Positions 1-58,422 of a stretch of DNA of 58,422 bases are shown here, in pieces. This DNA comes from Minisyncoccota bacterium. Lineage in GTDB: Bacteria; Patescibacteriota; Minisyncoccia; Phycocordibacterales; PALSA-1337. Location: positions 1-58,422 of the forward strand of contig JBAYFZ010000004.1 in NCBI GenBank assembly GCA_041666915.1, in the 5' to 3' direction. Position numbers and translations under genes: made by a program. A model generated the notes under the pieces. It was not told the DNA's origin, ran no database searches, and saw only the letters and a list, made by a program, of their open reading frames with translations. Every line of letters begins with the position of its first letter. The stretch's first letter is position 1.

Positions 1-124
1 GTCGTCTCTGGTAATATGCGTATACATATCCGTTGTTGTTGCTAGTCTGTTAACACTACTAGCGTACAGCAGCGGATATGTTCTTTACAAAAGTTAGTAT
101 TGCACTTCAGAGTGGAATTCTAGG

Positions 125-751
125 GTGTTGGTTGTTATCTCGTTTGTTGGGTGTGCCCGTAATAACATTGAGGAGCGGTACGGTCCCGATGGTTATTACC
201 GTAGTGACCGGAGCAGTTCGCCAATCCGGGTTTGGGGTTCAAATCAGGAACGGAGCAATTTGGGCCGAGTTGAGTATCGGTATTACAATAGCCCCAGCCC
301 CGCTGGCGGGATTTACGGGTATCAAGGAAATACCGCGGTACCGATTCAGCCCCAGCCCCAAATTCAACCTCAGGGCGCTTACTCGGGGACTTGGAATTTT
401 CCACCGCCCCAGCTCCAACAGAATCAGGGGCAACCGCAACAACAGTTTCAAGCACAACCCCAACAGCAACAGCGGGTTCAACAGCAAATTCAGGCGCGAC
501 CTCAGGCTCAACAGCCCCAGATTAATGTAAACCTTAACGGTTTGAACTGTTCCTGTTGCGGAAAGCAGGTTCAGCCCCAAGTACAGAATCATCAATTGAT
601 TCAGCAGGGGCCCCAACCTCAGGTTAAACAACCTGTTGGTCCGCTTCAGCAAAAACAAGGGCAACCGCCGGTACAACAAAAGGGGCAACTGCAAAAGAAA
701 ACACCGAATGCGTCGGTGTCACCAAAATGCCCCAGTTGTAGTAAGAAGTAA
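125..751 (+). CDS. Gln/Pro-rich putative lipoprotein with C-terminal Cys motifs
   Basis: GTG-start ORF with a lipobox-like N-terminus (VVISFVGC). It has a long Q/P low-complexity tract and CSCCGK and CPSCSKK motifs. An intrinsic terminator follows at 767-802. The overlapping ORFs 78-530(+) and 239-694(-) look like composition artefacts. Confidence 0.4.
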   Translation: MLVVISFVGCARNNIEERYGPDGYYRSDRSSSPIRVWGSNQERSNLGRVEYRYYNSPSPAGGIYGYQGNTAVPIQPQPQIQPQGAYSGTWNFPPPQLQQNQGQPQQQFQAQPQQQQRVQQQIQARPQAQQPQINVNLNGLNCSCCGKQVQPQVQNHQLIQQGPQPQVKQPVGPLQQKQGQPPVQQKGQLQKKTPNASVSPKCPSCSKK

Positions 752-766
752 TCGTTCTTTTCTCAC

Positions 767-802
767 TCAGCCGTCTTTCTTACGAAGGACGGCTGATTTT
801 TT
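767..802 (+). terminator. Rho-independent terminator
   Basis: Stem TCAGCCGTC / GACGGCTGA with a 12-nt loop, followed by TTTTTT. Confidence 0.7.
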
Positions 803-827
803 GTACAGAAAGGGTTATGATGGTTAT

Positions 828-1280
828 ATGAAGACAAGGACGTCTCATTCATTAGAAGAAACCCAAGATATAGCCAAAGAATGGTTGGTGGATATTTCTA
901 TTAAAACTGAAAATTTGGATAAGGCCACGATAGTGGGGCTTTCAGGACATTTGGGGGCAGGCAAAACCGCTTTTGTAAAATTGATAGCAAAAATGTTGGG
1001 CATAAACGAGAATGTTACTAGTCCGACTTTTGTAATTATGAAAAATTATAATGTAGATCCAAAAATGGGTTATGCAAATTGGAAAAAATTGGTTCATATA
1101 GATGCGTATCGTCTGGAAAAACCAGAAGATTTGGAAGCTTTGAATTTTGAAGAAATTATTTTGGATAAAGATAATTTGATAATGATTGAATGGCCAGAGA
1201 ATGTCGGTTTGAAAACAGACAATCAAATAAATATGAAAGCGGTAGAAGGAGAGGGGGTTTTTGAGATGAGCTTTGTTTAA
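828..1280 (+). CDS. tsaE: tRNA t6A37 biosynthesis ATPase TsaE (YjeE)
   Basis: Walker A GHLGAGKT, plus SPTFVIM, HIDAYRL and IEWPE motifs. The ORF-track start at 636 overlaps the upstream gene and its terminator, so the ATG at 828 (MKTRTSH) is preferred. Confidence 0.85.
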   Translation: MKTRTSHSLEETQDIAKEWLVDISIKTENLDKATIVGLSGHLGAGKTAFVKLIAKMLGINENVTSPTFVIMKNYNVDPKMGYANWKKLVHIDAYRLEKPEDLEALNFEEIILDKDNLIMIEWPENVGLKTDNQINMKAVEGEGVFEMSFV

Positions 1281-1297
1281 AATGCTACAATGCCTTC

Positions 1298-3757
1298 ATG
1301 AAAGTATCTTCCACTCAAACAAAAAAGAGATTAGTCCTTTTGGACGCACATGCCATATTGCATAGGGCGTATCATGCTTTACCAGATTTTGCGACGGCAA
1401 AAGGTGAACCTACTGGCGCATTGTATGGTCTTTCTACGATGCTTATAAAGATCGTTGAAGATCTGAAACCTGATTATGTGGTTGCTTGTTACGACGTGAA
1501 AGGTCCAACATATCGTCATGAAGCTTACAAAGAATATAAAGCTGGCAGACAAGCAGCGAAAGATGATCTCATAGCTCAGATGAAAAGATCCAGAGATGTT
1601 TTTTCAGCTATGAACATTCCTATATATGATAAAGAAGGTTTTGAGGCTGACGACATGCTCGGAACTATTGTGGAACAATTGAAAGATCGTATTGGTGAAA
1701 AAGGTGATTTGGAAATTATTATCGCTTCTGGTGATATGGACACTTTGCAATTGGTCAAAGGTAAAGGTGTTCAAGTCTATACTTTGAAGAAGGGGATTAA
1801 AGATACAATCATGTATGACGAGAAAGCTGTTTTGGAAAGATTTGGTTTTGGTCCAGAACTTATACCCGATTACAAAGGACTCCGAGGAGATCCTTCCGAT
1901 AATATTATTGGAGTAAAGGGTATTGGTGAAAAAACAGCTACGATTTTGATCACGACTTTTGGTTCAGTTGAAAATATGTACAAAGTTTTGGAATCCAATG
2001 GAGAAGACAAATTCAAAGCCGTTGGTATAACACCTAGGATTATCCAGCTTTTGAAAGATAATAAAGAAGAAGCGGAATTCAGTAAGATGTTGGCTACAAT
2101 ACGTCGTGATTCGCCCATAACTTTTACTTTTCCCGAAAAAACTTTCAAAGATAATTTGGATATAAAGAAAGTTAGTACTCTCTGGCATGAATTAGAATTT
2201 AGAACTTTGACCCAAAGATTGGAGAAGGTTGTTGGTGGTGCTGTCATTCCCGCGAAGGCGGGAATCCAGGATGTAACCAATGAATCTGTACCTGGTGGTA
2301 ATATCCTGGATTCCCGCCTTCGCGGGAATGACACAGAAAATCACAAGGATTCACCTAAAGAGTTCGACGGGTTCTCTGAGGTGTCCCTAGCCCTGTGGTT
2401 AATTAATTCAACAATAACTAATCCAAAAATAGAAGACATCCTAAACTTTACCGAAACAGAAGATTATGAAGAATCCAAAAAAGCTATTTTTGCAGAATTA
2501 GATAAAAGAAATCTACGCAAAGTTTATGAAACTATTGAATTACCACTTATTCCCGTTATCAAAAAGATGGAAGATCGTGGTGTGAAGATAGATAGGGCAA
2601 TGCTAAAGAATCTGTCGGAAACTTACCATGTAGAATTGGCAAAACTTGAAAAGAAAATTCACGAATTTGCAGGAACAGAATTTAATATAAATTCACCAAA
2701 ACAATTGGGAGAAATTTTGTTTGATAAACTCCAACTTACTGCAAAGAATATGAAGAAAACTAGCGGTGGCGCTCGTTCTACACGCGAATCAGAGTTGGAA
2801 AAATTGAGAGATTTGCATCCAATAGTTCCATTACTTTTTGAATATCGTGAATTGCAAAAGCTTCTTTCTACTTATATAGATGCGATACCGCCATTGTTGG
2901 ATGATAAGGATCGTCTTCATTCAAATTTCATCTCTTCTGGATCAACGACTGGTCGCATGGCTTCTCAAAATCCAAATTTACAAAATATCCCTATCAAGTC
3001 AGATCTGGGTAAGGCTATACGCAACGCTTTTGTTGCAGAAAAAGGTTTCAAACTTTGTGGCTTTGATTATTCACAGATGGAATTGCGTATTGCTGCTTTC
3101 TTGTCTGGCGATGAAAAGCTTATAGAGATATTTAGAAAAGGGGAGGACGTCCACACTTCGGTAGCTTCTTTTGTTTTCAAAGTTCCACAAAACGAGGTCA
3201 CCGCTACGATGCGTCGTCAGGCCAAGGTCATCAACTTCGGAATAATTTATGGAATGGGTGTTATGGCTTTGAAACAAAATCTTGGTACAACCCGTGATGA
3301 GGCTCAGAAATTTCTCAATGATTATTTTGAGACATTTTCAACTTTGGCTAACTATTTGAATGACGTTAAATCAGAAACAGGTAGACGTGGTTATACCGAG
3401 ACTTTCTATGGTCGTCGCCGTTATTTTGAAGGTATAAATTCCAAGATACCTTATATCAAGGCTTCGGCAGAAAGAATGGCCATCAATGCTCCTATTCAAG
3501 GTACAGAAGCTGATGTGATTAAGTTGGCAATGATTGAGATTGATAAATTTATTGTGAAAAATAGGTTGGAGGATATTGTTTTTCCACTTTTACAAGTTCA
3601 CGATGAGCTCATTTATGAAATAAGAGAAGATAAAGCTGGGGAGATTGCTCCGCAAATAGAAAAGATCATGGAAGCGATCATGGATCCAAAAGATACGAAG
3701 GGAATAGTTTTGAAGGCCACGGCAAACATTGGAGATAATTGGGGAGAACTTAAGTAG
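1298..3757 (+). CDS. polA: DNA polymerase I (5' nuclease + family A polymerase)
   Basis: The 5'-nuclease region has LLDAHAILHRAY and GDPSDNIIGVKGIGEKTA. The Pol A motifs are DYSQMELRI, RRQAKVINFGIIYG and QVHDEL. I saw no clear 3'-5' exonuclease motifs. The interdomain linker carries the 90-bp repeat at 2243-2332. Confidence 0.95.
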   Translation: MKVSSTQTKKRLVLLDAHAILHRAYHALPDFATAKGEPTGALYGLSTMLIKIVEDLKPDYVVACYDVKGPTYRHEAYKEYKAGRQAAKDDLIAQMKRSRDVFSAMNIPIYDKEGFEADDMLGTIVEQLKDRIGEKGDLEIIIASGDMDTLQLVKGKGVQVYTLKKGIKDTIMYDEKAVLERFGFGPELIPDYKGLRGDPSDNIIGVKGIGEKTATILITTFGSVENMYKVLESNGEDKFKAVGITPRIIQLLKDNKEEAEFSKMLATIRRDSPITFTFPEKTFKDNLDIKKVSTLWHELEFRTLTQRLEKVVGGAVIPAKAGIQDVTNESVPGGNILDSRLRGNDTENHKDSPKEFDGFSEVSLALWLINSTITNPKIEDILNFTETEDYEESKKAIFAELDKRNLRKVYETIELPLIPVIKKMEDRGVKIDRAMLKNLSETYHVELAKLEKKIHEFAGTEFNINSPKQLGEILFDKLQLTAKNMKKTSGGARSTRESELEKLRDLHPIVPLLFEYRELQKLLSTYIDAIPPLLDDKDRLHSNFISSGSTTGRMASQNPNLQNIPIKSDLGKAIRNAFVAEKGFKLCGFDYSQMELRIAAFLSGDEKLIEIFRKGEDVHTSVASFVFKVPQNEVTATMRRQAKVINFGIIYGMGVMALKQNLGTTRDEAQKFLNDYFETFSTLANYLNDVKSETGRRGYTETFYGRRRYFEGINSKIPYIKASAERMAINAPIQGTEADVIKLAMIEIDKFIVKNRLEDIVFPLLQVHDELIYEIREDKAGEIAPQIEKIMEAIMDPKDTKGIVLKATANIGDNWGELK
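2243..2332. repeat. Inverted pair of the 29-bp hairpin repeat (GTCATTCCCGCGAAGGCGGGAATCCAGGA), in frame inside polA
   Basis: Left arm 2243-2271 and its reverse complement 2304-2332. The total is 90 bp = 30 codons, read as VIPAKAGIQDVTNESVPGGNILDSRLRGND. Confidence 0.9.
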
Positions 3758-3761
3758 CTGT

Positions 3762-3847
3762 GTCATTCCCGCGAAGGCGGGAATCCAGGATTATTATGAT
3801 ATATTATTTATTGTTCCAACATGGATTCCCGCCTTCGCGGGAATGAC
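3762..3847. repeat. MITE-like copy of the same repeat (inverted arms, AT-rich core)
   Basis: Arm 3762-3790 and inverted arm 3822-3847, in the polA-holA spacer. Confidence 0.9.
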
Positions 3848-3855
3848 ACAAAAAC

Positions 3856-4572
3856 ATGCTTTACATCTTCCACGGTACAAATATTTCAAAATCTAGTGAC
3901 AAGGCTCGTTCTTTGGTCAATTCTTTGCGTGCAAAAAAGCCAGATGCTACTTATGTAGAAATAAATTCTGATAATTGGAATCCAAGTATTATAGAAGAAC
4001 ATTTGGGAGGACAGGGATTGTTTTCCAGCAAGTACATAATTTTTTTGAATCGTTTAGCTGAAAAAGAAGATGTGCGAGAAAAATTAATAGAAATGCTATC
4101 TGTAATGAAAGAGTCAGATAATATTTTCATCATAAATGAAGGCAAGATTTTGGCTGAATTGAAAAAAGCTTTTGATAAAAATGGAGATAAAGTTGTAGTT
4201 TCTGATGAAGTAAAAAGTTCTGTGACAAAAGATTTTAATATTTTTTCCTTGGCGGATGCTATTGGTGCAAAAGATCGTTTCAAAGCATGGAGTATTTATC
4301 GTCAGGCTATAGAAAAAGGTTTGGAATCAGAAAGTATTTTGGGTACTATCTTTTGGCAAATAAAATCCATGGTTCTGGCTTTTGATGCAAAATCTGCCAG
4401 TGAAGCGGGCCTAAATCCTTTTGTTTATAGTAAAGCCAAGAAATTTTCTAGCAATTATTCCAAACAAGAATTGAGTGATCTTCTTCTAAAATCAATAACC
4501 CTGTATCATGAAGGGCATAGGGGACGAGTTGATCTTGAATTGGGTACCGAGAAACTACTATTGAAGTTATAG
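3856..4572 (+). CDS. holA: DNA polymerase III delta subunit-like (short HolA)
   Basis: The pattern FSLADAIGAKDRFKAWSIYRQAIEKGLESESILGTIFWQIKSMV resembles the central HolA domain. The protein is shorter than typical delta subunits. Confidence 0.55.
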   Translation: MLYIFHGTNISKSSDKARSLVNSLRAKKPDATYVEINSDNWNPSIIEEHLGGQGLFSSKYIIFLNRLAEKEDVREKLIEMLSVMKESDNIFIINEGKILAELKKAFDKNGDKVVVSDEVKSSVTKDFNIFSLADAIGAKDRFKAWSIYRQAIEKGLESESILGTIFWQIKSMVLAFDAKSASEAGLNPFVYSKAKKFSSNYSKQELSDLLLKSITLYHEGHRGRVDLELGTEKLLLKL

Positions 4573-4628
4573 AAAATTATGTTATTGTGTATCTTGCTTC
4601 GGTTTGTAGAGAAAGTGATAGGTAATAC

Positions 4629-4701
4629 GCGCCCATAGCTCAGGTGGTAGAGCAACTCCCTTTTAAGGAGTGGGTCGTTGGTTCGAATCCAACTGGGCGC
4701 A
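4629..4701 (+). tRNA. tRNA-Lys (anticodon UUU)
   Basis: A 73-nt cloverleaf: acceptor GCGCCCA/TGGGCGC, anticodon loop CTTTTAA, T arm GTTGG-TTCGAAT-CCAAC. Confidence 0.9.
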
Positions 4702-4749
4702 CTATTTCGCTCCCCGCTAAAAGGCGGGGAGCTTCGTAGTGCAAGCACA

Positions 4750-4781
4750 AATGAAAAAACCGCCTCTTATGAAGCGGTTTT
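4750..4781. repeat. 32-bp direct repeat, copy 1 (terminator hairpin AAAAAACCGCCTCTTATGAAGCGGTTTT)
   Basis: Identical 32-mer at 6536-6567. The hairpin is CCGCNTC...GAAGCGG flanked by A and T runs. Confidence 0.9.
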
Positions 4782-4863
4782 TAGGAAATTATTTTAATAA
4801 TTACGCGCATCTTGACAAATCATAAAATCCATGTAGTCTGATATTGAATAGTTCCAATAAACA

Positions 4864-5499
4864 ATGTATAAAACGAAAGGCATTATGCAAGGACTAACAT
4901 CGTTAGATGAAAAACGAGTAAAGACTCTGTGTAAATCAGGACAAGGTGAAGTAACGTGTAGTTTCCTTGTCGCTGATAGCACGGGTATGTGTTGCTCAAA
5001 AGGTTCCGTGTTCGAGCAGGCCATCCTCGAAAGAAGGTCGACTATGGGTTCCAAAGCTGACAATTGCTCTGGTCCTCCAGACTTCACTCCGAACATTGAT
5101 CCTATGGCCAAAACGTCTACCAACATGTCCAACTTTGAATTGTGGAAAGAAATCGCGGGACGTAAGGACCTTGTTGGTGGGGATGTGGAGTCCATTGAGG
5201 ACGGTAACTACTATAGGGGTCCTATCAAGAACATCAAGGTCACGGACCAATGTGTTCACTTCGAGACTGAGTGGTCAGCCACCCGTAGCAAAGGTTCGAA
5301 AGAGTGGGTCAAACATAACATCGACGGTTTCGTTGTGGATATCAACAGAACTCGACCATTGATTGATTCTGATGGAGTCGTCCACTTCTCAATGATGTTT
5401 CTCGGTCCAGTCACGATCTTTCCAAAAGGGACACACAATTTGGACCCAGCTGGTGTTAAGGGTCTTAGGTTCCAATGGAAAGCGACAGTAGTCGAATAA
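4864..5499 (+). CDS. Hypothetical protein, Cys-rich N-terminus, GC-richer than its surroundings
   Basis: A long ORF followed by the terminator at 5519-5550. The ATG at 4885 has a better RBS (GAAAGG) than the one at 4864. No family recognised. Confidence 0.5.
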   Translation: MYKTKGIMQGLTSLDEKRVKTLCKSGQGEVTCSFLVADSTGMCCSKGSVFEQAILERRSTMGSKADNCSGPPDFTPNIDPMAKTSTNMSNFELWKEIAGRKDLVGGDVESIEDGNYYRGPIKNIKVTDQCVHFETEWSATRSKGSKEWVKHNIDGFVVDINRTRPLIDSDGVVHFSMMFLGPVTIFPKGTHNLDPAGVKGLRFQWKATVVE

Positions 5500-5518
5500 A
5501 CGACGGTATTATCAAAAA

Positions 5519-5550
5519 GACGCACGACCTTCGGGTACGGCGTCCTTTTT
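5519..5550. terminator. Bidirectional terminator between convergent genes
   Basis: GACGC...GCGTC stem with an inner TTCG loop, flanked by AAAAA and CTTTTT. Confidence 0.6.
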
Positions 5551-5567
5551 ACAACACTTTTTTAATT

Positions 5568-5759
5568 TTATACCTCAACTTTCAATTGAGCTTGCTTAAA
5601 GATCCTCATCTGATCCTCGTTTGCTTTGCGAGCGGCTTCGGTAAAAACCTTCTTTTGCTCATCAGCTGGAGCGTGCATGAAAAAGTCAGAAAGACTTTCA
5701 TATTTTTTAGTATCTTCCGATTTCTTTCTTCTGAATATATTTTTAAGCTTATTTAGCAT
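5568..5759 (-). CDS. Small charged helical protein, translationally coupled downstream of the zeta toxin gene
   Basis: A 63-aa ORF whose ATG overlaps the zeta stop (ATGCTAA). It is Lys/Glu-rich. No family recognised. Confidence 0.45.
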   Translation of the reverse strand: MLNKLKNIFRRKKSEDTKKYESLSDFFMHAPADEQKKVFTEAARKANEDQMRIFKQAQLKVEV

Positions 5760-6505
5760 AGTAATTTCTTTAAGTCATTCTCAGTATATCTTACCCCGAG
5801 ATAATCTTCAATATTGGGACCATCCTGCCTAATTTCAATGAGATCTTCTACGGCATGAGTCTCAAAATTCTTTTTCGCTAAGGATATGATGATACTGTTA
5901 TCAAAATCTTTCCTTATTCGATTAATTGTCTCTCGCGAGTCAATAAATTGCTGTATAAAAGCATCTTTAGGAATATGTCGACCTTCTATTTTCTCACGAG
6001 CTTTAGTAAATGCCCAAGCTACATCGGGCTTCTGGTATACATAGAAAATACGTACTTGTCGTCCTTTGTTTAACGAGCGCTTAATATTTGTTACCGTTTT
6101 ATCATATTTTGAAAGAGTGCCATCGAGAAGGAAAGTTTGTTTATTATCTAAAACCATGTCATGAATTCTTTCGACGATTAGAGATATTGCGGTTTGAAAA
6201 AGAAAAGAATTATTACCTGTATAGCCGGGCATACGCTCACGAAGCTCATCACCGTCAATCCTAATGACTCTATGATTCATCTTTTCTTCAAGGATTTTTA
6301 TCAAGTTTCGTGAGTATTCTGTTTTTCCAGCGCCCGGTGAACCAGCCATGAATACTGATGTAGGAATTGCATCAGGAATGTATATTAACCTATTAGTTAA
6401 TCCTTTGGCTATGTGTTGTCTATTTGCTCTAGCAAATTCCTCGGCCGTAAGTTTTATTTTTTCTGCTTCATTCATAAGTGAATTATATAGTATTTTATAT
6501 TTCAA
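5753..6505 (-). CDS. Zeta-toxin family P-loop kinase
   Basis: Walker A AGSPGAGKT, plus RIDGDELR and LLDGT. Length and N-terminal layout resemble the PezT/zeta kinases. Confidence 0.75.
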   Translation of the reverse strand: MKYKILYNSLMNEAEKIKLTAEEFARANRQHIAKGLTNRLIYIPDAIPTSVFMAGSPGAGKTEYSRNLIKILEEKMNHRVIRIDGDELRERMPGYTGNNSFLFQTAISLIVERIHDMVLDNKQTFLLDGTLSKYDKTVTNIKRSLNKGRQVRIFYVYQKPDVAWAFTKAREKIEGRHIPKDAFIQQFIDSRETINRIRKDFDNSIIISLAKKNFETHAVEDLIEIRQDGPNIEDYLGVRYTENDLKKLLC

Positions 6506-6535
6506 AGTAGTCTTGTTTGTAAGAATGCTGGTAGG

Positions 6536-6567
6536 AATGAAAAAACCGCCTCTTATGAAGCGGTTTT
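6536..6567. repeat. 32-bp direct repeat, copy 2
   Basis: Identical to 4750-4781. Confidence 0.9.
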
Positions 6568-6587
6568 AGCAGATCTTTTTAATTGTT

Positions 6588-6953
6588 TTACAACGGCATA
6601 TCAAATGCTACGAAACCTGCGCCGGTGAAGAGGAGGGAAAGGGCGAGGACCAAGAGGATGAGGTAATAATTTACACCGTCAGTAAGGAAAGATTTGGCCA
6701 TAATCTTTTGGTAGAGGCGAACAATGAGGTCAATCGCTATAGTGAGGGCACCAAGCTGGGTCCAGAGGCCTAGGACGAGCAATATACCAGCAAGACCTTC
6801 TATGATACCAACGGCTTTTTGTTTTGAATCAGGAGAAGATTTGAAAAAAGTCTTATATGACCAGAAAATGAAGATACCACCCAAAGTCAGGCGAATGAGT
6901 AATGGTGAAAGTTGTTGCCAAGAAAGTAAAGAAGGAAAAACTGAAAGGATCAT
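6588..6953 (-). CDS. DoxX-family membrane protein
   Basis: A small protein with about 4 TM helices and an LIRLTLGGIFIFWSY motif typical of DoxX. Confidence 0.65.
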   Translation of the reverse strand: MILSVFPSLLSWQQLSPLLIRLTLGGIFIFWSYKTFFKSSPDSKQKAVGIIEGLAGILLVLGLWTQLGALTIAIDLIVRLYQKIMAKSFLTDGVNYYLILLVLALSLLFTGAGFVAFDMPL

Positions 6954-7024
6954 ATTTTTATTTTATTATGGTAATGTATGGTTATTATAATCATTTTGAA
7001 CTTAATTTCCAATGATTATCATAT

Positions 7025-7498
7025 ATGGCCAAGATTAAAGATATAAGATTGTTGCTAGATAATATCCGAAGTGTTCATAATGTCGGCTCTATTTTTCGTA
7101 CCGCAGAAACCGTCGGTGTAACCAAGATATATTGTATAGATACGACACCAACACCTACAGATAGGTTCAATCGTAAACGCAATGATCTTGCGAAAGTCGC
7201 TCTAGGTGCAGAGGATTTGGTTCCTTGGGAATATTTGAAAGATAGTATTTCTCTGGTAAAGAGACTTAAAAAAGAAGGTTTCAAGATTGTTGCTCTTGAG
7301 CAAGCAGAAAATTCCATTAATTATAAAAAAATAAAAAGCAAAGAAAAAGTTTTACTTATTCTTGGAAATGAAGTGGGAGGTGTATCAAAACAACTTTTGA
7401 ATTTGTCGGATGAGATAGCGGAAATACCTTTGAAAGGGAAGAAGGAATCTTTGAATGTCTCTGTGGCTGGAGGAATTATGATGTTTGAGTTACTATAA
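7025..7498 (+). CDS. SpoU/TrmH-family RNA 2'-O-methyltransferase
   Basis: NVGSIFRTAE, LGNEVGGVS and IPLKGKKESLNVSVAGGIMMFE (SPOUT knot motifs). Confidence 0.85.
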   Translation: MAKIKDIRLLLDNIRSVHNVGSIFRTAETVGVTKIYCIDTTPTPTDRFNRKRNDLAKVALGAEDLVPWEYLKDSISLVKRLKKEGFKIVALEQAENSINYKKIKSKEKVLLILGNEVGGVSKQLLNLSDEIAEIPLKGKKESLNVSVAGGIMMFELL

Positions 7499-7519
7499 TT
7501 TCAAATACAAAGTTTATCT

Positions 7520-8491
7520 TTAAATCCTGGATTCCCGCCGAAGTTTATCCTCGGAGAGGACGGTAAATGACACAAGTAGTTTTTGGTGCTTATCACAATA
7601 GTGTGTGGCTCTTCCGCCGACTACTATTCTCACAATAGTTCCTTTGCAACCACGTTTTTCGCACTTTTCACCAGTTTTCTGGTAGGCATGATGTTGTTCT
7701 TGGAAATTACCTTTATTTCCCAAGACATTACGATAATCAGACATAGAGTCTCCACCGAAATCTATTCCAGAAGAAAGGGTTAGTTTTATAGCCTTAAAAA
7801 GGTCTTTGAAATTATTTACAGGAATATCTCTAACTTTTTCTAGAGGGTGTATGTTCGTGCACCACAATGATTCGTCGGCATAAATATTTCCTATACCAGA
7901 AATAATAGTCTGGTCAGTCAGGATTTGTTTTATTTTCATATTGGGTCTGAGTTTCAGGCGCTCAATGAATTTTTCAAAAGTAAATTCTTTTTTCAAAGGT
8001 TCTGGTCCGAGATTATTCAAATGGTCGGATTCGTGAATGATATCTGTATTGATCACAGCCACTTTTGCGAATTTTCTAGTATCAGAAAGCGCCAAATACT
8101 TTCCATTATTAAAAGTGATGACGAAACGAATACGTCTGTTGTAGGGATCTTTCAAAGATTCTGGTTCTATTGGTTCCCACGGACCTTTCTTATTTTTTGG
8201 AATGAATTTGTATAGGCCATAGAGTAGGTGACCAGTCATTTTCATGTGGACAAGGATAGTTTTATTGCCAGTTAGGTTTATGAGAATATTTTTTGCACGT
8301 CTCTCTATTCCAATTATCTTTTGATTCAAAATCTCATTTTTGAAATGCTTAAAATAGGCTGGATCTTTGATAGTTTTTGATCCTTTGAAGTAAGGGCTAT
8401 TATAATTTGTCCAAACGTCCTTTATGGATAGACCTATGATATGCTTTGTTAACCCATTTACGGTTGTTTGTACTTCAGGTAATTCGGGCAT
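7520..8491 (-). CDS. mutM: Formamidopyrimidine-DNA glycosylase
   Basis: Canonical MPELPEV N-terminus at the ATG at 8491, and a C-terminal zinc finger (CEKRGC...HYCDKH). The 130 codons upstream in the ORF track are not Fpg-like. The last ~18 aa are encoded by repeat 7527-7571. Confidence 0.85.
   Translation of the reverse strand: MPELPEVQTTVNGLTKHIIGLSIKDVWTNYNSPYFKGSKTIKDPAYFKHFKNEILNQKIIGIERRAKNILINLTGNKTILVHMKMTGHLLYGLYKFIPKNKKGPWEPIEPESLKDPYNRRIRFVITFNNGKYLALSDTRKFAKVAVINTDIIHESDHLNNLGPEPLKKEFTFEKFIERLKLRPNMKIKQILTDQTIISGIGNIYADESLWCTNIHPLEKVRDIPVNNFKDLFKAIKLTLSSGIDFGGDSMSDYRNVLGNKGNFQEQHHAYQKTGEKCEKRGCKGTIVRIVVGGRATHYCDKHQKLLVSFTVLSEDKLRRESRI
7527..7571. repeat. 45-bp long variant of the hairpin repeat
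   Basis: CTGGATTCCCGCCGAAGTTTATCCTCGGAGAGGACGGTAAATGAC. The reverse complement occurs at 9818-9862 with 2 mismatches. Confidence 0.9.
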
Positions 8492-8503
8492 ATCGCCACT
8501 ATA

Positions 8504-9802
8504 ATGTATAATATTCGTATGCGCCACATCTTCGCTGTTGTTTTTCTCATCATGCTTTTGGCTGTGCCTTGGTTTATGTATAACCCAGAGCAAGCTAGTT
8601 ACGTTTACTCCATCATTGGTAAGGTAGAAAATCAGATAGCGGCGGTTATTTTGACTCATAGTCCAAAGACCGTTGTTGATATCAAATCTCGTTATGCTGA
8701 TGCCGAAAAACAAACAGTATTTGGTACAAAAGTTACTGATAAGAAAGTAAAAATCCTTCTTGTTCCTGGGCATGAACCAGATTACGGTGGGGCAGAGTAC
8801 GGCTCTCTTTTTGAAAGGAAAATGACAGTAGAGATAGCCGAACAACTTCAGAAATTTTTGGATACGAATGGGCGTTACCAAGTCTATGTAACTCGTGACG
8901 AGAATTCTTGGTCACCAATGTTTTTTGAATATTTCAAAAATAATTGGAGTGACATTATTGCTTGGACAAAAGGTCATAAAGAAGAAACGGTACATCTAAC
9001 TAGAATGGGAGAATATCATCCTGTCGTTCCCAATGTTATACACAATAATGCGCCAAATGATGTAGCCTTTCGTCTTTATGGTTTGGGTAAGTGGTCCAAT
9101 GAAAATGATGTAGATATCATTATCCATCTTCATTTTAATGACGCTCCAGGGCATGGACGCAGTACTCCTGGTAAATATTCTGGTTTCTCTATTTATGTTC
9201 CAGAAAATCAATATTTCAATAGTTCAACAACATTATCTTTGGCCAATACTATTTTTAGTCGTCTACAAAAATATAATGGAGTTTCCAATCTTCCCGGTGA
9301 AAGTGGTGGGATAATTCAGGATCAAGACTTGATAGCTGTTGGTGCTTATAATTCTCTAGACGCCGCTAGTTTACTCATTGAATATGGTTATATTTATGAA
9401 CCACAATTTACTAATCCTGATTTGCATGATACGGCTGTAAAAGATTTGGCATTTCAGACATATTTGGGATTACAAGATTTCTTTGATGAACGTAGTCCTG
9501 CAAATGTTACAGGTTCATTTGATACTTTGGTAATGCCGTATTCTTGGAGTAATACCATAACTGATAGTAAGCATGATGATAAAGATGTCTTCTCTTTGCA
9601 GACAGCTTTGGTCATAGATGGGGTTTATCCTCCAGCCAATAAATCTTTGAATGATTGTCCTAGAAGCGGATCTTTTGGACCATGTACGAAAGCGTCAGTT
9701 GATTCTTTTCAGAATAAACGTGGAATAGTAGGGGAGAAGGGAGTTGTTGGTGTAAAAACTTTGCAAGAGTTGAATAGGTTGTATTCAATCAAAGCGATAT
9801 AG
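8504..9802 (+). CDS. N-acetylmuramoyl-L-alanine amidase with a C-terminal peptidoglycan-binding domain
   Basis: Amidase_3-like LLVPGHEPDYGGAE, ERKMTVEIA and IIIHLHFND. There is an N-terminal TM helix and a PG_binding_1-like tail (LQTALVIDGVY...FQNKRGI). Confidence 0.8.
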   Translation: MYNIRMRHIFAVVFLIMLLAVPWFMYNPEQASYVYSIIGKVENQIAAVILTHSPKTVVDIKSRYADAEKQTVFGTKVTDKKVKILLVPGHEPDYGGAEYGSLFERKMTVEIAEQLQKFLDTNGRYQVYVTRDENSWSPMFFEYFKNNWSDIIAWTKGHKEETVHLTRMGEYHPVVPNVIHNNAPNDVAFRLYGLGKWSNENDVDIIIHLHFNDAPGHGRSTPGKYSGFSIYVPENQYFNSSTTLSLANTIFSRLQKYNGVSNLPGESGGIIQDQDLIAVGAYNSLDAASLLIEYGYIYEPQFTNPDLHDTAVKDLAFQTYLGLQDFFDERSPANVTGSFDTLVMPYSWSNTITDSKHDDKDVFSLQTALVIDGVYPPANKSLNDCPRSGSFGPCTKASVDSFQNKRGIVGEKGVVGVKTLQELNRLYSIKAI

Positions 9803-9817
9803 GGAAGTTCTTGTGTT

Positions 9818-9862
9818 GTCATTTACCGTCCCCTTCGAGGATAAACTTCGGCGGGAATCCAG
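9818..9862. repeat. 45-bp long-variant repeat, inverted copy
   Basis: Reverse complement of 7527-7571 (2 mismatches). Confidence 0.9.
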
Positions 9863-9892
9863 TGTATGACCAACTAAGCTAGATCCAGTGGT

Positions 9893-11176
9893 TTAATCCT
9901 GGATTCCCGCCTTCGCGGGAATGACACGATTTATCTCTTCGTTAACTATCCCCGTATCACTCCAAGGAATCTTTGTGCCTCTTGGACCCATAATATATGG
10001 ATCTGTACCTTTGCCAGTGATCAGAATAATATCTTCAGGCTTGGCTCTCTTGATAGCTTCTCTTATAGCTTCTCTACGGTCCATGATGATAGTTGGCTTG
10101 TGGATCTTTATTCCTTTGGCAACATCATCAACTATTTTCCTAGGGTCTTCGTCGTAAGGATCTTCATTGGTTAGAATTATTTCTGAACAATAATTGTCTG
10201 CCAATCTACCCATTTCAGATCTTTTCCATGTATCGCGTCCACCGCCTGTGCCACCCAAGACGGCTATTATTCTGGAAGATTTGAATACTTGGTAAAGTTT
10301 TTCTAGAGAATCTGGAGTGTGAGCGTAGTCAACAATCACGATAAAATCTTTGCCAGCAATCTTTTCTACGCGTCCAGGAATACCGAGGATCGTTTCTGTT
10401 ACATGATTTGTATCTTCTAGAGAGACATTTTCATTACGAGCACAAGTAGTGGCCGCAAGAATGTTGTATAGATTGAAAAGCCCAGAGAGGTGAGAGTGGA
10501 CTAGGCGTCCATTGAAAGAGAATTCAAGACCCTCTTTTTTTATAGTATAAGGTTCAGTGTCATGTATGCTGTAACTCAATTTTTTATCGGCTTCGCAAGC
10601 AAGGAAATGATCGGCTTCTTTATCGTCTGAATTTACAATGATAGTTCTAGGAGATTTTCCTGAACGCTTCATATTTTTAGCTACTGAAAGTTTTGAGTCG
10701 CGATAATTTTCGTATGAACCATGAGCTTCTATATGTTCAGGGAAAAGGTTTGTAAATATCAAAGTATTTAATTCTATAAAACGATGACGATACGATAGAG
10801 CACCTTGGGATGTCATTTCCATAATTACATAATCACAACCAGCATTCACTGCTTTGCGTATAAGTCTTTGGGCGAAGAATCTTCCAGGCATGCTCATCTT
10901 GGATAAATTTCTTTTGGAGACGTCACCTATTTTGTAACGAATGGTATTTGAAAGCGCTGTCTTGTGACCAGCTTTTTCTAACATAGCGTTTAGTATTTCA
11001 ACGGTTGAACTTTTACCTTTTGTTCCTGTTACAGCTATGACATTGATGGCTTTTGAAGGGAAACCGTAAACTAGAGCTGACAAAAAAGCCAAAGTCCAAT
11101 GATAGCTAGGATTGAGAAAAGAAAAGACCTTTTTTGGAATGAAACGGCGGATAGAATAAAGGGTTTTATCTAGCAT
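9893..11176 (-). CDS. murE: Mur ligase, MurE-like (UDP-MurNAc-L-Ala-D-Glu:diamino acid ligase)
   Basis: ATP site VTGTKGKSST, EMTSQG, and C-terminal TNEDPYDEDP (DNPR-like MurE signature). It is short at the N-terminus. Confidence 0.75.
   Translation of the reverse strand: MLDKTLYSIRRFIPKKVFSFLNPSYHWTLAFLSALVYGFPSKAINVIAVTGTKGKSSTVEILNAMLEKAGHKTALSNTIRYKIGDVSKRNLSKMSMPGRFFAQRLIRKAVNAGCDYVIMEMTSQGALSYRHRFIELNTLIFTNLFPEHIEAHGSYENYRDSKLSVAKNMKRSGKSPRTIIVNSDDKEADHFLACEADKKLSYSIHDTEPYTIKKEGLEFSFNGRLVHSHLSGLFNLYNILAATTCARNENVSLEDTNHVTETILGIPGRVEKIAGKDFIVIVDYAHTPDSLEKLYQVFKSSRIIAVLGGTGGGRDTWKRSEMGRLADNYCSEIILTNEDPYDEDPRKIVDDVAKGIKIHKPTIIMDRREAIREAIKRAKPEDIILITGKGTDPYIMGPRGTKIPWSDTGIVNEEINRVIPAKAGIQD
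9897..9925. repeat. Solo arm of the 29-bp hairpin repeat
   Basis: TCCTGGATTCCCGCCTTCGCGGGAATGAC. It forms the last 10 codons (VIPAKAGIQD) and the stop of murE. Confidence 0.9.
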
Positions 11177-11201
11177 AGGTTAAGGATAGCTTTTTGTTGA
11201 T

Positions 11202-11771
11202 TTAATTCAAGACCTTGAGAGCAGCTTTGACTTTGGCTCCAGTGTCGGTAAGAGTCTTGTCTATTTTCTTCAAAGATTCACGAGCCTCATCTGCTTCGTA
11301 ACCAAGCATCTTCAAAGCTTCTATAGCGTCAGCGTCACTAGATAATCCAACGACATAATCTTCACTAGTGAGACCTCCAAGTTTATCTTTGAGTTCAAGG
11401 ACGATCTTTTCGGCAGTTTTCCTGCCAATACCGGAAACTTTGACCAAATGAGAAGTTGAACCGGTTTGGATAGCGTTTACCAGCGTGTCACAGGAAACAG
11501 CTGAAAGAATGTTCATTGCACCTTTTGGTCCTATTCCAGAAATGCTGATAAGTAATTCAAAAAGATTTCTTTCTTTTTCATTCATAAATCCGTACAAATC
11601 CAAAGCGTTTTCACGAACAGCTAAATAGGTGAAAATACTGGCATCAGAGCCGAGTTTGAGTAAATGCAAACTATCGTCAGTAACAAAAACTTTGTAGCCA
11701 ATGTTGTTGACCTCTATTATGACGTGTTTGGAATCGGTATGGGTTATGGTGCCGTGTAGGGAAGCGATCAT
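11202..11771 (-). CDS. ruvA: Holliday junction DNA helicase RuvA
   Basis: MIASLHG...IGYKVFV plus two HhH motifs (ISGIGPKGA, VSGIGRKTAEKI). The ATG at 11771 is preferred to the ORF start at 11807. Confidence 0.85.
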   Translation of the reverse strand: MIASLHGTITHTDSKHVIIEVNNIGYKVFVTDDSLHLLKLGSDASIFTYLAVRENALDLYGFMNEKERNLFELLISISGIGPKGAMNILSAVSCDTLVNAIQTGSTSHLVKVSGIGRKTAEKIVLELKDKLGGLTSEDYVVGLSSDADAIEALKMLGYEADEARESLKKIDKTLTDTGAKVKAALKVLN

Positions 11772-11855
11772 AGTTGGATTATAGCAAGTTTGGGGAATAT
11801 TAGGCATCCTCTTTACTTTATCTGGTAGTCATGTTAACTTGTCTACACACAACTT

Positions 11856-12122
11856 ATGGCAATCACTTCATCAGCAAAGAAAGCATTTCGCGCCGCAAAA
11901 AAGAAGCGCGTTTTCAATCTTCGTCGTAAATCTACGATAGAAAGTCAGATCAAGGAGTTTCGCCGTATGGTCGCCTCCAAAAATAAAGTAGAAGCACAAA
12001 AGCTTCTTCCTTCTCTTTACAGAGCTCTAGATAAGGCTGCAAAGACAAACTACATCAAGAACAATACTGCTTCACGATTGAAGTCCCGTGCCGCAAACGC
12101 TCTCGTGAAGATCAGTAAATAG
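11856..12122 (+). CDS. rpsT: 30S ribosomal protein S20
   Basis: An 88-aa basic protein with SAKKAFRAAKKKRVFN and NTASRLKSR. Confidence 0.85.
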   Translation: MAITSSAKKAFRAAKKKRVFNLRRKSTIESQIKEFRRMVASKNKVEAQKLLPSLYRALDKAAKTNYIKNNTASRLKSRAANALVKISK

Positions 12123-12137
12123 TCGCGCGTAGCATTT

Positions 12138-12209
12138 GCCCTCGTCGTTCAACGGATAGGACGCAGGATTGCGGATCCTGCAATCGTGGTTCGATTCCAC
12201 GCGGGGGCA
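12138..12209 (+). tRNA. tRNA-Arg (anticodon GCG)
   Basis: A 72-nt cloverleaf: acceptor GCCCTCG/CGGGGGC, anticodon arm CAGGA-TTGCGGA-TCCTG, T arm CGTGG-TTCGATT-CCACG. Confidence 0.8.
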
Positions 12210-12235
12210 CAGAATGGTGAGAGAGGTTGATTACT

Positions 12236-12682
12236 ATGTTTATGGTCAAGCATCAATATAAAAATTTAATATTAGATCTTCCTAAAAATTGGGTATATGA
12301 AAAAGAACAGGGTGATATAGAATCTTGCTTTGACCCTAATTCAAAAAGCACGTTTCGTATTAATGTTATGCAGATGAAATCTCCAGAGGATTGGTCAAAA
12401 GAGACAAGAATTAAATCATTAGTTAGTGCCTTTGCTAGTAATTTGGATTATATCGTTACTAGTCGTGGTTATTTTCTTACTAAAATCCAATTAAAAGAAA
12501 CTTCTGATCAGGGTAATAAAATCTCTCTATTTTCATGGAGAATCATTCAACTCTTTGATAATGGACATGCAAATGTAGCCGTGTTAACTTATACCATTCT
12601 TTCTAATGAAAGGGATTCGAAAGAAGAGAAAGATGTAATTACTAAATTAGAAAATTCTTTTGCAGAGGCCACTTTTGTTTAA
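12236..12682 (+). CDS. Hypothetical protein
   Basis: The ORF has a GAGAGG RBS about 10 nt upstream of the ATG at 12236. No family recognised. Confidence 0.45.
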   Translation: MFMVKHQYKNLILDLPKNWVYEKEQGDIESCFDPNSKSTFRINVMQMKSPEDWSKETRIKSLVSAFASNLDYIVTSRGYFLTKIQLKETSDQGNKISLFSWRIIQLFDNGHANVAVLTYTILSNERDSKEEKDVITKLENSFAEATFV

Positions 12683-12691
12683 GGGACTGTA

Positions 12692-12715
12692 TAGTATAAC
12701 ATATATGTTATACTA
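12692..12715. promoter_or_regulatory. Perfect 24-bp palindrome, candidate operator of the XRE gene
   Basis: TAGTATAACATATATGTTATACTA lies 9 nt upstream of the XRE start codon. Confidence 0.55.
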
Positions 12716-12723
12716 GTTACATA

Positions 12724-12990
12724 ATGAAAACATTTAAACAATTTGAAGAGGAATTTCTCAAAGATCCAGCCAAGAAGAAGGCCTACGACAGTCTTGAAGT
12801 TGAATTCAAGATTTATAATGCCCTTGTAAAAGCTCGTATAGAAAAGAAACTTACTCAGAAACAATTGGCTCAAAAGCTTGGTATTGCGCAATCAGCCCTT
12901 GCTCGTTTTGAATCTGGTAGGACAAATCCAACTCTCTCTTTTCTCCAAAAAGTCACTTCTGGTTTGGGGCTGAAAATTACTATTGTCTAA
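12724..12990 (+). CDS. XRE-family HTH protein (HigA-like antitoxin architecture)
   Basis: LTQKQLAQKLGIAQSALARFESGRTNPTLSFLQKV is a classic Cro/C1 HTH. It has an ~35-aa N-terminal extension. Confidence 0.8.
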   Translation: MKTFKQFEEEFLKDPAKKKAYDSLEVEFKIYNALVKARIEKKLTQKQLAQKLGIAQSALARFESGRTNPTLSFLQKVTSGLGLKITIV

Positions 12991-13058
12991 AACCCCCACC
13001 TTTCTAGTAACTTATGCAAAAAATGTTCGTGATGTTCGGTTTCTGCAATATATTTGAG
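12987..13058 (-). pseudogene. Detached 24-codon 3' fragment of a homologue of gene 14347-14811
   Basis: 67/72 nt identical to 14347-14418. It encodes the same LKYIAETEHHEHFLHKLLERWGF* tail, and the frame is closed by TAA three codons upstream. Confidence 0.85.
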
Positions 13059-13077
13059 CGTGAGTTATAATCTACTT

Positions 13078-14328
13078 ATGGATGTGTTAATTACAGGAAG
13101 TGGTGGAAGGGAACATGCTCTCGCGTGGAAATTGAAGCAGTCTAAAAAAGTTAAGAATATTTTTGTTGCCACTGGAAATGCTGGAACTTCCAAGATTGCT
13201 AAAAACATAGACGCTTCAAATGTTGAAGAGATTATTGGTTGGCTTGAGAATAATCCTGTAGATCTTGTAATCATAGGTCCAGATAGCCATCTTTCTTTGG
13301 GAATTGTAGATAAACTGGAAGATCTGGGTATTAAAGTTTTTGGTCCTACAAAAGCTGCTTCAGAAATAGAGTGGTCAAAATCCTTTGCAAAAAAATTTAT
13401 GAAAGAAGAGGGTATACCAACTGCTTCTTATGAGATTTTTAGTAATATTAAAAAAGCGAAATCATATATAAAAAAACAAAGTTTCCCTTTGGTTATAAAA
13501 GCAAGTGGTTTAGCTTTCGGTAAAGGTGTGGTTATCGCTAAGTCTTTAAAAGAGGCTGAAGATGCACTTCGTGAAATTATGAGTGATAAGATTTTTGGTG
13601 AAGCTGGCAACGAAGTGGTGATTGAAGAATATTTACAAGGTAAGGAGATATCAATTCATGCTTTCTGTGATGGAAAAAATGCCGTTCTTTTTCCTTCTGC
13701 TCAGGACCATAAGAGCATATTTGATAATGATAAAGGACCTAATACTGGGGGAATGGGAACTATTGCTCCTGTTCCATGGGTAACAAGAGAACAAATGAAG
13801 GAAATAGAAGATATGGTTGTGATTCCTACGATTAAAGCTTTGGAAAGACGCGGCAAACCATTCAAAGGAATCCTTTTCCCGGGAATTATGATCACTAAGT
13901 CTGGTCCGAAGGTGATTGAATTTAATGCTCGTTTTGGTGATCCTGAGACTCAGTCATATATGAGAATCCTTGAAACAGATTTGATTGATATTATCCTTGC
14001 TTGTATACATGGAAATATTAAAGATCAGAATATAAAATGGTCTCCAAAATCTGCTTGTTGTGTAGTCTGCGCTTCAGGTGGTTATCCAAATAAATATGAG
14101 AATGGGAAAATTATTAGTGGATTAGATCTCAATGAAGATGCATTTGTATTTCACGCAGGAACTAAATCTGACGGAAAAAATATTGTTACAAATGGCGGTC
14201 GTGTTCTAGGTGTCACTGCTGTAGGCAATAATCTTAAAGAATCTTTGGGGAAGGCTTATAAGGCAATCAAATTAATTTCGTTTGAAGGTATGCAATATAG
14301 AAAAGACATAGGATTAAAATCCTTATAA
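13078..14328 (+). CDS. purD: Phosphoribosylamine-glycine ligase
   Basis: MDVLITGSGGREHALAWKL, an ATP-grasp core and GGRVLGVTA. The ATG at 13078 is preferred. Confidence 0.9.
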   Translation: MDVLITGSGGREHALAWKLKQSKKVKNIFVATGNAGTSKIAKNIDASNVEEIIGWLENNPVDLVIIGPDSHLSLGIVDKLEDLGIKVFGPTKAASEIEWSKSFAKKFMKEEGIPTASYEIFSNIKKAKSYIKKQSFPLVIKASGLAFGKGVVIAKSLKEAEDALREIMSDKIFGEAGNEVVIEEYLQGKEISIHAFCDGKNAVLFPSAQDHKSIFDNDKGPNTGGMGTIAPVPWVTREQMKEIEDMVVIPTIKALERRGKPFKGILFPGIMITKSGPKVIEFNARFGDPETQSYMRILETDLIDIILACIHGNIKDQNIKWSPKSACCVVCASGGYPNKYENGKIISGLDLNEDAFVFHAGTKSDGKNIVTNGGRVLGVTAVGNNLKESLGKAYKAIKLISFEGMQYRKDIGLKSL

Positions 14329-14346
14329 TCAACTCCTTCTCATTAT

Positions 14347-14811
14347 CTAAAACCCCCACCTCTCTAGTAACTTGTGCAAGAAATGTTCATGATGTTCAGT
14401 TTCTGCAATATATTTGAGTAATACCTCGCGGACTATTTCGGGATCAATCTCATCAATGAAGATGATGATATAAGGCATGAATGTTTTACGAGACTTCACA
14501 ATAATCTTTGAAGGCATTTCATCGTGGGGGATCCAGAATGATTCTAGAGAAAGGAATGGAAAGAATCTATCATTGACCATGATTCCTCGGTCGTTAATCT
14601 CGTGATATATCTCGCGGGGCGGGTGAGAGGCGTGAATGACTAGAGCTACGGCCGCTACGAGTACAAAAATTCCAGTGATCACGTTGCCGAGAATAATGGC
14701 AACAGCTGATAGTGCCAAAGTTATGATTCCAACAACCCAATACCAATCGGGTCTTTTTTCAACATAGAAATGTTCTGGTGCTTGCCAAGATATGAGAGGT
14801 TCAGTGGCCAT
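14347..14811 (-). CDS. Hypothetical membrane protein (2 TM helices + cytoplasmic domain)
   Basis: WYWVVGIITLALSAVAIILGNVITGIFVLVAAVALVI forms a TM hairpin. No family recognised. Confidence 0.6.
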   Translation of the reverse strand: MATEPLISWQAPEHFYVEKRPDWYWVVGIITLALSAVAIILGNVITGIFVLVAAVALVIHASHPPREIYHEINDRGIMVNDRFFPFLSLESFWIPHDEMPSKIIVKSRKTFMPYIIIFIDEIDPEIVREVLLKYIAETEHHEHFLHKLLERWGF

Positions 14812-14865
14812 GTACTAATTATAACCTAGTGGCCAGTTTGAAGCTATGTATTTAATTAATAAAAA

Positions 14866-14892
14866 AATCCTGCAGTATGGTCCTGCAGGATT
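14866..14892. terminator. Bidirectional terminator
   Basis: TCCTGCAG / CTGCAGGA stem flanked by AAAAAAA and TTTT. Confidence 0.65.
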
Positions 14893-14909
14893 TTGTGTAA
14901 AACTCGTTG

Positions 14910-15380
14910 TTAATCATAGAGTTCAAATGGAGCTCGGTCTCGAGACACGAGTGTGTCGCGAGTTCCGGCTTCAGTATCAACAACAACCGTTTCGCCTTCT
15001 TCAACCACATTGAGTATGTTGGGGTCTGGCTGAGAGTTTGGAACTGCGTTTTGGAGAAAATAAAGCGGAAAGAAAGTGGCAAGCTTTTCGTCTCCAATGA
15101 CTATGACTACGTCAGCATCGTCGGCGATATTCTTGATAAGTTGCAGAATCTCCCCACATTGATTTTCTGAAACCAGAATACGGTGGATACTTGATTCTGG
15201 AGTTTCCAACTCACTTGCCAAGCAGATGGATTCGCTCAAGAATTCTGCCGGATACGTACAAATGATTGATACCGTATGTCCGTGCGTATAACGCAGGATC
15301 CGACCTACAAACTCTTTGAACTTGGGTATATTTCGCGTACCACGGTGAACCAATAGACACTTAATATTTTCAGTTTTCAT
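14910..15380 (-). CDS. Hypothetical protein, weakly universal-stress-protein-like
   Basis: The start at MKTENIK has an AGAAAGG RBS. The pattern IKCLLVH...GEILQLIKNIADDADVVIVIG recalls the Usp fold. It is GC-richer than the flanks. Confidence 0.45.
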   Translation of the reverse strand: MKTENIKCLLVHRGTRNIPKFKEFVGRILRYTHGHTVSIICTYPAEFLSESICLASELETPESSIHRILVSENQCGEILQLIKNIADDADVVIVIGDEKLATFFPLYFLQNAVPNSQPDPNILNVVEEGETVVVDTEAGTRDTLVSRDRAPFELYD

Positions 15381-15481
15381 TTGAGCCTTTCTGTAATGTA
15401 GATTACTCATTATTGGGGATATGTCAAATTTGATGGATTACAAAATTAAGAGTAAAGTATTTTTAGAAAGGTTTGAAAATT

Positions 15482-15976
15482 ATGAAAGAAATACACTTTA
15501 GACGATGGTTACCGTCTGACAGAAAAGCTCTTGAAAGAGCTAGATCGTTCAAGACTTTGTCATTAATAGCTCTAGATGTCATGTCACGTATACGTGGTGA
15601 TATTGAAATGGTTTCAGGTCCGATTTCCACAGGAGGTGTTGGTACCCTTGAAGGGAATCGAAGGGTTTTCGAGAAAACGATTGAAATACTCATTAATGAA
15701 CAAAGAAATTTGTTTAGCCAGATGCCTTTTGAAGATAAAATGGTGGAACTATACAAAATTTGGCATACGGAACATCCAACTGAAAAGTATTGCCTACCAA
15801 TATTAGATCATTTCTATGAGGTAATTTTTTCTCAGGGAAGAGTTACTAAGTTGAATTTTATCTTTGGTTGGGAATCATCTTTTGGGGCGAGATGGGAGCA
15901 TGACAACTGTAATCGTTGGAAAATTGAAAGAGAGTATCTTCCAGAAGAATTCTCTAGAAAGGTATTGGTGTTATGA
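15482..15976 (+). CDS. Nucleoside 2-deoxyribosyltransferase-like protein (DUF4406-like)
   Basis: VSGPISTGGVG...N and a late GWESSFGARWEH motif resemble the deoxyribosyltransferase-like superfamily. The AGAAAGG RBS favours the ATG at 15482. Confidence 0.4.
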   Translation: MKEIHFRRWLPSDRKALERARSFKTLSLIALDVMSRIRGDIEMVSGPISTGGVGTLEGNRRVFEKTIEILINEQRNLFSQMPFEDKMVELYKIWHTEHPTEKYCLPILDHFYEVIFSQGRVTKLNFIFGWESSFGARWEHDNCNRWKIEREYLPEEFSRKVLVL

Positions 15977-16530
15977 AAAATAAGACTAATGTAGGGAACG
16001 TCATTATCGTCCTTGATAAACCATTAGGACGTGACGATGTTCGCATTCTCCTTGGTCGCAAAGGACCAAGAAAGAAAAGTGATGACAAACGTAAACGTAA
16101 GAGGGTTGGCATTGGCTGTTGGGTACCACCTGGTGGCGGTACTGAAAGTGACGATAAAAGCCAAAAACACTCGGCTCGAAGGGAATTGTTAGAAGAAACA
16201 GGTTTTCTTTTTCCTTTGAAATCTTTCAAGAAAGTTGGTGTTATGAGAGTGTTTCTGTCGGATATTTTGATTTGGGTGGTCCACATTTATTTGGTAGACA
16301 CTACTGACCCCAATCTTGATTATGCAATCGGGGAAGATGACGGAGAATACTTGGATATGCGCTGGTTCAGCCTTGAAAAATTACCTTTTGCAAAAATGTT
16401 GGAAGGTGATGGTGATTGGTTGCCGAGAATAATGAAAGGGGAGAAGTTGTCCATCATCAAAAGGATAAAGAAATCCCCAAATGGTAGTACAAAATGTTCA
16501 GTTGAAATGAAGCCCGTCAATTTCAACTGA
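15973..16530 (+). CDS. Nudix hydrolase
   Basis: Nudix box GGGTESDDKSQKHSARRELLEETGF. The start overlaps the upstream stop (ATGA). Confidence 0.8.
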   Translation: MKNKTNVGNVIIVLDKPLGRDDVRILLGRKGPRKKSDDKRKRKRVGIGCWVPPGGGTESDDKSQKHSARRELLEETGFLFPLKSFKKVGVMRVFLSDILIWVVHIYLVDTTDPNLDYAIGEDDGEYLDMRWFSLEKLPFAKMLEGDGDWLPRIMKGEKLSIIKRIKKSPNGSTKCSVEMKPVNFN

Positions 16531-16547
16531 TTTGACTTCATTAACAC

Positions 16548-16577
16548 AAAGCCGATCAATAGTGGTCGGCTTTTTTA
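16548..16577 (+). terminator. Rho-independent terminator
   Basis: AAAGCCGA / TCGGCTTT stem followed by TTTT. Confidence 0.65.
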
Positions 16578-16727
16578 AATTCTTAATAAATGGCGAAGGT
16601 CGCCGTCGCTCTTGCAGAGCTATGGCGACCAATGGCGGAGAGCTTGGGACGATGTCCGAATAGCTTTAAGTTTAGCATATATACAATAAACCCCCGAGCC
16701 GAATTGCTCGAGGGTGCGTAACATCAT

Positions 16728-17183
16728 TTAGCTTGCGACTGTCTTTTCAAAGACATACGAGGCCGATACTAGTGACTGGCAGTCTTCTTCCAGGCCGTCT
16801 AAGACCTTGAAGAGGCCTTCGACCAAGGGTGGGAGTGAAGTATAGACCGATTCAACAGCCTTCATGTGGATTTCGAGCTGGCTTCTCGAGTCGTATCCAA
16901 GTAAATCCCCCGGATGGCAAAGCTTGATCCAACAGTTGAACGTAACCTCTTTCCCTTTCTTCTCGATTTTCCAGTATCCTAGCGGCGTTGGGATCTGAAA
17001 GCTAGTCTCGTAGAATGTGATGTTTTTTAGGATAAGCCCAGTTAGGGTTCCTATTAGCACGTCAATTTCTTGCCGCATTTTGTTGATGTTTTCTGAGCCC
17101 TGAATCAGCCGACGAGTTTTTTCTGTAGCATTCATGCGTATTCTTTCCCAAAGAACCCTTCCGGGTGCATTGTTTGTGAACAT
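16728..17183 (-). CDS. Hypothetical protein (GC-rich block)
   Basis: A 151-aa ORF followed on the minus strand by the hairpin CCCTCGAGC...GCTCGGGGG plus TTT (about 16691-16716). No family recognised. Confidence 0.5.
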   Translation of the reverse strand: MFTNNAPGRVLWERIRMNATEKTRRLIQGSENINKMRQEIDVLIGTLTGLILKNITFYETSFQIPTPLGYWKIEKKGKEVTFNCWIKLCHPGDLLGYDSRSQLEIHMKAVESVYTSLPPLVEGLFKVLDGLEEDCQSLVSASYVFEKTVAS

Positions 17184-17222
17184 TCCTGTTCATGTTGCTG
17201 CTATCGACTTGGCCACAATGGT

Positions 17223-17273
17223 TTCGTCATAGCAGAGAATTGCTCAAAATGAGTAACTTTCTGCTATGACGAA
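17223..17273. repeat. 14-bp perfect inverted repeat with a 23-nt spacer
   Basis: TTCGTCATAGCAGA (17223-17236) and TCTGCTATGACGAA (17260-17273), 40-90 bp upstream of the gene that starts at 17183. Confidence 0.8.
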
Positions 17274-17444
17274 TCGCAAGTATTTGATTTTAAAGAGCTA
17301 ACTCTCAGGATTCGCAATCTTTCAATTGTAAATCCAGTAAAGTGGAGAATTAGGTTCTCCATTTCCCGTGCTGCACACGACACTCACGCTTTTAGAAAGG
17401 TGACAACGATTGAAGCTTCTGTATTGAAGGTTAGCTCCGTCCTT

Positions 17445-17810
17445 CTACCAAACCTCTGGCCAATCCTCGGGCGGACGCTCAACTATGAAACCAACGGTTT
17501 CAAGCTGCCGTGCCAATCCTTCGAAATAGGTGAAGTCCGAGCAAGGTTGAACTGTGGAATCGGTCATCCTTATTCTCACGCCATCCTGCAATCTGACTTT
17601 TCCTTTTACCCCACTTTGACGCAAGGTATCGAGAATCATCTCTTGCAATGGATCGCGAGAACCGCTCTTAACGTTCAGTATGACCTGACCCCCAATCATT
17701 ATGCTTGCACAGTAATCTTTCCAGGGTTTATCGAATGGCTTTCTGATTCCAAGGAAGATGTCGACTGTGACACCAACCCTCGTTCCAGAGTAAGCCCAGG
17801 TTTCTGTCAT
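17445..17810 (-). CDS. Hypothetical protein (GC-rich block)
   Basis: The minus-strand ORF reads more protein-like than the fully overlapping plus-strand ORF 17400-17855. The ATG at 17810 (MTETWAYSG) is preferred to the TTG at 17870. Confidence 0.4.
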   Translation of the reverse strand: MTETWAYSGTRVGVTVDIFLGIRKPFDKPWKDYCASIMIGGQVILNVKSGSRDPLQEMILDTLRQSGVKGKVRLQDGVRIRMTDSTVQPCSDFTYFEGLARQLETVGFIVERPPEDWPEVW

Positions 17811-18055
17811 TATCACAAATTCCTTGTGCTGGTGCTCAAAGGCGCACCTATTTAAAGCCTTGTAAATCAATGTTCTGACCTAGGTTAAGTCTAGCATATT
17901 ACAATACAAAAGTCAAGCTCTGTCTAGTCTACAGCGTGGCTATGTTAAGCCCTGTTATAGAAGCGGTTTGTTCGCGACAGGCGGTTCAATACTTATTTAA
18001 AAATCAGTATCAGGTGCTCGCTTTGGCACCTAAAAACACTGATTTGAATACGATG

Positions 18056-18142
18056 CGGATGGGGTGAGATTCGAACTCACGGTGCCCTTGCGAGCACGAC
18101 AGTTTTCAAGACTGTTGCCTTAAACCACTCAGCCACCCATCC
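18056..18142 (-). tRNA. tRNA-Ser (anticodon UGA)
   Basis: An 87-nt class II tRNA with a long variable arm: acceptor GGATGGG/CCCATCC, anticodon loop CTTGAAA. Confidence 0.9.
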
Positions 18143-18249
18143 TTTTGTTTTTGTAAAAGCCCTGAGCTTGTCGAAGGGCTTTCCAGCTATATTAAACGAA
18201 AAAGCATTGTTTCGCAATGATTTTACTGATATTGTAATATGACCAAATT

Positions 18250-18639
18250 ATGAAGAACAAACGTATACTCGGTATAGACTATGGATCCAAAAGGATAGGG
18301 TTGGCTCTTTCTGATGAAAATAGACAATTCGCTTTGCCTTTATCAGTTATACAGAACACCCCATTTTATTTTGAAGAGATAGAAAAGATCGCTATTGATA
18401 ATGAAGTCAAAGAGATTGTTATGGGGGAGTCACGAAATTACAAAGGAGAACCAAATGAAATTTTTTTGGATAGTCTTGAGCTAAAAGAAAAATTGGAGAT
18501 GAAAGGTTTCAAGGTCTATTTTGAAGCAGAATTTATGACAAGTATGCAAGCGGAGCGTTTTCAGGGAAAAACAGATTTGTCAGATGCTTCAGCGGCAGCG
18601 CTTATACTTCAAAGTTATTTGGATCGTAGCAAAGAATAA
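18250..18639 (+). CDS. ruvX: Putative pre-16S rRNA nuclease / Holliday junction resolvase-like YqgF
   Basis: ILGIDYGSKRIGLALSD N-terminus and a typical 129-aa size. Confidence 0.85.
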   Translation: MKNKRILGIDYGSKRIGLALSDENRQFALPLSVIQNTPFYFEEIEKIAIDNEVKEIVMGESRNYKGEPNEIFLDSLELKEKLEMKGFKVYFEAEFMTSMQAERFQGKTDLSDASAAALILQSYLDRSKE

Positions 18640-18657
18640 TTAAGATATAATAAAACC

Positions 18658-19077
18658 ATGATTACTTACGAAGAATTCAAAAAAGTTGAGATTAGAGCTG
18701 GAAAAATTATTTCAGCTGAAAAAATTCCCGATACAGATAAACTATTAAAACTAATGGTTGATTTTGGTGAAATGGAAGAAGTTAAGACGGCTCCAGCTGT
18801 AGAAGGTATTGTTGCAAGTATTCCAGCTGTAGAAGGTGCGGTGAAAGTTGTAGAAAAAGTTCCAAAATTTAGGCAGATTGTATCTGGTATTGCTTTGAAA
18901 TTCCCAGATACCGCTAGTTTGGTGGGGAAGACTTGTATGTTTGTCACCAACCTAGAACCACGCACCATAAAAGGATATGAAAGTAACGGTATGATATTTG
19001 CTGTTTCAACTAACGAAGGAGGATTTTCATTATTAGAACCTAATTCCACGATTCCAGCAGGAACTTTGGCAGCATAA
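18658..19077 (+). CDS. tRNA-binding domain protein (CsaA/Trbp111-like)
   Basis: FKKVEIRAGKIISAEKIPDTDKLLKLMVDFG...VTNLEPRTIKGYESNGMIFA. An internal duplicated PAVEG insert is present. Confidence 0.8.
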   Translation: MITYEEFKKVEIRAGKIISAEKIPDTDKLLKLMVDFGEMEEVKTAPAVEGIVASIPAVEGAVKVVEKVPKFRQIVSGIALKFPDTASLVGKTCMFVTNLEPRTIKGYESNGMIFAVSTNEGGFSLLEPNSTIPAGTLAA

Positions 19078-19078
19078 A

Positions 19079-19711
19079 ATGGATTTATCTTATTTTTTTA
19101 ATTTAATAAACCCAGAGACAATAGTGCAAACTTTGGGACTTCTTGGTGTCATCGCTATTATTTTCCTAGAGACAGGCGCTTTCTTTGGCTTCTTTTTTCC
19201 AGGAGATTCTCTTTTGTTTACAGCCGGATTTTTTGCTTCACAAGGATATATTTCTTTTAGTTTACTTTTAATCTGTACTTTCTTGGCTGCTGTAGCTGGA
19301 GATAGTCTGGGATATGCTTTTGGTAAAAAGATCGGCCCAGCTATTTTTACAAAAGATGATTCTATATTTTTTAATAAAAAACATATTGTTAGAGCTGAAG
19401 AATTTTATAAAAAATACGGAAAGAAGACTATTATTTTGGCTAGATTTATGCCTATCATCAGAACTTTTGCACCGATAGTGGCTGGTGTAGGGAAGATGGA
19501 ATACAAGACTTTTCTTGCTTACAACGTTTTAGGAGGATTTCTTTGGACATGGGCAATGCTTTGGCTAGGTTATGGTTTAGGTTCTCTTATTCCAAATCCA
19601 GATCGTTATGTGATACCAGTGGTCGTTATTATCATCATACTTTCAGCGTTACCACCGATTAGGGAAGTGTTGAAAGCGAGGAAAGAGAAAGAGAGAATTT
19701 CTAATTTTTAA
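19079..19711 (+). CDS. DedA-family membrane protein
   Basis: FLETGAFFGFFFPGDSLLFTAG, RFMPIIRTFAPIVAG. Confidence 0.85.
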   Translation: MDLSYFFNLINPETIVQTLGLLGVIAIIFLETGAFFGFFFPGDSLLFTAGFFASQGYISFSLLLICTFLAAVAGDSLGYAFGKKIGPAIFTKDDSIFFNKKHIVRAEEFYKKYGKKTIILARFMPIIRTFAPIVAGVGKMEYKTFLAYNVLGGFLWTWAMLWLGYGLGSLIPNPDRYVIPVVVIIIILSALPPIREVLKARKEKERISNF

Positions 19712-19718
19712 TTGTTGT

Positions 19719-19855
19719 GTCATTCCCGCGAAGGCGGGAATCCAGGATTATTACGAGATAATAGTTTGTTATAATTATTTATAAATGGATTTTTTGGTAA
19801 CCATGGATTCCCGCCTTCGCGGGAATGACAACAAAAAGGTCTTCGCGGGAATGAC
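19719..19855. repeat. MITE-like copy of the 29-bp hairpin repeat plus an extra partial arm
   Basis: Arm 19719-19747, inverted arm 19804-19829, partial arm 19841-19855. Confidence 0.9.
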
Positions 19856-19876
19856 ATGCAGTGCTATAATTAACCC

Positions 19877-20830
19877 ATGCACATGTCGTTGTTCTTCAAG
19901 TTGATACCACCTCCTAAGTTTCTGATGATGAGACACGTAGGTCTAGATATGTCCGACGACGCTATTCGTTGTTTGGAATATTCTGGCCGAGCTCCAAATT
20001 TTAAGATTGCAAAATATACCTCTTTGGAATTACCTAATGGACTAATTGATGGTGGTGATATAAAAGATGAAAAAGCTCTCGGTGATATTCTTCAAAAATT
20101 AGATAAAGAATACAAGCTCTTGTATGCGAAAGTTTCTATTCCAGAAGAAAAGGCTTATCTTTTTCAAACTGATATTTCTACCACTGACCGTGTAGCTATC
20201 GCTCAGAATATTGAATTTAAATTAGAAGAGAATGTTCCTCTACCTGCTTCTGATGCTGTTTTTTATTTTGATATCTTACCTATGTCAGTTACTGGTGGTA
20301 AACTGCGTGCCAGTGTTTCGGTTGTGCCAAAAGTTTATGTAGAAAAAGTAGTTTCTCTTTTGCGTAATGCAGGCATTTCCCCAATGGCTTTTGAAGTAGT
20401 CCCAAAATCTATAGCTAGGACCATTATTCCAGAAACAGAAGATAGTACCGTCATGATTGTTCATATTATGCACAAAAAGACTGGTGTTTATATAGTTTCC
20501 GGAGGAGTAGTCTGTTTTACTTCTACTGTCACTTGGGGTAGTCAAACAGGTGGTAGCATAGCACTTCTTACTGCTGAAATGGAAAAAATCTATGCTTACT
20601 GGGAATCACATGTAACCAAGACGTCAAGAATAGTACGCATTGTTATTGTCGGTAACGGCGCGTCAAAATATGAAGGCGATATAGGTAAGTCTATAAAAGG
20701 TACCGATATTGTTGTTTCTGTAGGAAATGTTTGGACCAACGCTTTTTCGGTTGATAGTTATGTGCCACCGATTTCCAAGGAAGATTCTTTGGATTATTCA
20801 GTTTCTGCTGGTTTGGCTATGGATCTATAA
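19877..20830 (+). CDS. pilM: Type IV pilus assembly protein PilM-like
   Basis: The actin-like N-terminus VGLDMSDDAIRCLEY, the size, and the position upstream of PilN/O-like genes. The true start may be one of the internal Met codons. Confidence 0.6.
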   Translation: MHMSLFFKLIPPPKFLMMRHVGLDMSDDAIRCLEYSGRAPNFKIAKYTSLELPNGLIDGGDIKDEKALGDILQKLDKEYKLLYAKVSIPEEKAYLFQTDISTTDRVAIAQNIEFKLEENVPLPASDAVFYFDILPMSVTGGKLRASVSVVPKVYVEKVVSLLRNAGISPMAFEVVPKSIARTIIPETEDSTVMIVHIMHKKTGVYIVSGGVVCFTSTVTWGSQTGGSIALLTAEMEKIYAYWESHVTKTSRIVRIVIVGNGASKYEGDIGKSIKGTDIVVSVGNVWTNAFSVDSYVPPISKEDSLDYSVSAGLAMDL

Positions 20831-20835
20831 ATTTT

Positions 20836-21378
20836 ATGCGTCATACACTTTTACCATTACAAGAAAGAATCGTACTTCGTAGAGAATATTACAAGCGTAT
20901 TGTACTTGTTTTGAGTCTTACTCTTTCTTTGGCGATTTTCGTCGGTATGGCTTTCCTTGCTCCAACTTTCATCAGAGCTTTGTCTACAGAAAGGGAAGTT
21001 GGTGGTAATACAGCAGATGTTTCAAAAGGATCCAATAATAATGATTTGAAAAATGTTCAACAAAGTTTTGCTCGTTCGTTGGTGATGATGAATTCTCTGA
21101 AGGAGGGACAAGGTTCTCCGAGAATATCCGAGTTGGTGAATGAGGTAGTGGGTATAAGAGAGACAGTTAGGTTCAATTCATTCATTGCTACAAAAGTTTC
21201 TACCACGACATTTACCATGGTGATTCAAGGTGTATCTCCTACACGTAACGCTCTGTTAGCTTTCAAGAGTAATTTTGAGAGTATGGCTGTCGGTAATAAA
21301 GTAGAACTTCCTGTTTCTGAATTGGCAAAGAGTTCTAATATTCAGTTTTCGTTGAAACTTAATAAGAAATTAAAATAA
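20836..21378 (+). CDS. PilN-like bitopic membrane protein
   Basis: LLPLQER motif followed by a single TM helix. Confidence 0.5.
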   Translation: MRHTLLPLQERIVLRREYYKRIVLVLSLTLSLAIFVGMAFLAPTFIRALSTEREVGGNTADVSKGSNNNDLKNVQQSFARSLVMMNSLKEGQGSPRISELVNEVVGIRETVRFNSFIATKVSTTTFTMVIQGVSPTRNALLAFKSNFESMAVGNKVELPVSELAKSSNIQFSLKLNKKLK

Positions 21379-21950
21379 TGAAGAACAGAAGCTCAACAAT
21401 TCTTGCACTCTCATTATCTCTAGTCATTTTTACTGGGGCAGTTTATGGGTATATGTATTATATGGTAGACGTTTTCCTTGATAGGATAGTAGAGGCTCAG
21501 ACTACATCCAACTCTTTGATTCTTACGAAAAGTCAGGAACAAAGTTTTCTTGAATCTTACAAGTCTACGGCTTCAAGGTGGAAGAGTTTACCAAATTATT
21601 TTGTAGACTCTGGTCACGTCGTCAATTTTATTGAAGTAATTGAAGCACTTGGTACAGAATCTGGTAGCAAGGTTTCTATTAGTTCTATAGATTCTGATAA
21701 TTTAGATGGTGCTCCTCTCGGTAAAGAGGGAGTATTGAGTATGCGTATAACTATTCAAGGTTCCTGGTCATCTGTTATGCGAGCATTATCTCTAACAGAA
21801 ACTCTGCCTTATAAAATATCTATAGATGAGATCAAGGCGAACACTTCCAATGAGAGTGGGTCAACTCCAGCTTCAAAGGTTATATGGAATCTATCTTTTA
21901 ATATGAAGATAGCTATGCTTGTAGGATCTTCAACTCCATCGTCAATATAA
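21378..21950 (+). CDS. PilO-like bitopic membrane protein
   Basis: An N-terminal TM helix, the size, and synteny after PilM/N. The start overlaps the upstream stop. Confidence 0.4.
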   Translation: MKNRSSTILALSLSLVIFTGAVYGYMYYMVDVFLDRIVEAQTTSNSLILTKSQEQSFLESYKSTASRWKSLPNYFVDSGHVVNFIEVIEALGTESGSKVSISSIDSDNLDGAPLGKEGVLSMRITIQGSWSSVMRALSLTETLPYKISIDEIKANTSNESGSTPASKVIWNLSFNMKIAMLVGSSTPSSI

Positions 21951-21954
21951 AAAT

Positions 21955-22296
21955 ATGAAGTTTTTTAAATTCAAAAAAATAACAAAAACCGAAGTTCCTG
22001 TGGTCATAGGATCCAGATCGGTATGGCGTCGTATTGGTAAAGACTCTCATGTTGACTGGGCTATCATCGTTGGTATTTCTTTCATAATAATGCTCACCCT
22101 TATATTTTTGAGTTTATCAAAGTATAGATATTTTGATGTGAGTTTAAAAAATAGAATTTCTACTACGAAACCGCAAGATTCATCAATGGTTGATACGCAA
22201 ACATTGGATGGTGTTTTGAAAGTTTTTGAAGAGAAGGCCAATATTAGAGCAGGTTTATTAAAAGGTTACAATGGTCCCGGAGATCCTTCCATTTAG
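21955..22296 (+). CDS. Small single-TM protein in the pil cluster
   Basis: A 113-aa ORF with one TM helix (WAIIVGISFIIMLTLIFL). Confidence 0.4.
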   Translation: MKFFKFKKITKTEVPVVIGSRSVWRRIGKDSHVDWAIIVGISFIIMLTLIFLSLSKYRYFDVSLKNRISTTKPQDSSMVDTQTLDGVLKVFEEKANIRAGLLKGYNGPGDPSI

Positions 22297-22351
22297 TTGA
22301 AAATCTTTTAACCCTTGGTTCTTGTGACTTAATGTGTTATTTTCAATACAA

Positions 22352-22423
22352 CCCCTTGTAGCTCAATGGATAGAGCAGCGGACTTCTAAGCCGTTGATGC
22401 AAGTTCGATTCTTGCCAGGGGGA
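22352..22423 (+). tRNA. tRNA-Arg (anticodon UCU)
   Basis: A 72-nt cloverleaf: acceptor CCCCTTG/CAGGGGG, anticodon loop CTTCTAA, T arm GCAAG-TTCGATT-CTTGC. There is one A-G mismatch at the base of the anticodon stem. Confidence 0.75.
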
Positions 22424-22454
22424 CTCGTCATTTCATATGAACCACCGTCACTTT

Positions 22455-22500
22455 GCGGACATAAAAGCCGTTGATGAAGGTTCGATTCCTTCCGAGGGGA
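22455..22500 (+). pseudogene. tRNA-like 3' half (anticodon arm + T arm + 3' acceptor) with no 5' half
   Basis: GCGGA-CATAAAA-GCCGT TGAT GAAGG-TTCGATT-CCTTC CGAGGGG A parallels tRNA-Arg(UCU) 31 nt upstream. No complementary 5' acceptor strand or D arm was found. Confidence 0.5.
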
Positions 22501-22610
22501 CATATCCAGCTTTTTAATGTAAATATTTTTTGTGCTTGCACTTCGACTTGTCCTTCCGAAACCTTGGTGTAGGAGGAAACAACCCCGTGTGTTACGGGGT
22601 TGTGAAGTAG

Positions 22611-22683
22611 TGCGCCCTGAGGGATTCGAACCCCCGACCTTCGCTGTGTAAAAGCGCTGCTCTACCAACTGAGCTAAGAGCGC
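22611..22683 (-). tRNA. tRNA-Val (anticodon UAC)
   Basis: A 73-nt cloverleaf: acceptor GCGCTCT/AGGGCGC, D arm GCTC-AGTTGGTA-GAGC, anticodon loop TTTACAC. Confidence 0.85.
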
Positions 22684-22734
22684 AGATATGATTTTCTATC
22701 TGCAACTATATTTTTTCAGCTATCTCGCTTATAC

Positions 22735-22758
22735 CTACCAAGACAGCTAAGAGCGCAG
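22735..22758 (-). pseudogene. Duplicated 5' fragment (acceptor + D arm) of tRNA-Val
   Basis: CTACCAAGACAGCTAAGAGCGCAG versus 22662-22685 CTACCAACTGAGCTAAGAGCGCAG (21/24 identical). Confidence 0.6.
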
Positions 22759-22832
22759 GCGTGATTCCTGCTAATCGCGCATAATTTGATCAAATCTTTG
22801 CGCTTGTATACAGATTAGCGTATATTCTAGAT

Positions 22833-23621
22833 ATGAGCAATAAAGCAATAGAAAACATCAAAATTCTCTATGAAGACAAGGATTGCCTTGTTGTAGACAA
22901 ACCACCAGGACTTATGGTGCATTCTGATGGCCGTGCAGAGGGTCCATTCCTCACAGATTGGATAGTAAAGCACTATCCAGAAACTGTCGACGTGGGTGAT
23001 CCTATGACAGATCAAGAAGGCAAGCCTGTAAACCGTGCAGGTATTGTTCACCGACTAGATAGGGAAACTTCTGGTGTTCTTATTATTGCAAAAAATTCAG
23101 AAGGTCATGCCAATTTGAAAAAACAATTTAAAGATAGAACAATTTCAAAAAGATATTTAACTTTTGTTTGGGGAGATATGAAAGAAGAGTTTGGTACCAT
23201 AAATAGACCGATAGGTCGTTGTGGGGGAGACTTCAGAAAATATTCTGCACAGAGAGGTGCTCGTGGAGAAATGAAAACAGCTGAGACATATTGGACCAAG
23301 AAAGGTAATGGCAAGTGGGCAGACCCAAAAAATCCAGATGCAAAAGAAGAGAAGTTCTCATTTGTAGAAGTGGAACCAAAAACAGGTAGGACTCATCAGA
23401 TTAGAGTTCACTTTAATGCGGTGAACCATCCTGTGGTTGCCGATAGCCTATATGCTCCAAAAAGGCCTACAGCTTTGGGTTTTGAACGTCTAGCACTACA
23501 CTCAAGGTCTATTGAGTTTGTAACCATTGAAGGCAAGACGGTCAAAGTGTCCGCACCTTTACCAAAGGACTTTGAAACAGCTTTGAAGGCCTTGGGTATT
23601 GAATCTTTATCGTCCATATGA
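22833..23621 (+). CDS. RluA-family pseudouridine synthase
   Basis: LVVDKPPGLMVH, catalytic HRLDRETSGVLIIAK, and GRTHQIRVH. Confidence 0.85.
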   Translation: MSNKAIENIKILYEDKDCLVVDKPPGLMVHSDGRAEGPFLTDWIVKHYPETVDVGDPMTDQEGKPVNRAGIVHRLDRETSGVLIIAKNSEGHANLKKQFKDRTISKRYLTFVWGDMKEEFGTINRPIGRCGGDFRKYSAQRGARGEMKTAETYWTKKGNGKWADPKNPDAKEEKFSFVEVEPKTGRTHQIRVHFNAVNHPVVADSLYAPKRPTALGFERLALHSRSIEFVTIEGKTVKVSAPLPKDFETALKALGIESLSSI

Positions 23622-23636
23622 TAAGGTAGTTCCACT

Positions 23637-24062
23637 ATGGCAACCAAGGTAATAACAACAGTCAATGTCGCAGAGCGCAGAAAGCAGGCTATTCATCCTG
23701 GAGATACTGTTCGCGTCTGGCAGAAGATTGAAGAAGACAAGGGTAAGTTCCGCTTGCAGGCTTTTGAAGGTATCATCATGTCTCACAAACACGGTCTAGA
23801 AGCTGGCGCAACTTTCACAGTTCGCAAAGTTATTGATGGTGTTGGAGTAGAAAGAACATTTCCATTATATTCTCCAATGATTGATGAGATTGAGACTGTC
23901 AGTCGTTCCAAGGTTCGCCGTTCAAAACTATATTTCATCCGTCGTAAGGCTGCCAAGGAGATTCGTCACAAGATGCGTCGTATCATGACTACTCGCGATT
24001 CAGTTGAAGCAGTTGCTGAGACTACACCCGAAGCGGTGGTAACTCCAGAAGTTTCAAAATAA
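23637..24062 (+). CDS. rplS: 50S ribosomal protein L19 with a C-terminal extension
   Basis: GDTVRVWQKIEEDKGKFRLQAFEGIIMS...RRSKLYFIR. Confidence 0.9.
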   Translation: MATKVITTVNVAERRKQAIHPGDTVRVWQKIEEDKGKFRLQAFEGIIMSHKHGLEAGATFTVRKVIDGVGVERTFPLYSPMIDEIETVSRSKVRRSKLYFIRRKAAKEIRHKMRRIMTTRDSVEAVAETTPEAVVTPEVSK

Positions 24063-24069
24063 TATTTAA

Positions 24070-24097
24070 AAAACATTGCGAAAGCGATGTTTTTTTG
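24070..24097 (+). terminator. Rho-independent terminator
   Basis: ACATTGC-GAAA-GCGATGT stem followed by TTTTTTT. Confidence 0.7.
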
Positions 24098-24137
24098 TTG
24101 ATAATATTCACCCTTTCAGCTATAGTTGTCCCTGTAC

Positions 24138-24221
24138 GCACGGGTGGCGAAATTGGTAGACGCACTACCTTGAGGTGGTAGCGCCCATTAGGGCATGGAG
24201 GTTCGAGTCCTCTCCCGTGCA
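24138..24221 (+). tRNA. tRNA-Leu (anticodon GAG)
   Basis: An 84-nt class II tRNA: acceptor GCACGGG/CCCGTGC, anticodon arm CTACC-TTGAGGT-GGTAG, long variable arm. Confidence 0.9.
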
Positions 24222-24226
24222 CAATA

Positions 24227-24850
24227 TTAGATAGATTTTATTTTATCTACAAAATTTTCTCTGTCTGCTTCACTTTCGTGTTCAACGACTTGGACACCGA
24301 TGCGACGTCCTAGAAGTTCTCGGATTTTTTGGGCTAGTTCACAATCTATCGGATCAAAGACAGTATCTGTTTGTTCTGGCTCACCAACTTGTTCGTGCCC
24401 AGCAGAAAATATTACCAATCTACTTATGCCGAATAGTCTGTAAATAAGTGGTCTAGTCACATCTATGTTTTGCATCTGACGATAGGGTATGACTATTTCT
24501 TCAATATTTAAAACTCCTTTTTTGAGTCGGAGACCAAATTCTTCAATAGTAAAAACGAAGAATTTGTATTGCAGTATATTTATAATTATACCGAGACATC
24601 CTAATATTACTGCTAAGAAAAATAGTGCTGGGATGAGTAAGGGAATAAAAGAGGAGATGATGTTTCCTAGTGACGGTATAGCCTCACTCATGAGAGAAAG
24701 GTTTGTTATTAAGTTTTGAGCGATTGTTTCCTTGAAGAATGATAAAACAACAACAAGTATCATTAGAACCAATCCGGGGGCTACTCCTTTCAAAAACATT
24801 ATTATAAAAGTCTTACTACCTAGATGTTGTGGTCGTCCTACAGGGATCAT
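24227..24850 (-). CDS. Membrane protein with a bacterial PH (bPH_2, YdbS/YdbT-like) domain
   Basis: TM helices followed by LRLKKGVLNIEEIVIPYRQMQNIDVTRPLIYRLFGISRLVI. Confidence 0.7.
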   Translation of the reverse strand: MIPVGRPQHLGSKTFIIMFLKGVAPGLVLMILVVVLSFFKETIAQNLITNLSLMSEAIPSLGNIISSFIPLLIPALFFLAVILGCLGIIINILQYKFFVFTIEEFGLRLKKGVLNIEEIVIPYRQMQNIDVTRPLIYRLFGISRLVIFSAGHEQVGEPEQTDTVFDPIDCELAQKIRELLGRRIGVQVVEHESEADRENFVDKIKSI

Positions 24851-24928
24851 GATAGTTCATAGTTTACAATGAAATACAAAAGGTCGCTATGTGTACTAAA
24901 ATAACAGTTATTGAGTTACACTTATCAT

Positions 24929-25483
24929 ATGCTTTACACTGGAAAAGGGGATGATGGAACAACGAGGACTCTCGCCAAATCTAGCGGACGTATTTCCAAA
25001 AGTTCTTGCCAGACCGAGTTGTTGGGTGTTTTGGATGAACTTAATTCTTTTATTGGTTTGGTAAAAGTGAAAGCCTACGATAAAAATTTATCAGTCAAAG
25101 GAAAATCTTTTGCTGATATCATGTTGTGGGTACAAAATAATCTTTTCATTATTCAAGCGGAGACGGCTGGTTCGGATAAGGAGATTACAAAAGGGAAGGT
25201 GAAAGAGATGGAAGTTTGGATTGATGCTATAGAACATGAATTGCCACCAATAAAAACTTTTCTGATTTCTGGTGGAACAGAGCTGACTGCATTATTGGAT
25301 ATTTCTAGGACCTTGGCACGTAAGGTTGAACGTAGGTTGATCGGGGCTTGTGAGGAAAAGAGTATAAAAGTTGGTTCAGAAACTCTGGCTTTCCTAAATA
25401 GGCTCTCTTCGTTGTTCTATGCCATGGCTCGACTAAGTAGCCATAAATCTGGTATAAAGGAGGTACCACCGAGTTATGAGTAG
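24929..25483 (+). CDS. PduO-type ATP:cob(I)alamin adenosyltransferase family protein
   Basis: MLYTGKGDDGTT N-terminus and the size. The ATG at 24929 is preferred to the TTG at 24911. Confidence 0.8.
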   Translation: MLYTGKGDDGTTRTLAKSSGRISKSSCQTELLGVLDELNSFIGLVKVKAYDKNLSVKGKSFADIMLWVQNNLFIIQAETAGSDKEITKGKVKEMEVWIDAIEHELPPIKTFLISGGTELTALLDISRTLARKVERRLIGACEEKSIKVGSETLAFLNRLSSLFYAMARLSSHKSGIKEVPPSYE

Positions 25484-25531
25484 TTAGGTGGTGTGTTAGG
25501 TGTGTTATAGGTTGTAAGCGTTTAGTTATAT

Positions 25532-25607
25532 GGTGCCTATGGTGTAATGGTTAGCACTGAGGTTTGTGGAACCTCCAGTCCGGGTTCGAATCCCGATAGG
25601 CACCCCA
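25532..25607 (+). tRNA. tRNA-His (anticodon GUG) with encoded G-1 and CCA
   Basis: An extra 5' G pairs with C73. Anticodon arm GAGGT-TTGTGGA-ACCTC, and a CCA 3' end is present. Confidence 0.85.
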
Positions 25608-25679
25608 AGGTGAAAATAAGTCGAATGATTATAAAAGTTAACACTAACAGAAGTTGTATTTTCTTGGTATAATTTTGGT

Positions 25680-26789
25680 ATGAAAAAAGTCATACTCATT
25701 ATATTAGGTATATTAATATTGTCTTTCGCAGCTTTCGTAATATATGGTTTTATCGTTATGCCACCAGAAGGTGCTCCAGTAATAAATGGGGTATCTTTTC
25801 AGACACAATATCCACTCGGCTCAACGATGATAGGTACAATTGATTTTGGAAGTTATGATAAAAATGTCGTTGGATTAGTAATAAAGCATCTAGAATCCAC
25901 TGATAAGGTAAATAATGTTGATTTACGCCCTCTCGGAACTGAAGGTGATATTTCTGGTTCGATCACGAATACTATTAATGCTGGTGATGAGCGAAATGTA
26001 ATTACAGAGTCGTTTACTGTCGTTGACTCAAATGGTAGAACCAGTAGACCATTTCCTGTACGTATACTGTATGGTGACTTGAGTAAGGTGGTAAACACTT
26101 ATACACAAAATATTCAAAGAAAAAATACTTCTACGTCTCCTAAAAAATTAAATTTTATTATCGTCAAAGACACGGATACAGAGTTTGGTGATCAATCTAC
26201 CAGCACTTCTAGTGGTGTAGTTGAAAATGTTATTGCGAATCAGATAATTCCCAAGATCAATGGAATCTGGAGTCAGTGCGATGTTGGTTTTACTTTAGGA
26301 AAAATATTGTATGAAGATTCTAAGACACTCAAGACGGTAAACGGGAGATCATTCAATTCTATGTTTTCAAGATTAAATGGGGAAGGTGTTATATCTGTTA
26401 AATCTGATCAAAAAAGTGACGCACTTTGGATCGATGATATTAGACAACAGATCGGTCTATCTAAAGATGATTACGTTGTTTATATTATCGGAAATAGGAT
26501 TATCAATACATCTTCAGGTAAACCCGAATCTGGCTTCGCTTCTAATAAAAGCGTAGTTATTCCATGGAAATATTTACCTGTACAAAATCCTAAAACTGAT
26601 GAGTGGTTTGTTCCAGAAACTCTGGTATCTATCCTTGCTCATGAGATTGGTCACAATTTAGGGTTGCTACATCCATCTGAGTCCCAGATTTCGACAAGTC
26701 GATATACCGACTCAAATCTTATGGACGTCAGTGAAGCGATACCTGTGTCGAATCTCATTAAGGAACAGTGCAATATGCTCATATTATAG
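25680..26789 (+). CDS. Membrane-anchored metzincin-type zinc metalloprotease-like protein
   Basis: An N-terminal TM helix and a C-terminal HEIGHNLGLLH (HExxHxxGxxH) motif. Confidence 0.6.
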   Translation: MKKVILIILGILILSFAAFVIYGFIVMPPEGAPVINGVSFQTQYPLGSTMIGTIDFGSYDKNVVGLVIKHLESTDKVNNVDLRPLGTEGDISGSITNTINAGDERNVITESFTVVDSNGRTSRPFPVRILYGDLSKVVNTYTQNIQRKNTSTSPKKLNFIIVKDTDTEFGDQSTSTSSGVVENVIANQIIPKINGIWSQCDVGFTLGKILYEDSKTLKTVNGRSFNSMFSRLNGEGVISVKSDQKSDALWIDDIRQQIGLSKDDYVVYIIGNRIINTSSGKPESGFASNKSVVIPWKYLPVQNPKTDEWFVPETLVSILAHEIGHNLGLLHPSESQISTSRYTDSNLMDVSEAIPVSNLIKEQCNMLIL

Positions 26790-26794
26790 TTACG

Positions 26795-26817
26795 TTTATT
26801 TTATAAATGTTACAATT
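26795..26817 (+). promoter_or_regulatory. Repeated promoter-like 23-mer, copy 1 (TTTATTTTATAAATGTTACAATT)
   Basis: Identical 23-mer at 28366-28388. Both copies end in a TACAAT -10-like box 5-6 nt before the start codon of the next gene. Confidence 0.5.
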
Positions 26818-26822
26818 ATGAG

Positions 26823-27302
26823 ATGAAAATCTCCAATCCTCTCAAATTAATAATCGCTATAGTCGTCTCAGAGCTCGCTGGTATTATAGGAACAGTATTT
26901 ACTAGTCCTTCCGTTACGGGTTGGTATTCAACTCTCATTAAACCAAGTTTCAATCCACCTTCATGGGTATTTGGTCCGGTTTGGACGACACTCTTTGTAC
27001 TTATGGGAATAGCTGCATTTTTGATTTGGAAAAAGGGACTTGAGAGGAGAGATGTGAAGATTGCATTATCTATATTTATCGGACAACTTGTACTCAATAC
27101 ACTTTGGTCTATCATCTTTTTTGGAATCCACAGTCCCGGTGGCGCTTTCATAGAAATACTTTTCCTCTGGATGGCTATTCTCGCTACTATCATCTCTTTC
27201 TACAAAATTTCAAAAGCAGCAGCGTATTTATTGATACCTTACATTCTATGGGTTAGTTTTGCCATGTTTTTGAATTACACTATTTGGATGATCAATATTT
27301 AG
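26823..27302 (+). CDS. tspO: TspO/MBR tryptophan-rich sensory protein
   Basis: WYSTLIKPSFNPPSWVFGPVWTTLFVLMG and 5 TM helices. Confidence 0.85.
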   Translation: MKISNPLKLIIAIVVSELAGIIGTVFTSPSVTGWYSTLIKPSFNPPSWVFGPVWTTLFVLMGIAAFLIWKKGLERRDVKIALSIFIGQLVLNTLWSIIFFGIHSPGGAFIEILFLWMAILATIISFYKISKAAAYLLIPYILWVSFAMFLNYTIWMINI

Positions 27303-27484
27303 CTACTTTTTTGTCACTTTTTTAAGTGATTTTTGACATGTTTAAAGTGAATTAGCTTGCAAGCTTTGTTGTATTTAGAATAAGAATTCACCGATTCTGA
27401 TTTGACAAGTTATATTAATAATGATACGGTTAGTAAAATTTTGTACATAGACATAATGTAAACCAATAACGTAGAAAGGTTAAT

Positions 27485-28312
27485 GTGAAGAAAAAGAAAA
27501 GAAATAAGTCCAATTTTTGGCGATTTGTCTCAGTGATTATGGTTGTGTCCACGGCTGCAGTTATATTTTTTTGGTTCACAAAAGAACCAGACACAATAAA
27601 TCATTCGCAAGAGGAGTTGCAAGCAAGATACGATTATAATCTCAATCATAAATCGTCGACTAACGTCCACCAATTACTTCGTCCGGTCTATTTCAGTAAA
27701 GGAAAGTATGCCGCCGCTTGTGGTACGATGGTGCTCGGTAAGGATGAAAAACCCTCTTTTATTGTTACGGCTAGTCATCTCTTTTCGGAGACCGATCCAG
27801 GTTCCGATTTTTATGATTATCATGTGCTTGGACCAAGTGGTTTTACCTCACAAGGGCATCTTTCCAGAGTCGTCCTCGATAGTCTGAGGACGTCATCGTC
27901 GCCGAAAGGAATTCAAGACATTGCAATCTGTTATATAGGTGATGCTGGACAAATTTCCCGAACATCGAAGGTTATTATCTCTGCATCATCTCCGTCACAA
28001 CATGATTTCAGTCTCAATTCCGTAACTCCTTTCAGGGTAACCTCGGTTACAACTGGTGAGCAGTTTGAAATAGTGGGTGAGGCTGTAAACTCGGTTACAA
28101 ATGCATTCTACGTCATGTTGTATGAAAGTGTGAATGGGGAAAGCGGTAGCGGTTTCTGGAAGGACGAGAGCGAACAATTTCCGAATGGTGGCGGGAAGCT
28201 CTATGTTTTGTCTGGGGATATAGCAATTAGTCAACAAACGCGGAGAGATCTTCATATCCCTGCTCAATACAAACGCCTCACACTCATGAGCGCTATTCAA
28301 ATTAAGTGGTAG
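27485..28312 (+). CDS. Membrane-anchored trypsin-like serine protease candidate
   Basis: GTG start and an N-terminal TM helix. The ordered motifs VTASHLF (His), QDIAICY (Asp) and NGESGSGF (Ser) have chymotrypsin-fold spacing. It is GC-richer than the flanks. Confidence 0.5.
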   Translation: MKKKKRNKSNFWRFVSVIMVVSTAAVIFFWFTKEPDTINHSQEELQARYDYNLNHKSSTNVHQLLRPVYFSKGKYAAACGTMVLGKDEKPSFIVTASHLFSETDPGSDFYDYHVLGPSGFTSQGHLSRVVLDSLRTSSSPKGIQDIAICYIGDAGQISRTSKVIISASSPSQHDFSLNSVTPFRVTSVTTGEQFEIVGEAVNSVTNAFYVMLYESVNGESGSGFWKDESEQFPNGGGKLYVLSGDIAISQQTRRDLHIPAQYKRLTLMSAIQIKW

Positions 28313-28331
28313 AAAAAAATTGTATTCAAAC

Positions 28332-28368
28332 AACCGTAGAGATTACTCTCTGCGGTTTGTCTTTTTTT
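28332..28368 (+). terminator. Rho-independent terminator
   Basis: AACCGTAGAGA / TCTCTGCGGTT stem followed by a T run. Confidence 0.6.
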
Positions 28369-28388
28369 ATTTTATAAATGTTACAATT
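28366..28388 (+). promoter_or_regulatory. Repeated promoter-like 23-mer, copy 2
   Basis: Identical to 26795-26817. Confidence 0.5.
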
Positions 28389-28393
28389 GGTGC

Positions 28394-29278
28394 ATGAAAA
28401 ATTATAGAAAAACTCTCATCGTTTTATTATTGATTGTAATTGTTGCGTTAATTATTGGTTGTGCAATTTATTATTATAATCCTAATAAAGTTGTCACCAC
28501 CATTTCAGTTAATACGGATATTACTAATAGTGAAATGCCACCTCGTGGTAAAGCTCCTTATTTGAATGTTCAAAATATAAATGAACAGACAGGATTAGCT
28601 GTAATTGATTCGCCAAAATTTGGAGACTCTTTTATTTTAGGAAATCCTATTACTATCAAATGGAATCCAGAACTTATTGACGTGTCTACGATCCAACTTG
28701 TTTCAGGTGATGATTCAAAGATTGGTGGTATGCAAATATACAAGAGAGCTAGTTTGGATGATAAGAATATTACGAATGCTAGATTTGATTATGTTATTCC
28801 AAATAACCTTACTGTTTACCCAGGACAATACCGAATAAAGCTATTGAGTTACGCTGGGAGATATAGTTATACAAGTGATGTGTTTACGATAAAATCTTCA
28901 GCACCATTACGTCAAAGGGCAGATAAGCCATTTGTTATTAAATCAATAATGGGAGCTATGGATTCTTACAGAGTAGGGGAGTCTATGAATTTGAATATTG
29001 AGACAGAAAATGGTGATGGAACACCAGCTGATAATTCAAAAGGTTTTAATGTGCAAGCTAGGTTATATAACAACGACGGGCAAGGAGTTTGGTCTGGTAA
29101 TGCTACTTATAACCCAAATGCGCAAGTGTGGCACCTTAATGTTCCTTTAGTTAAAGATACATATAGATTACAGGTTACGCTTTATTGTAGTTTGATCAGT
29201 ATAAATTCAGTTTGTGCACAAGAGTATGACATCAACAAAGAAGTGAGTCAGTACCTTAATTTTATAGTTAATCCTTAA
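28394..29278 (+). CDS. Hypothetical lipoprotein/secreted protein
   Basis: Signal/TM segment with LIIGC. The sequence is rich in beta-strand-like repeats. No family recognised. Confidence 0.5.
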   Translation: MKNYRKTLIVLLLIVIVALIIGCAIYYYNPNKVVTTISVNTDITNSEMPPRGKAPYLNVQNINEQTGLAVIDSPKFGDSFILGNPITIKWNPELIDVSTIQLVSGDDSKIGGMQIYKRASLDDKNITNARFDYVIPNNLTVYPGQYRIKLLSYAGRYSYTSDVFTIKSSAPLRQRADKPFVIKSIMGAMDSYRVGESMNLNIETENGDGTPADNSKGFNVQARLYNNDGQGVWSGNATYNPNAQVWHLNVPLVKDTYRLQVTLYCSLISINSVCAQEYDINKEVSQYLNFIVNP

Positions 29279-29300
29279 TCTTTGAGTTATCTTACAGGTG

Positions 29301-29353
29301 TTGCCATGTTTTTGAATTACACTATTTGGATGATCAATACTTATCCACTTTTG
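29301..29353 (+). repeat. Detached copy of the tspO 3' end
   Basis: A 39-nt perfect match to 27259-27297 (TTGCCATGTTTTTGAATTACACTATTTGGATGATCAATA), then about 14 nt of diverged match. Confidence 0.85.
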
Positions 29354-29401
29354 TAATCCAGAATCGGTGTAAGAGAGATATAATTACCTTGGAGGTGTTC
29401 T

Positions 29402-29611
29402 ATGCTTGTAGATCAGATCTTCCAAGAAGTTGTACGGGAAGCACAGAGTAACGTAAATCGTTTCTTCGCTTGGCGGGCTCTGAGACATGAACCCAACGAT
29501 GAGGAATTAATGAGACATTTTTTGGAAAATGGTGGCGAGGAATACGTTAAAAGAAGATTGAATATTCCAAGACAAATTACCAGTGAAGATTTTCGATTTT
29601 TTCGCTGGTAA
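29402..29611 (+). CDS. Hypothetical 69-aa protein
   Basis: Strong GGAGG RBS and a terminator at 29618-29642. Confidence 0.5.
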   Translation: MLVDQIFQEVVREAQSNVNRFFAWRALRHEPNDEELMRHFLENGGEEYVKRRLNIPRQITSEDFRFFRW

Positions 29612-29663
29612 CCTTTAGGCCGACATTTGTTGTCGGCTTTTTAATTTGATATGATTCTTACAT

Positions 29664-30014
29664 ATGGAAAATTTACCAAAAAATGAATCAGAACCAGTTT
29701 TTGAAGAAGGTCATGGTCAGATTTCGCCAGAGAAAGAAGTTATCAATGATTTGGCGACACCGCCAACTGAAGGTTTGCTCGGTGGTATTACAGGTGAACA
29801 ATTATTACGAATAAGAGAGGCTATAACTACTGATCCACAGTTGATGTCTTATTATAATTCAATCAAGGAGAGGTTAATCAAAGAGAGTGGTAAATATAGT
29901 ATACATAGGGGACAAGTTTTAAATGAAATGCATAAAACATTATCTACAGGAGGAGATAATGAGAAAATGTTAGCTAAAAAATTGGAGGGATTTGTTACTA
30001 CGTTTAGTTCCTAG
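29664..30014 (+). CDS. Hypothetical 116-aa protein
   Basis: ORF only. No family recognised. Confidence 0.4.
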   Translation: MENLPKNESEPVFEEGHGQISPEKEVINDLATPPTEGLLGGITGEQLLRIREAITTDPQLMSYYNSIKERLIKESGKYSIHRGQVLNEMHKTLSTGGDNEKMLAKKLEGFVTTFSS

Positions 30015-30093
30015 GAATGCCATTTTTTGTCCTTTGACTCACCGGTCTTGTGGGTATATAGTTTTGTTAGGTTAGTAAATAGAAAGGAAAATT

Positions 30094-30459
30094 ATGAGAA
30101 TGTTCCTTGTTAGTATCTGTATGTTTCTTGCTGGATGTGCAGGTGATTGGAATAAAAATCCTTATGCTACTGTTAAATCTGGTAACGGCGATATTTTGGA
30201 ATATTGGGGAACCAAGTATGGAACAGTGAAAAAGGTGATTGATCTACCATCTTTTCGTGGCTCAACCAATTCTGTCGCAGGTTTTATTGAAGTGACTTTC
30301 ACAGATGATAAAGGTAAAACTTTTACTCGTATCGCTTTTCCTTCATCTACGGCGCCACCACTTAAGATCGGTGATAAAGTGATTGTTCGTCTTATATATG
30401 TCTGTACGGATTCTGGTAGTGCACAATGTGTTCGTCTTGCTACCAAATCAAGTGATTGA
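30094..30459 (+). CDS. Small lipoprotein
   Basis: Lipobox MFLAGC, an AAAGGAAA RBS, and a bidirectional terminator at about 30506-30545. Confidence 0.55.
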   Translation: MRMFLVSICMFLAGCAGDWNKNPYATVKSGNGDILEYWGTKYGTVKKVIDLPSFRGSTNSVAGFIEVTFTDDKGKTFTRIAFPSSTAPPLKIGDKVIVRLIYVCTDSGSAQCVRLATKSSD

Positions 30460-30551
30460 ATATCTTGTCACAAATCTCCCTAGGAAACTCGGGGGATTTT
30501 TGTATAAAAAATGCCGTACCTGTTTATGGGTACGGCATTTGAGTTTTTGTT

Positions 30552-32132
30552 TTAATGTCCAAAGAATCCTCGGAGGATAGAATCTGGAAGCATGTAAAGA
30601 GCGACTCCGTTTTTGGTACAGAGATCAATTGTCTCTTGATCTTTCACTGAACCGCTTGATGTTAGGATTGCTCTGACTCCAGCATCAATGAGTGTTTGTG
30701 GACCGTCTGGGAAAGGGAAGAACGAATCGCTATAAGCTACTGCACCTTGGGTGTTATGCTTTGAACGAATCGCCCTTTCTATTGCCAGCTTGGCTGCACC
30801 GACACGGTCTTGTTGACCAACACCGTTACCGATGAGTTGTTCGTTTTTAACGAGAGTAATAGTATTACTGTTACTTGTTGAGCCAATCGCCCAAGCGAGC
30901 ATCATATCGCATTCTTGCATAGGAGTTGCTTTTCCGTGCCTCATAATCTCTCCTCGCTCAAAATCGGGAATAGATGTGTAGTTTGGCTGTACTAAGAATC
31001 CGCCACGAACGAAACGGAAACGAGGTGTTCGATCCAGATTTCCGACAAGTTCGTTTAGTGCTGGATTGATGATGAATCGGCATTTATTACCTTTGCGACG
31101 AAGTAACGCGACAGCACCTTCAGTAAAAGCTGGAGCGATGATACCGTCCAACATTTTGCCTATAAGCGACTCACACAAAGCCTCGTCTACTTCGAAGTCT
31201 GTCATGACGAGTCCGCCAAAGATAGCCAATGGGTCGCCCGTCATCATCTTCTTTACTACTTCAGCTCGATCTGGTCCAGCAGATGCACCACATGAATTTC
31301 CATGCTTCACACCAACAGCGATTGCTGTGCCGACACCTTCGTTGATTGCGTATCCTTCAGCGATATGAGTCGCTGTTTGGAGTAGACGATCAACGTCGCA
31401 CCAGTTGTTGTAGCTTGGAGGCGTACCCTCGATTACAATAAATTTGTCGAGGGCAAGTGGGTCGGAAGTGCCAGTCGAATATAGGTGTGCCGGTGCCTGC
31501 CAGGCATTTTCACCGTATTTACAAGTATCAACTTTTTCACCGAAGATCCCGTGGTATTTTCCTTGGCTTCGAAAACGGGCTGAGTCCATGCAGTATTTGC
31601 TGATGGTGTATTCGCCTTTGGATGCCAATTCTTCAATGAAATTTCCATCAGGTTCTCCAGCTTTGAACCATTGGATGACTCGTTCACGATCGTTTGGATC
31701 GCAGACGACAATACGTTGACCTTTTGCGGCAGAACGAATCATTGTTGGACCACCGATATCAGTCTGCTCAATCACTTTCATGAGCGTACTATCCGGTTTG
31801 GCTATCTCTTGTTTGAGTGGATACAAATCCACGCAGACAAGGTCAATGAAGGGGATACGTAGACGAGAGAGCTCATTCAAGTCATCTTCAATGTTTCTTG
31901 CCAACAGTCCGGCATGAACTTCGCGTGATAGGGTAACTACCCTGTGCCCAAGAATGGCTTCTCCGCCGACCAGGGTGGCAACATCCACAACTTCAATACC
32001 ATCCTTTTTCAAGTGTTTGGCTGTACCACCAGAGGCGTATATGACGAATCCGAGTTTTACCAATTCTTGCGCGAAATCAGTAATTCCATCTTTATGGAAT
32101 ACAGATAAGAGCGCATTTCTTATTTTTTTCAT
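30552..32132 (-). CDS. purH: Bifunctional AICAR transformylase / IMP cyclohydrolase
   Basis: ALLSVFHKDGITDFAQEL...ASGGTAKHL MGS-like N-terminus and the full-length AICARFT domain. It is GC-richer than the flanks. Confidence 0.95.
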   Translation of the reverse strand: MKKIRNALLSVFHKDGITDFAQELVKLGFVIYASGGTAKHLKKDGIEVVDVATLVGGEAILGHRVVTLSREVHAGLLARNIEDDLNELSRLRIPFIDLVCVDLYPLKQEIAKPDSTLMKVIEQTDIGGPTMIRSAAKGQRIVVCDPNDRERVIQWFKAGEPDGNFIEELASKGEYTISKYCMDSARFRSQGKYHGIFGEKVDTCKYGENAWQAPAHLYSTGTSDPLALDKFIVIEGTPPSYNNWCDVDRLLQTATHIAEGYAINEGVGTAIAVGVKHGNSCGASAGPDRAEVVKKMMTGDPLAIFGGLVMTDFEVDEALCESLIGKMLDGIIAPAFTEGAVALLRRKGNKCRFIINPALNELVGNLDRTPRFRFVRGGFLVQPNYTSIPDFERGEIMRHGKATPMQECDMMLAWAIGSTSNSNTITLVKNEQLIGNGVGQQDRVGAAKLAIERAIRSKHNTQGAVAYSDSFFPFPDGPQTLIDAGVRAILTSSGSVKDQETIDLCTKNGVALYMLPDSILRGFFGH

Positions 32133-32256
32133 AGAACTTTTTCCTTTGTTGAGTTTTCACTTATCTCCAATGAAAGACTATTCTTTTATTATCTTTTGTC
32201 AAATTTTTGTATAAAAAACACCACCCGAATTTCTTCGAGTGGGTTTGATTTTAGTT

Positions 32257-33714
32257 TTAACTAATTGCATTGATATGAATTTGTGCTGGTTTATTGGACC
32301 TAGTTTTCGGCAGAAATTCATCGTTGACGGCTGATTTACAAGCCTTCAGAAATCCTTCTGGTCCAAAGTAGGCTCTACCATCAGGATCGAGTTCTACCGG
32401 TTGACCAGGCAAACATTCAATAGAGAGTTTTGCTGCTTGGTCATCCTGCTCCGTTTTTCCTTTGAAAGCTACGCCAATGACTGGGATCTGAACGTGTCCA
32501 AGTGCGCACAATTCAGCTTTCACTATTCCAGGCAAAGCGGCTGCCATACCAGCTCCAGCTATGAACACGTCAGCTTTGGAAGCTTTTTCTTTGAGGAATT
32601 TCCGAAGTTCGTCGGGGTTGCGATGGCAACTGATAATACTCAGGTGAGTGTCGGATATGCCCGAAATGGAAACCATATCAGTTCCAGTTTGACACAGGTC
32701 ACTTTCACTACCGACGATGACTTCAATTCGCGGTACTTTTACAGTTGAATTGATACCCATGAAGTTATTTTGATAGACTTCAATCTGCATACCAGTCAAT
32801 CTCCAGAAGATGTAACGGTATATGAGCGTGGTCGCATGAACCACATCCGAAGGAACTTTCACGGAATCGACGAAGGCGATATCTTCGGGATTCAAAGGGT
32901 TGCGTTTATCAATACCCATTTTTTTACCCCACTCCCGCACATATTGTTTGTCGAGAGATGGTGGAAGCTTTCCTTCTTTCTGTGCCTTCTGCCATTCTTT
33001 TTCGTCGACGAAACGACTTGAGTCTGGAGTTCCTCTTTCATCAACGATTGTTTCTCCACTGAACTCAAACTTTGTATCAAACATTCTGATACCACACTTC
33101 AAAGCGTGGTCGGCGATGGCACAAGCTGCTTGCAGGGCCAAACGTTCACGCATGAAGCCATATTTTTTGATCACATCGTTGACCAGCATATGTTCATCAT
33201 GCCCAACTTTTGCTTTGGTAGTTGGGGCGTAGATAGGGTAAGGGAGCAGGTCTCCTTCTTTAATCCCTGGCGGTAAACGGTGCCCGCATATGGTCTGATT
33301 TTGTTTGTAGCTTGTCCAGCCACTTCCAGCCATAACAAGGCGGACAATATCTTCAACTTCGGGCGCCGGATGTATCCTTACCACTGTTGCCCGTTTTTGA
33401 AGTTCCAGATTATCACGGAGATTTTTTGGAAGATACTGATTCATGTCTTTGCCACAGGCCACGAAATCGGTATTGCAGAAAGGATTGATTATCCGTGTCT
33501 GGAAATGATTTAATGCGGTCAAGTTTTGACCTTTTTCTGGTACTAACGTCGGCAACACGAAATCGTAAATACTACAACGATCCGAAGCGACGACTAGCAT
33601 TTTGTCTGGGTGGCCCGGAAGTTCGTACGAATTACGGACTTTACCGCGATTAAGGAGTTTGAGACCTTCTAGGTCCGGTTGTCTGTCTAAAACAGATTGA
33701 GGTATATGAGCCAT
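32257..33714 (-). CDS. Fusion protein: SAICAR synthetase (PurC) + divergent PurE-like domain
   Basis: N-terminal part: GKVRNSYEL...VVASDRCSIYDFVLP. C-terminal part: IEVIVGSESD...IISCHRNPDEL...IAGAGMAAALPG. The ATG at 33714 (MAHIPQ) has an AAAGGA RBS. Confidence 0.85.
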   Translation of the reverse strand: MAHIPQSVLDRQPDLEGLKLLNRGKVRNSYELPGHPDKMLVVASDRCSIYDFVLPTLVPEKGQNLTALNHFQTRIINPFCNTDFVACGKDMNQYLPKNLRDNLELQKRATVVRIHPAPEVEDIVRLVMAGSGWTSYKQNQTICGHRLPPGIKEGDLLPYPIYAPTTKAKVGHDEHMLVNDVIKKYGFMRERLALQAACAIADHALKCGIRMFDTKFEFSGETIVDERGTPDSSRFVDEKEWQKAQKEGKLPPSLDKQYVREWGKKMGIDKRNPLNPEDIAFVDSVKVPSDVVHATTLIYRYIFWRLTGMQIEVYQNNFMGINSTVKVPRIEVIVGSESDLCQTGTDMVSISGISDTHLSIISCHRNPDELRKFLKEKASKADVFIAGAGMAAALPGIVKAELCALGHVQIPVIGVAFKGKTEQDDQAAKLSIECLPGQPVELDPDGRAYFGPEGFLKACKSAVNDEFLPKTRSNKPAQIHINAIS

Positions 33715-33866
33715 AGTTTTTATCCTTTGGTTGTTTTTGTTGTACTTTGTATATCCCACATGAGATACGTTGTAGTCAATACTATTGATAAAAAAATAAA
33801 AAGCAAGAGTCGGTCGAATCCATCAAAGTCTCATGTGGAAAACAATACGTACGCGCGTCTGTTATA

Positions 33867-34649
33867 ATGAATGGTACTCACCATTTTCTCATGCCACCAG
33901 AACAGAAAAACGAAAAGATTATTGTTACGCCAGAGACCAAGTTATCTATTTTAATGACCTTTCTTTTTTCTTTTTTGGTAATCTGGAGCAATTTTTCGGA
34001 AAGGCCAGAGGTCTTTGTTCCTGAAAAAATAATTCCACGCGCCGTTTCTTCCAGAGAGATAGTCAGAGGAGATGTCTCAAAAAGACAAGTTATATTTACT
34101 TTTGATGGGGGAGATGGTATCTTGTCTGCTCGTAAAATTTTGGGAGCTTTGGCTAAGCATAAAGTAAAAGGAACTTTTTTTCTTACAGGTAAATTCATAG
34201 AAGCTCATCAAGCTATAACAAAACAGATAAATGAAGAAGGGCATGAAATATTTAGTCATACTTATGACCATCCACATCTGACGGAAATTTCTAGTAAAGA
34301 AATTTCTTTGGAAATGAGAAAGACGGATCAGATACTAGAGCAAACAATCGGTAAATCTTCAGGACCATATTTCCGAGCACCTTACGGCGATCGTGATGGT
34401 AGGGTAATAACCGAGATGTTCAGAGATGGTTATCAATCGGTTTATTGGACTATAGATGCTATGGATTGGTTGGAGAAAGAAGGAAAGACCAAAGACGAAG
34501 TAAAAAATCTGATTGCTTCAAGTTTGGCTCCGGGTAATATTTATCTTATGCACATAGGGGACAATATTACAGGGGATATTTTGGATGAAGTTTTTTCAAA
34601 TATTGAATCGCAAGGTTACAAGATTGTTTCTTTAACTCAAGGTTTATAA
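33867..34649 (+). CDS. Polysaccharide deacetylase (NodB homology domain), membrane-anchored
   Basis: VIFTFDGGDG, HEIFSHTYDHPHL. Confidence 0.85.
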   Translation: MNGTHHFLMPPEQKNEKIIVTPETKLSILMTFLFSFLVIWSNFSERPEVFVPEKIIPRAVSSREIVRGDVSKRQVIFTFDGGDGILSARKILGALAKHKVKGTFFLTGKFIEAHQAITKQINEEGHEIFSHTYDHPHLTEISSKEISLEMRKTDQILEQTIGKSSGPYFRAPYGDRDGRVITEMFRDGYQSVYWTIDAMDWLEKEGKTKDEVKNLIASSLAPGNIYLMHIGDNITGDILDEVFSNIESQGYKIVSLTQGL

Positions 34650-34655
34650 TTTTTT

Positions 34656-35228
34656 ATGAGGAAATCTTCAGGAATAAAAAAGAATAAAGCTAGACAAGAA
34701 CTTACAAAGGATTTTACACTTGTTTTTCTCGGTGCTGTCATCGCTTTTAGTATGGCAAATCTGGGGATAATAAGTTGGTTGGTAAATAGTATTGGAAATC
34801 AAATCATTTCAAGTTTCTTGGCTGGAATATTTTTTACTTCAGTTTTCACCATCGCTCCAGCTTCGGTGGCTTTGGTCAGTATTTCCAGCATTTCTCCTAT
34901 GACGGTAGCTTTTTGGGGAGCTCTAGGTGCAATGTGTGGAGATCTCATCCTTTTCTTTTTCATTCGTGATAGGTTCGCTGATGATGTTATCGCTTCGGTC
35001 AAACCTTCTGTAATGAAGCATATTTTAAGTTCTTTTCATTTGGGTTTTATGAAATGGTTATCGCCAATCTTGGGAGCTTTGATAATCGCTTCACCATTAC
35101 CCGACGAATTCGGTCTGACATTACTCGGTCTTTCCAGAACAAAAATTTCTATTTTGATACCAATTTCTTTAGTTATGAATTTCACCGGTATTTATTTACT
35201 CCTAAGGTTTGCTCAGGCGTCATTTTAG
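34656..35228 (+). CDS. Hypothetical multi-pass membrane protein
   Basis: About 5 TM helices and an ASPLPDE motif reminiscent of the YqaA/VTT family. Confidence 0.45.
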   Translation: MRKSSGIKKNKARQELTKDFTLVFLGAVIAFSMANLGIISWLVNSIGNQIISSFLAGIFFTSVFTIAPASVALVSISSISPMTVAFWGALGAMCGDLILFFFIRDRFADDVIASVKPSVMKHILSSFHLGFMKWLSPILGALIIASPLPDEFGLTLLGLSRTKISILIPISLVMNFTGIYLLLRFAQASF

Positions 35229-35336
35229 TGCAAAGTGAAAAGTGCAAAATGCAAAGTTGTAGTTATTAGTTGATAGTTAAGGAAACTTAATAATTTTTCA
35301 CTAAAACTTTGCATTTTGCACTTTTCACTTTGCACT
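35227..35336. repeat. 110-bp palindromic GTGCAAAG element, copy 1
   Basis: Arms AGTGCAAAGTGAAAAGTGCAAAATGCAAAGTT / AACTTTGCATTTTGCACTTTTCACTTTGCACT around a conserved core. It starts at the stop codon of the upstream gene. Confidence 0.9.
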
Positions 35337-35390
35337 TGTTGTAATGACACGCAACTTGCTTAACCTCCATTTCTCCTTTAAACTTGCTCC

Positions 35391-36047
35391 ATGAATACAA
35401 AACGATACATTTTTTGGGCTAGTTTCATCATTATATTGGGACTCATCATCTGGGGGCTTGTTGTTTCCATGAATAAGCCCGTAGTTGTTCCTGGAAAGAG
35501 TTTGGGTACACCAGCACCTGTGAGTAGTGCAGATCATGTTCTAGGACCAGAGAATGCGCCAGTTACGATCATTGAGTATAGTGATTTTCAATGTCCTGCT
35601 TGCGGAATTTACTATTATGTTGTTGAAAAGCTTTTGGCTAGCACGACTGTTCCTATCAAGTTCGTATACAGACATTTTCCATTGTCACAACATCAAAATG
35701 CTATCTCAGCTTCTTTAGCTTCAGAAGCCGCCAATGTTCAAGGCAAATTTTTTGAGATGTACAAACTCTTGTTTGAAAACCAAGACAAATGGTCAGAATT
35801 GGAAAATGCAAGTCTAACATTTGTCGGATATGCAAAAGATTTGGGACTTGATGTAGAAAGGTTTAAAGCTGATATGGCAAGTTCTACTTTGAAGGCACAT
35901 ATTAATAATGATTCCGATGAAGGTGTTCGTATTGGAATAAATTCTACTCCAACCTTCTTTGTCAACGGAAAAGCGATAACAAACCCACAAGGATATGATG
36001 AATTTAAAACAATTATTGAAAAATCCGCTTCAGGCAGTACCAAATAA
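35391..36047 (+). CDS. DsbA-family thiol:disulfide oxidoreductase
   Basis: N-terminal TM helix, CPAC active site (YSDFQCPACG), and HFPL...H.NA...QGKFFEM. Confidence 0.85.
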   Translation: MNTKRYIFWASFIIILGLIIWGLVVSMNKPVVVPGKSLGTPAPVSSADHVLGPENAPVTIIEYSDFQCPACGIYYYVVEKLLASTTVPIKFVYRHFPLSQHQNAISASLASEAANVQGKFFEMYKLLFENQDKWSELENASLTFVGYAKDLGLDVERFKADMASSTLKAHINNDSDEGVRIGINSTPTFFVNGKAITNPQGYDEFKTIIEKSASGSTK

Positions 36048-36459
36048 TATAATCATATTTCTTTTGATTATAGCTTTGCTCGGTTTTGTTGATGCAAGTT
36101 ATTTGACGGTGGAACATTATCAAGGACGTATACCGCCATGTTCTATTACTGCTGGTTGTGATCTTGTTCTCACTAGTTCATATTCAGTAGTCCTCGGTAT
36201 ACCAGTCTCTTTGATGGGTTCTATTTTCTATCTTATTGTCCTTATTGGAGTCTTCGGATATCTAGAAAGTAAGAAGACTTGGCTATTAAAATGGACTCTC
36301 TTGCTCACGGTATTTGGTTTAGTGGCTTCTATGTGGTTCGTATATATACAAGTTTTCGTAATTCATTCATATTGCTTGTATTGTCTGGGTTCAGCTTTTA
36401 CTTCTACGGTCTTGTTTGCAGTAGCTATGGAAATCTTTAGAAAATATCAAGAAAAATAA
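35995..36459 (+). CDS. Vitamin K epoxide reductase (VKOR) family protein
   Basis: 4 TM helices, loop cysteines PPCSITAGC, and CLYC in the last helix. The annotated start overlaps dsbA by 53 nt, so the start is uncertain. Confidence 0.75.
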   Translation: MMNLKQLLKNPLQAVPNNIIIFLLIIALLGFVDASYLTVEHYQGRIPPCSITAGCDLVLTSSYSVVLGIPVSLMGSIFYLIVLIGVFGYLESKKTWLLKWTLLLTVFGLVASMWFVYIQVFVIHSYCLYCLGSAFTSTVLFAVAMEIFRKYQEK

Positions 36460-36460
36460 T

Positions 36461-37423
36461 ATGAAAAAATCCAACATTCTTGTGACAGAACCAAGCTCTG
36501 ATTACGAGCTTATTGATTCTGGAGATGGAGAGAAGTTGGAACGATTTGGCAAAATTGTTTTGTCACGTCCTGACCCACAAGCTTTGTGGAGTAAAAAATT
36601 GGATATATCAGAATGGAAAAAAGCCAATGGATCTTTTACTAGGGAAGAAGGTTCTGGTTGGTCACTTTCAAAAGGAATGGTAGATAAGTGGACTATAGAA
36701 TTGGGTGGTCTCAAGTTTATTATAAAACCAACAGCTTTCAAGCACGTTGGTCTGTTTCCAGAGCAATCGGTCAATTGGGAATGGCTCAAAGAACAAGTGC
36801 AAAGTGACCCAGTAGGTGATTCTGCTGAATCAAAAGTGAAAGTGCAAAATTCTGTCGCAGGGGCAGAGCTAGAAGTCTTAAACCTATTTGGTTATACAGG
36901 TGGAGCTACTTTGGCTTGTGCTAGGGCAGATGCGAAAGTTGTTCATGTAGATGGTTCAAAGTCCGCTATCGCTTGGGCTCGTGAGAATGCCGAAGCTTCC
37001 GGTTTGGACAAAAAGCCAGTCCGTTGGATATTGGATGATGCTAGGGCTTTCGTCTCTCGTGAGATAAAGCGTGATAGAAAATATGATGGTATCATCATGG
37101 ATCCACCAGCTTTTGGTCATGGTCCAGACAATGAATTATGGAAAATTGAAGAAAACTTTTTACCACTTGTAAAAGATTGTTTCAAAATTCTAAAAGATAA
37201 ACCTTCTTTTTTCCTTATCAATGGTTATTCAGCAGGTTACTCTGCAGTTGCTTATGAAAATATTCTTTTACCATTGGTTGAAAAATATGGTGGCTCTATA
37301 GAAATAGGGGAACTTGTTATAAAAGAAGGACAAAATTCTGTCACATCTGAAAACACTGATTCTCAATTATCTGAGCCAAGATTGCTTCCTTGTGGAATAT
37401 TTGCTAGATGGAGTGCAAAATAG
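36461..37423 (+). CDS. Class I SAM-dependent RNA methyltransferase (RlmI/RlmK-like)
   Basis: LNLFGYTGGATLACA, VHVDGSK, GIIMDPPAFG. Confidence 0.8.
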   Translation: MKKSNILVTEPSSDYELIDSGDGEKLERFGKIVLSRPDPQALWSKKLDISEWKKANGSFTREEGSGWSLSKGMVDKWTIELGGLKFIIKPTAFKHVGLFPEQSVNWEWLKEQVQSDPVGDSAESKVKVQNSVAGAELEVLNLFGYTGGATLACARADAKVVHVDGSKSAIAWARENAEASGLDKKPVRWILDDARAFVSREIKRDRKYDGIIMDPPAFGHGPDNELWKIEENFLPLVKDCFKILKDKPSFFLINGYSAGYSAVAYENILLPLVEKYGGSIEIGELVIKEGQNSVTSENTDSQLSEPRLLPCGIFARWSAK

Positions 37424-37466
37424 GTGATATTTAAGTATATTCGTCTAATATGCTATGCTTTTTTGT

Positions 37467-38333
37467 ATGTCAGCTATTATTTTAGATGGAAAGAAAACTC
37501 GCGACGAAGCTATACCAGAACTCGCTAAAAGAGTTACGGAGCTTTCTTTTGTGCCAAGTTTAGTCATTATTCAAGTTGGAGAAAGAGCTGATTCTACTTC
37601 ATTTATAAAATCCAAAAAATCGTTTGCTGAAAAGATCGGTGTAAATACGAAGCATATTCAAGTGCCCGAAAATATAAAACAGGACGAACTTGTAGATATT
37701 ATAAAAAAGAACAATGAAGATGCTTCTGTAAATGGAATTATTGTTCAATTACCTTTACCTTCAGAAATTGATCGTGATGTCGTCATTGATACTATTTTGC
37801 CAAATAAAGATGTAGACGCTCTGACTGCTCACAACGTAAAACGTTGGTTGGATGGTAATGAAAACGCTATCATGCCGGCAACAGCTAGGGGTATTCGTGA
37901 ACTTTTGAGAAAATATAAGATAGGGCTTTCTGGCAAGAAAGTCGTAGTAGTTGGACGTTCAACCTTGGTAGGGAAACCTATCACCGCTATGTGTCTGGAT
38001 GAAAATGCTACAGTTACAGTTTGTCATAGTAAAACTCCCGATCTTGCCAAAGAAACACAAAGTGCAGATGTAGTCATTGTTGCTGTTGGTAAGCAAGGTC
38101 TCATAAAAGCTGAGCATGTAAAAGCTGGGCAAATTATCATTGACGTTGGTATCAATACAGTTGAGGGTAAAAAGCTTGATGATGAAATCCCTAACAAGAA
38201 ACTTTATGGTGATGTTGATTTTGAAAATGTTGTAGGCAAAGTTTCGGCTATTACACCTGTTCCTGGTGGGGTAGGACCGATGACCGTGCTATCCCTTTTT
38301 GAAAACTTGTTGGATTTGTGCAAAAAAGTTTAG
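37467..38333 (+). CDS. folD: Bifunctional methylene-THF dehydrogenase / methenyl-THF cyclohydrolase
   Basis: ILDGKK, VQLPLP, VVGRSTLVGKP, VCHSKT, PVPGGVGPMTV. Confidence 0.9.
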   Translation: MSAIILDGKKTRDEAIPELAKRVTELSFVPSLVIIQVGERADSTSFIKSKKSFAEKIGVNTKHIQVPENIKQDELVDIIKKNNEDASVNGIIVQLPLPSEIDRDVVIDTILPNKDVDALTAHNVKRWLDGNENAIMPATARGIRELLRKYKIGLSGKKVVVVGRSTLVGKPITAMCLDENATVTVCHSKTPDLAKETQSADVVIVAVGKQGLIKAEHVKAGQIIIDVGINTVEGKKLDDEIPNKKLYGDVDFENVVGKVSAITPVPGGVGPMTVLSLFENLLDLCKKV

Positions 38334-38413
38334 TCTGTTGGTATTTGCATTATTCTTGCTCAAAACCTAACAAGGCGATAATATAAGTTGATTAATCACT
38401 AAATACAAATAAT

Positions 38414-39196
38414 ATGAATATTCCTGAAAAATTATGGAAGTCGTTAATGGGGGTCTTTGGTTTGTTAACTATCTTTTTGATAGTTGTTTCTGTTAAAGAA
38501 ATCAAATCTATCTTTTACGTTAGTCCAAACCCAATTGTTACCAATACTATTACTGTTGAAGGTACTGGTGACGCTATCGCTGTTCCCGATATTGCCACAT
38601 TCTCATTTAGTGTAACCGAGACTGCCAAGACTGTAGCTGATGCTCAAGATCAAGCAACGGCAAAGATGAATTCTGCTTTGAAAGCAATCCGTGATGGTGG
38701 TGTCGCTGATAAAGATATTCAGACTCAATCTTATTCTATAAATCCTCATTATGAATATCAGGGTAGTGTCTGTTCAACCTATAGTTGTCCTCCTTCAAAA
38801 TCTATTTTGACTGGTTATGAAGTCAGTCAGAGCATCGTGGTCAAAGTCCGTGATTTGAAGAAAGCTGGAACGTTGTTCACTTCTATCGGGACTTTGGGTG
38901 TTCAAAATATTGGCAACCTCTCATTCTCAGTTGATGAACCTGATGTTGTAAAAGCTAAAGCAAGAGCAGAAGCTATCGCCAATGCTCAATCAAAGGCCAA
39001 GGAGTTAGCAAAGCAACTCGGTGTTTCTCTAGTCCGTATTACCAGTTTCTCTGAAAATAATAGTAATTACCCACGTCCTATTTATGGAATGGGTGGAGAC
39101 ATGATGTCTGCAAAGGTTTCTTCAGCTTCGCCTGAGATACCAGTAGGTGAGCAGAAGGTTACGAATAGTGTTTCTATTACTTACGAGATTAAGTAG
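38414..39196 (+). CDS. SIMPL-domain (DUF541) protein
   Basis: N-terminal TM helix, and ITVEGTGDAIAVPDIATFSFSV...DIQTQSYSINP. Confidence 0.8.
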   Translation: MNIPEKLWKSLMGVFGLLTIFLIVVSVKEIKSIFYVSPNPIVTNTITVEGTGDAIAVPDIATFSFSVTETAKTVADAQDQATAKMNSALKAIRDGGVADKDIQTQSYSINPHYEYQGSVCSTYSCPPSKSILTGYEVSQSIVVKVRDLKKAGTLFTSIGTLGVQNIGNLSFSVDEPDVVKAKARAEAIANAQSKAKELAKQLGVSLVRITSFSENNSNYPRPIYGMGGDMMSAKVSSASPEIPVGEQKVTNSVSITYEIK

Positions 39197-39298
39197 TATT
39201 AAGATTTGGTGGAGTTATTGCTGGACTGGGGAAATGGTGGAAAAGTTCGGTATTAAAATAGAAAGATCTGATAAGTAAAAAATTCTCATAAGATAAAA

Positions 39299-39330
39299 AA
39301 CAGCGGATTTGATCATTCGCTGTTTCTCTT
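39299..39330 (+). terminator. Hairpin terminator
   Basis: AACAGCG / CGCTGTT stem followed by TCTCTT. Confidence 0.45.
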
Positions 39331-39602
39331 GGTGAGGAAGGGAAATTTTTGGGCAAGTGCGGTGACGTATGGAAATTGCGTAATTGTAGTTAGGAATTTT
39401 TTTGAAGAAGCCTGCGAGGGAGGGGGATTTTTGAAGAAGTCGGCGGGGCGAGGTCGTATGCCAAATATAAATATTGATACCCCCGGGGTATCAGGTTAGG
39501 AAAGTCGTTAGGTACCCCTCCCCCGGGAGGGGGGATGTGGTGACGAAGAAAATATATGAACAAGAATCCTTGACTCTATATTTATGAGAAATTTAGATAT
39601 AT

Positions 39603-39635
39603 AAAAAAGTGCCACTCTTTGGTGGCACTGATTTT
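39603..39635 (-). terminator. Bidirectional terminator
   Basis: AGTGCCAC / GTGGCACT stem flanked by AAAAAA and ATTTT. Confidence 0.7.
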
Positions 39636-39651
39636 GATTATAGGTTTCTAG

Positions 39652-40059
39652 TTATTGAGACAAGGCAAGGAGTAAGGTTACTCGATCTGATTCTTCTCCA
39701 AAATTCATCTCACGGATATCTTTAGCGGTACTCCAAGTAAATACAGAAGTTTTTTCTGGGTCAATCCCGATATCTTCTGAATGGAAGTTTGCTTTGAAGG
39801 CAAATACTTCCGTTCGTTTTCTTGTGTAGTGTCGTAGTAAAGGGGTATTTTTACATTCCGACATAATCTTAAAACCAACGCGCCGGCCCAATTCCATGTT
39901 GACTGCGTCGTGTACATCTTCAACCCACATATCCATATCTTGTTCATGGGTTGGAGCACATTCGACTGGAAGTGGAAACGGGGTTCTTCCTATTCTGGTG
40001 AGTACTTTTTTAGTGTCATCGAATCTCGCAACGATGATTAGTTGAATAAGTGTTGGCAT
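39652..40059 (-). CDS. Hypothetical 135-aa protein
   Basis: The ORF has a terminator. A Nudix-fold resemblance is possible but the Nudix box is not intact. Confidence 0.45.
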   Translation of the reverse strand: MPTLIQLIIVARFDDTKKVLTRIGRTPFPLPVECAPTHEQDMDMWVEDVHDAVNMELGRRVGFKIMSECKNTPLLRHYTRKRTEVFAFKANFHSEDIGIDPEKTSVFTWSTAKDIREMNFGEESDRVTLLLALSQ

Positions 40060-40199
40060 AATGTTATTTAGTTGTGTTTACTATCTAATTCAGAGATTAC
40101 CTCTTATTGATGAAAAGTCAATCTATTCTCCTTGACTTTACCACCCCCAAGATATACTATACACAGGTAGTCCCCAACAGGGGTTTTTTAATACAAATT

Positions 40200-40376
40200 A
40201 TGAAAATTACTGAATATATCAAGGATACAAGGGCCGAAATGAATCACGTCAACTGGCCAACACGAGCAGAAACCATAAGGTTTACAGTCTTGGTTATTGC
40301 CGTTTCTCTAGCTGTCTCAATTGTTCTCGGCGTATCAGATTTCGTTTTTGAAAGATTACTTACGCTATTATTCTAA
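40200..40376 (+). CDS. secE: Preprotein translocase subunit SecE
   Basis: EMNHVNWPTRAETIRFTVLVIAVSLAVSIVLG, and the position upstream of nusG. The ATG at 40200 is preferred. Confidence 0.75.
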   Translation: MKITEYIKDTRAEMNHVNWPTRAETIRFTVLVIAVSLAVSIVLGVSDFVFERLLTLLF

Positions 40377-40449
40377 GTCTTTGCGAAATCCACAAGATAT
40401 CCACATGTCTTTAGGGACGCTTAAAAAGATACTTTAATCTTAATTAATC

Positions 40450-40995
40450 ATGACCAAACAACACACAACAGGTGAAAGAAGTTGGTACGCAATACATACG
40501 TATGCGGGCTATGAGAACGCGGTTGCACGTAACTTGAAACAGCGTATAGAATCTCTAGGAATGGAAGATAAGATTTTTGCTGTCATTGTTCCAACCGAAA
40601 AGAAGATCAAAGTCAAAGCTGGTAAGCGTGTTGAAGAGGAAGAGAAGATATATCCAGGATATGTTCTCGTGGACATGATAGTAACTGATGACTCTTGGTA
40701 TGTGGTCAGAAATACTCCACGTGTTACAGGCTTCGTTGGTGCAGGAGTTTCTCCGGTTCCTTTGGATCCAAAAGAGGTTGAGACTTTGTTTTCAAGAATG
40801 GAGAAGAGTACAACTCAACATTCCATTGATCTTACAAATGGAGATTTGGTCAAGATTTCTGATGGTCCGTTCAAAGATTTTGAAGGTAAGGTTGCAGAAG
40901 TTGATACAGAAAGAGGTAAAGTTAAGGTTTTGGTTTCAATGTTCGGACGAGAAACACCGGTTGAATTGGACTTTTTGCAAGTAAAGAAAGTGTAG
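40450..40995 (+). CDS. nusG: Transcription termination/antitermination factor NusG
   Basis: WYAIHTYAGYEN NGN domain and a KOW motif GDLVKISDGPFKDFEGKV. Confidence 0.9.
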   Translation: MTKQHTTGERSWYAIHTYAGYENAVARNLKQRIESLGMEDKIFAVIVPTEKKIKVKAGKRVEEEEKIYPGYVLVDMIVTDDSWYVVRNTPRVTGFVGAGVSPVPLDPKEVETLFSRMEKSTTQHSIDLTNGDLVKISDGPFKDFEGKVAEVDTERGKVKVLVSMFGRETPVELDFLQVKKV

Positions 40996-40999
40996 AGAG

Positions 41000-41031
41000 T
41001 AACCAATAACCAAACACCAATAATCAAGAGG
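41000..41031. repeat. AACCAATAACCAAACACCAATAA repeat, intergenic copy
   Basis: 30/32 identical to 52206-52237 inside ileS. Confidence 0.85.
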
Positions 41032-41089
41032 TGATTTAAAAGAGTTTGATTTAACAGATAACATGTAGTAGGATAGCAAAACTGAATTT

Positions 41090-41512
41090 ATGGCCAAAAA
41101 AATAATCAAAAAAGTTAAAGTGATAGCTCCAGCAGGGAAAGCAACCCCAGCCCCTCCTTTGGGTCCAACTTTGGGTCAGGCCGGCGTCAACATTGGTGAT
41201 TTTACCAAGAAGTTCAACGATGCTACCAAAGACAAGATTGGTGATATGATTCCAGTTCTCATCACAGTTTACGATGATCGTTCATATTCTTTCGTTTTGA
41301 AGACTCCTCCAGCTTCTAGTCTCATTTTGAAAGCTATCAAGAAAGACAAAGGTTCTGGAAAGCCAAACTTGAGTAAAGTCGGTACTATTACAAAGGCTCA
41401 GATCAAAGAAATTGCAGAAAAGAAAATGCAAGATTTGAATGCAAATACAGTTGAAGCAGCTTCAAAGATTATTGCCGGTACAGCTAGATCAATGGGTGTG
41501 GATGTGAAGTAA
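41090..41512 (+). CDS. rplK: 50S ribosomal protein L11
   Basis: [22 protein letters not shown]. Confidence 0.95.
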
Positions 41513-41523
41513 GTTCACTTAGT

Positions 41524-41630
41524 TAGAAGTTAAAAGTGCAAAGTGCAAAATTGTAGTTATTAGTGAATAGTTAAGGAAACTTAACAATTTTTCACTAAAA
41601 CTTTGCATTTTGCACTTTTAACTTTGCACT
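41524..41630. repeat. Palindromic GTGCAAAG element, copy 2
   Basis: Same core and right arm as 35227-35336. The left arm is partly deleted. Confidence 0.9.
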
Positions 41631-41637
41631 CAAAATT

Positions 41638-42135
41638 CTAATTTACTATTTCATACTCCAACAGCAACGTTCCTCCTTCAGTTTTTTCGCAATTCAAAAG
41701 TTTTAGTTTGAAATCCAGATCTTCTTTGAATAATTTCATACCTTCGCCAAAAAGTACTGGTTCAATGGTTAGATAGAGTTTACTTACGAGACCAGCTTTC
41801 ATAAACATATTATAAATCGTTGTACCACCACAGATGGCAACTTCTTTGAAGCCACGAGCTTCTAGACTCTTTAGAAGTTCTGTTGGTGGAAGTGCCGTGA
41901 TCTCCATCCCAGGCATGGTTGGTATTTCTGTAGGGGAGTAGACGACATTCAGACGATCTTTGAGTGGTTTGCCTAGTGTCTGCCAAGTATTGAGGCCCAT
42001 GACCATTACACCAGCGCGCTTGGTTATCTCAACAAAGCGCTTTTTGTCTTCTTTGCTGGTCCACATTGCGGCATGCGTCTGATTTTTGGCTATGAAGCCG
42101 TCGGCGGTCAAGGCGGAAATGATGAAGGTTTTCAT
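41638..42135 (-). CDS. Dihydrofolate reductase-like (RibD C-terminal domain family)
   Basis: FIISALTADGFIA, MGLNTWQTL, ICGGTTIYNMF. Confidence 0.65.
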   Translation of the reverse strand: MKTFIISALTADGFIAKNQTHAAMWTSKEDKKRFVEITKRAGVMVMGLNTWQTLGKPLKDRLNVVYSPTEIPTMPGMEITALPPTELLKSLEARGFKEVAICGGTTIYNMFMKAGLVSKLYLTIEPVLFGEGMKLFKEDLDFKLKLLNCEKTEGGTLLLEYEIVN

Positions 42136-42238
42136 AAAAAGATTATAACATTACATAGATTTTAATACTTATCATTTAGATATGAATTTTTGAACTTGTC
42201 ATGATTGCATTCTTGTCCTCGTAGATTATACTTCTAGA

Positions 42239-42868
42239 ATGACTAAAAAAGGATTTGTTACCAGAGGAGGAATATTCGCGCTAGGTTCTAATTTCAAGGA
42301 TCGCTTTGTGCCGGATTACAATCATCTAAAGAGACTCGTAGATCATTGTAAGGGTGTAGGCCTCAAGATAGTCCTTACTCAAGGAACTTATGATATGGCT
42401 CATATCGGTCACGCTAGATATTTTGAAGAAGCTAGGAAGCATGGAGACTTGTTGGTTGTTGGTGTAGATAGTGATAAGAAGGTAAAAGCTAGAAAAGGTC
42501 CAGATCGCCCTATTGTGCCTCAAACTGAGCGTTTGGAAATGGTTACGCATCTTCGTTCTGTAGATATTGTCACTTTGAAGGAGCTTAATGTTCCTAGGTG
42601 GCATCTCATCAAGACGGTTGAGCCAGACGTTTTGATTATTACAAAAGAAACTTTGGAGAAATATTCAAAAGAAGAAGTAAAAGAGATGAGTTCATATTGT
42701 GGAAAAGTCGTTACGTTGGCGCCAATGGCTACAACTTCTACTAGTGCCAAGATTAGACTTCTTCAACTCAAGCTCGCCAAGAAGTTTGAAAAGGCTATAG
42801 TACCAAAATTGGCAGATATGATCAGTTCTGCTCTCGGATATCCAAAAAATGCCGGTAAAAAGAAATAA
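42239..42868 (+). CDS. Cytidylyltransferase-like nucleotidyltransferase
   Basis: HxGH motif GTYDMAHIGHARYFEEARKHGD, and VGVDSD. Confidence 0.7.
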   Translation: MTKKGFVTRGGIFALGSNFKDRFVPDYNHLKRLVDHCKGVGLKIVLTQGTYDMAHIGHARYFEEARKHGDLLVVGVDSDKKVKARKGPDRPIVPQTERLEMVTHLRSVDIVTLKELNVPRWHLIKTVEPDVLIITKETLEKYSKEEVKEMSSYCGKVVTLAPMATTSTSAKIRLLQLKLAKKFEKAIVPKLADMISSALGYPKNAGKKK

Positions 42869-43754
42869 TCTAAAGGTTAAAAAGATTACTACTTCAAAAA
42901 AAGAAGTAGTAATTGTTGCGTACGTACCAGTTTTACATGAAGGCTATAGAAGATTTTTTGAAAATCATTTGGAAGCCAAAACTTTGTATATTCTCGGTAA
43001 TGAAATAACAAAAGAGTTTGTACCTTTGGTGAAAGATATAAGAGCTTTGCCCGTAGAGGTTGTAAAGACTTCTTTGGAATCGTGGCATAGGTTCAAAAAG
43101 ATTGAAATTATTGAATCTTGTGATTGGGATAAAATTTCTAAAGGAAATAGAGAAATAATAATGCCAGATGATGAAGTTATGAGAGATTTGAAAGGTAAAT
43201 TTTTACCTGATTCAAAAGTTGTTTTTGATACGATATTTTTGCGATGGGATAAGCATAAATCAAGCCAAGGTCACCCCGTTGAGATAGATCAGAAGATTTC
43301 AGTTAAGGATTCCGATAAGCAAATGATTAAGCTTCTACGAAAAGAAGCTGAAAAGAGCTCGGATTTTTGGAGACAGATAGGTGCGGCGATTGTTAAGGAT
43401 GGAAAAATATTATTTATGAATCATAATCATTCTGTACCTTCAGAATTTATGCCTTATGTTGAAGGTGATCCTAGGAGTGATTTTCATAAAGGTGTAAATG
43501 TTGAATTATCTACAGTTCTTCACGCTGAGGCGGGTCTGATCGCTGAAGCCGCCAGAGAAGGAGTCTCTCTGGAAGGTGCAGAGATGTACGCAACAACTTT
43601 TCCTTGTCCTCCTTGCGCGAAGATGATCGCTTATTCTGGAATCAAAAAACTTTATTACGCTGATGGTTATGGAGTCTTGGATGCGGATAGAATACTCAAA
43701 AGTAGGGGGGTTGAAATTATTTTTGTGGAGACAAAAGAAAACGGCCACAATTAA
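42849..43754 (+). CDS. dCMP/cytidine deaminase with an extra ~150-aa N-terminal domain
   Basis: The C-terminal half has VLHAEAGLI and TFPCPPCAKMI (the zinc site). The N-terminal half is unrecognised, though VPVLHEGYRRFFE faintly resembles an HxGH nucleotidyltransferase motif. Confidence 0.7.
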   Translation: MPVKRNNLKVKKITTSKKEVVIVAYVPVLHEGYRRFFENHLEAKTLYILGNEITKEFVPLVKDIRALPVEVVKTSLESWHRFKKIEIIESCDWDKISKGNREIIMPDDEVMRDLKGKFLPDSKVVFDTIFLRWDKHKSSQGHPVEIDQKISVKDSDKQMIKLLRKEAEKSSDFWRQIGAAIVKDGKILFMNHNHSVPSEFMPYVEGDPRSDFHKGVNVELSTVLHAEAGLIAEAAREGVSLEGAEMYATTFPCPPCAKMIAYSGIKKLYYADGYGVLDADRILKSRGVEIIFVETKENGHN

Positions 43755-43784
43755 GTGACCGTTTGTTGTTCTGTTTGCTAATTA

Positions 43785-44369
43785 TTAACCGAGACGATCT
43801 TTGACCAGTTCTTGTTCTTCTGGAGAAAGTGATTCAAAAGGCGTTCCCAAACGCATTTTTTCGTAAATCGCAACGACTTTCCAGTGCCAAAGAATCTTAT
43901 CTTTATCTTTTGCTAAGGTCACTTCCAATTTTCCATTACCGTCTGGTACTTGGATGTTGCAATGAAGATGACGAATGGTGCCAGCGTTGAATAGTGGATC
44001 TCCAAATCGCATTGTGACACCGCCACCAGGTAGTTCGAATTCTATGTCTGCCCAATTAAACACATCCACTAAATCAGCACCTTCATCACGCCTCAATTGT
44101 CTTACATGAGTAATGTGCCTCTTACAAGGAATAACTAAATGAAGTGCGGTATTCTTTTTTCCTAGGACAGGATTAACCCACGCCCTCCACGAATCGTTTT
44201 CATAAAGGATTTCATTGATTTTGTGATCAATCTGACAGAATGGACAAATCCCTTCCTGTAAGTTTTTGACCATGAGGCAATAGTATTTGTAGCTTCCTAC
44301 AAAGAGTAGTGAGCCTATGTCCATCCGATCAATTCCTGGTATTGATAACAACGGATTTTGTATTTCCAT
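43785..44369 (-). CDS. HIT-superfamily protein with an H-x-H-x-N motif (GalT/Ap4A-phosphorylase-like branch)
   Basis: N-terminal CPFC and C-terminal GTIRHLHCNIQVP. The ATG at 44369 is preferred to the TTG at 44411. Confidence 0.55.
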   Translation of the reverse strand: MEIQNPLLSIPGIDRMDIGSLLFVGSYKYYCLMVKNLQEGICPFCQIDHKINEILYENDSWRAWVNPVLGKKNTALHLVIPCKRHITHVRQLRRDEGADLVDVFNWADIEFELPGGGVTMRFGDPLFNAGTIRHLHCNIQVPDGNGKLEVTLAKDKDKILWHWKVVAIYEKMRLGTPFESLSPEEQELVKDRLG

Positions 44370-44451
44370 AACTATCTCTCTTTCTTCTGATTGTTGTAAC
44401 GTCCAAAACAACCTTATAATAGGTTTAAGTGGTTGTCAATTTAGTAATAAA

Positions 44452-44925
44452 CTAACCCTTCTTATAATTTTTCGGTTGACCAAATTTGAATTTCCAAGAT
44501 TCCTCTGGGGCTAGTGCTTCTAAATCTGGTTCTATAAGGTGAGCGTGAAGATGTAGGACACTATTGCCATATGAACCATGTTCTGGATTGCTACCAAAAC
44601 GAATAGCGATACCTCCGCCGGGTATGTTCCTTTTTACTGCTTCAGTTTGGAACATTTCTATAAGTTCAGTGCCAGCCACTGGATCCATCTCAGAGATATG
44701 TTCTATGTGAGTCTTGTATATAGCTAGTAACTGATGTTTGATCTTTTCGTAAGGCCATTGGTTGTCAGTGAGAATCCAATATTTACCTTCTTTTAAAATA
44801 GGATTTTTGTGATATTTCAGTAGATTTTCTGTACAAAAAGGACAATGATTTTGATCAGCTATTTCATTCATAACCTCAGTCTGATCTTTTCGTCTTACAT
44901 TATCCAAGATAATAAATTTTTTCAT
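44452..44925 (-). CDS. HIT-family protein with a canonical histidine triad
   Basis: N-terminal CPFC and C-terminal NSVLHLHAHLIEP. The ATG at 44925 lies 1 nt after the thyA stop. Confidence 0.7.
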   Translation of the reverse strand: MKKFIILDNVRRKDQTEVMNEIADQNHCPFCTENLLKYHKNPILKEGKYWILTDNQWPYEKIKHQLLAIYKTHIEHISEMDPVAGTELIEMFQTEAVKRNIPGGGIAIRFGSNPEHGSYGNSVLHLHAHLIEPDLEALAPEESWKFKFGQPKNYKKG

Positions 44926-44926
44926 A

Positions 44927-45838
44927 TTATATTGCCACAGGTATACCTTTGATGCCTGGGTGTGGAGCGTAATCTGAAAGAGTGAAATCTTCTTTTCTAA
45001 AATCAAACAAATCTTTTTTGTCAGAATTTATGATCATTGTAGGGAAAGATTTTGGCTCACGACGAAGCATTTCTTCTACGGCTGGTATTTGATCTACGTA
45101 AATATGAGCATCAGAAATAGTGTGGATGTATTCATAAGGCTCAGTACCGGTTGCCCGTGCAATAGCCATGAGTAGGGCAGCGTATTGGATCATGTTTGCT
45201 GGTACTCCTACTGGCACATCGCCAGAACGTTGGATCATATGCAGAGTTAGTTTATTATCCAAAATTCTCAAGTGAATCCAGCCGTGGCATGGTGCAACGA
45301 CGACTTTTTGTTGTTTTCCTGCACCACGAATAGTGTATTGAGGTATCCAAGGTGTGATGAAATGGGTTCGTAAATGAGGAAATTCTTTTATTTGTTCTAT
45401 AATGTTTTTGAATTGATTGTATGTGGAACCTTCGGATGTGGGGAAGTCGTGGAAGGCTGCTCCATAAGATCCTGGGCCAAGATCGCCGGTCTCTAGTCCA
45501 CGTTTTTTACATTTAGCTTCTGTACCCCAAGGAGCCCACCATGAACAACCAAATTCTTCTAACATTTTCAAAGTTCTAGCACCATTTATGAAAGCTAAAA
45601 TTTCGGCTACAGCTTGTTGCCAAATTGTTACCTTTAGCATCTCTGAAGTCTTGGGATTCATATTTCTCTCAGTAATCATTGGAAAACCATTTTCCAATTT
45701 GAAATGCATAGAACCAGGTCCCATGAGAGTGATAGCGTCTACTTCTTGTTGAGTCTTTGTTCGTACACCTTTTTCCAAAATCTGTTTGAGGATGTCCCGG
45801 TATTGTGTATCAGGTGTTCTTTCTGCAAATGGCTTCAT
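44927..45838 (-). CDS. thyA: Thymidylate synthase (ThyA type)
   Basis: VVVAPCHGWIHLRI (catalytic Cys), MIQRSGDVPVGVPANMIQYA. Confidence 0.95.
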   Translation of the reverse strand: MKPFAERTPDTQYRDILKQILEKGVRTKTQQEVDAITLMGPGSMHFKLENGFPMITERNMNPKTSEMLKVTIWQQAVAEILAFINGARTLKMLEEFGCSWWAPWGTEAKCKKRGLETGDLGPGSYGAAFHDFPTSEGSTYNQFKNIIEQIKEFPHLRTHFITPWIPQYTIRGAGKQQKVVVAPCHGWIHLRILDNKLTLHMIQRSGDVPVGVPANMIQYAALLMAIARATGTEPYEYIHTISDAHIYVDQIPAVEEMLRREPKSFPTMIINSDKKDLFDFRKEDFTLSDYAPHPGIKGIPVAI

Positions 45839-45902
45839 GTAAGTGGGATATTTTTGTTTATAATACAGCGATTATAACACTTTACTGCTTGCGAATAACT
45901 AG

Positions 45903-45931
45903 TTGACAGAAAACACCTATAGGTGTAAGGT
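45903..45931 (+). promoter_or_regulatory. Candidate promoter with an embedded 12-bp palindrome
   Basis: TTGACA-17 nt-TAAGGT. The spacer contains the perfect palindrome CACCTATAGGTG (45914-45925). Confidence 0.4.
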
Positions 45932-46045
45932 TATATAAGTAGTACTTTTGATTTCTGCTTTTCTTCGCAGTACTTGCCGTCCATATGTGTTCATGTTGAC
46001 GTTCCTGAGTGGTTGGTACTGAAGCGAGTAGGTTAGGGTGTGGGT

Positions 46046-46087
46046 GGGTCCGTCGCATTGTGCATTTTGCGACGGACCCCTTTTTTT
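46046..46087 (+). terminator. Strong intrinsic terminator 28 nt upstream of the glyA start (leader attenuator or sRNA end)
   Basis: An 11-bp stem GGGTCCGTCGC / GCGACGGACCC with a 12-nt loop, followed by C and TTTTTTT. There is no plus-strand gene upstream. Confidence 0.7.
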
Positions 46088-46114
46088 ACACGGACAATAT
46101 GATACGATTGGGGC

Positions 46115-47344
46115 ATGAAAGACACACAAATAAAAAAGCTCATAGAAGCTGAAAAGAAACGACAGAAGAAAGTTATCAATCTGATCGCTTCAGAAAACTA
46201 TGTTTCCAAAGATGTGTTAGAGGCTCTCGGTTCCGAATTAACAAATAAATATGCAGAAGGGTATCCAGGTAAACGCTATTATGGTGGTAATGAGATAGTA
46301 GATAAGATTGAAAATGTTTGTATAGAGAGGGCTCTGAAACTTTTTGGTCTTAGTGGCCCCTCGACTGACGCTCGGGGCAATTCGCCTTTGGCAAATTGGC
46401 ATGTCAACGTTCAGCCACTTTCTGGTTCACCAGCAAACTTGGCGGTGTACACAGGTTTGGTGCCTCAAGGTGGAAAGATCATGGGTATGTCACTTGCTCA
46501 AGGTGGACATTTGACTCATGGACACAAAGTCTCGGCAACGGGAAAGTTTTGGCAACAAATACCTTATGGTCTAGATTCTGCGACTGAAGTTTTGAATTAC
46601 GATCAATTGAAAGAAACTGCCATGAAAGAAAAGCCAGCTATCATCGTCTCTGGTTTTACTGCCTATCCTCGTACGATTGATTGGAAAAAAATGCGCGAGA
46701 TCGCCGATACAGCAGGAGCTTTGATGATGGTGGATATGTCACATATTGCGGGCCTTGTCGCTGGTGGAGCCTATCCTTCACCTTTTGAATATGCGGACAT
46801 CGTCACAACTACTACTCACAAGACTTTGCGTGGTCCAAGAGCGGCTCTCATCTTCGTAAAGATTGATGCTCGTGAACTTGATAAAAAGATAGACAAAGCA
46901 GTTTTCCCAGGTCTCCAAGGTGGTCCCCATGAAAATCAAATTGCCGGAGTTGCAGTGGCTCTCAAAGAAGCCAATACTCCAGCTTTCAAAAAATATGCAA
47001 AACAAGTAGTAAAGAATGCTAGTGTTTTGGCGGTAGAATTATCTAACCTCGGTTGGCGTCTCATCTCTGGTGGTACGGAGACTCATCTTATATTGTTGGA
47101 TACTTGGAATATGGGTAACAAAAATGAAAAGGGTGCTGGTGGCGTCTCTGGACAAGAGGCTAGTTTGAAATTAGAAAAAGCTGGGATTATAGTAAATAAA
47201 AATGCCATTCCTTTTGACACTCGTCCACCAGCAGATCCATCTGGTATTAGGTTAGGAACAGCAGCAGAGACTACTCGTGGAAGAAAAGAAAAAGATTTCA
47301 AGGTTATTGCCAAAAAGATTGATGCGATTTTGAGGAAAAATTAA
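46115..47344 (+). CDS. glyA: Serine hydroxymethyltransferase
   Basis: LIASENYVS, VQPLSGSPAN, TTTTHKTLRGPR (PLP lysine). It carries a hairpin-repeat insertion at 46352-46379. Confidence 0.95.
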   Translation: MKDTQIKKLIEAEKKRQKKVINLIASENYVSKDVLEALGSELTNKYAEGYPGKRYYGGNEIVDKIENVCIERALKLFGLSGPSTDARGNSPLANWHVNVQPLSGSPANLAVYTGLVPQGGKIMGMSLAQGGHLTHGHKVSATGKFWQQIPYGLDSATEVLNYDQLKETAMKEKPAIIVSGFTAYPRTIDWKKMREIADTAGALMMVDMSHIAGLVAGGAYPSPFEYADIVTTTTHKTLRGPRAALIFVKIDARELDKKIDKAVFPGLQGGPHENQIAGVAVALKEANTPAFKKYAKQVVKNASVLAVELSNLGWRLISGGTETHLILLDTWNMGNKNEKGAGGVSGQEASLKLEKAGIIVNKNAIPFDTRPPADPSGIRLGTAAETTRGRKEKDFKVIAKKIDAILRKN

Positions 47345-47410
47345 TGAGAATTTTGGATAGATCGGGTGTTAAAGAATCAGAGACAATTAAATATATAAAT
47401 ATATAAAAGA

Positions 47411-47441
47411 AAAACGCAACATTCATGAATGTTGCGTTTTT
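47411..47441 (+). terminator. Rho-independent terminator
   Basis: ACGCAACATTC / GAATGTTGCGT palindromic stem followed by TTTTT. Confidence 0.8.
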
Positions 47442-47719
47442 GTAAATGACCCCCTTGCCCACATTAAAGAGGACGAGGTGAGCAAGAGGGGGAGACAGGT
47501 ATTTGAATTTTGAGAACTCATTTACCATACCTTGGAGCAACGTCAGTATGATGCGACAGGTTATCATGCATGCCACAGCGTACTATAGACGAGGTATGCC
47601 TAACGGCACGAAGTATTCGTCTCCAAAATCAAGGATCTAATCCATTGTCATCTTATGTGAGTCGTCCGTGTGTGTCAACGATAATTTCATTAGTATCTTA
47701 ATACCAGTAGTTGTGTCAA

Positions 47720-47747
47720 TTGACAGGTATTAGATATTTTGGATAAT
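47720..47747 (+). promoter_or_regulatory. Candidate sigma70-type promoter of argS
   Basis: TTGACA-16 nt-GATAAT, 39 nt upstream of the argS ATG. Confidence 0.5.
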
Positions 47748-47785
47748 TCGGGCAAAATACTGAATATTTTGCTAGAATACATCCC

Positions 47786-49483
47786 ATGAAAGAGAAATTG
47801 AGCGAATATCTGAAAGGGGTTGTATCAGTGTTTGGTGCTGATATTGCTGTACCAAATCTCGATTATCCGGAAAATCCAGAGCATGGGGATTTTTCGACCA
47901 ATACAGCTATGGCTAATGCAAAGAAATTGGGCATGTCACCCAAAGTTTTGGCCGACAAAATAGTTCTTGAATGTAAGAAGAATATGCCAGAATTTATCCG
48001 TGATATCAGTATCGCTGGTCCAGGATTCATTAATTTCTTTATTAAAGATCAGTTCATAGCCGAAGAAGTTTTGAATGTTGGAAAAAATTATGGAAAATTT
48101 GATAAAGAGAATGGTAAGAAAGTTTTGGTTGAATATACCGATCCAAACACTTTCAAAGTATTTCATATCGGCCATTTGATGAGTAATTCTATAGGTGAGT
48201 CACTTTCTAGACTCGTAGAATATTCTGGAACTTCTGTTACTAGGATTTGTTATCCATCAGATATTGGTTTGCATATAGCCAAGTCAGTTTGGGCTGTACA
48301 AAAACATATAGATGAAATGCCAAAAGAGTCAGCTCCAATACAAGAGAGGACAGATTTTTTGGGTAAGATGTATGTCTTTGGCACAAAAGCTTACGATGAT
48401 GATGCAAATGCAAAAACAGAAATAGATGCTTTGAATAAAGTTTTGTATGACAAGACAGATCCGAAGGTTAATGAATTATATGAAAAGGGAAGGAAGTGGA
48501 GTTTGGATCACTTTGAATTATTGTACAAAACATTGGGTACAAAATTTGATGATTATATTTACGAAAGTGAAATGGCTAGTATTGGACTTGCGACGGTCAG
48601 TTCCAATTTGGGAAAAGTTTTTGAAAAGAGTGAAGGGGCTGTTGTTTTCAAAGGAGAAGAATATGGTTTGCACACCAGAGTTTTCGTCAACGCTCATGGA
48701 ATACCTACTTATGAAGCCAAAGATCTTGGTTTGAATATAACTAAATTTAAAAAATATCCTACAACTGACCAATCAATAATAGTTACAGCTAGTGAACAAA
48801 ACGATTATTTTAGAGTTCTTACCAAAGTCATATCTTTGATTGATGAGAAGAATGGTTCAAAGACCAAGCATATTGGTCATGGCATGATGCGTTTCCTTTC
48901 TGGAAAAATGTCTTCACGTACAGGTAATGTCATAACCGCAGAAGCTTTGCTTCAGGATATAAAGGATTTGGTGAAAGAAAAGATAAAAGACCGAGAATTT
49001 TCTGCTGGAGAAGCCGAAGAATTGTCAGAAATGATCGCTGTTGGTGCTATCAAATATACGATCCTACGTTCATCTGTTGGTAGTGATATTATTTTTGATT
49101 CATCAGCTTCTATTTCTTTTGAAGGTGATTCTGGCCCATATCTCCAATATTCAGCTGTGAGAGCAAATTCCATTATAGAAAAAGCAGAGAAGGAGGGGAT
49201 TACAAAAGATATTATTTTGCCAGAATCGGTCAATCTCATTGAAAAACTCATTACCAGATTCCCAGACATCGTCATGCGAGCTAAGGATGGTTATGCTCCA
49301 CAAATTATCGCCAATTATCTCATCACTCTTTCCGGAGCATTCAATAGTTTCTACGCTTCACAAATTATTGTAGATAAAAATAATAAACTTTCTCCTTACT
49401 ACATCTCATTAACTAAAGCATTTCTTATTACTATGACAAATGGTTTGTGGATTTTGGGGATCAAAGTGCCAAAGAAGATGTAA
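47786..49483 (+). CDS. argS: Arginyl-tRNA synthetase
   Basis: Class I HIGH variant FHIGHLMS, MSSRTGN, and a C-terminal DALR-type anticodon-binding region. Confidence 0.95.
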   Translation: MKEKLSEYLKGVVSVFGADIAVPNLDYPENPEHGDFSTNTAMANAKKLGMSPKVLADKIVLECKKNMPEFIRDISIAGPGFINFFIKDQFIAEEVLNVGKNYGKFDKENGKKVLVEYTDPNTFKVFHIGHLMSNSIGESLSRLVEYSGTSVTRICYPSDIGLHIAKSVWAVQKHIDEMPKESAPIQERTDFLGKMYVFGTKAYDDDANAKTEIDALNKVLYDKTDPKVNELYEKGRKWSLDHFELLYKTLGTKFDDYIYESEMASIGLATVSSNLGKVFEKSEGAVVFKGEEYGLHTRVFVNAHGIPTYEAKDLGLNITKFKKYPTTDQSIIVTASEQNDYFRVLTKVISLIDEKNGSKTKHIGHGMMRFLSGKMSSRTGNVITAEALLQDIKDLVKEKIKDREFSAGEAEELSEMIAVGAIKYTILRSSVGSDIIFDSSASISFEGDSGPYLQYSAVRANSIIEKAEKEGITKDIILPESVNLIEKLITRFPDIVMRAKDGYAPQIIANYLITLSGAFNSFYASQIIVDKNNKLSPYYISLTKAFLITMTNGLWILGIKVPKKM

Positions 49484-49498
49484 TAGTGTAAAAATATC

Positions 49499-52400
49499 AT
49501 GGAAAATCAAAAAATAAATAAATCAACTCACACTGAAAGAGAAGAACGGATCCTGAATTTCTGGAAAGAAAAAGGAACATTTGAAAAGTCTTTGAACAAG
49601 GAATCTCCAAAAGGGGAGTTTACTTTTTACGATGGTCCGCCTTTTGCTACAGGAACTCCTCATTATGGTCATATTCTCGCCGGTACTATCAAGGACGTCA
49701 TTCCAAGATGGAAAACGATGCAGGGTTACCATGTACGCCGACGTTGGGGTTGGGATTGTCATGGTTTGCCAGTAGAAAATCTCATAGAAAAAGAGCTTGG
49801 TCTCAAGAGTAAAAAAGATATTGTTGATTATGGTATCGGCAAATTCAATGAAGCCGCTAGAGAAAGTGTCATGCGTTATGCCGATGAATGGAGGACCATT
49901 GTCCCTAGATTGGGGAGGTGGGTAGATATGGTGAATGATTATCGCACTATGGATGCAACTTATACTGAGTCGGTTTGGTGGATCTTCAAAGAGTTACATA
50001 ATAAAGGTTTGATTTATGAAGGTTTCAAATCTATGAACCTTTGTCCTCATTGTGAGACGACATTGTCCAATTTTGAGGTTGCTCAGGGTTACAAAGATAT
50101 CACAGACATTTCTGTTTTTGTTAAATTCAAATTAGTTTCCGGAAGCCTCGCTTCCGGAGGCTTCACCTCCGGAAGTTCAGATCCTGTCTATTTCTTGGCT
50201 TGGACGACAACACCTTGGACTTTGCCGGGTAATACTGCTTTGGCAATAAATCCAAAGATTGAATATATGAAGATTTCTATTTCTGAAGGAGATGAACAAA
50301 AGAAAGGTTTTTATATTTTAGCCAAAGAAAGATTGGCGGTTTTGAAAGATGTCAAATATGAAATTGTAGAATCAATGAAAGGTTCGGAACTAGTCGGTCA
50401 ATCATATCAACCGCTTTTTGATTATTATTCAAAAGATAAAGATCTCAAGAATAGGGAAAATGGTTGGAAAGTTTATGGTGCTGAATTTGTAACGATAGAA
50501 GATGGTACGGGTATCGTTCACATCGCTCCAGCTTTTGGTGCAGATGACTACGCTTTGTCTTTGGAAAACAATTTACCATTTGTTCAGCATGTCTCTATGG
50601 ATGGAAAATTCAAAAAAGAAATCACGGAATTTGCTGGAACGAAGGTGAAGCCAATAGATACTGATGAAGATAAGAACGCTCATCAAAAGGCTGATATAGA
50701 AATCATAAAATGGTTGGCTCACAACGGATTTTTGTTTGAAAAAGAAAAGCTCATCCACTCATATCCTCATTGTTGGAGATGTCAGACACCATTGCTCAAT
50801 TACGCTACATCTTCTTGGTTTGTAAAAGTTACGGATTTGAAAGATAAACTTGTTTCTGAAAACAATAAGGTCACTTGGGTTCCACCAGAAGTGGGAAGTG
50901 CTAGATTTGGTAATTGGCTAGAAGGTGCTCGCGATTGGGCTATATCAAGGTCTAGATTTTGGGGTGCACCGATACCGGTTTGGAAAGAAGAATCGGATGA
51001 TGCAATGAAAGTAAAGTATCATGTATTGGGTTCAGTTGATGATCTAAAGAAGTTTAGTAAATCAAAGAATACGTATTATATGATGCGACATGGTCAGTCG
51101 GAGAATAATATCTTGAAAGTTTTGAATTCGGATAAATCAAAAAAGTTTCATCTGACTGAGCTTGGTAGAGAACAGGCTAAAAAGACGGCAACCGATTGGA
51201 GTATTAAGATTGATCATATATTTTGCTCGCCAATCCTCCGAGCTCGCGAGACGGCAGAATTATTTGCTGAGAACGTTGGCTTTGATAAAGATAAAATCGT
51301 TTTTGACGATCGCCTTTGTGAGATGGGAATGGGTGAATTTGAGGGTGTTGATGAAAATAAATTAGGAAATCTTTTTGAGAGTCGAGAGGAATATTTTACA
51401 AAAAATAAAAATGGAGTTGAGAATCGTAATGATCAGAAAAAACGTGTCGGCTCATTCTTGGAAGAGACTGATAAAAAATATGAAGATAAAACTATTCTTG
51501 TAGTTAGTCATGATGGCCCTCTTTGGATGTTGGAATCGGCGGCGCATGGTTTGGATATTCAAGGTTCTTTGGCACTCAAACCAAAAGATAGTGTGTATCT
51601 GAATAATGCCGAAGTTAGAAAATTGGATTTTTCACCACTTCCTCATAATGCCGAATATGAATTGGATTTGCATAGACCTTATATAGATAATATTGAACTC
51701 AAGACAGAGGATGGTAATAAACTAACGAGAGTTCAGGATGTTTTTGATTGTTGGTTTGAATCTGGTTCAATGCCTTACGGAGAATCTCATTATCCATTTG
51801 AGAATGAAGAGTTTGAGCCAAAATCTGGTTTGCTCCACAAATCAAAAGGTTATCCAGCTGATTTTATAGCGGAAGGTTTGGATCAGACAAGAGGATGGTT
51901 TTATTCCATGCTTGTTTTGGGGGTGGCACTTTTCGGAAAGACTCCTTACAAAAAAGTTATCGTTAACGGCTTAGTTTTGGCAGAAGATGGTGAAAAAATG
52001 TCCAAGTCAAAGAAGAATTATCCTGATCCAATGCTGGTGGTAGGTAAATACGGAGCCGATTCTCTCAGATTTTATTTACTCTCTTCACCGGTAGTTCACG
52101 GTCAGGATCTTTGTTTTAGTGAAAAAGGGGTGGATGAGGTGACGAAGAAAGTGGTCAATAGACTATTGAATGTGGTTTCTTTTTATGAAATGTATGCAAA
52201 TTCAATAACCAATAACCAAACACCAATAACCAAGGGGATCTCTCAAAACGTTTTGGATAAATGGATCATTTCTAGATTGAATGAGACTACAAAAGAAGTT
52301 AGTGATGGTCTGGAAAAAGGGGAGGTAGATAGAGCTACAAGACCATTTTTGGATTTTACAGATGATCTTTCTACTTGGTATTTGAGACGTTCCCGCGATA

Positions 52401-53071
52401 GATTCAAAGAGGATAATGAAGATAAAGTCTTTGCTTTGGAAACAACTAAAATGGTTTTGCTTACGATTGCAAAATTGTTGGCGCCATTCATGCCATTCCT
52501 AGCCGATGAAGTTTATCAGAAGGTTGGTGGTTCAATGGAAAGTGTTCATTTGGAAGATTGGCCAGTAGATGACAAGGTTGATTTGAAAGTATTGGAGACA
52601 ATGAAAGTTGTCAGAGATATAGCATCAAAAGGTTTGGAAGCTCGCATGTCGGTCAAGATCAATGTCCGTCAACCACTTGCAAGTCTCAAAATTTCTGCTT
52701 TTGCAAAAATGGTGACCGCAGAATCTACAGACAAAATAAAATTCAATTCAAAAGATATGGACGCGCAGTTTGTAGATCTTATAAAAGATGAAGTGAATGT
52801 TAAAGAAGTTATTTTTGGGTCTACTATTACAAATGAAGTAGAACTTGATGTAGTTTTGACACCAGAACTCAAGGAAGAAGGTGAACTACGCGAACTTCTA
52901 CGAAAGATTCAAGATCTTAGAAAAGAAAAAGGCTTGTCGGTTGGAGATACGGCTGTACTCATTGCCACTGAAAATCTCAGAGGAATAATTTCTAAAAATT
53001 TGGAAACAATCAAGAAAACTACGAGTCTTGGTTCTATTGAATATGGAGAAGAGTTCAAGTTGAAAGTCTAG
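49499..53071 (+). CDS. ileS: Isoleucyl-tRNA synthetase (type 2) with a nested histidine-phosphatase domain
   Basis: PHYGHILAG (HIGH), WTTTPWTLPGN (editing domain), KMSKS, DCWFESGSMPY. There are extra inserts at 50137-50175, 51068-51631 and 52206-52237. Confidence 0.95.
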   Translation: MENQKINKSTHTEREERILNFWKEKGTFEKSLNKESPKGEFTFYDGPPFATGTPHYGHILAGTIKDVIPRWKTMQGYHVRRRWGWDCHGLPVENLIEKELGLKSKKDIVDYGIGKFNEAARESVMRYADEWRTIVPRLGRWVDMVNDYRTMDATYTESVWWIFKELHNKGLIYEGFKSMNLCPHCETTLSNFEVAQGYKDITDISVFVKFKLVSGSLASGGFTSGSSDPVYFLAWTTTPWTLPGNTALAINPKIEYMKISISEGDEQKKGFYILAKERLAVLKDVKYEIVESMKGSELVGQSYQPLFDYYSKDKDLKNRENGWKVYGAEFVTIEDGTGIVHIAPAFGADDYALSLENNLPFVQHVSMDGKFKKEITEFAGTKVKPIDTDEDKNAHQKADIEIIKWLAHNGFLFEKEKLIHSYPHCWRCQTPLLNYATSSWFVKVTDLKDKLVSENNKVTWVPPEVGSARFGNWLEGARDWAISRSRFWGAPIPVWKEESDDAMKVKYHVLGSVDDLKKFSKSKNTYYMMRHGQSENNILKVLNSDKSKKFHLTELGREQAKKTATDWSIKIDHIFCSPILRARETAELFAENVGFDKDKIVFDDRLCEMGMGEFEGVDENKLGNLFESREEYFTKNKNGVENRNDQKKRVGSFLEETDKKYEDKTILVVSHDGPLWMLESAAHGLDIQGSLALKPKDSVYLNNAEVRKLDFSPLPHNAEYELDLHRPYIDNIELKTEDGNKLTRVQDVFDCWFESGSMPYGESHYPFENEEFEPKSGLLHKSKGYPADFIAEGLDQTRGWFYSMLVLGVALFGKTPYKKVIVNGLVLAEDGEKMSKSKKNYPDPMLVVGKYGADSLRFYLLSSPVVHGQDLCFSEKGVDEVTKKVVNRLLNVVSFYEMYANSITNNQTPITKGISQNVLDKWIISRLNETTKEVSDGLEKGEVDRATRPFLDFTDDLSTWYLRRSRDRFKEDNEDKVFALETTKMVLLTIAKLLAPFMPFLADEVYQKVGGSMESVHLEDWPVDDKVDLKVLETMKVVRDIASKGLEARMSVKINVRQPLASLKISAFAKMVTAESTDKIKFNSKDMDAQFVDLIKDEVNVKEVIFGSTITNEVELDVVLTPELKEEGELRELLRKIQDLRKEKGLSVGDTAVLIATENLRGIISKNLETIKKTTSLGSIEYGEEFKLKV
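51068..51631 (+). other. Histidine phosphatase (PGAM-like, branch 1) domain inserted in ileS
   Basis: YMMRHGQSENN, ELGREQA, CSPILRARETA, EMGMGEFEG and LVVSHDGP occur in canonical order. The segment is in frame with no stops. Confidence 0.8.
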
Positions 53072-53073
53072 CC

Positions 53074-53694
53074 ATGTACAACATATATACCACCCCCGGT
53101 TTCGTTGTCGGATCAAAACCCCATGGGGAAGCGGGTAAGATAATTTTTATCTTTACTCGTGATTTTGGCATGGTCACGGCTACGGCACAAGGTATTCGTC
53201 TGGAAAAATCAAAACTTCGTTACAATTTGCAGGATTATTCTTTTGGTACATTTTCTCTGGTTAGAGGTAAAGAATTTTGGAGATTGACCAGTGGAGCGGA
53301 GCAAGTTATTAGTTCTATTGAAAAAGGTGGTCCGATTGAGAGTGGCCCCTCGAATTCCTCGGGGCAGGGTAAACAACTCACGGCTCGCATAGCCTTACTT
53401 CTCCGAAGATTCCTCCATGGCGAAGAAAATCATCCAGAATTATTTGATTGCATTAGAAATGGAATTCAATTCTTGGAGAAAGTGTCAAATATTACCGAAG
53501 AGCAATTAAAAACCCTTGAATCAGTAATTGTTTTTAGAATGCTTGAATTATTGGGCTATATCGGAAAAGATTCCGTATTACAAGGTAAATTGCAATCAAA
53601 CTCATTCTCAATTGAATTGCTGGATGAATTGGCCAGTAAGAGGGTAGTTATCAACCAACATATAAATAAAGCCCTTAAAGAGTCGCATTTATAG
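53074..53694 (+). CDS. recO: DNA repair protein RecO
   Basis: OB-fold N-terminus GFVVGSKPHGEAGKIIFIFTRDFGMVTATAQG, the size, and the context. It carries a hairpin repeat at 53341-53366. Confidence 0.7.
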   Translation: MYNIYTTPGFVVGSKPHGEAGKIIFIFTRDFGMVTATAQGIRLEKSKLRYNLQDYSFGTFSLVRGKEFWRLTSGAEQVISSIEKGGPIESGPSNSSGQGKQLTARIALLLRRFLHGEENHPELFDCIRNGIQFLEKVSNITEEQLKTLESVIVFRMLELLGYIGKDSVLQGKLQSNSFSIELLDELASKRVVINQHINKALKESHL

Positions 53695-53704
53695 TGTTAT
53701 AATA

Positions 53705-55651
53705 ATGAACGTGCCTTCCCCTGACGACAAAAGTCATATTGATGAGTTGAAAAAATCTCTTTACTCTCGGACTGTCCCCGATGTACAAACTCGGCGCAAG
53801 CTTAGGTTTGATAGTAACATTTCAGATATAAAGACCAGTTGGGATGATGTCAATAAAAAAGTAACTGAGTCTGTGAATTTGAATGAAAATTATAAGGACC
53901 ATTCTATGTCATTCTTTACAAAACTATTCGTCTTTTCAATAATATTTTGTGCTATTGCCGTAGGTATTGGAGCTTATCTATTTTGGAACGGGTCCAACCT
54001 TATCTCTGCTGACAATATAGAGCTTAGTATAAGTGGGCCAGTTTCTATTTCTGGTGGAGAACCAGTCACTTTTGATATTACTGCAATAAATAAAAATAAG
54101 ATTGAACTTGAGCTTGTAGATATGTCAATTGATTTTCCTGTAGGCACGACCGATCCAAACAATTCCACTCAGATTCTCAAGAATTACCGTAAACTCATAG
54201 GCAATATTCCAACTGGTGGAATAGTCCACGAAAGCGTCAGAGCTACTATCTTTGGTGAAGAAAATCTACAGAAACAAATAACGGTCAATCTGACTTATGG
54301 TGTAAAGGGTTCAACTTCTACATTCACTAAGACGAAGACTTATGATGTCTTGATAAATTCATCGCCTATAAACTTTACAGTCTCATCTTTCAAAGAGATT
54401 ACTTCTGGACAGGAATTTGATATGAAGGTTGAGGTCACTTCCAATTCACAAGAGACTCTCAGGAATATAATATTAAAGGGAATATATCCTTTTGGATATA
54501 GTTTCGTATCATCTTCACTTGTGCCAATTGGAGATAAAAGTACATGGAGTTTGGGTGATATTCCGCCTGGTGGAAAAAGAGTTTTTACTATCAAAGGGTC
54601 TCTTATTGGTGAAGATAATGATCTAAGAGCTTTTCATTTTAGTATAGGGTCTCAGAGTCTGGAAAATAGGAATATGATTGGTACACAATATATGGCTCTT
54701 GAACAAGATGTCATTATTCAAAAACCGTTTATTACTCTAGATGTTGATATTGATGGTGATCAAGGAACTAAAGATCATGTAGGACGACTCGGGCAAAATT
54801 CAAATGTAACAATAAAATGGTTCAACAATTTGCCAACGATAGTTTCTAATATGAAAATAACAGCTAAGATTGGTGGTTCGGTCTATGATAAGACAACGGT
54901 AGTATCTAACAATGGTTATTTTGATTCTAGAACCGACACAATAACTTGGAGTCAACAAACCAATCCAGATCTAGCGTCTATTGGTCCAGGTGAAAGTGGT
55001 AGTGTGACTTTCTCCATAATCCCAAAGAATCCTAAAGTGGCTGGTAATACAGTATCTAATCCTTCAATTTCTATCAATACAAGTGTTTCTGGTAATCGTA
55101 CACAAGAGACAAATGTACCATTGGTCGTCACGTCATCTATGAATAGAAATATTATTGTATCTTCAAATGTTGTCTTATCAGGAAGGGTAGTACGTACGGT
55201 TGGCCCTTTTGCCAATAGTGGAATGATTCCTCCAAAAGTAGATCAGTCAACAACTTATACAGTTATTTGGAATATTGATAATACTTTGAATCCAGTCAAG
55301 GATGTCTCGGTCAAAGCGACTTTACCTCCTTATGTAAAATGGTTGGATACAATCAGTCCAGTAAGCGAAGATGTAACGTATGACCAGAATACAGGTTTAG
55401 TAACTTGGAATGTGGGAAGTGTGAATGCAAATACTACTGGATCATCGGTTAAGAAAGAATTAGCCTTTCAAATTTCTTTTACACCTAGCATAACTCAAGC
55501 AGTCACTGCACCAACTTTGGTCAATCAAGCCGTATTATCTGCAGTAGATAGCTTCACTAATGCTCAATTGGAAAGTAATCAAGATCTTTTGGGAACACGC
55601 TTTAGTACAGATCCTGCCTATAAGCAGGGGGATGAGATAGTATTAAAATAA
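53705..55651 (+). CDS. Large membrane-anchored surface protein, repeated beta-sandwich-like segments
   Basis: One TM helix at about aa 70-92, then a Ser/Thr/Asn/Val-rich extracellular region. No family recognised. Confidence 0.55.
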   Translation: MNVPSPDDKSHIDELKKSLYSRTVPDVQTRRKLRFDSNISDIKTSWDDVNKKVTESVNLNENYKDHSMSFFTKLFVFSIIFCAIAVGIGAYLFWNGSNLISADNIELSISGPVSISGGEPVTFDITAINKNKIELELVDMSIDFPVGTTDPNNSTQILKNYRKLIGNIPTGGIVHESVRATIFGEENLQKQITVNLTYGVKGSTSTFTKTKTYDVLINSSPINFTVSSFKEITSGQEFDMKVEVTSNSQETLRNIILKGIYPFGYSFVSSSLVPIGDKSTWSLGDIPPGGKRVFTIKGSLIGEDNDLRAFHFSIGSQSLENRNMIGTQYMALEQDVIIQKPFITLDVDIDGDQGTKDHVGRLGQNSNVTIKWFNNLPTIVSNMKITAKIGGSVYDKTTVVSNNGYFDSRTDTITWSQQTNPDLASIGPGESGSVTFSIIPKNPKVAGNTVSNPSISINTSVSGNRTQETNVPLVVTSSMNRNIIVSSNVVLSGRVVRTVGPFANSGMIPPKVDQSTTYTVIWNIDNTLNPVKDVSVKATLPPYVKWLDTISPVSEDVTYDQNTGLVTWNVGSVNANTTGSSVKKELAFQISFTPSITQAVTAPTLVNQAVLSAVDSFTNAQLESNQDLLGTRFSTDPAYKQGDEIVLK

Positions 55652-55686
55652 TTGGTAAATCGTTACATTTGGTATAGAATGTCTCT

Positions 55687-57054
55687 ATGATTAAAAATAG
55701 CGAAAACGGCACTATGGATGCCATCATTTCTCTCGCCAAGCGAAGAGGTTTTATTTTTCAAGGTTCCGAAATATACGGCGGTCTAGCTGGTACATGGGAT
55801 TATGGACCATTGGGTGTGGCTCTCAAAAACAATATAAAGAAAATTTGGTGGAAAAGATTCGTAGAAGATCGCGATGATATGTTCGGTGTGGACGCAGCTA
55901 TTCTCATGAATCAAAATGTTTGGAAAGCTAGTGGACATGTAGGGGGCTTTGCTGATCCTTTGGTAGAATGTGGTAAATGTAAAAAAAGGTTTCGTGCAGA
56001 TCAGTTTGGCGATAAGATAGCTGAAAATAAATGGCAATTACCAAGCGAATGTCCTAGTTGTGGAGAGAAAGGTGATTTGTGGAATTTGGCCAAAGAAAAT
56101 ATCCGTCAATTTAACATGATGTTTGAGACACATGTAGGAGCTACCCACGATGAAGCTTCTGTTTCTTATTTACGACCAGAGACTGCTCAAGGCATGTTCG
56201 TCAATTTCAAAAATATCCTAGATTCTTTGCATCCAAAACTTCCTTTTGGTTTGGGTCAAATAGGTAAGGCTTTTAGAAATGAGATCGCACCTCGAGATTT
56301 TCTATTTCGTGCTCGCGAATTTGAACAGATGGAAATAGAGTATTTCGTAAATCCAAAGGATTGGGAAAGTACCTTTAGGGATTTCACAGCAGAAGTTCAT
56401 GCTTTCACCAAAGAAGTTGGTCTTACTCCATCCAAAATTCACGAATTAGAAGTTCCAGAATCTGACCGAGCTTTCTATTCAAAGAGAACTATAGATTTTG
56501 AATTTGATTTTCCTTTTGGTAAAAAAGAGCTTTATGGTTTGGCATATCGTACAGATTATGATTTGAAGCAACATTCAGGTTTTAGTAAAGTTGATTTGTC
56601 ATATTATGATGAAGAGACCAAAGAGCGCTTTATTCCACATTGTATAGAACCATCTTTTGGTCTAGATAGAACCGTCTTGGCTGTACTTACCGATGCTTAT
56701 ACCGAAGATAAAATGGGTGATGAAGTCCGTACATACCTGAAGTTGGCTCCATCAGTCGCTCCTTACAAAGTTGCAGTCTTTCCATTACTTAGAAATAAAC
56801 CAGAATTGATCAAGAAAGCCGAAGAGATATTCAAAATGATCAAAAAAGAAATTCCTGCGATAACTTTTGACGATAATGGAAATATCGGTAAGAGATACCG
56901 CCGTCAGGATGAAATTGGTACCCCATATTGTGTGACTGTAGATTTTGAAACTATTGAAGAAGGTAAAGGTGTCACCGTGCGAGATAGGGACAGTGGTAAA
57001 CAAGAAAGAGTGGCAGAAACTGACCTCATCAGTTTCCTCAAAGGAAAAATATAA
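55687..57054 (+). CDS. glyQS: Glycyl-tRNA synthetase (alpha2 dimeric type)
   Basis: RRGFIFQGSEIYGGLAGTWDYGPLG, FRNEIAPR, and a C-terminal anticodon-binding domain. An alternative start lies at 55714. Confidence 0.95.
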   Translation: MIKNSENGTMDAIISLAKRRGFIFQGSEIYGGLAGTWDYGPLGVALKNNIKKIWWKRFVEDRDDMFGVDAAILMNQNVWKASGHVGGFADPLVECGKCKKRFRADQFGDKIAENKWQLPSECPSCGEKGDLWNLAKENIRQFNMMFETHVGATHDEASVSYLRPETAQGMFVNFKNILDSLHPKLPFGLGQIGKAFRNEIAPRDFLFRAREFEQMEIEYFVNPKDWESTFRDFTAEVHAFTKEVGLTPSKIHELEVPESDRAFYSKRTIDFEFDFPFGKKELYGLAYRTDYDLKQHSGFSKVDLSYYDEETKERFIPHCIEPSFGLDRTVLAVLTDAYTEDKMGDEVRTYLKLAPSVAPYKVAVFPLLRNKPELIKKAEEIFKMIKKEIPAITFDDNGNIGKRYRRQDEIGTPYCVTVDFETIEEGKGVTVRDRDSGKQERVAETDLISFLKGKI

Positions 57055-57094
57055 TCCGATTCTCAATTCTCTACGGTTGTGATAAAGTGACCTT

Positions 57095-58366
57095 ATGAAA
57101 TTCAATAAAAAGGTCTTACCTAACGGTTTGCGTATTATAACGGTACCAATGACAGATAATCCATCTGTCACTGTTCTTGTCATGGTAGAAGCTGGGTCAA
57201 AATATGAGACAAAAGAGGTGAACGGTTTATCACACTTTCTTGAGCATATGGTCTTCAAGGGCACACCAAAGCGTCCGAAGGCTATAGATATTTCTCGTGA
57301 GCTGGATTCTATCGGCGCTCATTATAATGCTTTTACTGCACAAGAATTCACTGGTTACTATGCAAAAGCAGATATCCGACACTTTGATAAAATCCTAGAT
57401 GTTGTTTCTGATATGTATCTAAACCCTATCTTTGATGAGGCGGAAATCAAAAAAGAGAAGGGAGTTATCGTTGAGGAGATTCGCATGTATCAAGATTTAC
57501 CACAACGTCACGTGCAGAATATTTTTATGGAAGTTTTGTACGGTGATACTCCAGCAGGTTGGAATATTGCTGGAACCGAAGATAATGTCCGCTCTTTTGA
57601 TCAAAGTCATTTCAAAAAGTATCGCGCGAACAATTATTTGAGTAATTCAACAACTATCATAGTGTCAGGTTCATTCAAAGAAAAAGAAGCTTTGAAAAAA
57701 ATAGAAAAGGCTTTTTCTTCTATTTCCAAAGGCAAAAAATCAAAAAAACTGAAAGTTGTTGAAGAACAAAAAGAGCCAATAGCTAAAATGGATTTCAAAG
57801 AAACTGATCAAACTCATTTGGTCCTAGGTGTACGAACTTTTTCTATTACTGATAAAAAGATCCCAGTCATGCACGTACTCTCATCTATTTTGGGAGGCGG
57901 TATGAGTTCTAGGTTATTCTCGAAGATGAGGGATCAGCTCGGTATTTGTTATTACGTAAAAACGAGTCACGATGCTTTTACCGATCACGGAGTCTTGAAT
58001 ATTTCTGCTGGTGTAGATAATTCTAGAGTAAAGGAAGCGGTAGAAGGTATTTTGTCTGAATGTGACAGACTCAAGAATGAGCTTGTTTCTGAAGAAGAAA
58101 TGAAAAAAGTGAAAGATTATATTGCTGGTACGACTATGTTGGAATTGGAAACATCTGATGCTCGTGCAGAATATTGTGGTTATCAAGAGATTTTGAAGGG
58201 AAGTGTTGATTCACCAGCTGATATTATAAAGAAGGTAAATACTGTTACTGCAAAAGATGTACAAAAGTTGGCAAAAGAGATATTTGTAAATAAGGGTTTG
58301 AATATGGCTTTGGTCGGCAGATTCAAAGATAGTGAAGAATTCAGGAAATATTTTAAGTTTGCTTAA
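57095..58366 (+). CDS. M16-family (insulinase/pitrilysin-like) zinc peptidase
   Basis: Inverted zinc motif HFLEHMVFKGT. Confidence 0.85.
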   Translation: MKFNKKVLPNGLRIITVPMTDNPSVTVLVMVEAGSKYETKEVNGLSHFLEHMVFKGTPKRPKAIDISRELDSIGAHYNAFTAQEFTGYYAKADIRHFDKILDVVSDMYLNPIFDEAEIKKEKGVIVEEIRMYQDLPQRHVQNIFMEVLYGDTPAGWNIAGTEDNVRSFDQSHFKKYRANNYLSNSTTIIVSGSFKEKEALKKIEKAFSSISKGKKSKKLKVVEEQKEPIAKMDFKETDQTHLVLGVRTFSITDKKIPVMHVLSSILGGGMSSRLFSKMRDQLGICYYVKTSHDAFTDHGVLNISAGVDNSRVKEAVEGILSECDRLKNELVSEEEMKKVKDYIAGTTMLELETSDARAEYCGYQEILKGSVDSPADIIKKVNTVTAKDVQKLAKEIFVNKGLNMALVGRFKDSEEFRKYFKFA

Positions 58367-58422
58367 TGTTGTCTCAACAAGAGCTGTTTGATGAAAGAGT
58401 TTTGCTTGGTAAAAACATTCTA
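58366..58422 (+). CDS. 5' end of a following ORF (truncated by the window edge)
   Basis: The ATG overlaps the upstream stop (TAATG). Only 19 codons are visible. Confidence 0.3.
   Translation, partial: MLSQQELFDERVLLGKNIL

What the first reader, a model, noticed from the sequence alone, without database searches (positions are those of the whole stretch)
51068..51631. Apparently intact histidine-phosphatase (PGAM-like) domain nested inside isoleucyl-tRNA synthetase
The 1190-aa ileS ORF follows the normal type-2 IleRS order: HYGH, the WTTTPWTLPGN editing domain, WAISRSRFWGAPIPVW, then ELDLHRPYID...DCWFESGSMPY, and KMSKS. IleRS enzymes I know have only a few tens of residues between the LGSVDDLKKF segment and ELDLHRPYID. 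Here about 188 extra residues sit in frame at that point.
Those residues carry the histidine phosphatase superfamily branch 1 motifs (dPGM/CobC/SixA-like) in canonical order:
- RHG (YMMRHGQSENN)
- ELGREQA
- SPILRARETA (second Arg)
- EMGMGEFEG
- VVSHDG (second His)
All catalytic positions look preserved, so the insert could be an active enzyme rather than a decayed one. I do not know of a described aaRS with a nested phosphatase. Any role, such as acting on a phosphorylated nucleotide, a tRNA end or an inhibitor, is pure speculation.
Basis: partly seen in the sequence, partly recalled or inferred. Interest (0 to 1): 0.8.

Follow-up and report, generated by a model that had tools for sequence, protein, structure and literature searches.

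The report
Histidine phosphatase nested inside isoleucyl-tRNA synthetase
The isoleucyl-tRNA synthetase of this Patescibacteria (CPR) bacterium carries a complete, apparently active histidine phosphatase inside its catalytic body; hundreds of relatives share this, sister lineages encode the same phosphatase as a separate gene beside ileS, and I found no paper describing it.

Summary
ORF 49499-53071 is a type-2 IleRS (TIGR00392 883 bits). A 189-aa His_Phos_1 domain (aa 524-712, nt 51068-51634; Pfam E=3e-30) is nested at a turn that is about 2 aa long in human IleRS.

- **Not a chimera or a one-off.** All 120 closest relatives have the insert. At least 464 metagenome loci carry it, and 80 of 80 fetched show the same argS-ileS-recO synteny.
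- **Looks active.** The catalytic residues (R530, H531, N537, R581, E608, H671) are invariant in 120/120. The domain models at pLDDT 96 and resembles small phosphatases (PspA, PhoE, CobC), not mutases.
- **Replaces a zinc knuckle.** The insert sits in the middle of a Cys4 knuckle whose cysteines have been lost in 120/120 nested enzymes.
- **Split and fused forms exist.** In sister lineages the same phosphatase is a separate ~190-aa gene abutting an insert-less ileS (5 verified and 1 probable of 7 examined).
- **Other variants.** Some IleRS carry it at two other sites or as two copies, one ValRS-like ORF has four copies, and four TsaC fusion clusters exist. Catalytic residues are kept in nearly all copies.

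The substrate is unknown. I infer a phosphomonoesterase tied to IleRS. A neutral hitch-hiker origin from the adjacent gene is a serious rival. No literature describes it.

The parts
49499..53071 (+). ileS: type-2 isoleucyl-tRNA synthetase, 1190 aa, with a nested phosphatase
   Evidence: ORF. TIGR00392 scores 883 bits against a cutoff of 621. The AF2 model has pLDDT 87 and pTM 0.80. The best PDB match is P. megaterium IleRS2, 8c8v, TM 0.82.
49499..50983 (+). IleRS N-terminal part (aa 1-495): first half of the catalytic fold, CP/editing domain, and the WAISRSRFWGAPIPVW motif
   Evidence: Pfam tRNA-synt_1 stretch 18-516. Motifs: HYGH aa 55-58, WTTTPWTLPGN aa 235-245, GTGIVHIAPAFGADD aa 336-350, WAISR... 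aa 480-495.
50984..51067 (+). Left arm of the former Cys4 knuckle hairpin (aa 496-523, ...KVKYHVLGSVDDLKKFSKSK), now without cysteines
   Evidence: Aligns to '...IPLWVSDDFEEVVCIGSVAELEELSGAK' of human IleRS. None of the 120 nested relatives keeps 2 or more Cys on each side, whereas insert-less L007 and P0146 keep CxxxxxxC...CxxC or CxxC...CxxC.
51068..51634 (+). Nested His_Phos_1 (branch-1 histidine phosphatase) domain, aa 524-712
   Evidence: PF00300 E=9e-32 on the excised piece. The domain-only AF2 model has pLDDT 95.6 and pTM 0.92. Foldseek best match is PspA 4ij6, TMq 0.83, E=8.5e-13, followed by Rv2419c, HFP, CobC and PhoE.
51086..51094 (+). RHG motif: R530, H531 (predicted phospho-accepting nucleophile), G532
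   Evidence: Invariant in 120/120 relatives. RH is present in all 287 domain copies that cover this position.
51239..51241 (+). R581, second phosphate-pocket arginine (SPILRARETA)
   Evidence: Invariant in 120/120 and in all 287 copies.
51320..51322 (+). E608, predicted general acid
   Evidence: Invariant in 120/120; E or D in almost all 287 copies. It aligns with the 'rlcEmgmG' / 'riiEidhG' position of PspA.
51509..51511 (+). H671, second catalytic histidine (VVSHDG)
   Evidence: Invariant in 120/120.
51635..51688 (+). Right arm of the hairpin; the IleRS core resumes (aa 713-730, PLPHNAEYELDLHRPYID)
   Evidence: Aligns to 'PLPEPFDPHRPYVD' of T. thermophilus IleRS and 'DLHRESVD' of human IleRS. 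P713, P715, H716, N717, H725, I729 and D730 are invariant or nearly so.
51689..53068 (+). IleRS C-terminal part: DCWFESGSMPY, KMSKS (aa 833-837), anticodon-binding domain and DUF5915
   Evidence: Pfam Anticodon_1 920-1060 and DUF5915 1114-1185. Motif coordinates.
47786..49483 (+). argS, the conserved upstream neighbour. In split lineages the stand-alone phosphatase gene lies between argS and ileS
   Evidence: ORF. Synteny seen in L002, L003 and L007 and in most of 80 metagenome loci.
53074..53694 (+). recO-like gene, the conserved downstream neighbour
   Evidence: RecO_N E=1.6e-12. It lies downstream of ileS in most of the 80 loci.

Best explanation
SHOWN:
- The ORF is this organism's type-2 IleRS. 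No second copy lies in the 58-kb window.
- At aa 524-712 a complete ~190-aa branch-1 histidine phosphatase of the small 'phosphatase' type (PspA/PhoE/CobC-like, not a mutase) is nested at the tip of a hairpin. That hairpin lies between WxISRxRFWGxPIP and HRPYID...DCWFESG.
- In insert-less relatives this hairpin is a Cys4 zinc knuckle. Here the cysteines are gone, so the phosphatase fold now closes the hairpin.
- The domain folds on its own: stand-alone homologues exist and the domain-only model is confident.
- It keeps the whole catalytic set: R530, H531, N537, R581, E608, H671.
- It is the fused form of a two-gene module. In sister lineages the same phosphatase subfamily is a separate gene abutting an insert-less ileS.
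- Other lineages carry it at two other IleRS surface sites, or in two copies, with catalytic residues kept throughout.

INFERRED:
- It hydrolyses a phosphomonoester through a phospho-His531 intermediate, with E608 as the acid. It acts as a third catalytic site, independent of the synthetic and editing sites.
- It works in the service of IleRS rather than in general metabolism. The most likely substrate is a small nucleotide-type phosphate ester connected with adenylate or tRNA-end chemistry. Candidates are a 2'/3'-phosphorylated tRNA 3' end, or AMP- or PPi-type products.
- Fusion provides 1:1 co-expression and co-localisation rather than a precise channel.

My rough weights:
- Architecture, autonomy and catalytic competence: at least 0.9.
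- Functional coupling to IleRS: about 0.5.
- Any single named substrate: at most 0.2.
For: Identity and nesting:
- Established.

Catalytic competence:
- The catalytic residues are invariant in 120/120 relatives.
- R-H..R..E/D..H is retained in nearly all of 287 domain copies. This includes both copies of two-domain IleRS and the complete copies in a four-copy ORF.
- The insert evolves faster than the core (pairwise identity 0.51 against 0.70-0.74) while those residues stay fixed.

Fold:
- pLDDT is 93-98 within the full model and 95.6 for the domain alone.
- TM is 0.83 to PspA, followed by Rv2419c, HFP, CobC and PhoE.

Zinc knuckle replacement:
- Shown: Lineage-wide and vertically inherited:
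- All 120 closest relatives carry the insert.
- L001, at 44 % identity overall, has the same insertion site.
- 307 representatives score E<=1e-30.
- At least 464 metagenome loci were confirmed, and 80 of 80 fetched are nested in the conserved synteny.

Split form:
- Stand-alone ~190-aa relatives lie directly upstream of insert-less ileS in four cases: P0158, P0210, P0254, P0213.
- P0219 lies tail-to-tail with ileS.
- P0171 follows argS and is probably followed by ileS.
- The distant relative P0001 is in an unrelated context.

Recurrence:
- Three insertion sites in IleRS (A, B, C), plus tandem copies.
- Tandem first copies cluster with first copies and second with second, so the duplication is old and both copies were kept.
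- A ValRS-like ORF carries four copies.
- A tandem phosphatase gene lies upstream of a class-Ib aaRS gene.
- TsaC-His_Phos_1 fusions occur in four clusters.
Against: - I could not measure how the phosphatase pocket faces the synthetic site, the KMSKS loop or the tRNA path.
- The variety of sites (A, B, C), the variable copy number and the stand-alone form argue against a geometry-dependent mechanism. They fit any small-molecule phosphatase equally well.
- Because the stand-alone gene sits beside ileS, local duplication and deletion could nest it repeatedly with no functional link.
- Patescibacteria fuse housekeeping enzymes promiscuously. TsaC is fused to Ogt, TruB, a 2H phosphoesterase, MPG, GNAT and Nudix, and the window has a PurC-PurE fusion.
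- The IleRS bias seen here comes from a search seeded with an IleRS insert, so I have not shown that other aaRS lack such a domain. The only exceptions found are one ValRS-like ORF and one class-Ib neighbour.
- I found no literature precedent for a His_Phos_1 enzyme acting on tRNA ends or PPi.
- One stand-alone relative (P0194, L098) shows no ileS or argS signal in its 118-nt downstream or 229-nt upstream flanks. The contig is too short to say more.
Confidence: 0.5

Rival explanations
1. Neutral hitch-hiker. The domain is an ordinary housekeeping small-molecule phosphatase, for example a phosphoserine, sugar-phosphate or nucleotide phosphatase or a short dPGM-like enzyme. Its gene happened to lie next to ileS. 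Local duplication and deletion nested it into tolerant surface loops several times, and after the stand-alone copy was lost the nested copy had to be kept. There is no mechanistic link to aminoacylation.
For: - The stand-alone gene is adjacent to ileS, which gives a simple route to repeated nesting.
- Insertions at three different loops and variable copy number show that geometry is not critical.
- The cap and fold are typical of small-molecule phosphatases. The best sequence and structure match is a phosphoserine phosphatase, and the best NCBIfam hit is an archaeal short dPGM.
- CPR genomes fuse unrelated enzymes freely.
- glyA (serine hydroxymethyltransferase) lies just upstream of argS (two genes upstream of ileS) in the conserved cluster.
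Against: - Adjacency to ileS persists across divergent lineages, including one in convergent orientation.
- The same subfamily also turns up in a ValRS-like ORF, next to a class-Ib aaRS gene and fused to TsaC.
- Old tandem duplicates both retain their catalytic residues.
- Every subfamily equivalog cutoff (PspA, dPGM, CobC, SixA) is missed by a wide margin.
Confidence: 0.3
2. Self-protecting synthetase. The domain is a protein phosphatase that removes inhibitory phosphorylation from the synthetase itself. The model is HipA/HipT-type kinase toxins, which phosphorylate the KMSKS-region serine of class I aaRS. Tethering the antidote to the target makes it act in cis.
For: - All aaRS partners seen (IleRS, ValRS-like, class Ib neighbour) are class I enzymes, a class defined by HIGH/KMSKS-type motifs; I checked KMSKS only in the window protein.
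- A gene abutting its target's gene is a typical layout for immunity functions.
- The closest solved relative acts on phosphoserine.
- That HipA targets GltX and HipT targets TrpS is from my own knowledge, not from a tool.
Against: - IleRS is not a known kinase-toxin target.
- The retained ~35-aa cap is more typical of small-molecule enzymes than of SixA-like protein phosphatases.
- The SixA model scores 33 against a cutoff of 74.5.
- TsaC does not fit this idea.
- No kinase partner was seen in the conserved neighbourhood.
Confidence: 0.08
3. Non-catalytic module. The domain only replaces the zinc knuckle structurally, or serves as a phosphate- or tRNA-binding appendage, and does not turn over substrate.
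For: - The knuckle cysteines are lost in all nested enzymes, so the domain has taken over a structural role.
- The junction residues are highly conserved.
Against: - A purely structural role does not explain invariance of the nucleophile, both Arg, the acid (E or D) and the second His across about 287 copies. These include stand-alone proteins and second copies.
- It also does not explain insertions at sites B and C in enzymes that keep the knuckle.
Confidence: 0.05
4. Artefact: an assembly chimera or frameshifted junction of two genes.
For: None found. A few relatives (L020, L097, L015) have ileS broken into two ORFs, which may be sequencing errors.
Against: - The ORF is continuous and its composition is uniform.
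- The same junctions occur in hundreds of independent assemblies.
- The fold prediction is confident across both junctions.
Confidence: 0.01

Closest known systems
Bacterial type-2 IleRS (e.g. Priestia megaterium IleRS2, PDB 8C8U/8C8V) and T. thermophilus IleRS (1ILE)
   Same: Same enzyme family and domain order: catalytic fold, CP/editing domain, KMSKS and type-2 C-terminal domains. Foldseek gives TM 0.82 to 8c8v and 0.87 (target-normalised) to 1ile. TIGR00392 is above its cutoff.
   Different: The solved enzymes have 2-20 residues at the insertion point, where the window has a 189-aa phosphatase. The Cys4 knuckle seen in T. thermophilus and in insert-less CPR relatives is lost here. A 2026 survey of IleRS domain evolution lists HUP, CP1, CP2, ED, ARD1-3 and INS only.
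Small branch-1 histidine phosphatases: PspA/iPSP1 (4IJ5/4IJ6), PhoE (1H2E), CobC (6E4B), Rv2419c (4PZ9), riboflavin-pathway HFP (9MMH)
   Same: Same fold (TM 0.74-0.83), similar size and the same catalytic residues.
   Different: Sequence identity is only 20-25 %. All NCBIfam equivalog cutoffs are missed: PspA 52/350, dPGM_arch 103/225, CobC 75/163, SixA 33/74.5. It is nested in another enzyme or encoded next to ileS, and its substrate is unknown.
NCBIfam NF040702 'isoleucine--tRNA ligase, N-acetyltransferase domain-containing' (ileS_w_GNAT)
   Same: A curated precedent for an IleRS that carries an extra enzymatic domain. One relative found here (P0207) has both His_Phos_1 and GNAT domains.
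   Different: The domain is different (GNAT). Judged from model coordinates, it sits at a different position, within the editing-domain region. The window scores 338 against a cutoff of 1999, so it is not a member.
CP1 editing domain of class Ia aaRS (IleRS/ValRS/LeuRS)
   Same: A hydrolytic domain nested in the catalytic fold of the same enzymes. It acts as a separate active site (established knowledge).
   Different: CP1 is universal in these enzymes, hydrolyses mis-acylated tRNA, and is visited by the tRNA 3' end. The phosphatase is clade-specific and has different chemistry (a phospho-histidine intermediate). No link to tRNA has been shown.
Rv2228c-type bifunctional RNase H / acid phosphatase (NF005567)
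   Same: A CobC-like His_Phos_1 domain fused to a nucleic-acid enzyme. The insert hits this model at E=2.5e-18.
   Different: It is an end-to-end fusion rather than a nested one, and the partner is different. The score of 66 is far below the cutoff of 326.

Membership tests
Isoleucyl-tRNA synthetase (TIGR00392), type 2 | Whole-protein score above the curated equivalog cutoff | tested here: met
   883.4 bits against a cutoff of 621.4, in two stretches split by the insert.
Isoleucyl-tRNA synthetase (TIGR00392), type 2 | Class I signature motifs HIGH and KMSKS, plus CP1 editing motifs | tested here: met
   HYGH aa 55-58, KMSKS aa 833-837, WTTTPWTLPGN aa 235-245, GTGIVHIAPAFGADD aa 336-350.
Isoleucyl-tRNA synthetase (TIGR00392), type 2 | Type-2 (eukaryote-like) structure and C-terminal organisation | tested here: met
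   The best sequence and fold matches are cytoplasmic or type-2 IleRS (9w01, 8wnd, 8c8u/v). Type-1 enzymes score far lower. DUF5915 is present at the C-terminus.
Isoleucyl-tRNA synthetase (TIGR00392), type 2 | Aminoacylation activity with Ile and tRNA-Ile | not testable with these tools
   Requires biochemistry.
Histidine phosphatase superfamily, branch 1 (Pfam PF00300) | Profile score above the gathering threshold | tested here: met
   105.6 bits in the full protein and 110.7 bits for the excised piece, against a cutoff of 21.7.
Histidine phosphatase superfamily, branch 1 (Pfam PF00300) | Catalytic core: RHG histidine nucleophile, two arginines, acidic proton donor, second histidine | tested here: met
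   R530, H531, R581, E608 and H671 (plus N537) are present and invariant in 120/120 relatives.
Histidine phosphatase superfamily, branch 1 (Pfam PF00300) | The alpha/beta phosphoglycerate-mutase-like fold | tested here: met
   The domain model has pLDDT 95.6. Foldseek gives TMq 0.83 and rmsd 2.3-2.4 A to 4ij6.
Histidine phosphatase superfamily, branch 1 (Pfam PF00300) | Phosphatase or mutase activity through a phospho-histidine intermediate | not testable with these tools
   Requires an enzyme assay with an H531A control.
Cofactor-dependent phosphoglycerate mutase (dPGM; NF038349 and related models) | Equivalog score cutoff | tested here: not met
   NF038349 scores 103.3 against a cutoff of 225. 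The GpmA and GpmB models score 19-45 against cutoffs of 261-366. Structural neighbours are small phosphatases, and mutases rank lower.
PspA-type phosphoserine phosphatase (NF045917) | Equivalog score cutoff | tested here: not met
   52.4 bits against a cutoff of 350. The PspA 'EIDHG' histidine aligns to M611 here, and the family consensus at that column is A/T/S. The importance of that histidine for PspA is recalled from memory, not tested.
CobC alpha-ribazole phosphatase (TIGR03162) and SixA (TIGR00249) | Equivalog score cutoffs | tested here: not met
   CobC scores 75.3 against 162.9, and SixA scores 33.4 against 74.5.
IleRS with GNAT domain (NF040702); MupA/MupB resistance IleRS (NF000257/8) | Exception-model cutoffs | tested here: not met
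   Scores are 338 against 1999, 701 against 1900 and 742 against 1900. There is no GNAT domain in the window protein.

The most novel reading that the evidence does not exclude
The phosphatase is a genuine third catalytic site of the synthetase. In this reading it is an aaRS-borne repair or defence activity specific to CPR bacteria. Examples would be removing a blocking 2'/3'-phosphate or pyrophosphate from the tRNA 3' end before charging, or reversing inhibitory phosphorylation of the enzyme. The split (operon) and nested forms would then be two solutions to the same functional partnership.
Probability: 0.25. Interest if true: 0.85.

Novelty: new variant of a known kind. Interest (0 to 1): 0.62.

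Why it matters
Aminoacyl-tRNA synthetases are among the best-studied enzymes. [quoted passage not shown]

This finding adds several points:
- A large, uncultured bacterial clade has put a complete and apparently active phosphatase inside the catalytic body of an essential synthetase.
- The phosphatase replaced a zinc knuckle.
- The same pair of activities also exists as two adjacent genes, as double-domain enzymes, and at three different insertion sites.

If the phosphatase serves aminoacylation, it would be a new accessory activity of an aaRS and a new aspect of CPR translation biology. If it does not, this is an unusually clear natural series for studying how domains become nested: adjacent gene, then nested domain, then loss of the structural element it replaces.

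Either outcome is directly testable with recombinant protein. On the practical side, annotation pipelines currently name these proteins without mentioning the phosphatase. NCBI falls back to 'class I tRNA ligase family protein'.

Tried and rejected
1. **Genome scan wasted.** I ran the only genome-contig scan with the single insert sequence. A single-sequence query reaches close relatives only and returned one locus (L001). This was a planning mistake. It cost the species-level taxonomic survey I had wanted, so taxonomy rests on source names only.
2. **Insert-only homology search.** The word-index search with the insert alone found only one weak stand-alone hit. Full-length and profile searches were needed.
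3. The nested profile A2 was used instead, and its pattern favours nested forms. The 80/80 result therefore says nothing about how frequent stand-alone forms are.
4. **No model coordinates.** Coordinates are not exposed. I could not measure distances between the phosphatase pocket, the synthetic site, KMSKS and the tRNA path.
5. **Rejected: dPGM, PspA, CobC or SixA identity.** All cutoffs are missed.
6. **Rejected: recent horizontal insertion.** Composition is uniform, the synteny is conserved, and divergence is deep.
7. **Rejected: a second ileS or a second phosphatase of this subfamily in the window.** None was found.
8. **TsaC fusion downgraded.** I first read it as a strong clue to shared adenylate chemistry. 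I downgraded it after seeing only four clusters and many unrelated TsaC fusions in Patescibacteria.
9. **L043's extra ORF is not an intermediate.** This His_Phos ORF between argS and ileS is a distant paralogue, 28 % identical to the nested copy.
10. **Little gained** from the listing of cluster members, the Rfam scan (tRNAs only) and the last context look-up (965-bp contig).
11. **Literature.** Seven searches found no description of the architecture. One query was malformed.
Full report
**Observation**

The window holds a continuous 1190-aa ORF at 49499..53071 (+), between argS (47786..49483) and a recO-like gene (53074..53694).
- It is an IleRS. TIGR00392 scores 883 bits against a cutoff of 621.
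- HYGH, the CP1 editing motifs and KMSKS are all in place.
- Pfam finds His_Phos_1 (PF00300) at aa 527-694 with E=3.3e-30, between two tRNA-synt_1 stretches.
- G+C is the same in the insert and its flanks.

Alignment to solved IleRS sequences fixes the boundaries.
- '...LGSVDDLKKFSKSK' aligns with human '...IGSVAELEELSGAK'.
- 'LDLHRPYID' aligns with 'DLHRESVD', which follows only two residues later in the human enzyme.
- T. thermophilus has about 19 residues at this point.
- The insert is therefore aa 524-712, nt 51068-51634.

**Not an artefact and not a one-off**

- The 120 best relatives of the full protein (56-70 % identity, 1149-1332 aa) all carry PF00300 together with the IleRS domains. 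They come from NCBI, JGI, ENA and Logan assemblies. Where named, the organisms are Patescibacteria, Paceibacterota, Parcubacteria or Taylorbacteria.
- A more distant Paceibacterota MAG (L001, 44 % identity overall) has the insert at the same site.
- A profile of the insert finds 307 representatives (50 % identity clusters) at E<=1e-30 among 1.84 billion proteins.
- A pattern scan of JGI metagenomes confirmed at least 464 loci. All 80 that were fetched are nested ileS genes in argS-ileS-recO synteny. An 858-kb contig shows thyA-tmk-glyA-(78-aa ORF)-argS-ileS-recO.
- Source names ignore the phosphatase ('class I tRNA ligase family protein', 'isoleucyl-tRNA synthetase').

**State of the domain**

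- In the 120-sequence alignment R530, H531, G532, N537, R581, T585, E608, E641, R649 and H671 are invariant.
- The insert as a whole evolves faster than the core. Mean pairwise identity is 0.51 against 0.70-0.74, similar to the C-terminal DUF5915 region at 0.48. Selection is therefore focused on the catalytic apparatus.
- AlphaFold2 models the whole protein at pLDDT 87 and pTM 0.80, with pLDDT 93-98 through most of the insert. The domain alone reaches pLDDT 95.6 and pTM 0.92.
- The whole model matches P. megaterium IleRS2 (8c8v, TM 0.82).
- The domain model matches small phosphatases: PspA phosphoserine phosphatase (TMq 0.83), then Rv2419c, a riboflavin-pathway HFP, CobC and PhoE. The larger mutases rank lower.
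- No subfamily model reaches its cutoff: dPGM_arch 103/225, CobC 75/163, PspA 52/350, SixA 33/74.5.
- It is a bona fide branch-1 histidine phosphatase of unassigned specificity.

**Where it sits**

- In insert-less relatives the segment between WG(A/T)P(I/L)P(V/I)W and DCWFESG is a 55-60-aa Cys4 knuckle. L007 reads '...WECQKEGEKKCGN...SCEICGS...' and P0146 reads '...WRCDRCGE...WDCATCEG...'. T. thermophilus shows the same cysteines in the alignment.
- The phosphatase is inserted at the tip of this hairpin.
- None of the 120 nested enzymes retains two cysteines on each side. The phosphatase fold has taken over the job of closing the hairpin.
- Both junctions are strongly conserved: N524 and Y526 on one side, and N703, A704, F711, P713, P715, H716 and N717 on the other.
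- By inference from the model's secondary structure (strand 525-530 ends in RH), the catalytic pocket lies at the end of beta-1 distal to the junction. It would therefore not be buried at the attachment point. I could not verify this because coordinates are not exposed.

**The wider family: the most informative result**

I classified the top 150 profile hits with my own HMMs of the IleRS N-core, the insert and the C-core.

a) *Site A.* Most hits are IleRS, full-length or fragments, with the domain at the same site as the window.

b) *Two domains.*
- Tandem at site A: P0209 (1468 aa), P0195, P0208, P0232 and P0235.
- At other sites: B (about window aa 763-786) and C (about aa 902-914) in P0146 and P0199, A plus C in P0173, and A plus B in P0151.
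- P0146 and P0173 are confirmed as IleRS by Pfam, and P0146 also by NCBIfam.

c) *Stand-alone.* About 190-aa proteins start with Met and end right after the last strand of the fold.

d) *ValRS-like.* P0123 is a ValRS-like ORF with four copies. It lies on a low-coverage 3.9-kb contig and lacks the ValRS C-half, so it should be treated with caution.

e) *TsaC fusion.* P0228 is a TsaC/Sua5-His_Phos_1 fusion.

f) *Multi-domain IleRS.* P0207 is an IleRS that also contains an IS200-like Y1 transposase domain and a GNAT domain.

Across 287 domain copies the R-H..R..E/D..H set is almost universal, including every complete copy in multi-copy proteins. Tandem first copies cluster with first copies and second with second, so the duplication is old and both copies were kept.

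**Split versus nested**

Genomic context of the stand-alone relatives:
- P0158 lies between argS and a 931-aa insert-less ileS that starts 2 nt after its stop (L003, L004).
- P0210 precedes a 949-aa insert-less ileS followed by recO (L007, L008).
- P0254 and P0213 are each followed at once by an IleRS N-terminus (L009, L014).
- P0219 is tail-to-tail with ileS (L015).
- P0171 follows argS and precedes an unidentified partial ORF.
- P0194 sits on a 965-bp contig with no signal in its short flanks.
- A distant relative (P0001, 34 % identity) lies in an unrelated Metallophos-HisPhos-Nudix context.
- A two-domain phosphatase gene (P0259) lies upstream of a class-Ib aaRS gene.

The IleRS cores of insert-less enzymes are 54-59 % identical to site-A cores. 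That falls inside the spread of site-A cores among themselves (mean 65 %, minimum 36 %). By distance, split and nested forms are interleaved. I did not build a proper phylogeny.

**Interpretation**

What is shown:
- a complete, autonomous, catalytically intact phosphatase nested in a functional-looking IleRS2;
- replacement of the zinc knuckle;
- an ancient, clade-wide, vertically inherited architecture;
- a persistent genomic partnership between this phosphatase subfamily and ileS, whether adjacent, nested, multi-site or multi-copy.

What is inferred:
- it turns over a phosphomonoester through phospho-His531;
- the partnership is functional.

The tolerance for different sites, different copy numbers and a stand-alone form argues for a small, diffusible or flexibly presented substrate. 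It argues against a rigid channel. The partner enzymes (IleRS, ValRS, a class-Ib aaRS neighbour, TsaC) share ATP-to-adenylate chemistry and tRNA. My leading guesses are therefore a nucleotide-type ester: a phosphorylated tRNA 3' end, or AMP- or PPi-type products. Each guess is weak, at 0.2 or less.

The main rival is neutral. Because the gene lies next to ileS, local duplication and deletion can nest it repeatedly. CPR genomes also fuse unrelated enzymes freely:
- TsaC is fused to Ogt, TruB, a 2H phosphoesterase, MPG, GNAT and Nudix, and only four clusters carry His_Phos_1.
- The window itself has a PurC-PurE fusion.

Under that rival the domain could be an ordinary metabolic phosphatase. The conserved cluster contains glyA just upstream of argS (two genes upstream of ileS), and the nearest solved relative is a phosphoserine phosphatase. 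A protein-phosphatase (anti-kinase-toxin) role and a purely structural role are less likely, for the reasons given under the rivals.

**Comparison with known systems and novelty**

- The host is an ordinary type-2 IleRS.
- The guest is an ordinary branch-1 histidine phosphatase fold that does not reach any characterised subfamily model.
- The closest conceptual precedents are the universal CP1 editing domain, NCBIfam's curated 'IleRS with GNAT domain' model (the window is not a member, 338 against 1999), and Rv2228c-type RNase H/acid-phosphatase fusions.
- Seven literature searches found nothing on a phosphatase in any aaRS. These included a 2026 preprint that dissects IleRS domain evolution over about 1500 sequences and lists only HUP, CP1, CP2, ED, ARD1-3 and INS.
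- The library searched is incomplete, so an existing description cannot be excluded.
- I rate it a new variant of a known kind (a multi-domain aaRS), with interest 0.62.

**Limits**

- No coordinates, no read data, no whole genomes and no biochemistry were available.
- The taxonomic survey was curtailed by my misuse of the single genome scan.
- The metagenome pattern was biased towards nested forms.
- Relationships among forms rest on identity matrices, not trees.

Noticed in passing
P0207 (relative, 1066 aa; not in the window): This IleRS carries three extra domains: an IS200-like Y1 transposase domain (aa 340-461) inside the N-terminal part, His_Phos_1 (680-854), and a GNAT acetyltransferase (935-1063) at about site B. 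CPR IleRS seems to be a hotspot for nested domains.
   Followed up: partly
P0123 / L010:366-3851, L011: A ValRS-like ORF (its N-terminal 417 aa match valS best) contains four His_Phos_1 copies of the same subfamily and lacks the ValRS C-terminal half. It is a complete ORF on a 3.9-kb, ~2x-coverage contig. It could be a split, decayed or mis-assembled gene.
   Followed up: partly
P0228, P0272-P0274 and the list; L005:977-2140: TsaC/Sua5 (threonylcarbamoyl-AMP synthase) of Patescibacteria is fused to many different small enzymes. Partners are Ogt-type DNA-binding domain PF01035 (most common), TruB, 2H cyclic phosphodiesterase (PF07823/PF13563), methylpurine glycosylase, GNAT, Nudix and, in four clusters, this His_Phos_1 subfamily.
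   Followed up: partly
L012:2081-4890 and L013: A two-domain His_Phos_1 gene (P0259, 410 aa) plus a 109-aa His_Phos_1 fragment ORF lie directly upstream of a class-Ib aaRS gene (tRNA-synt_1b). A GNAT gene lies upstream and a Metallophos gene downstream.
   Followed up: no
L043:1527-2171 (-): One genome with a nested ileS also has an intact but distant His_Phos_1 paralogue, 28 % identical to the nested copy. It lies on the opposite strand between argS and ileS.
   Followed up: yes
L020:2334-6079, L097:3-2666, L015:2685-5609 (-): In three relatives ileS is broken into two ORFs. In L020 the break falls between the N-core and the phosphatase plus C-core. I did not determine whether these are frameshift errors or genuine split genes.
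   Followed up: no
window 51320-51346, 51413-51427 (aa 608-616, 639-643, 655): The window and its nearest relatives form a subclade with a variant cap. They read EMGMGE(F/L)EG, GVE(N/T)R and E/K655 where the family consensus has ExNxGxWNG, GGENY and Y655. Aromatic W614, F629, Y643 and Y655 and basic R632 are replaced together. This may mark a shift in substrate specificity.
   Followed up: partly
window 5753-6505 (-) and 6588-6953 (-): There is a Zeta-toxin-family kinase gene (PF06414, E=2.5e-39) with a 121-aa ORF just upstream on the same strand. This may be an epsilon/zeta-type toxin-antitoxin pair.
   Followed up: no
window 32257-33759 (-): A fused PurC-PurE protein (SAICAR synthetase plus AIR carboxylase, 500 aa) sits next to purH (30552-32132). 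purD is at 13054-14328. This CPR genome therefore has at least part of de novo purine synthesis.
   Followed up: no
window 7520-8881 (-) and 8504-9802 (+): The Fpg/Nei glycosylase ORF has a ~130-aa N-terminal extension as listed (TTG start). It overlaps an Amidase_3 ORF on the other strand by ~380 nt. The Fpg start is probably downstream of the listed one.
   Followed up: no
window 42239-47344: A conserved thymidylate and one-carbon cluster lies just upstream of argS-ileS. It holds a cytidylyltransferase-like gene, dCMP deaminase, thyA and glyA, with DHFR at 41638-42135 and folD at 37455-38333. The same cluster sits upstream of ileS in the 858-kb contig L002.
   Followed up: partly
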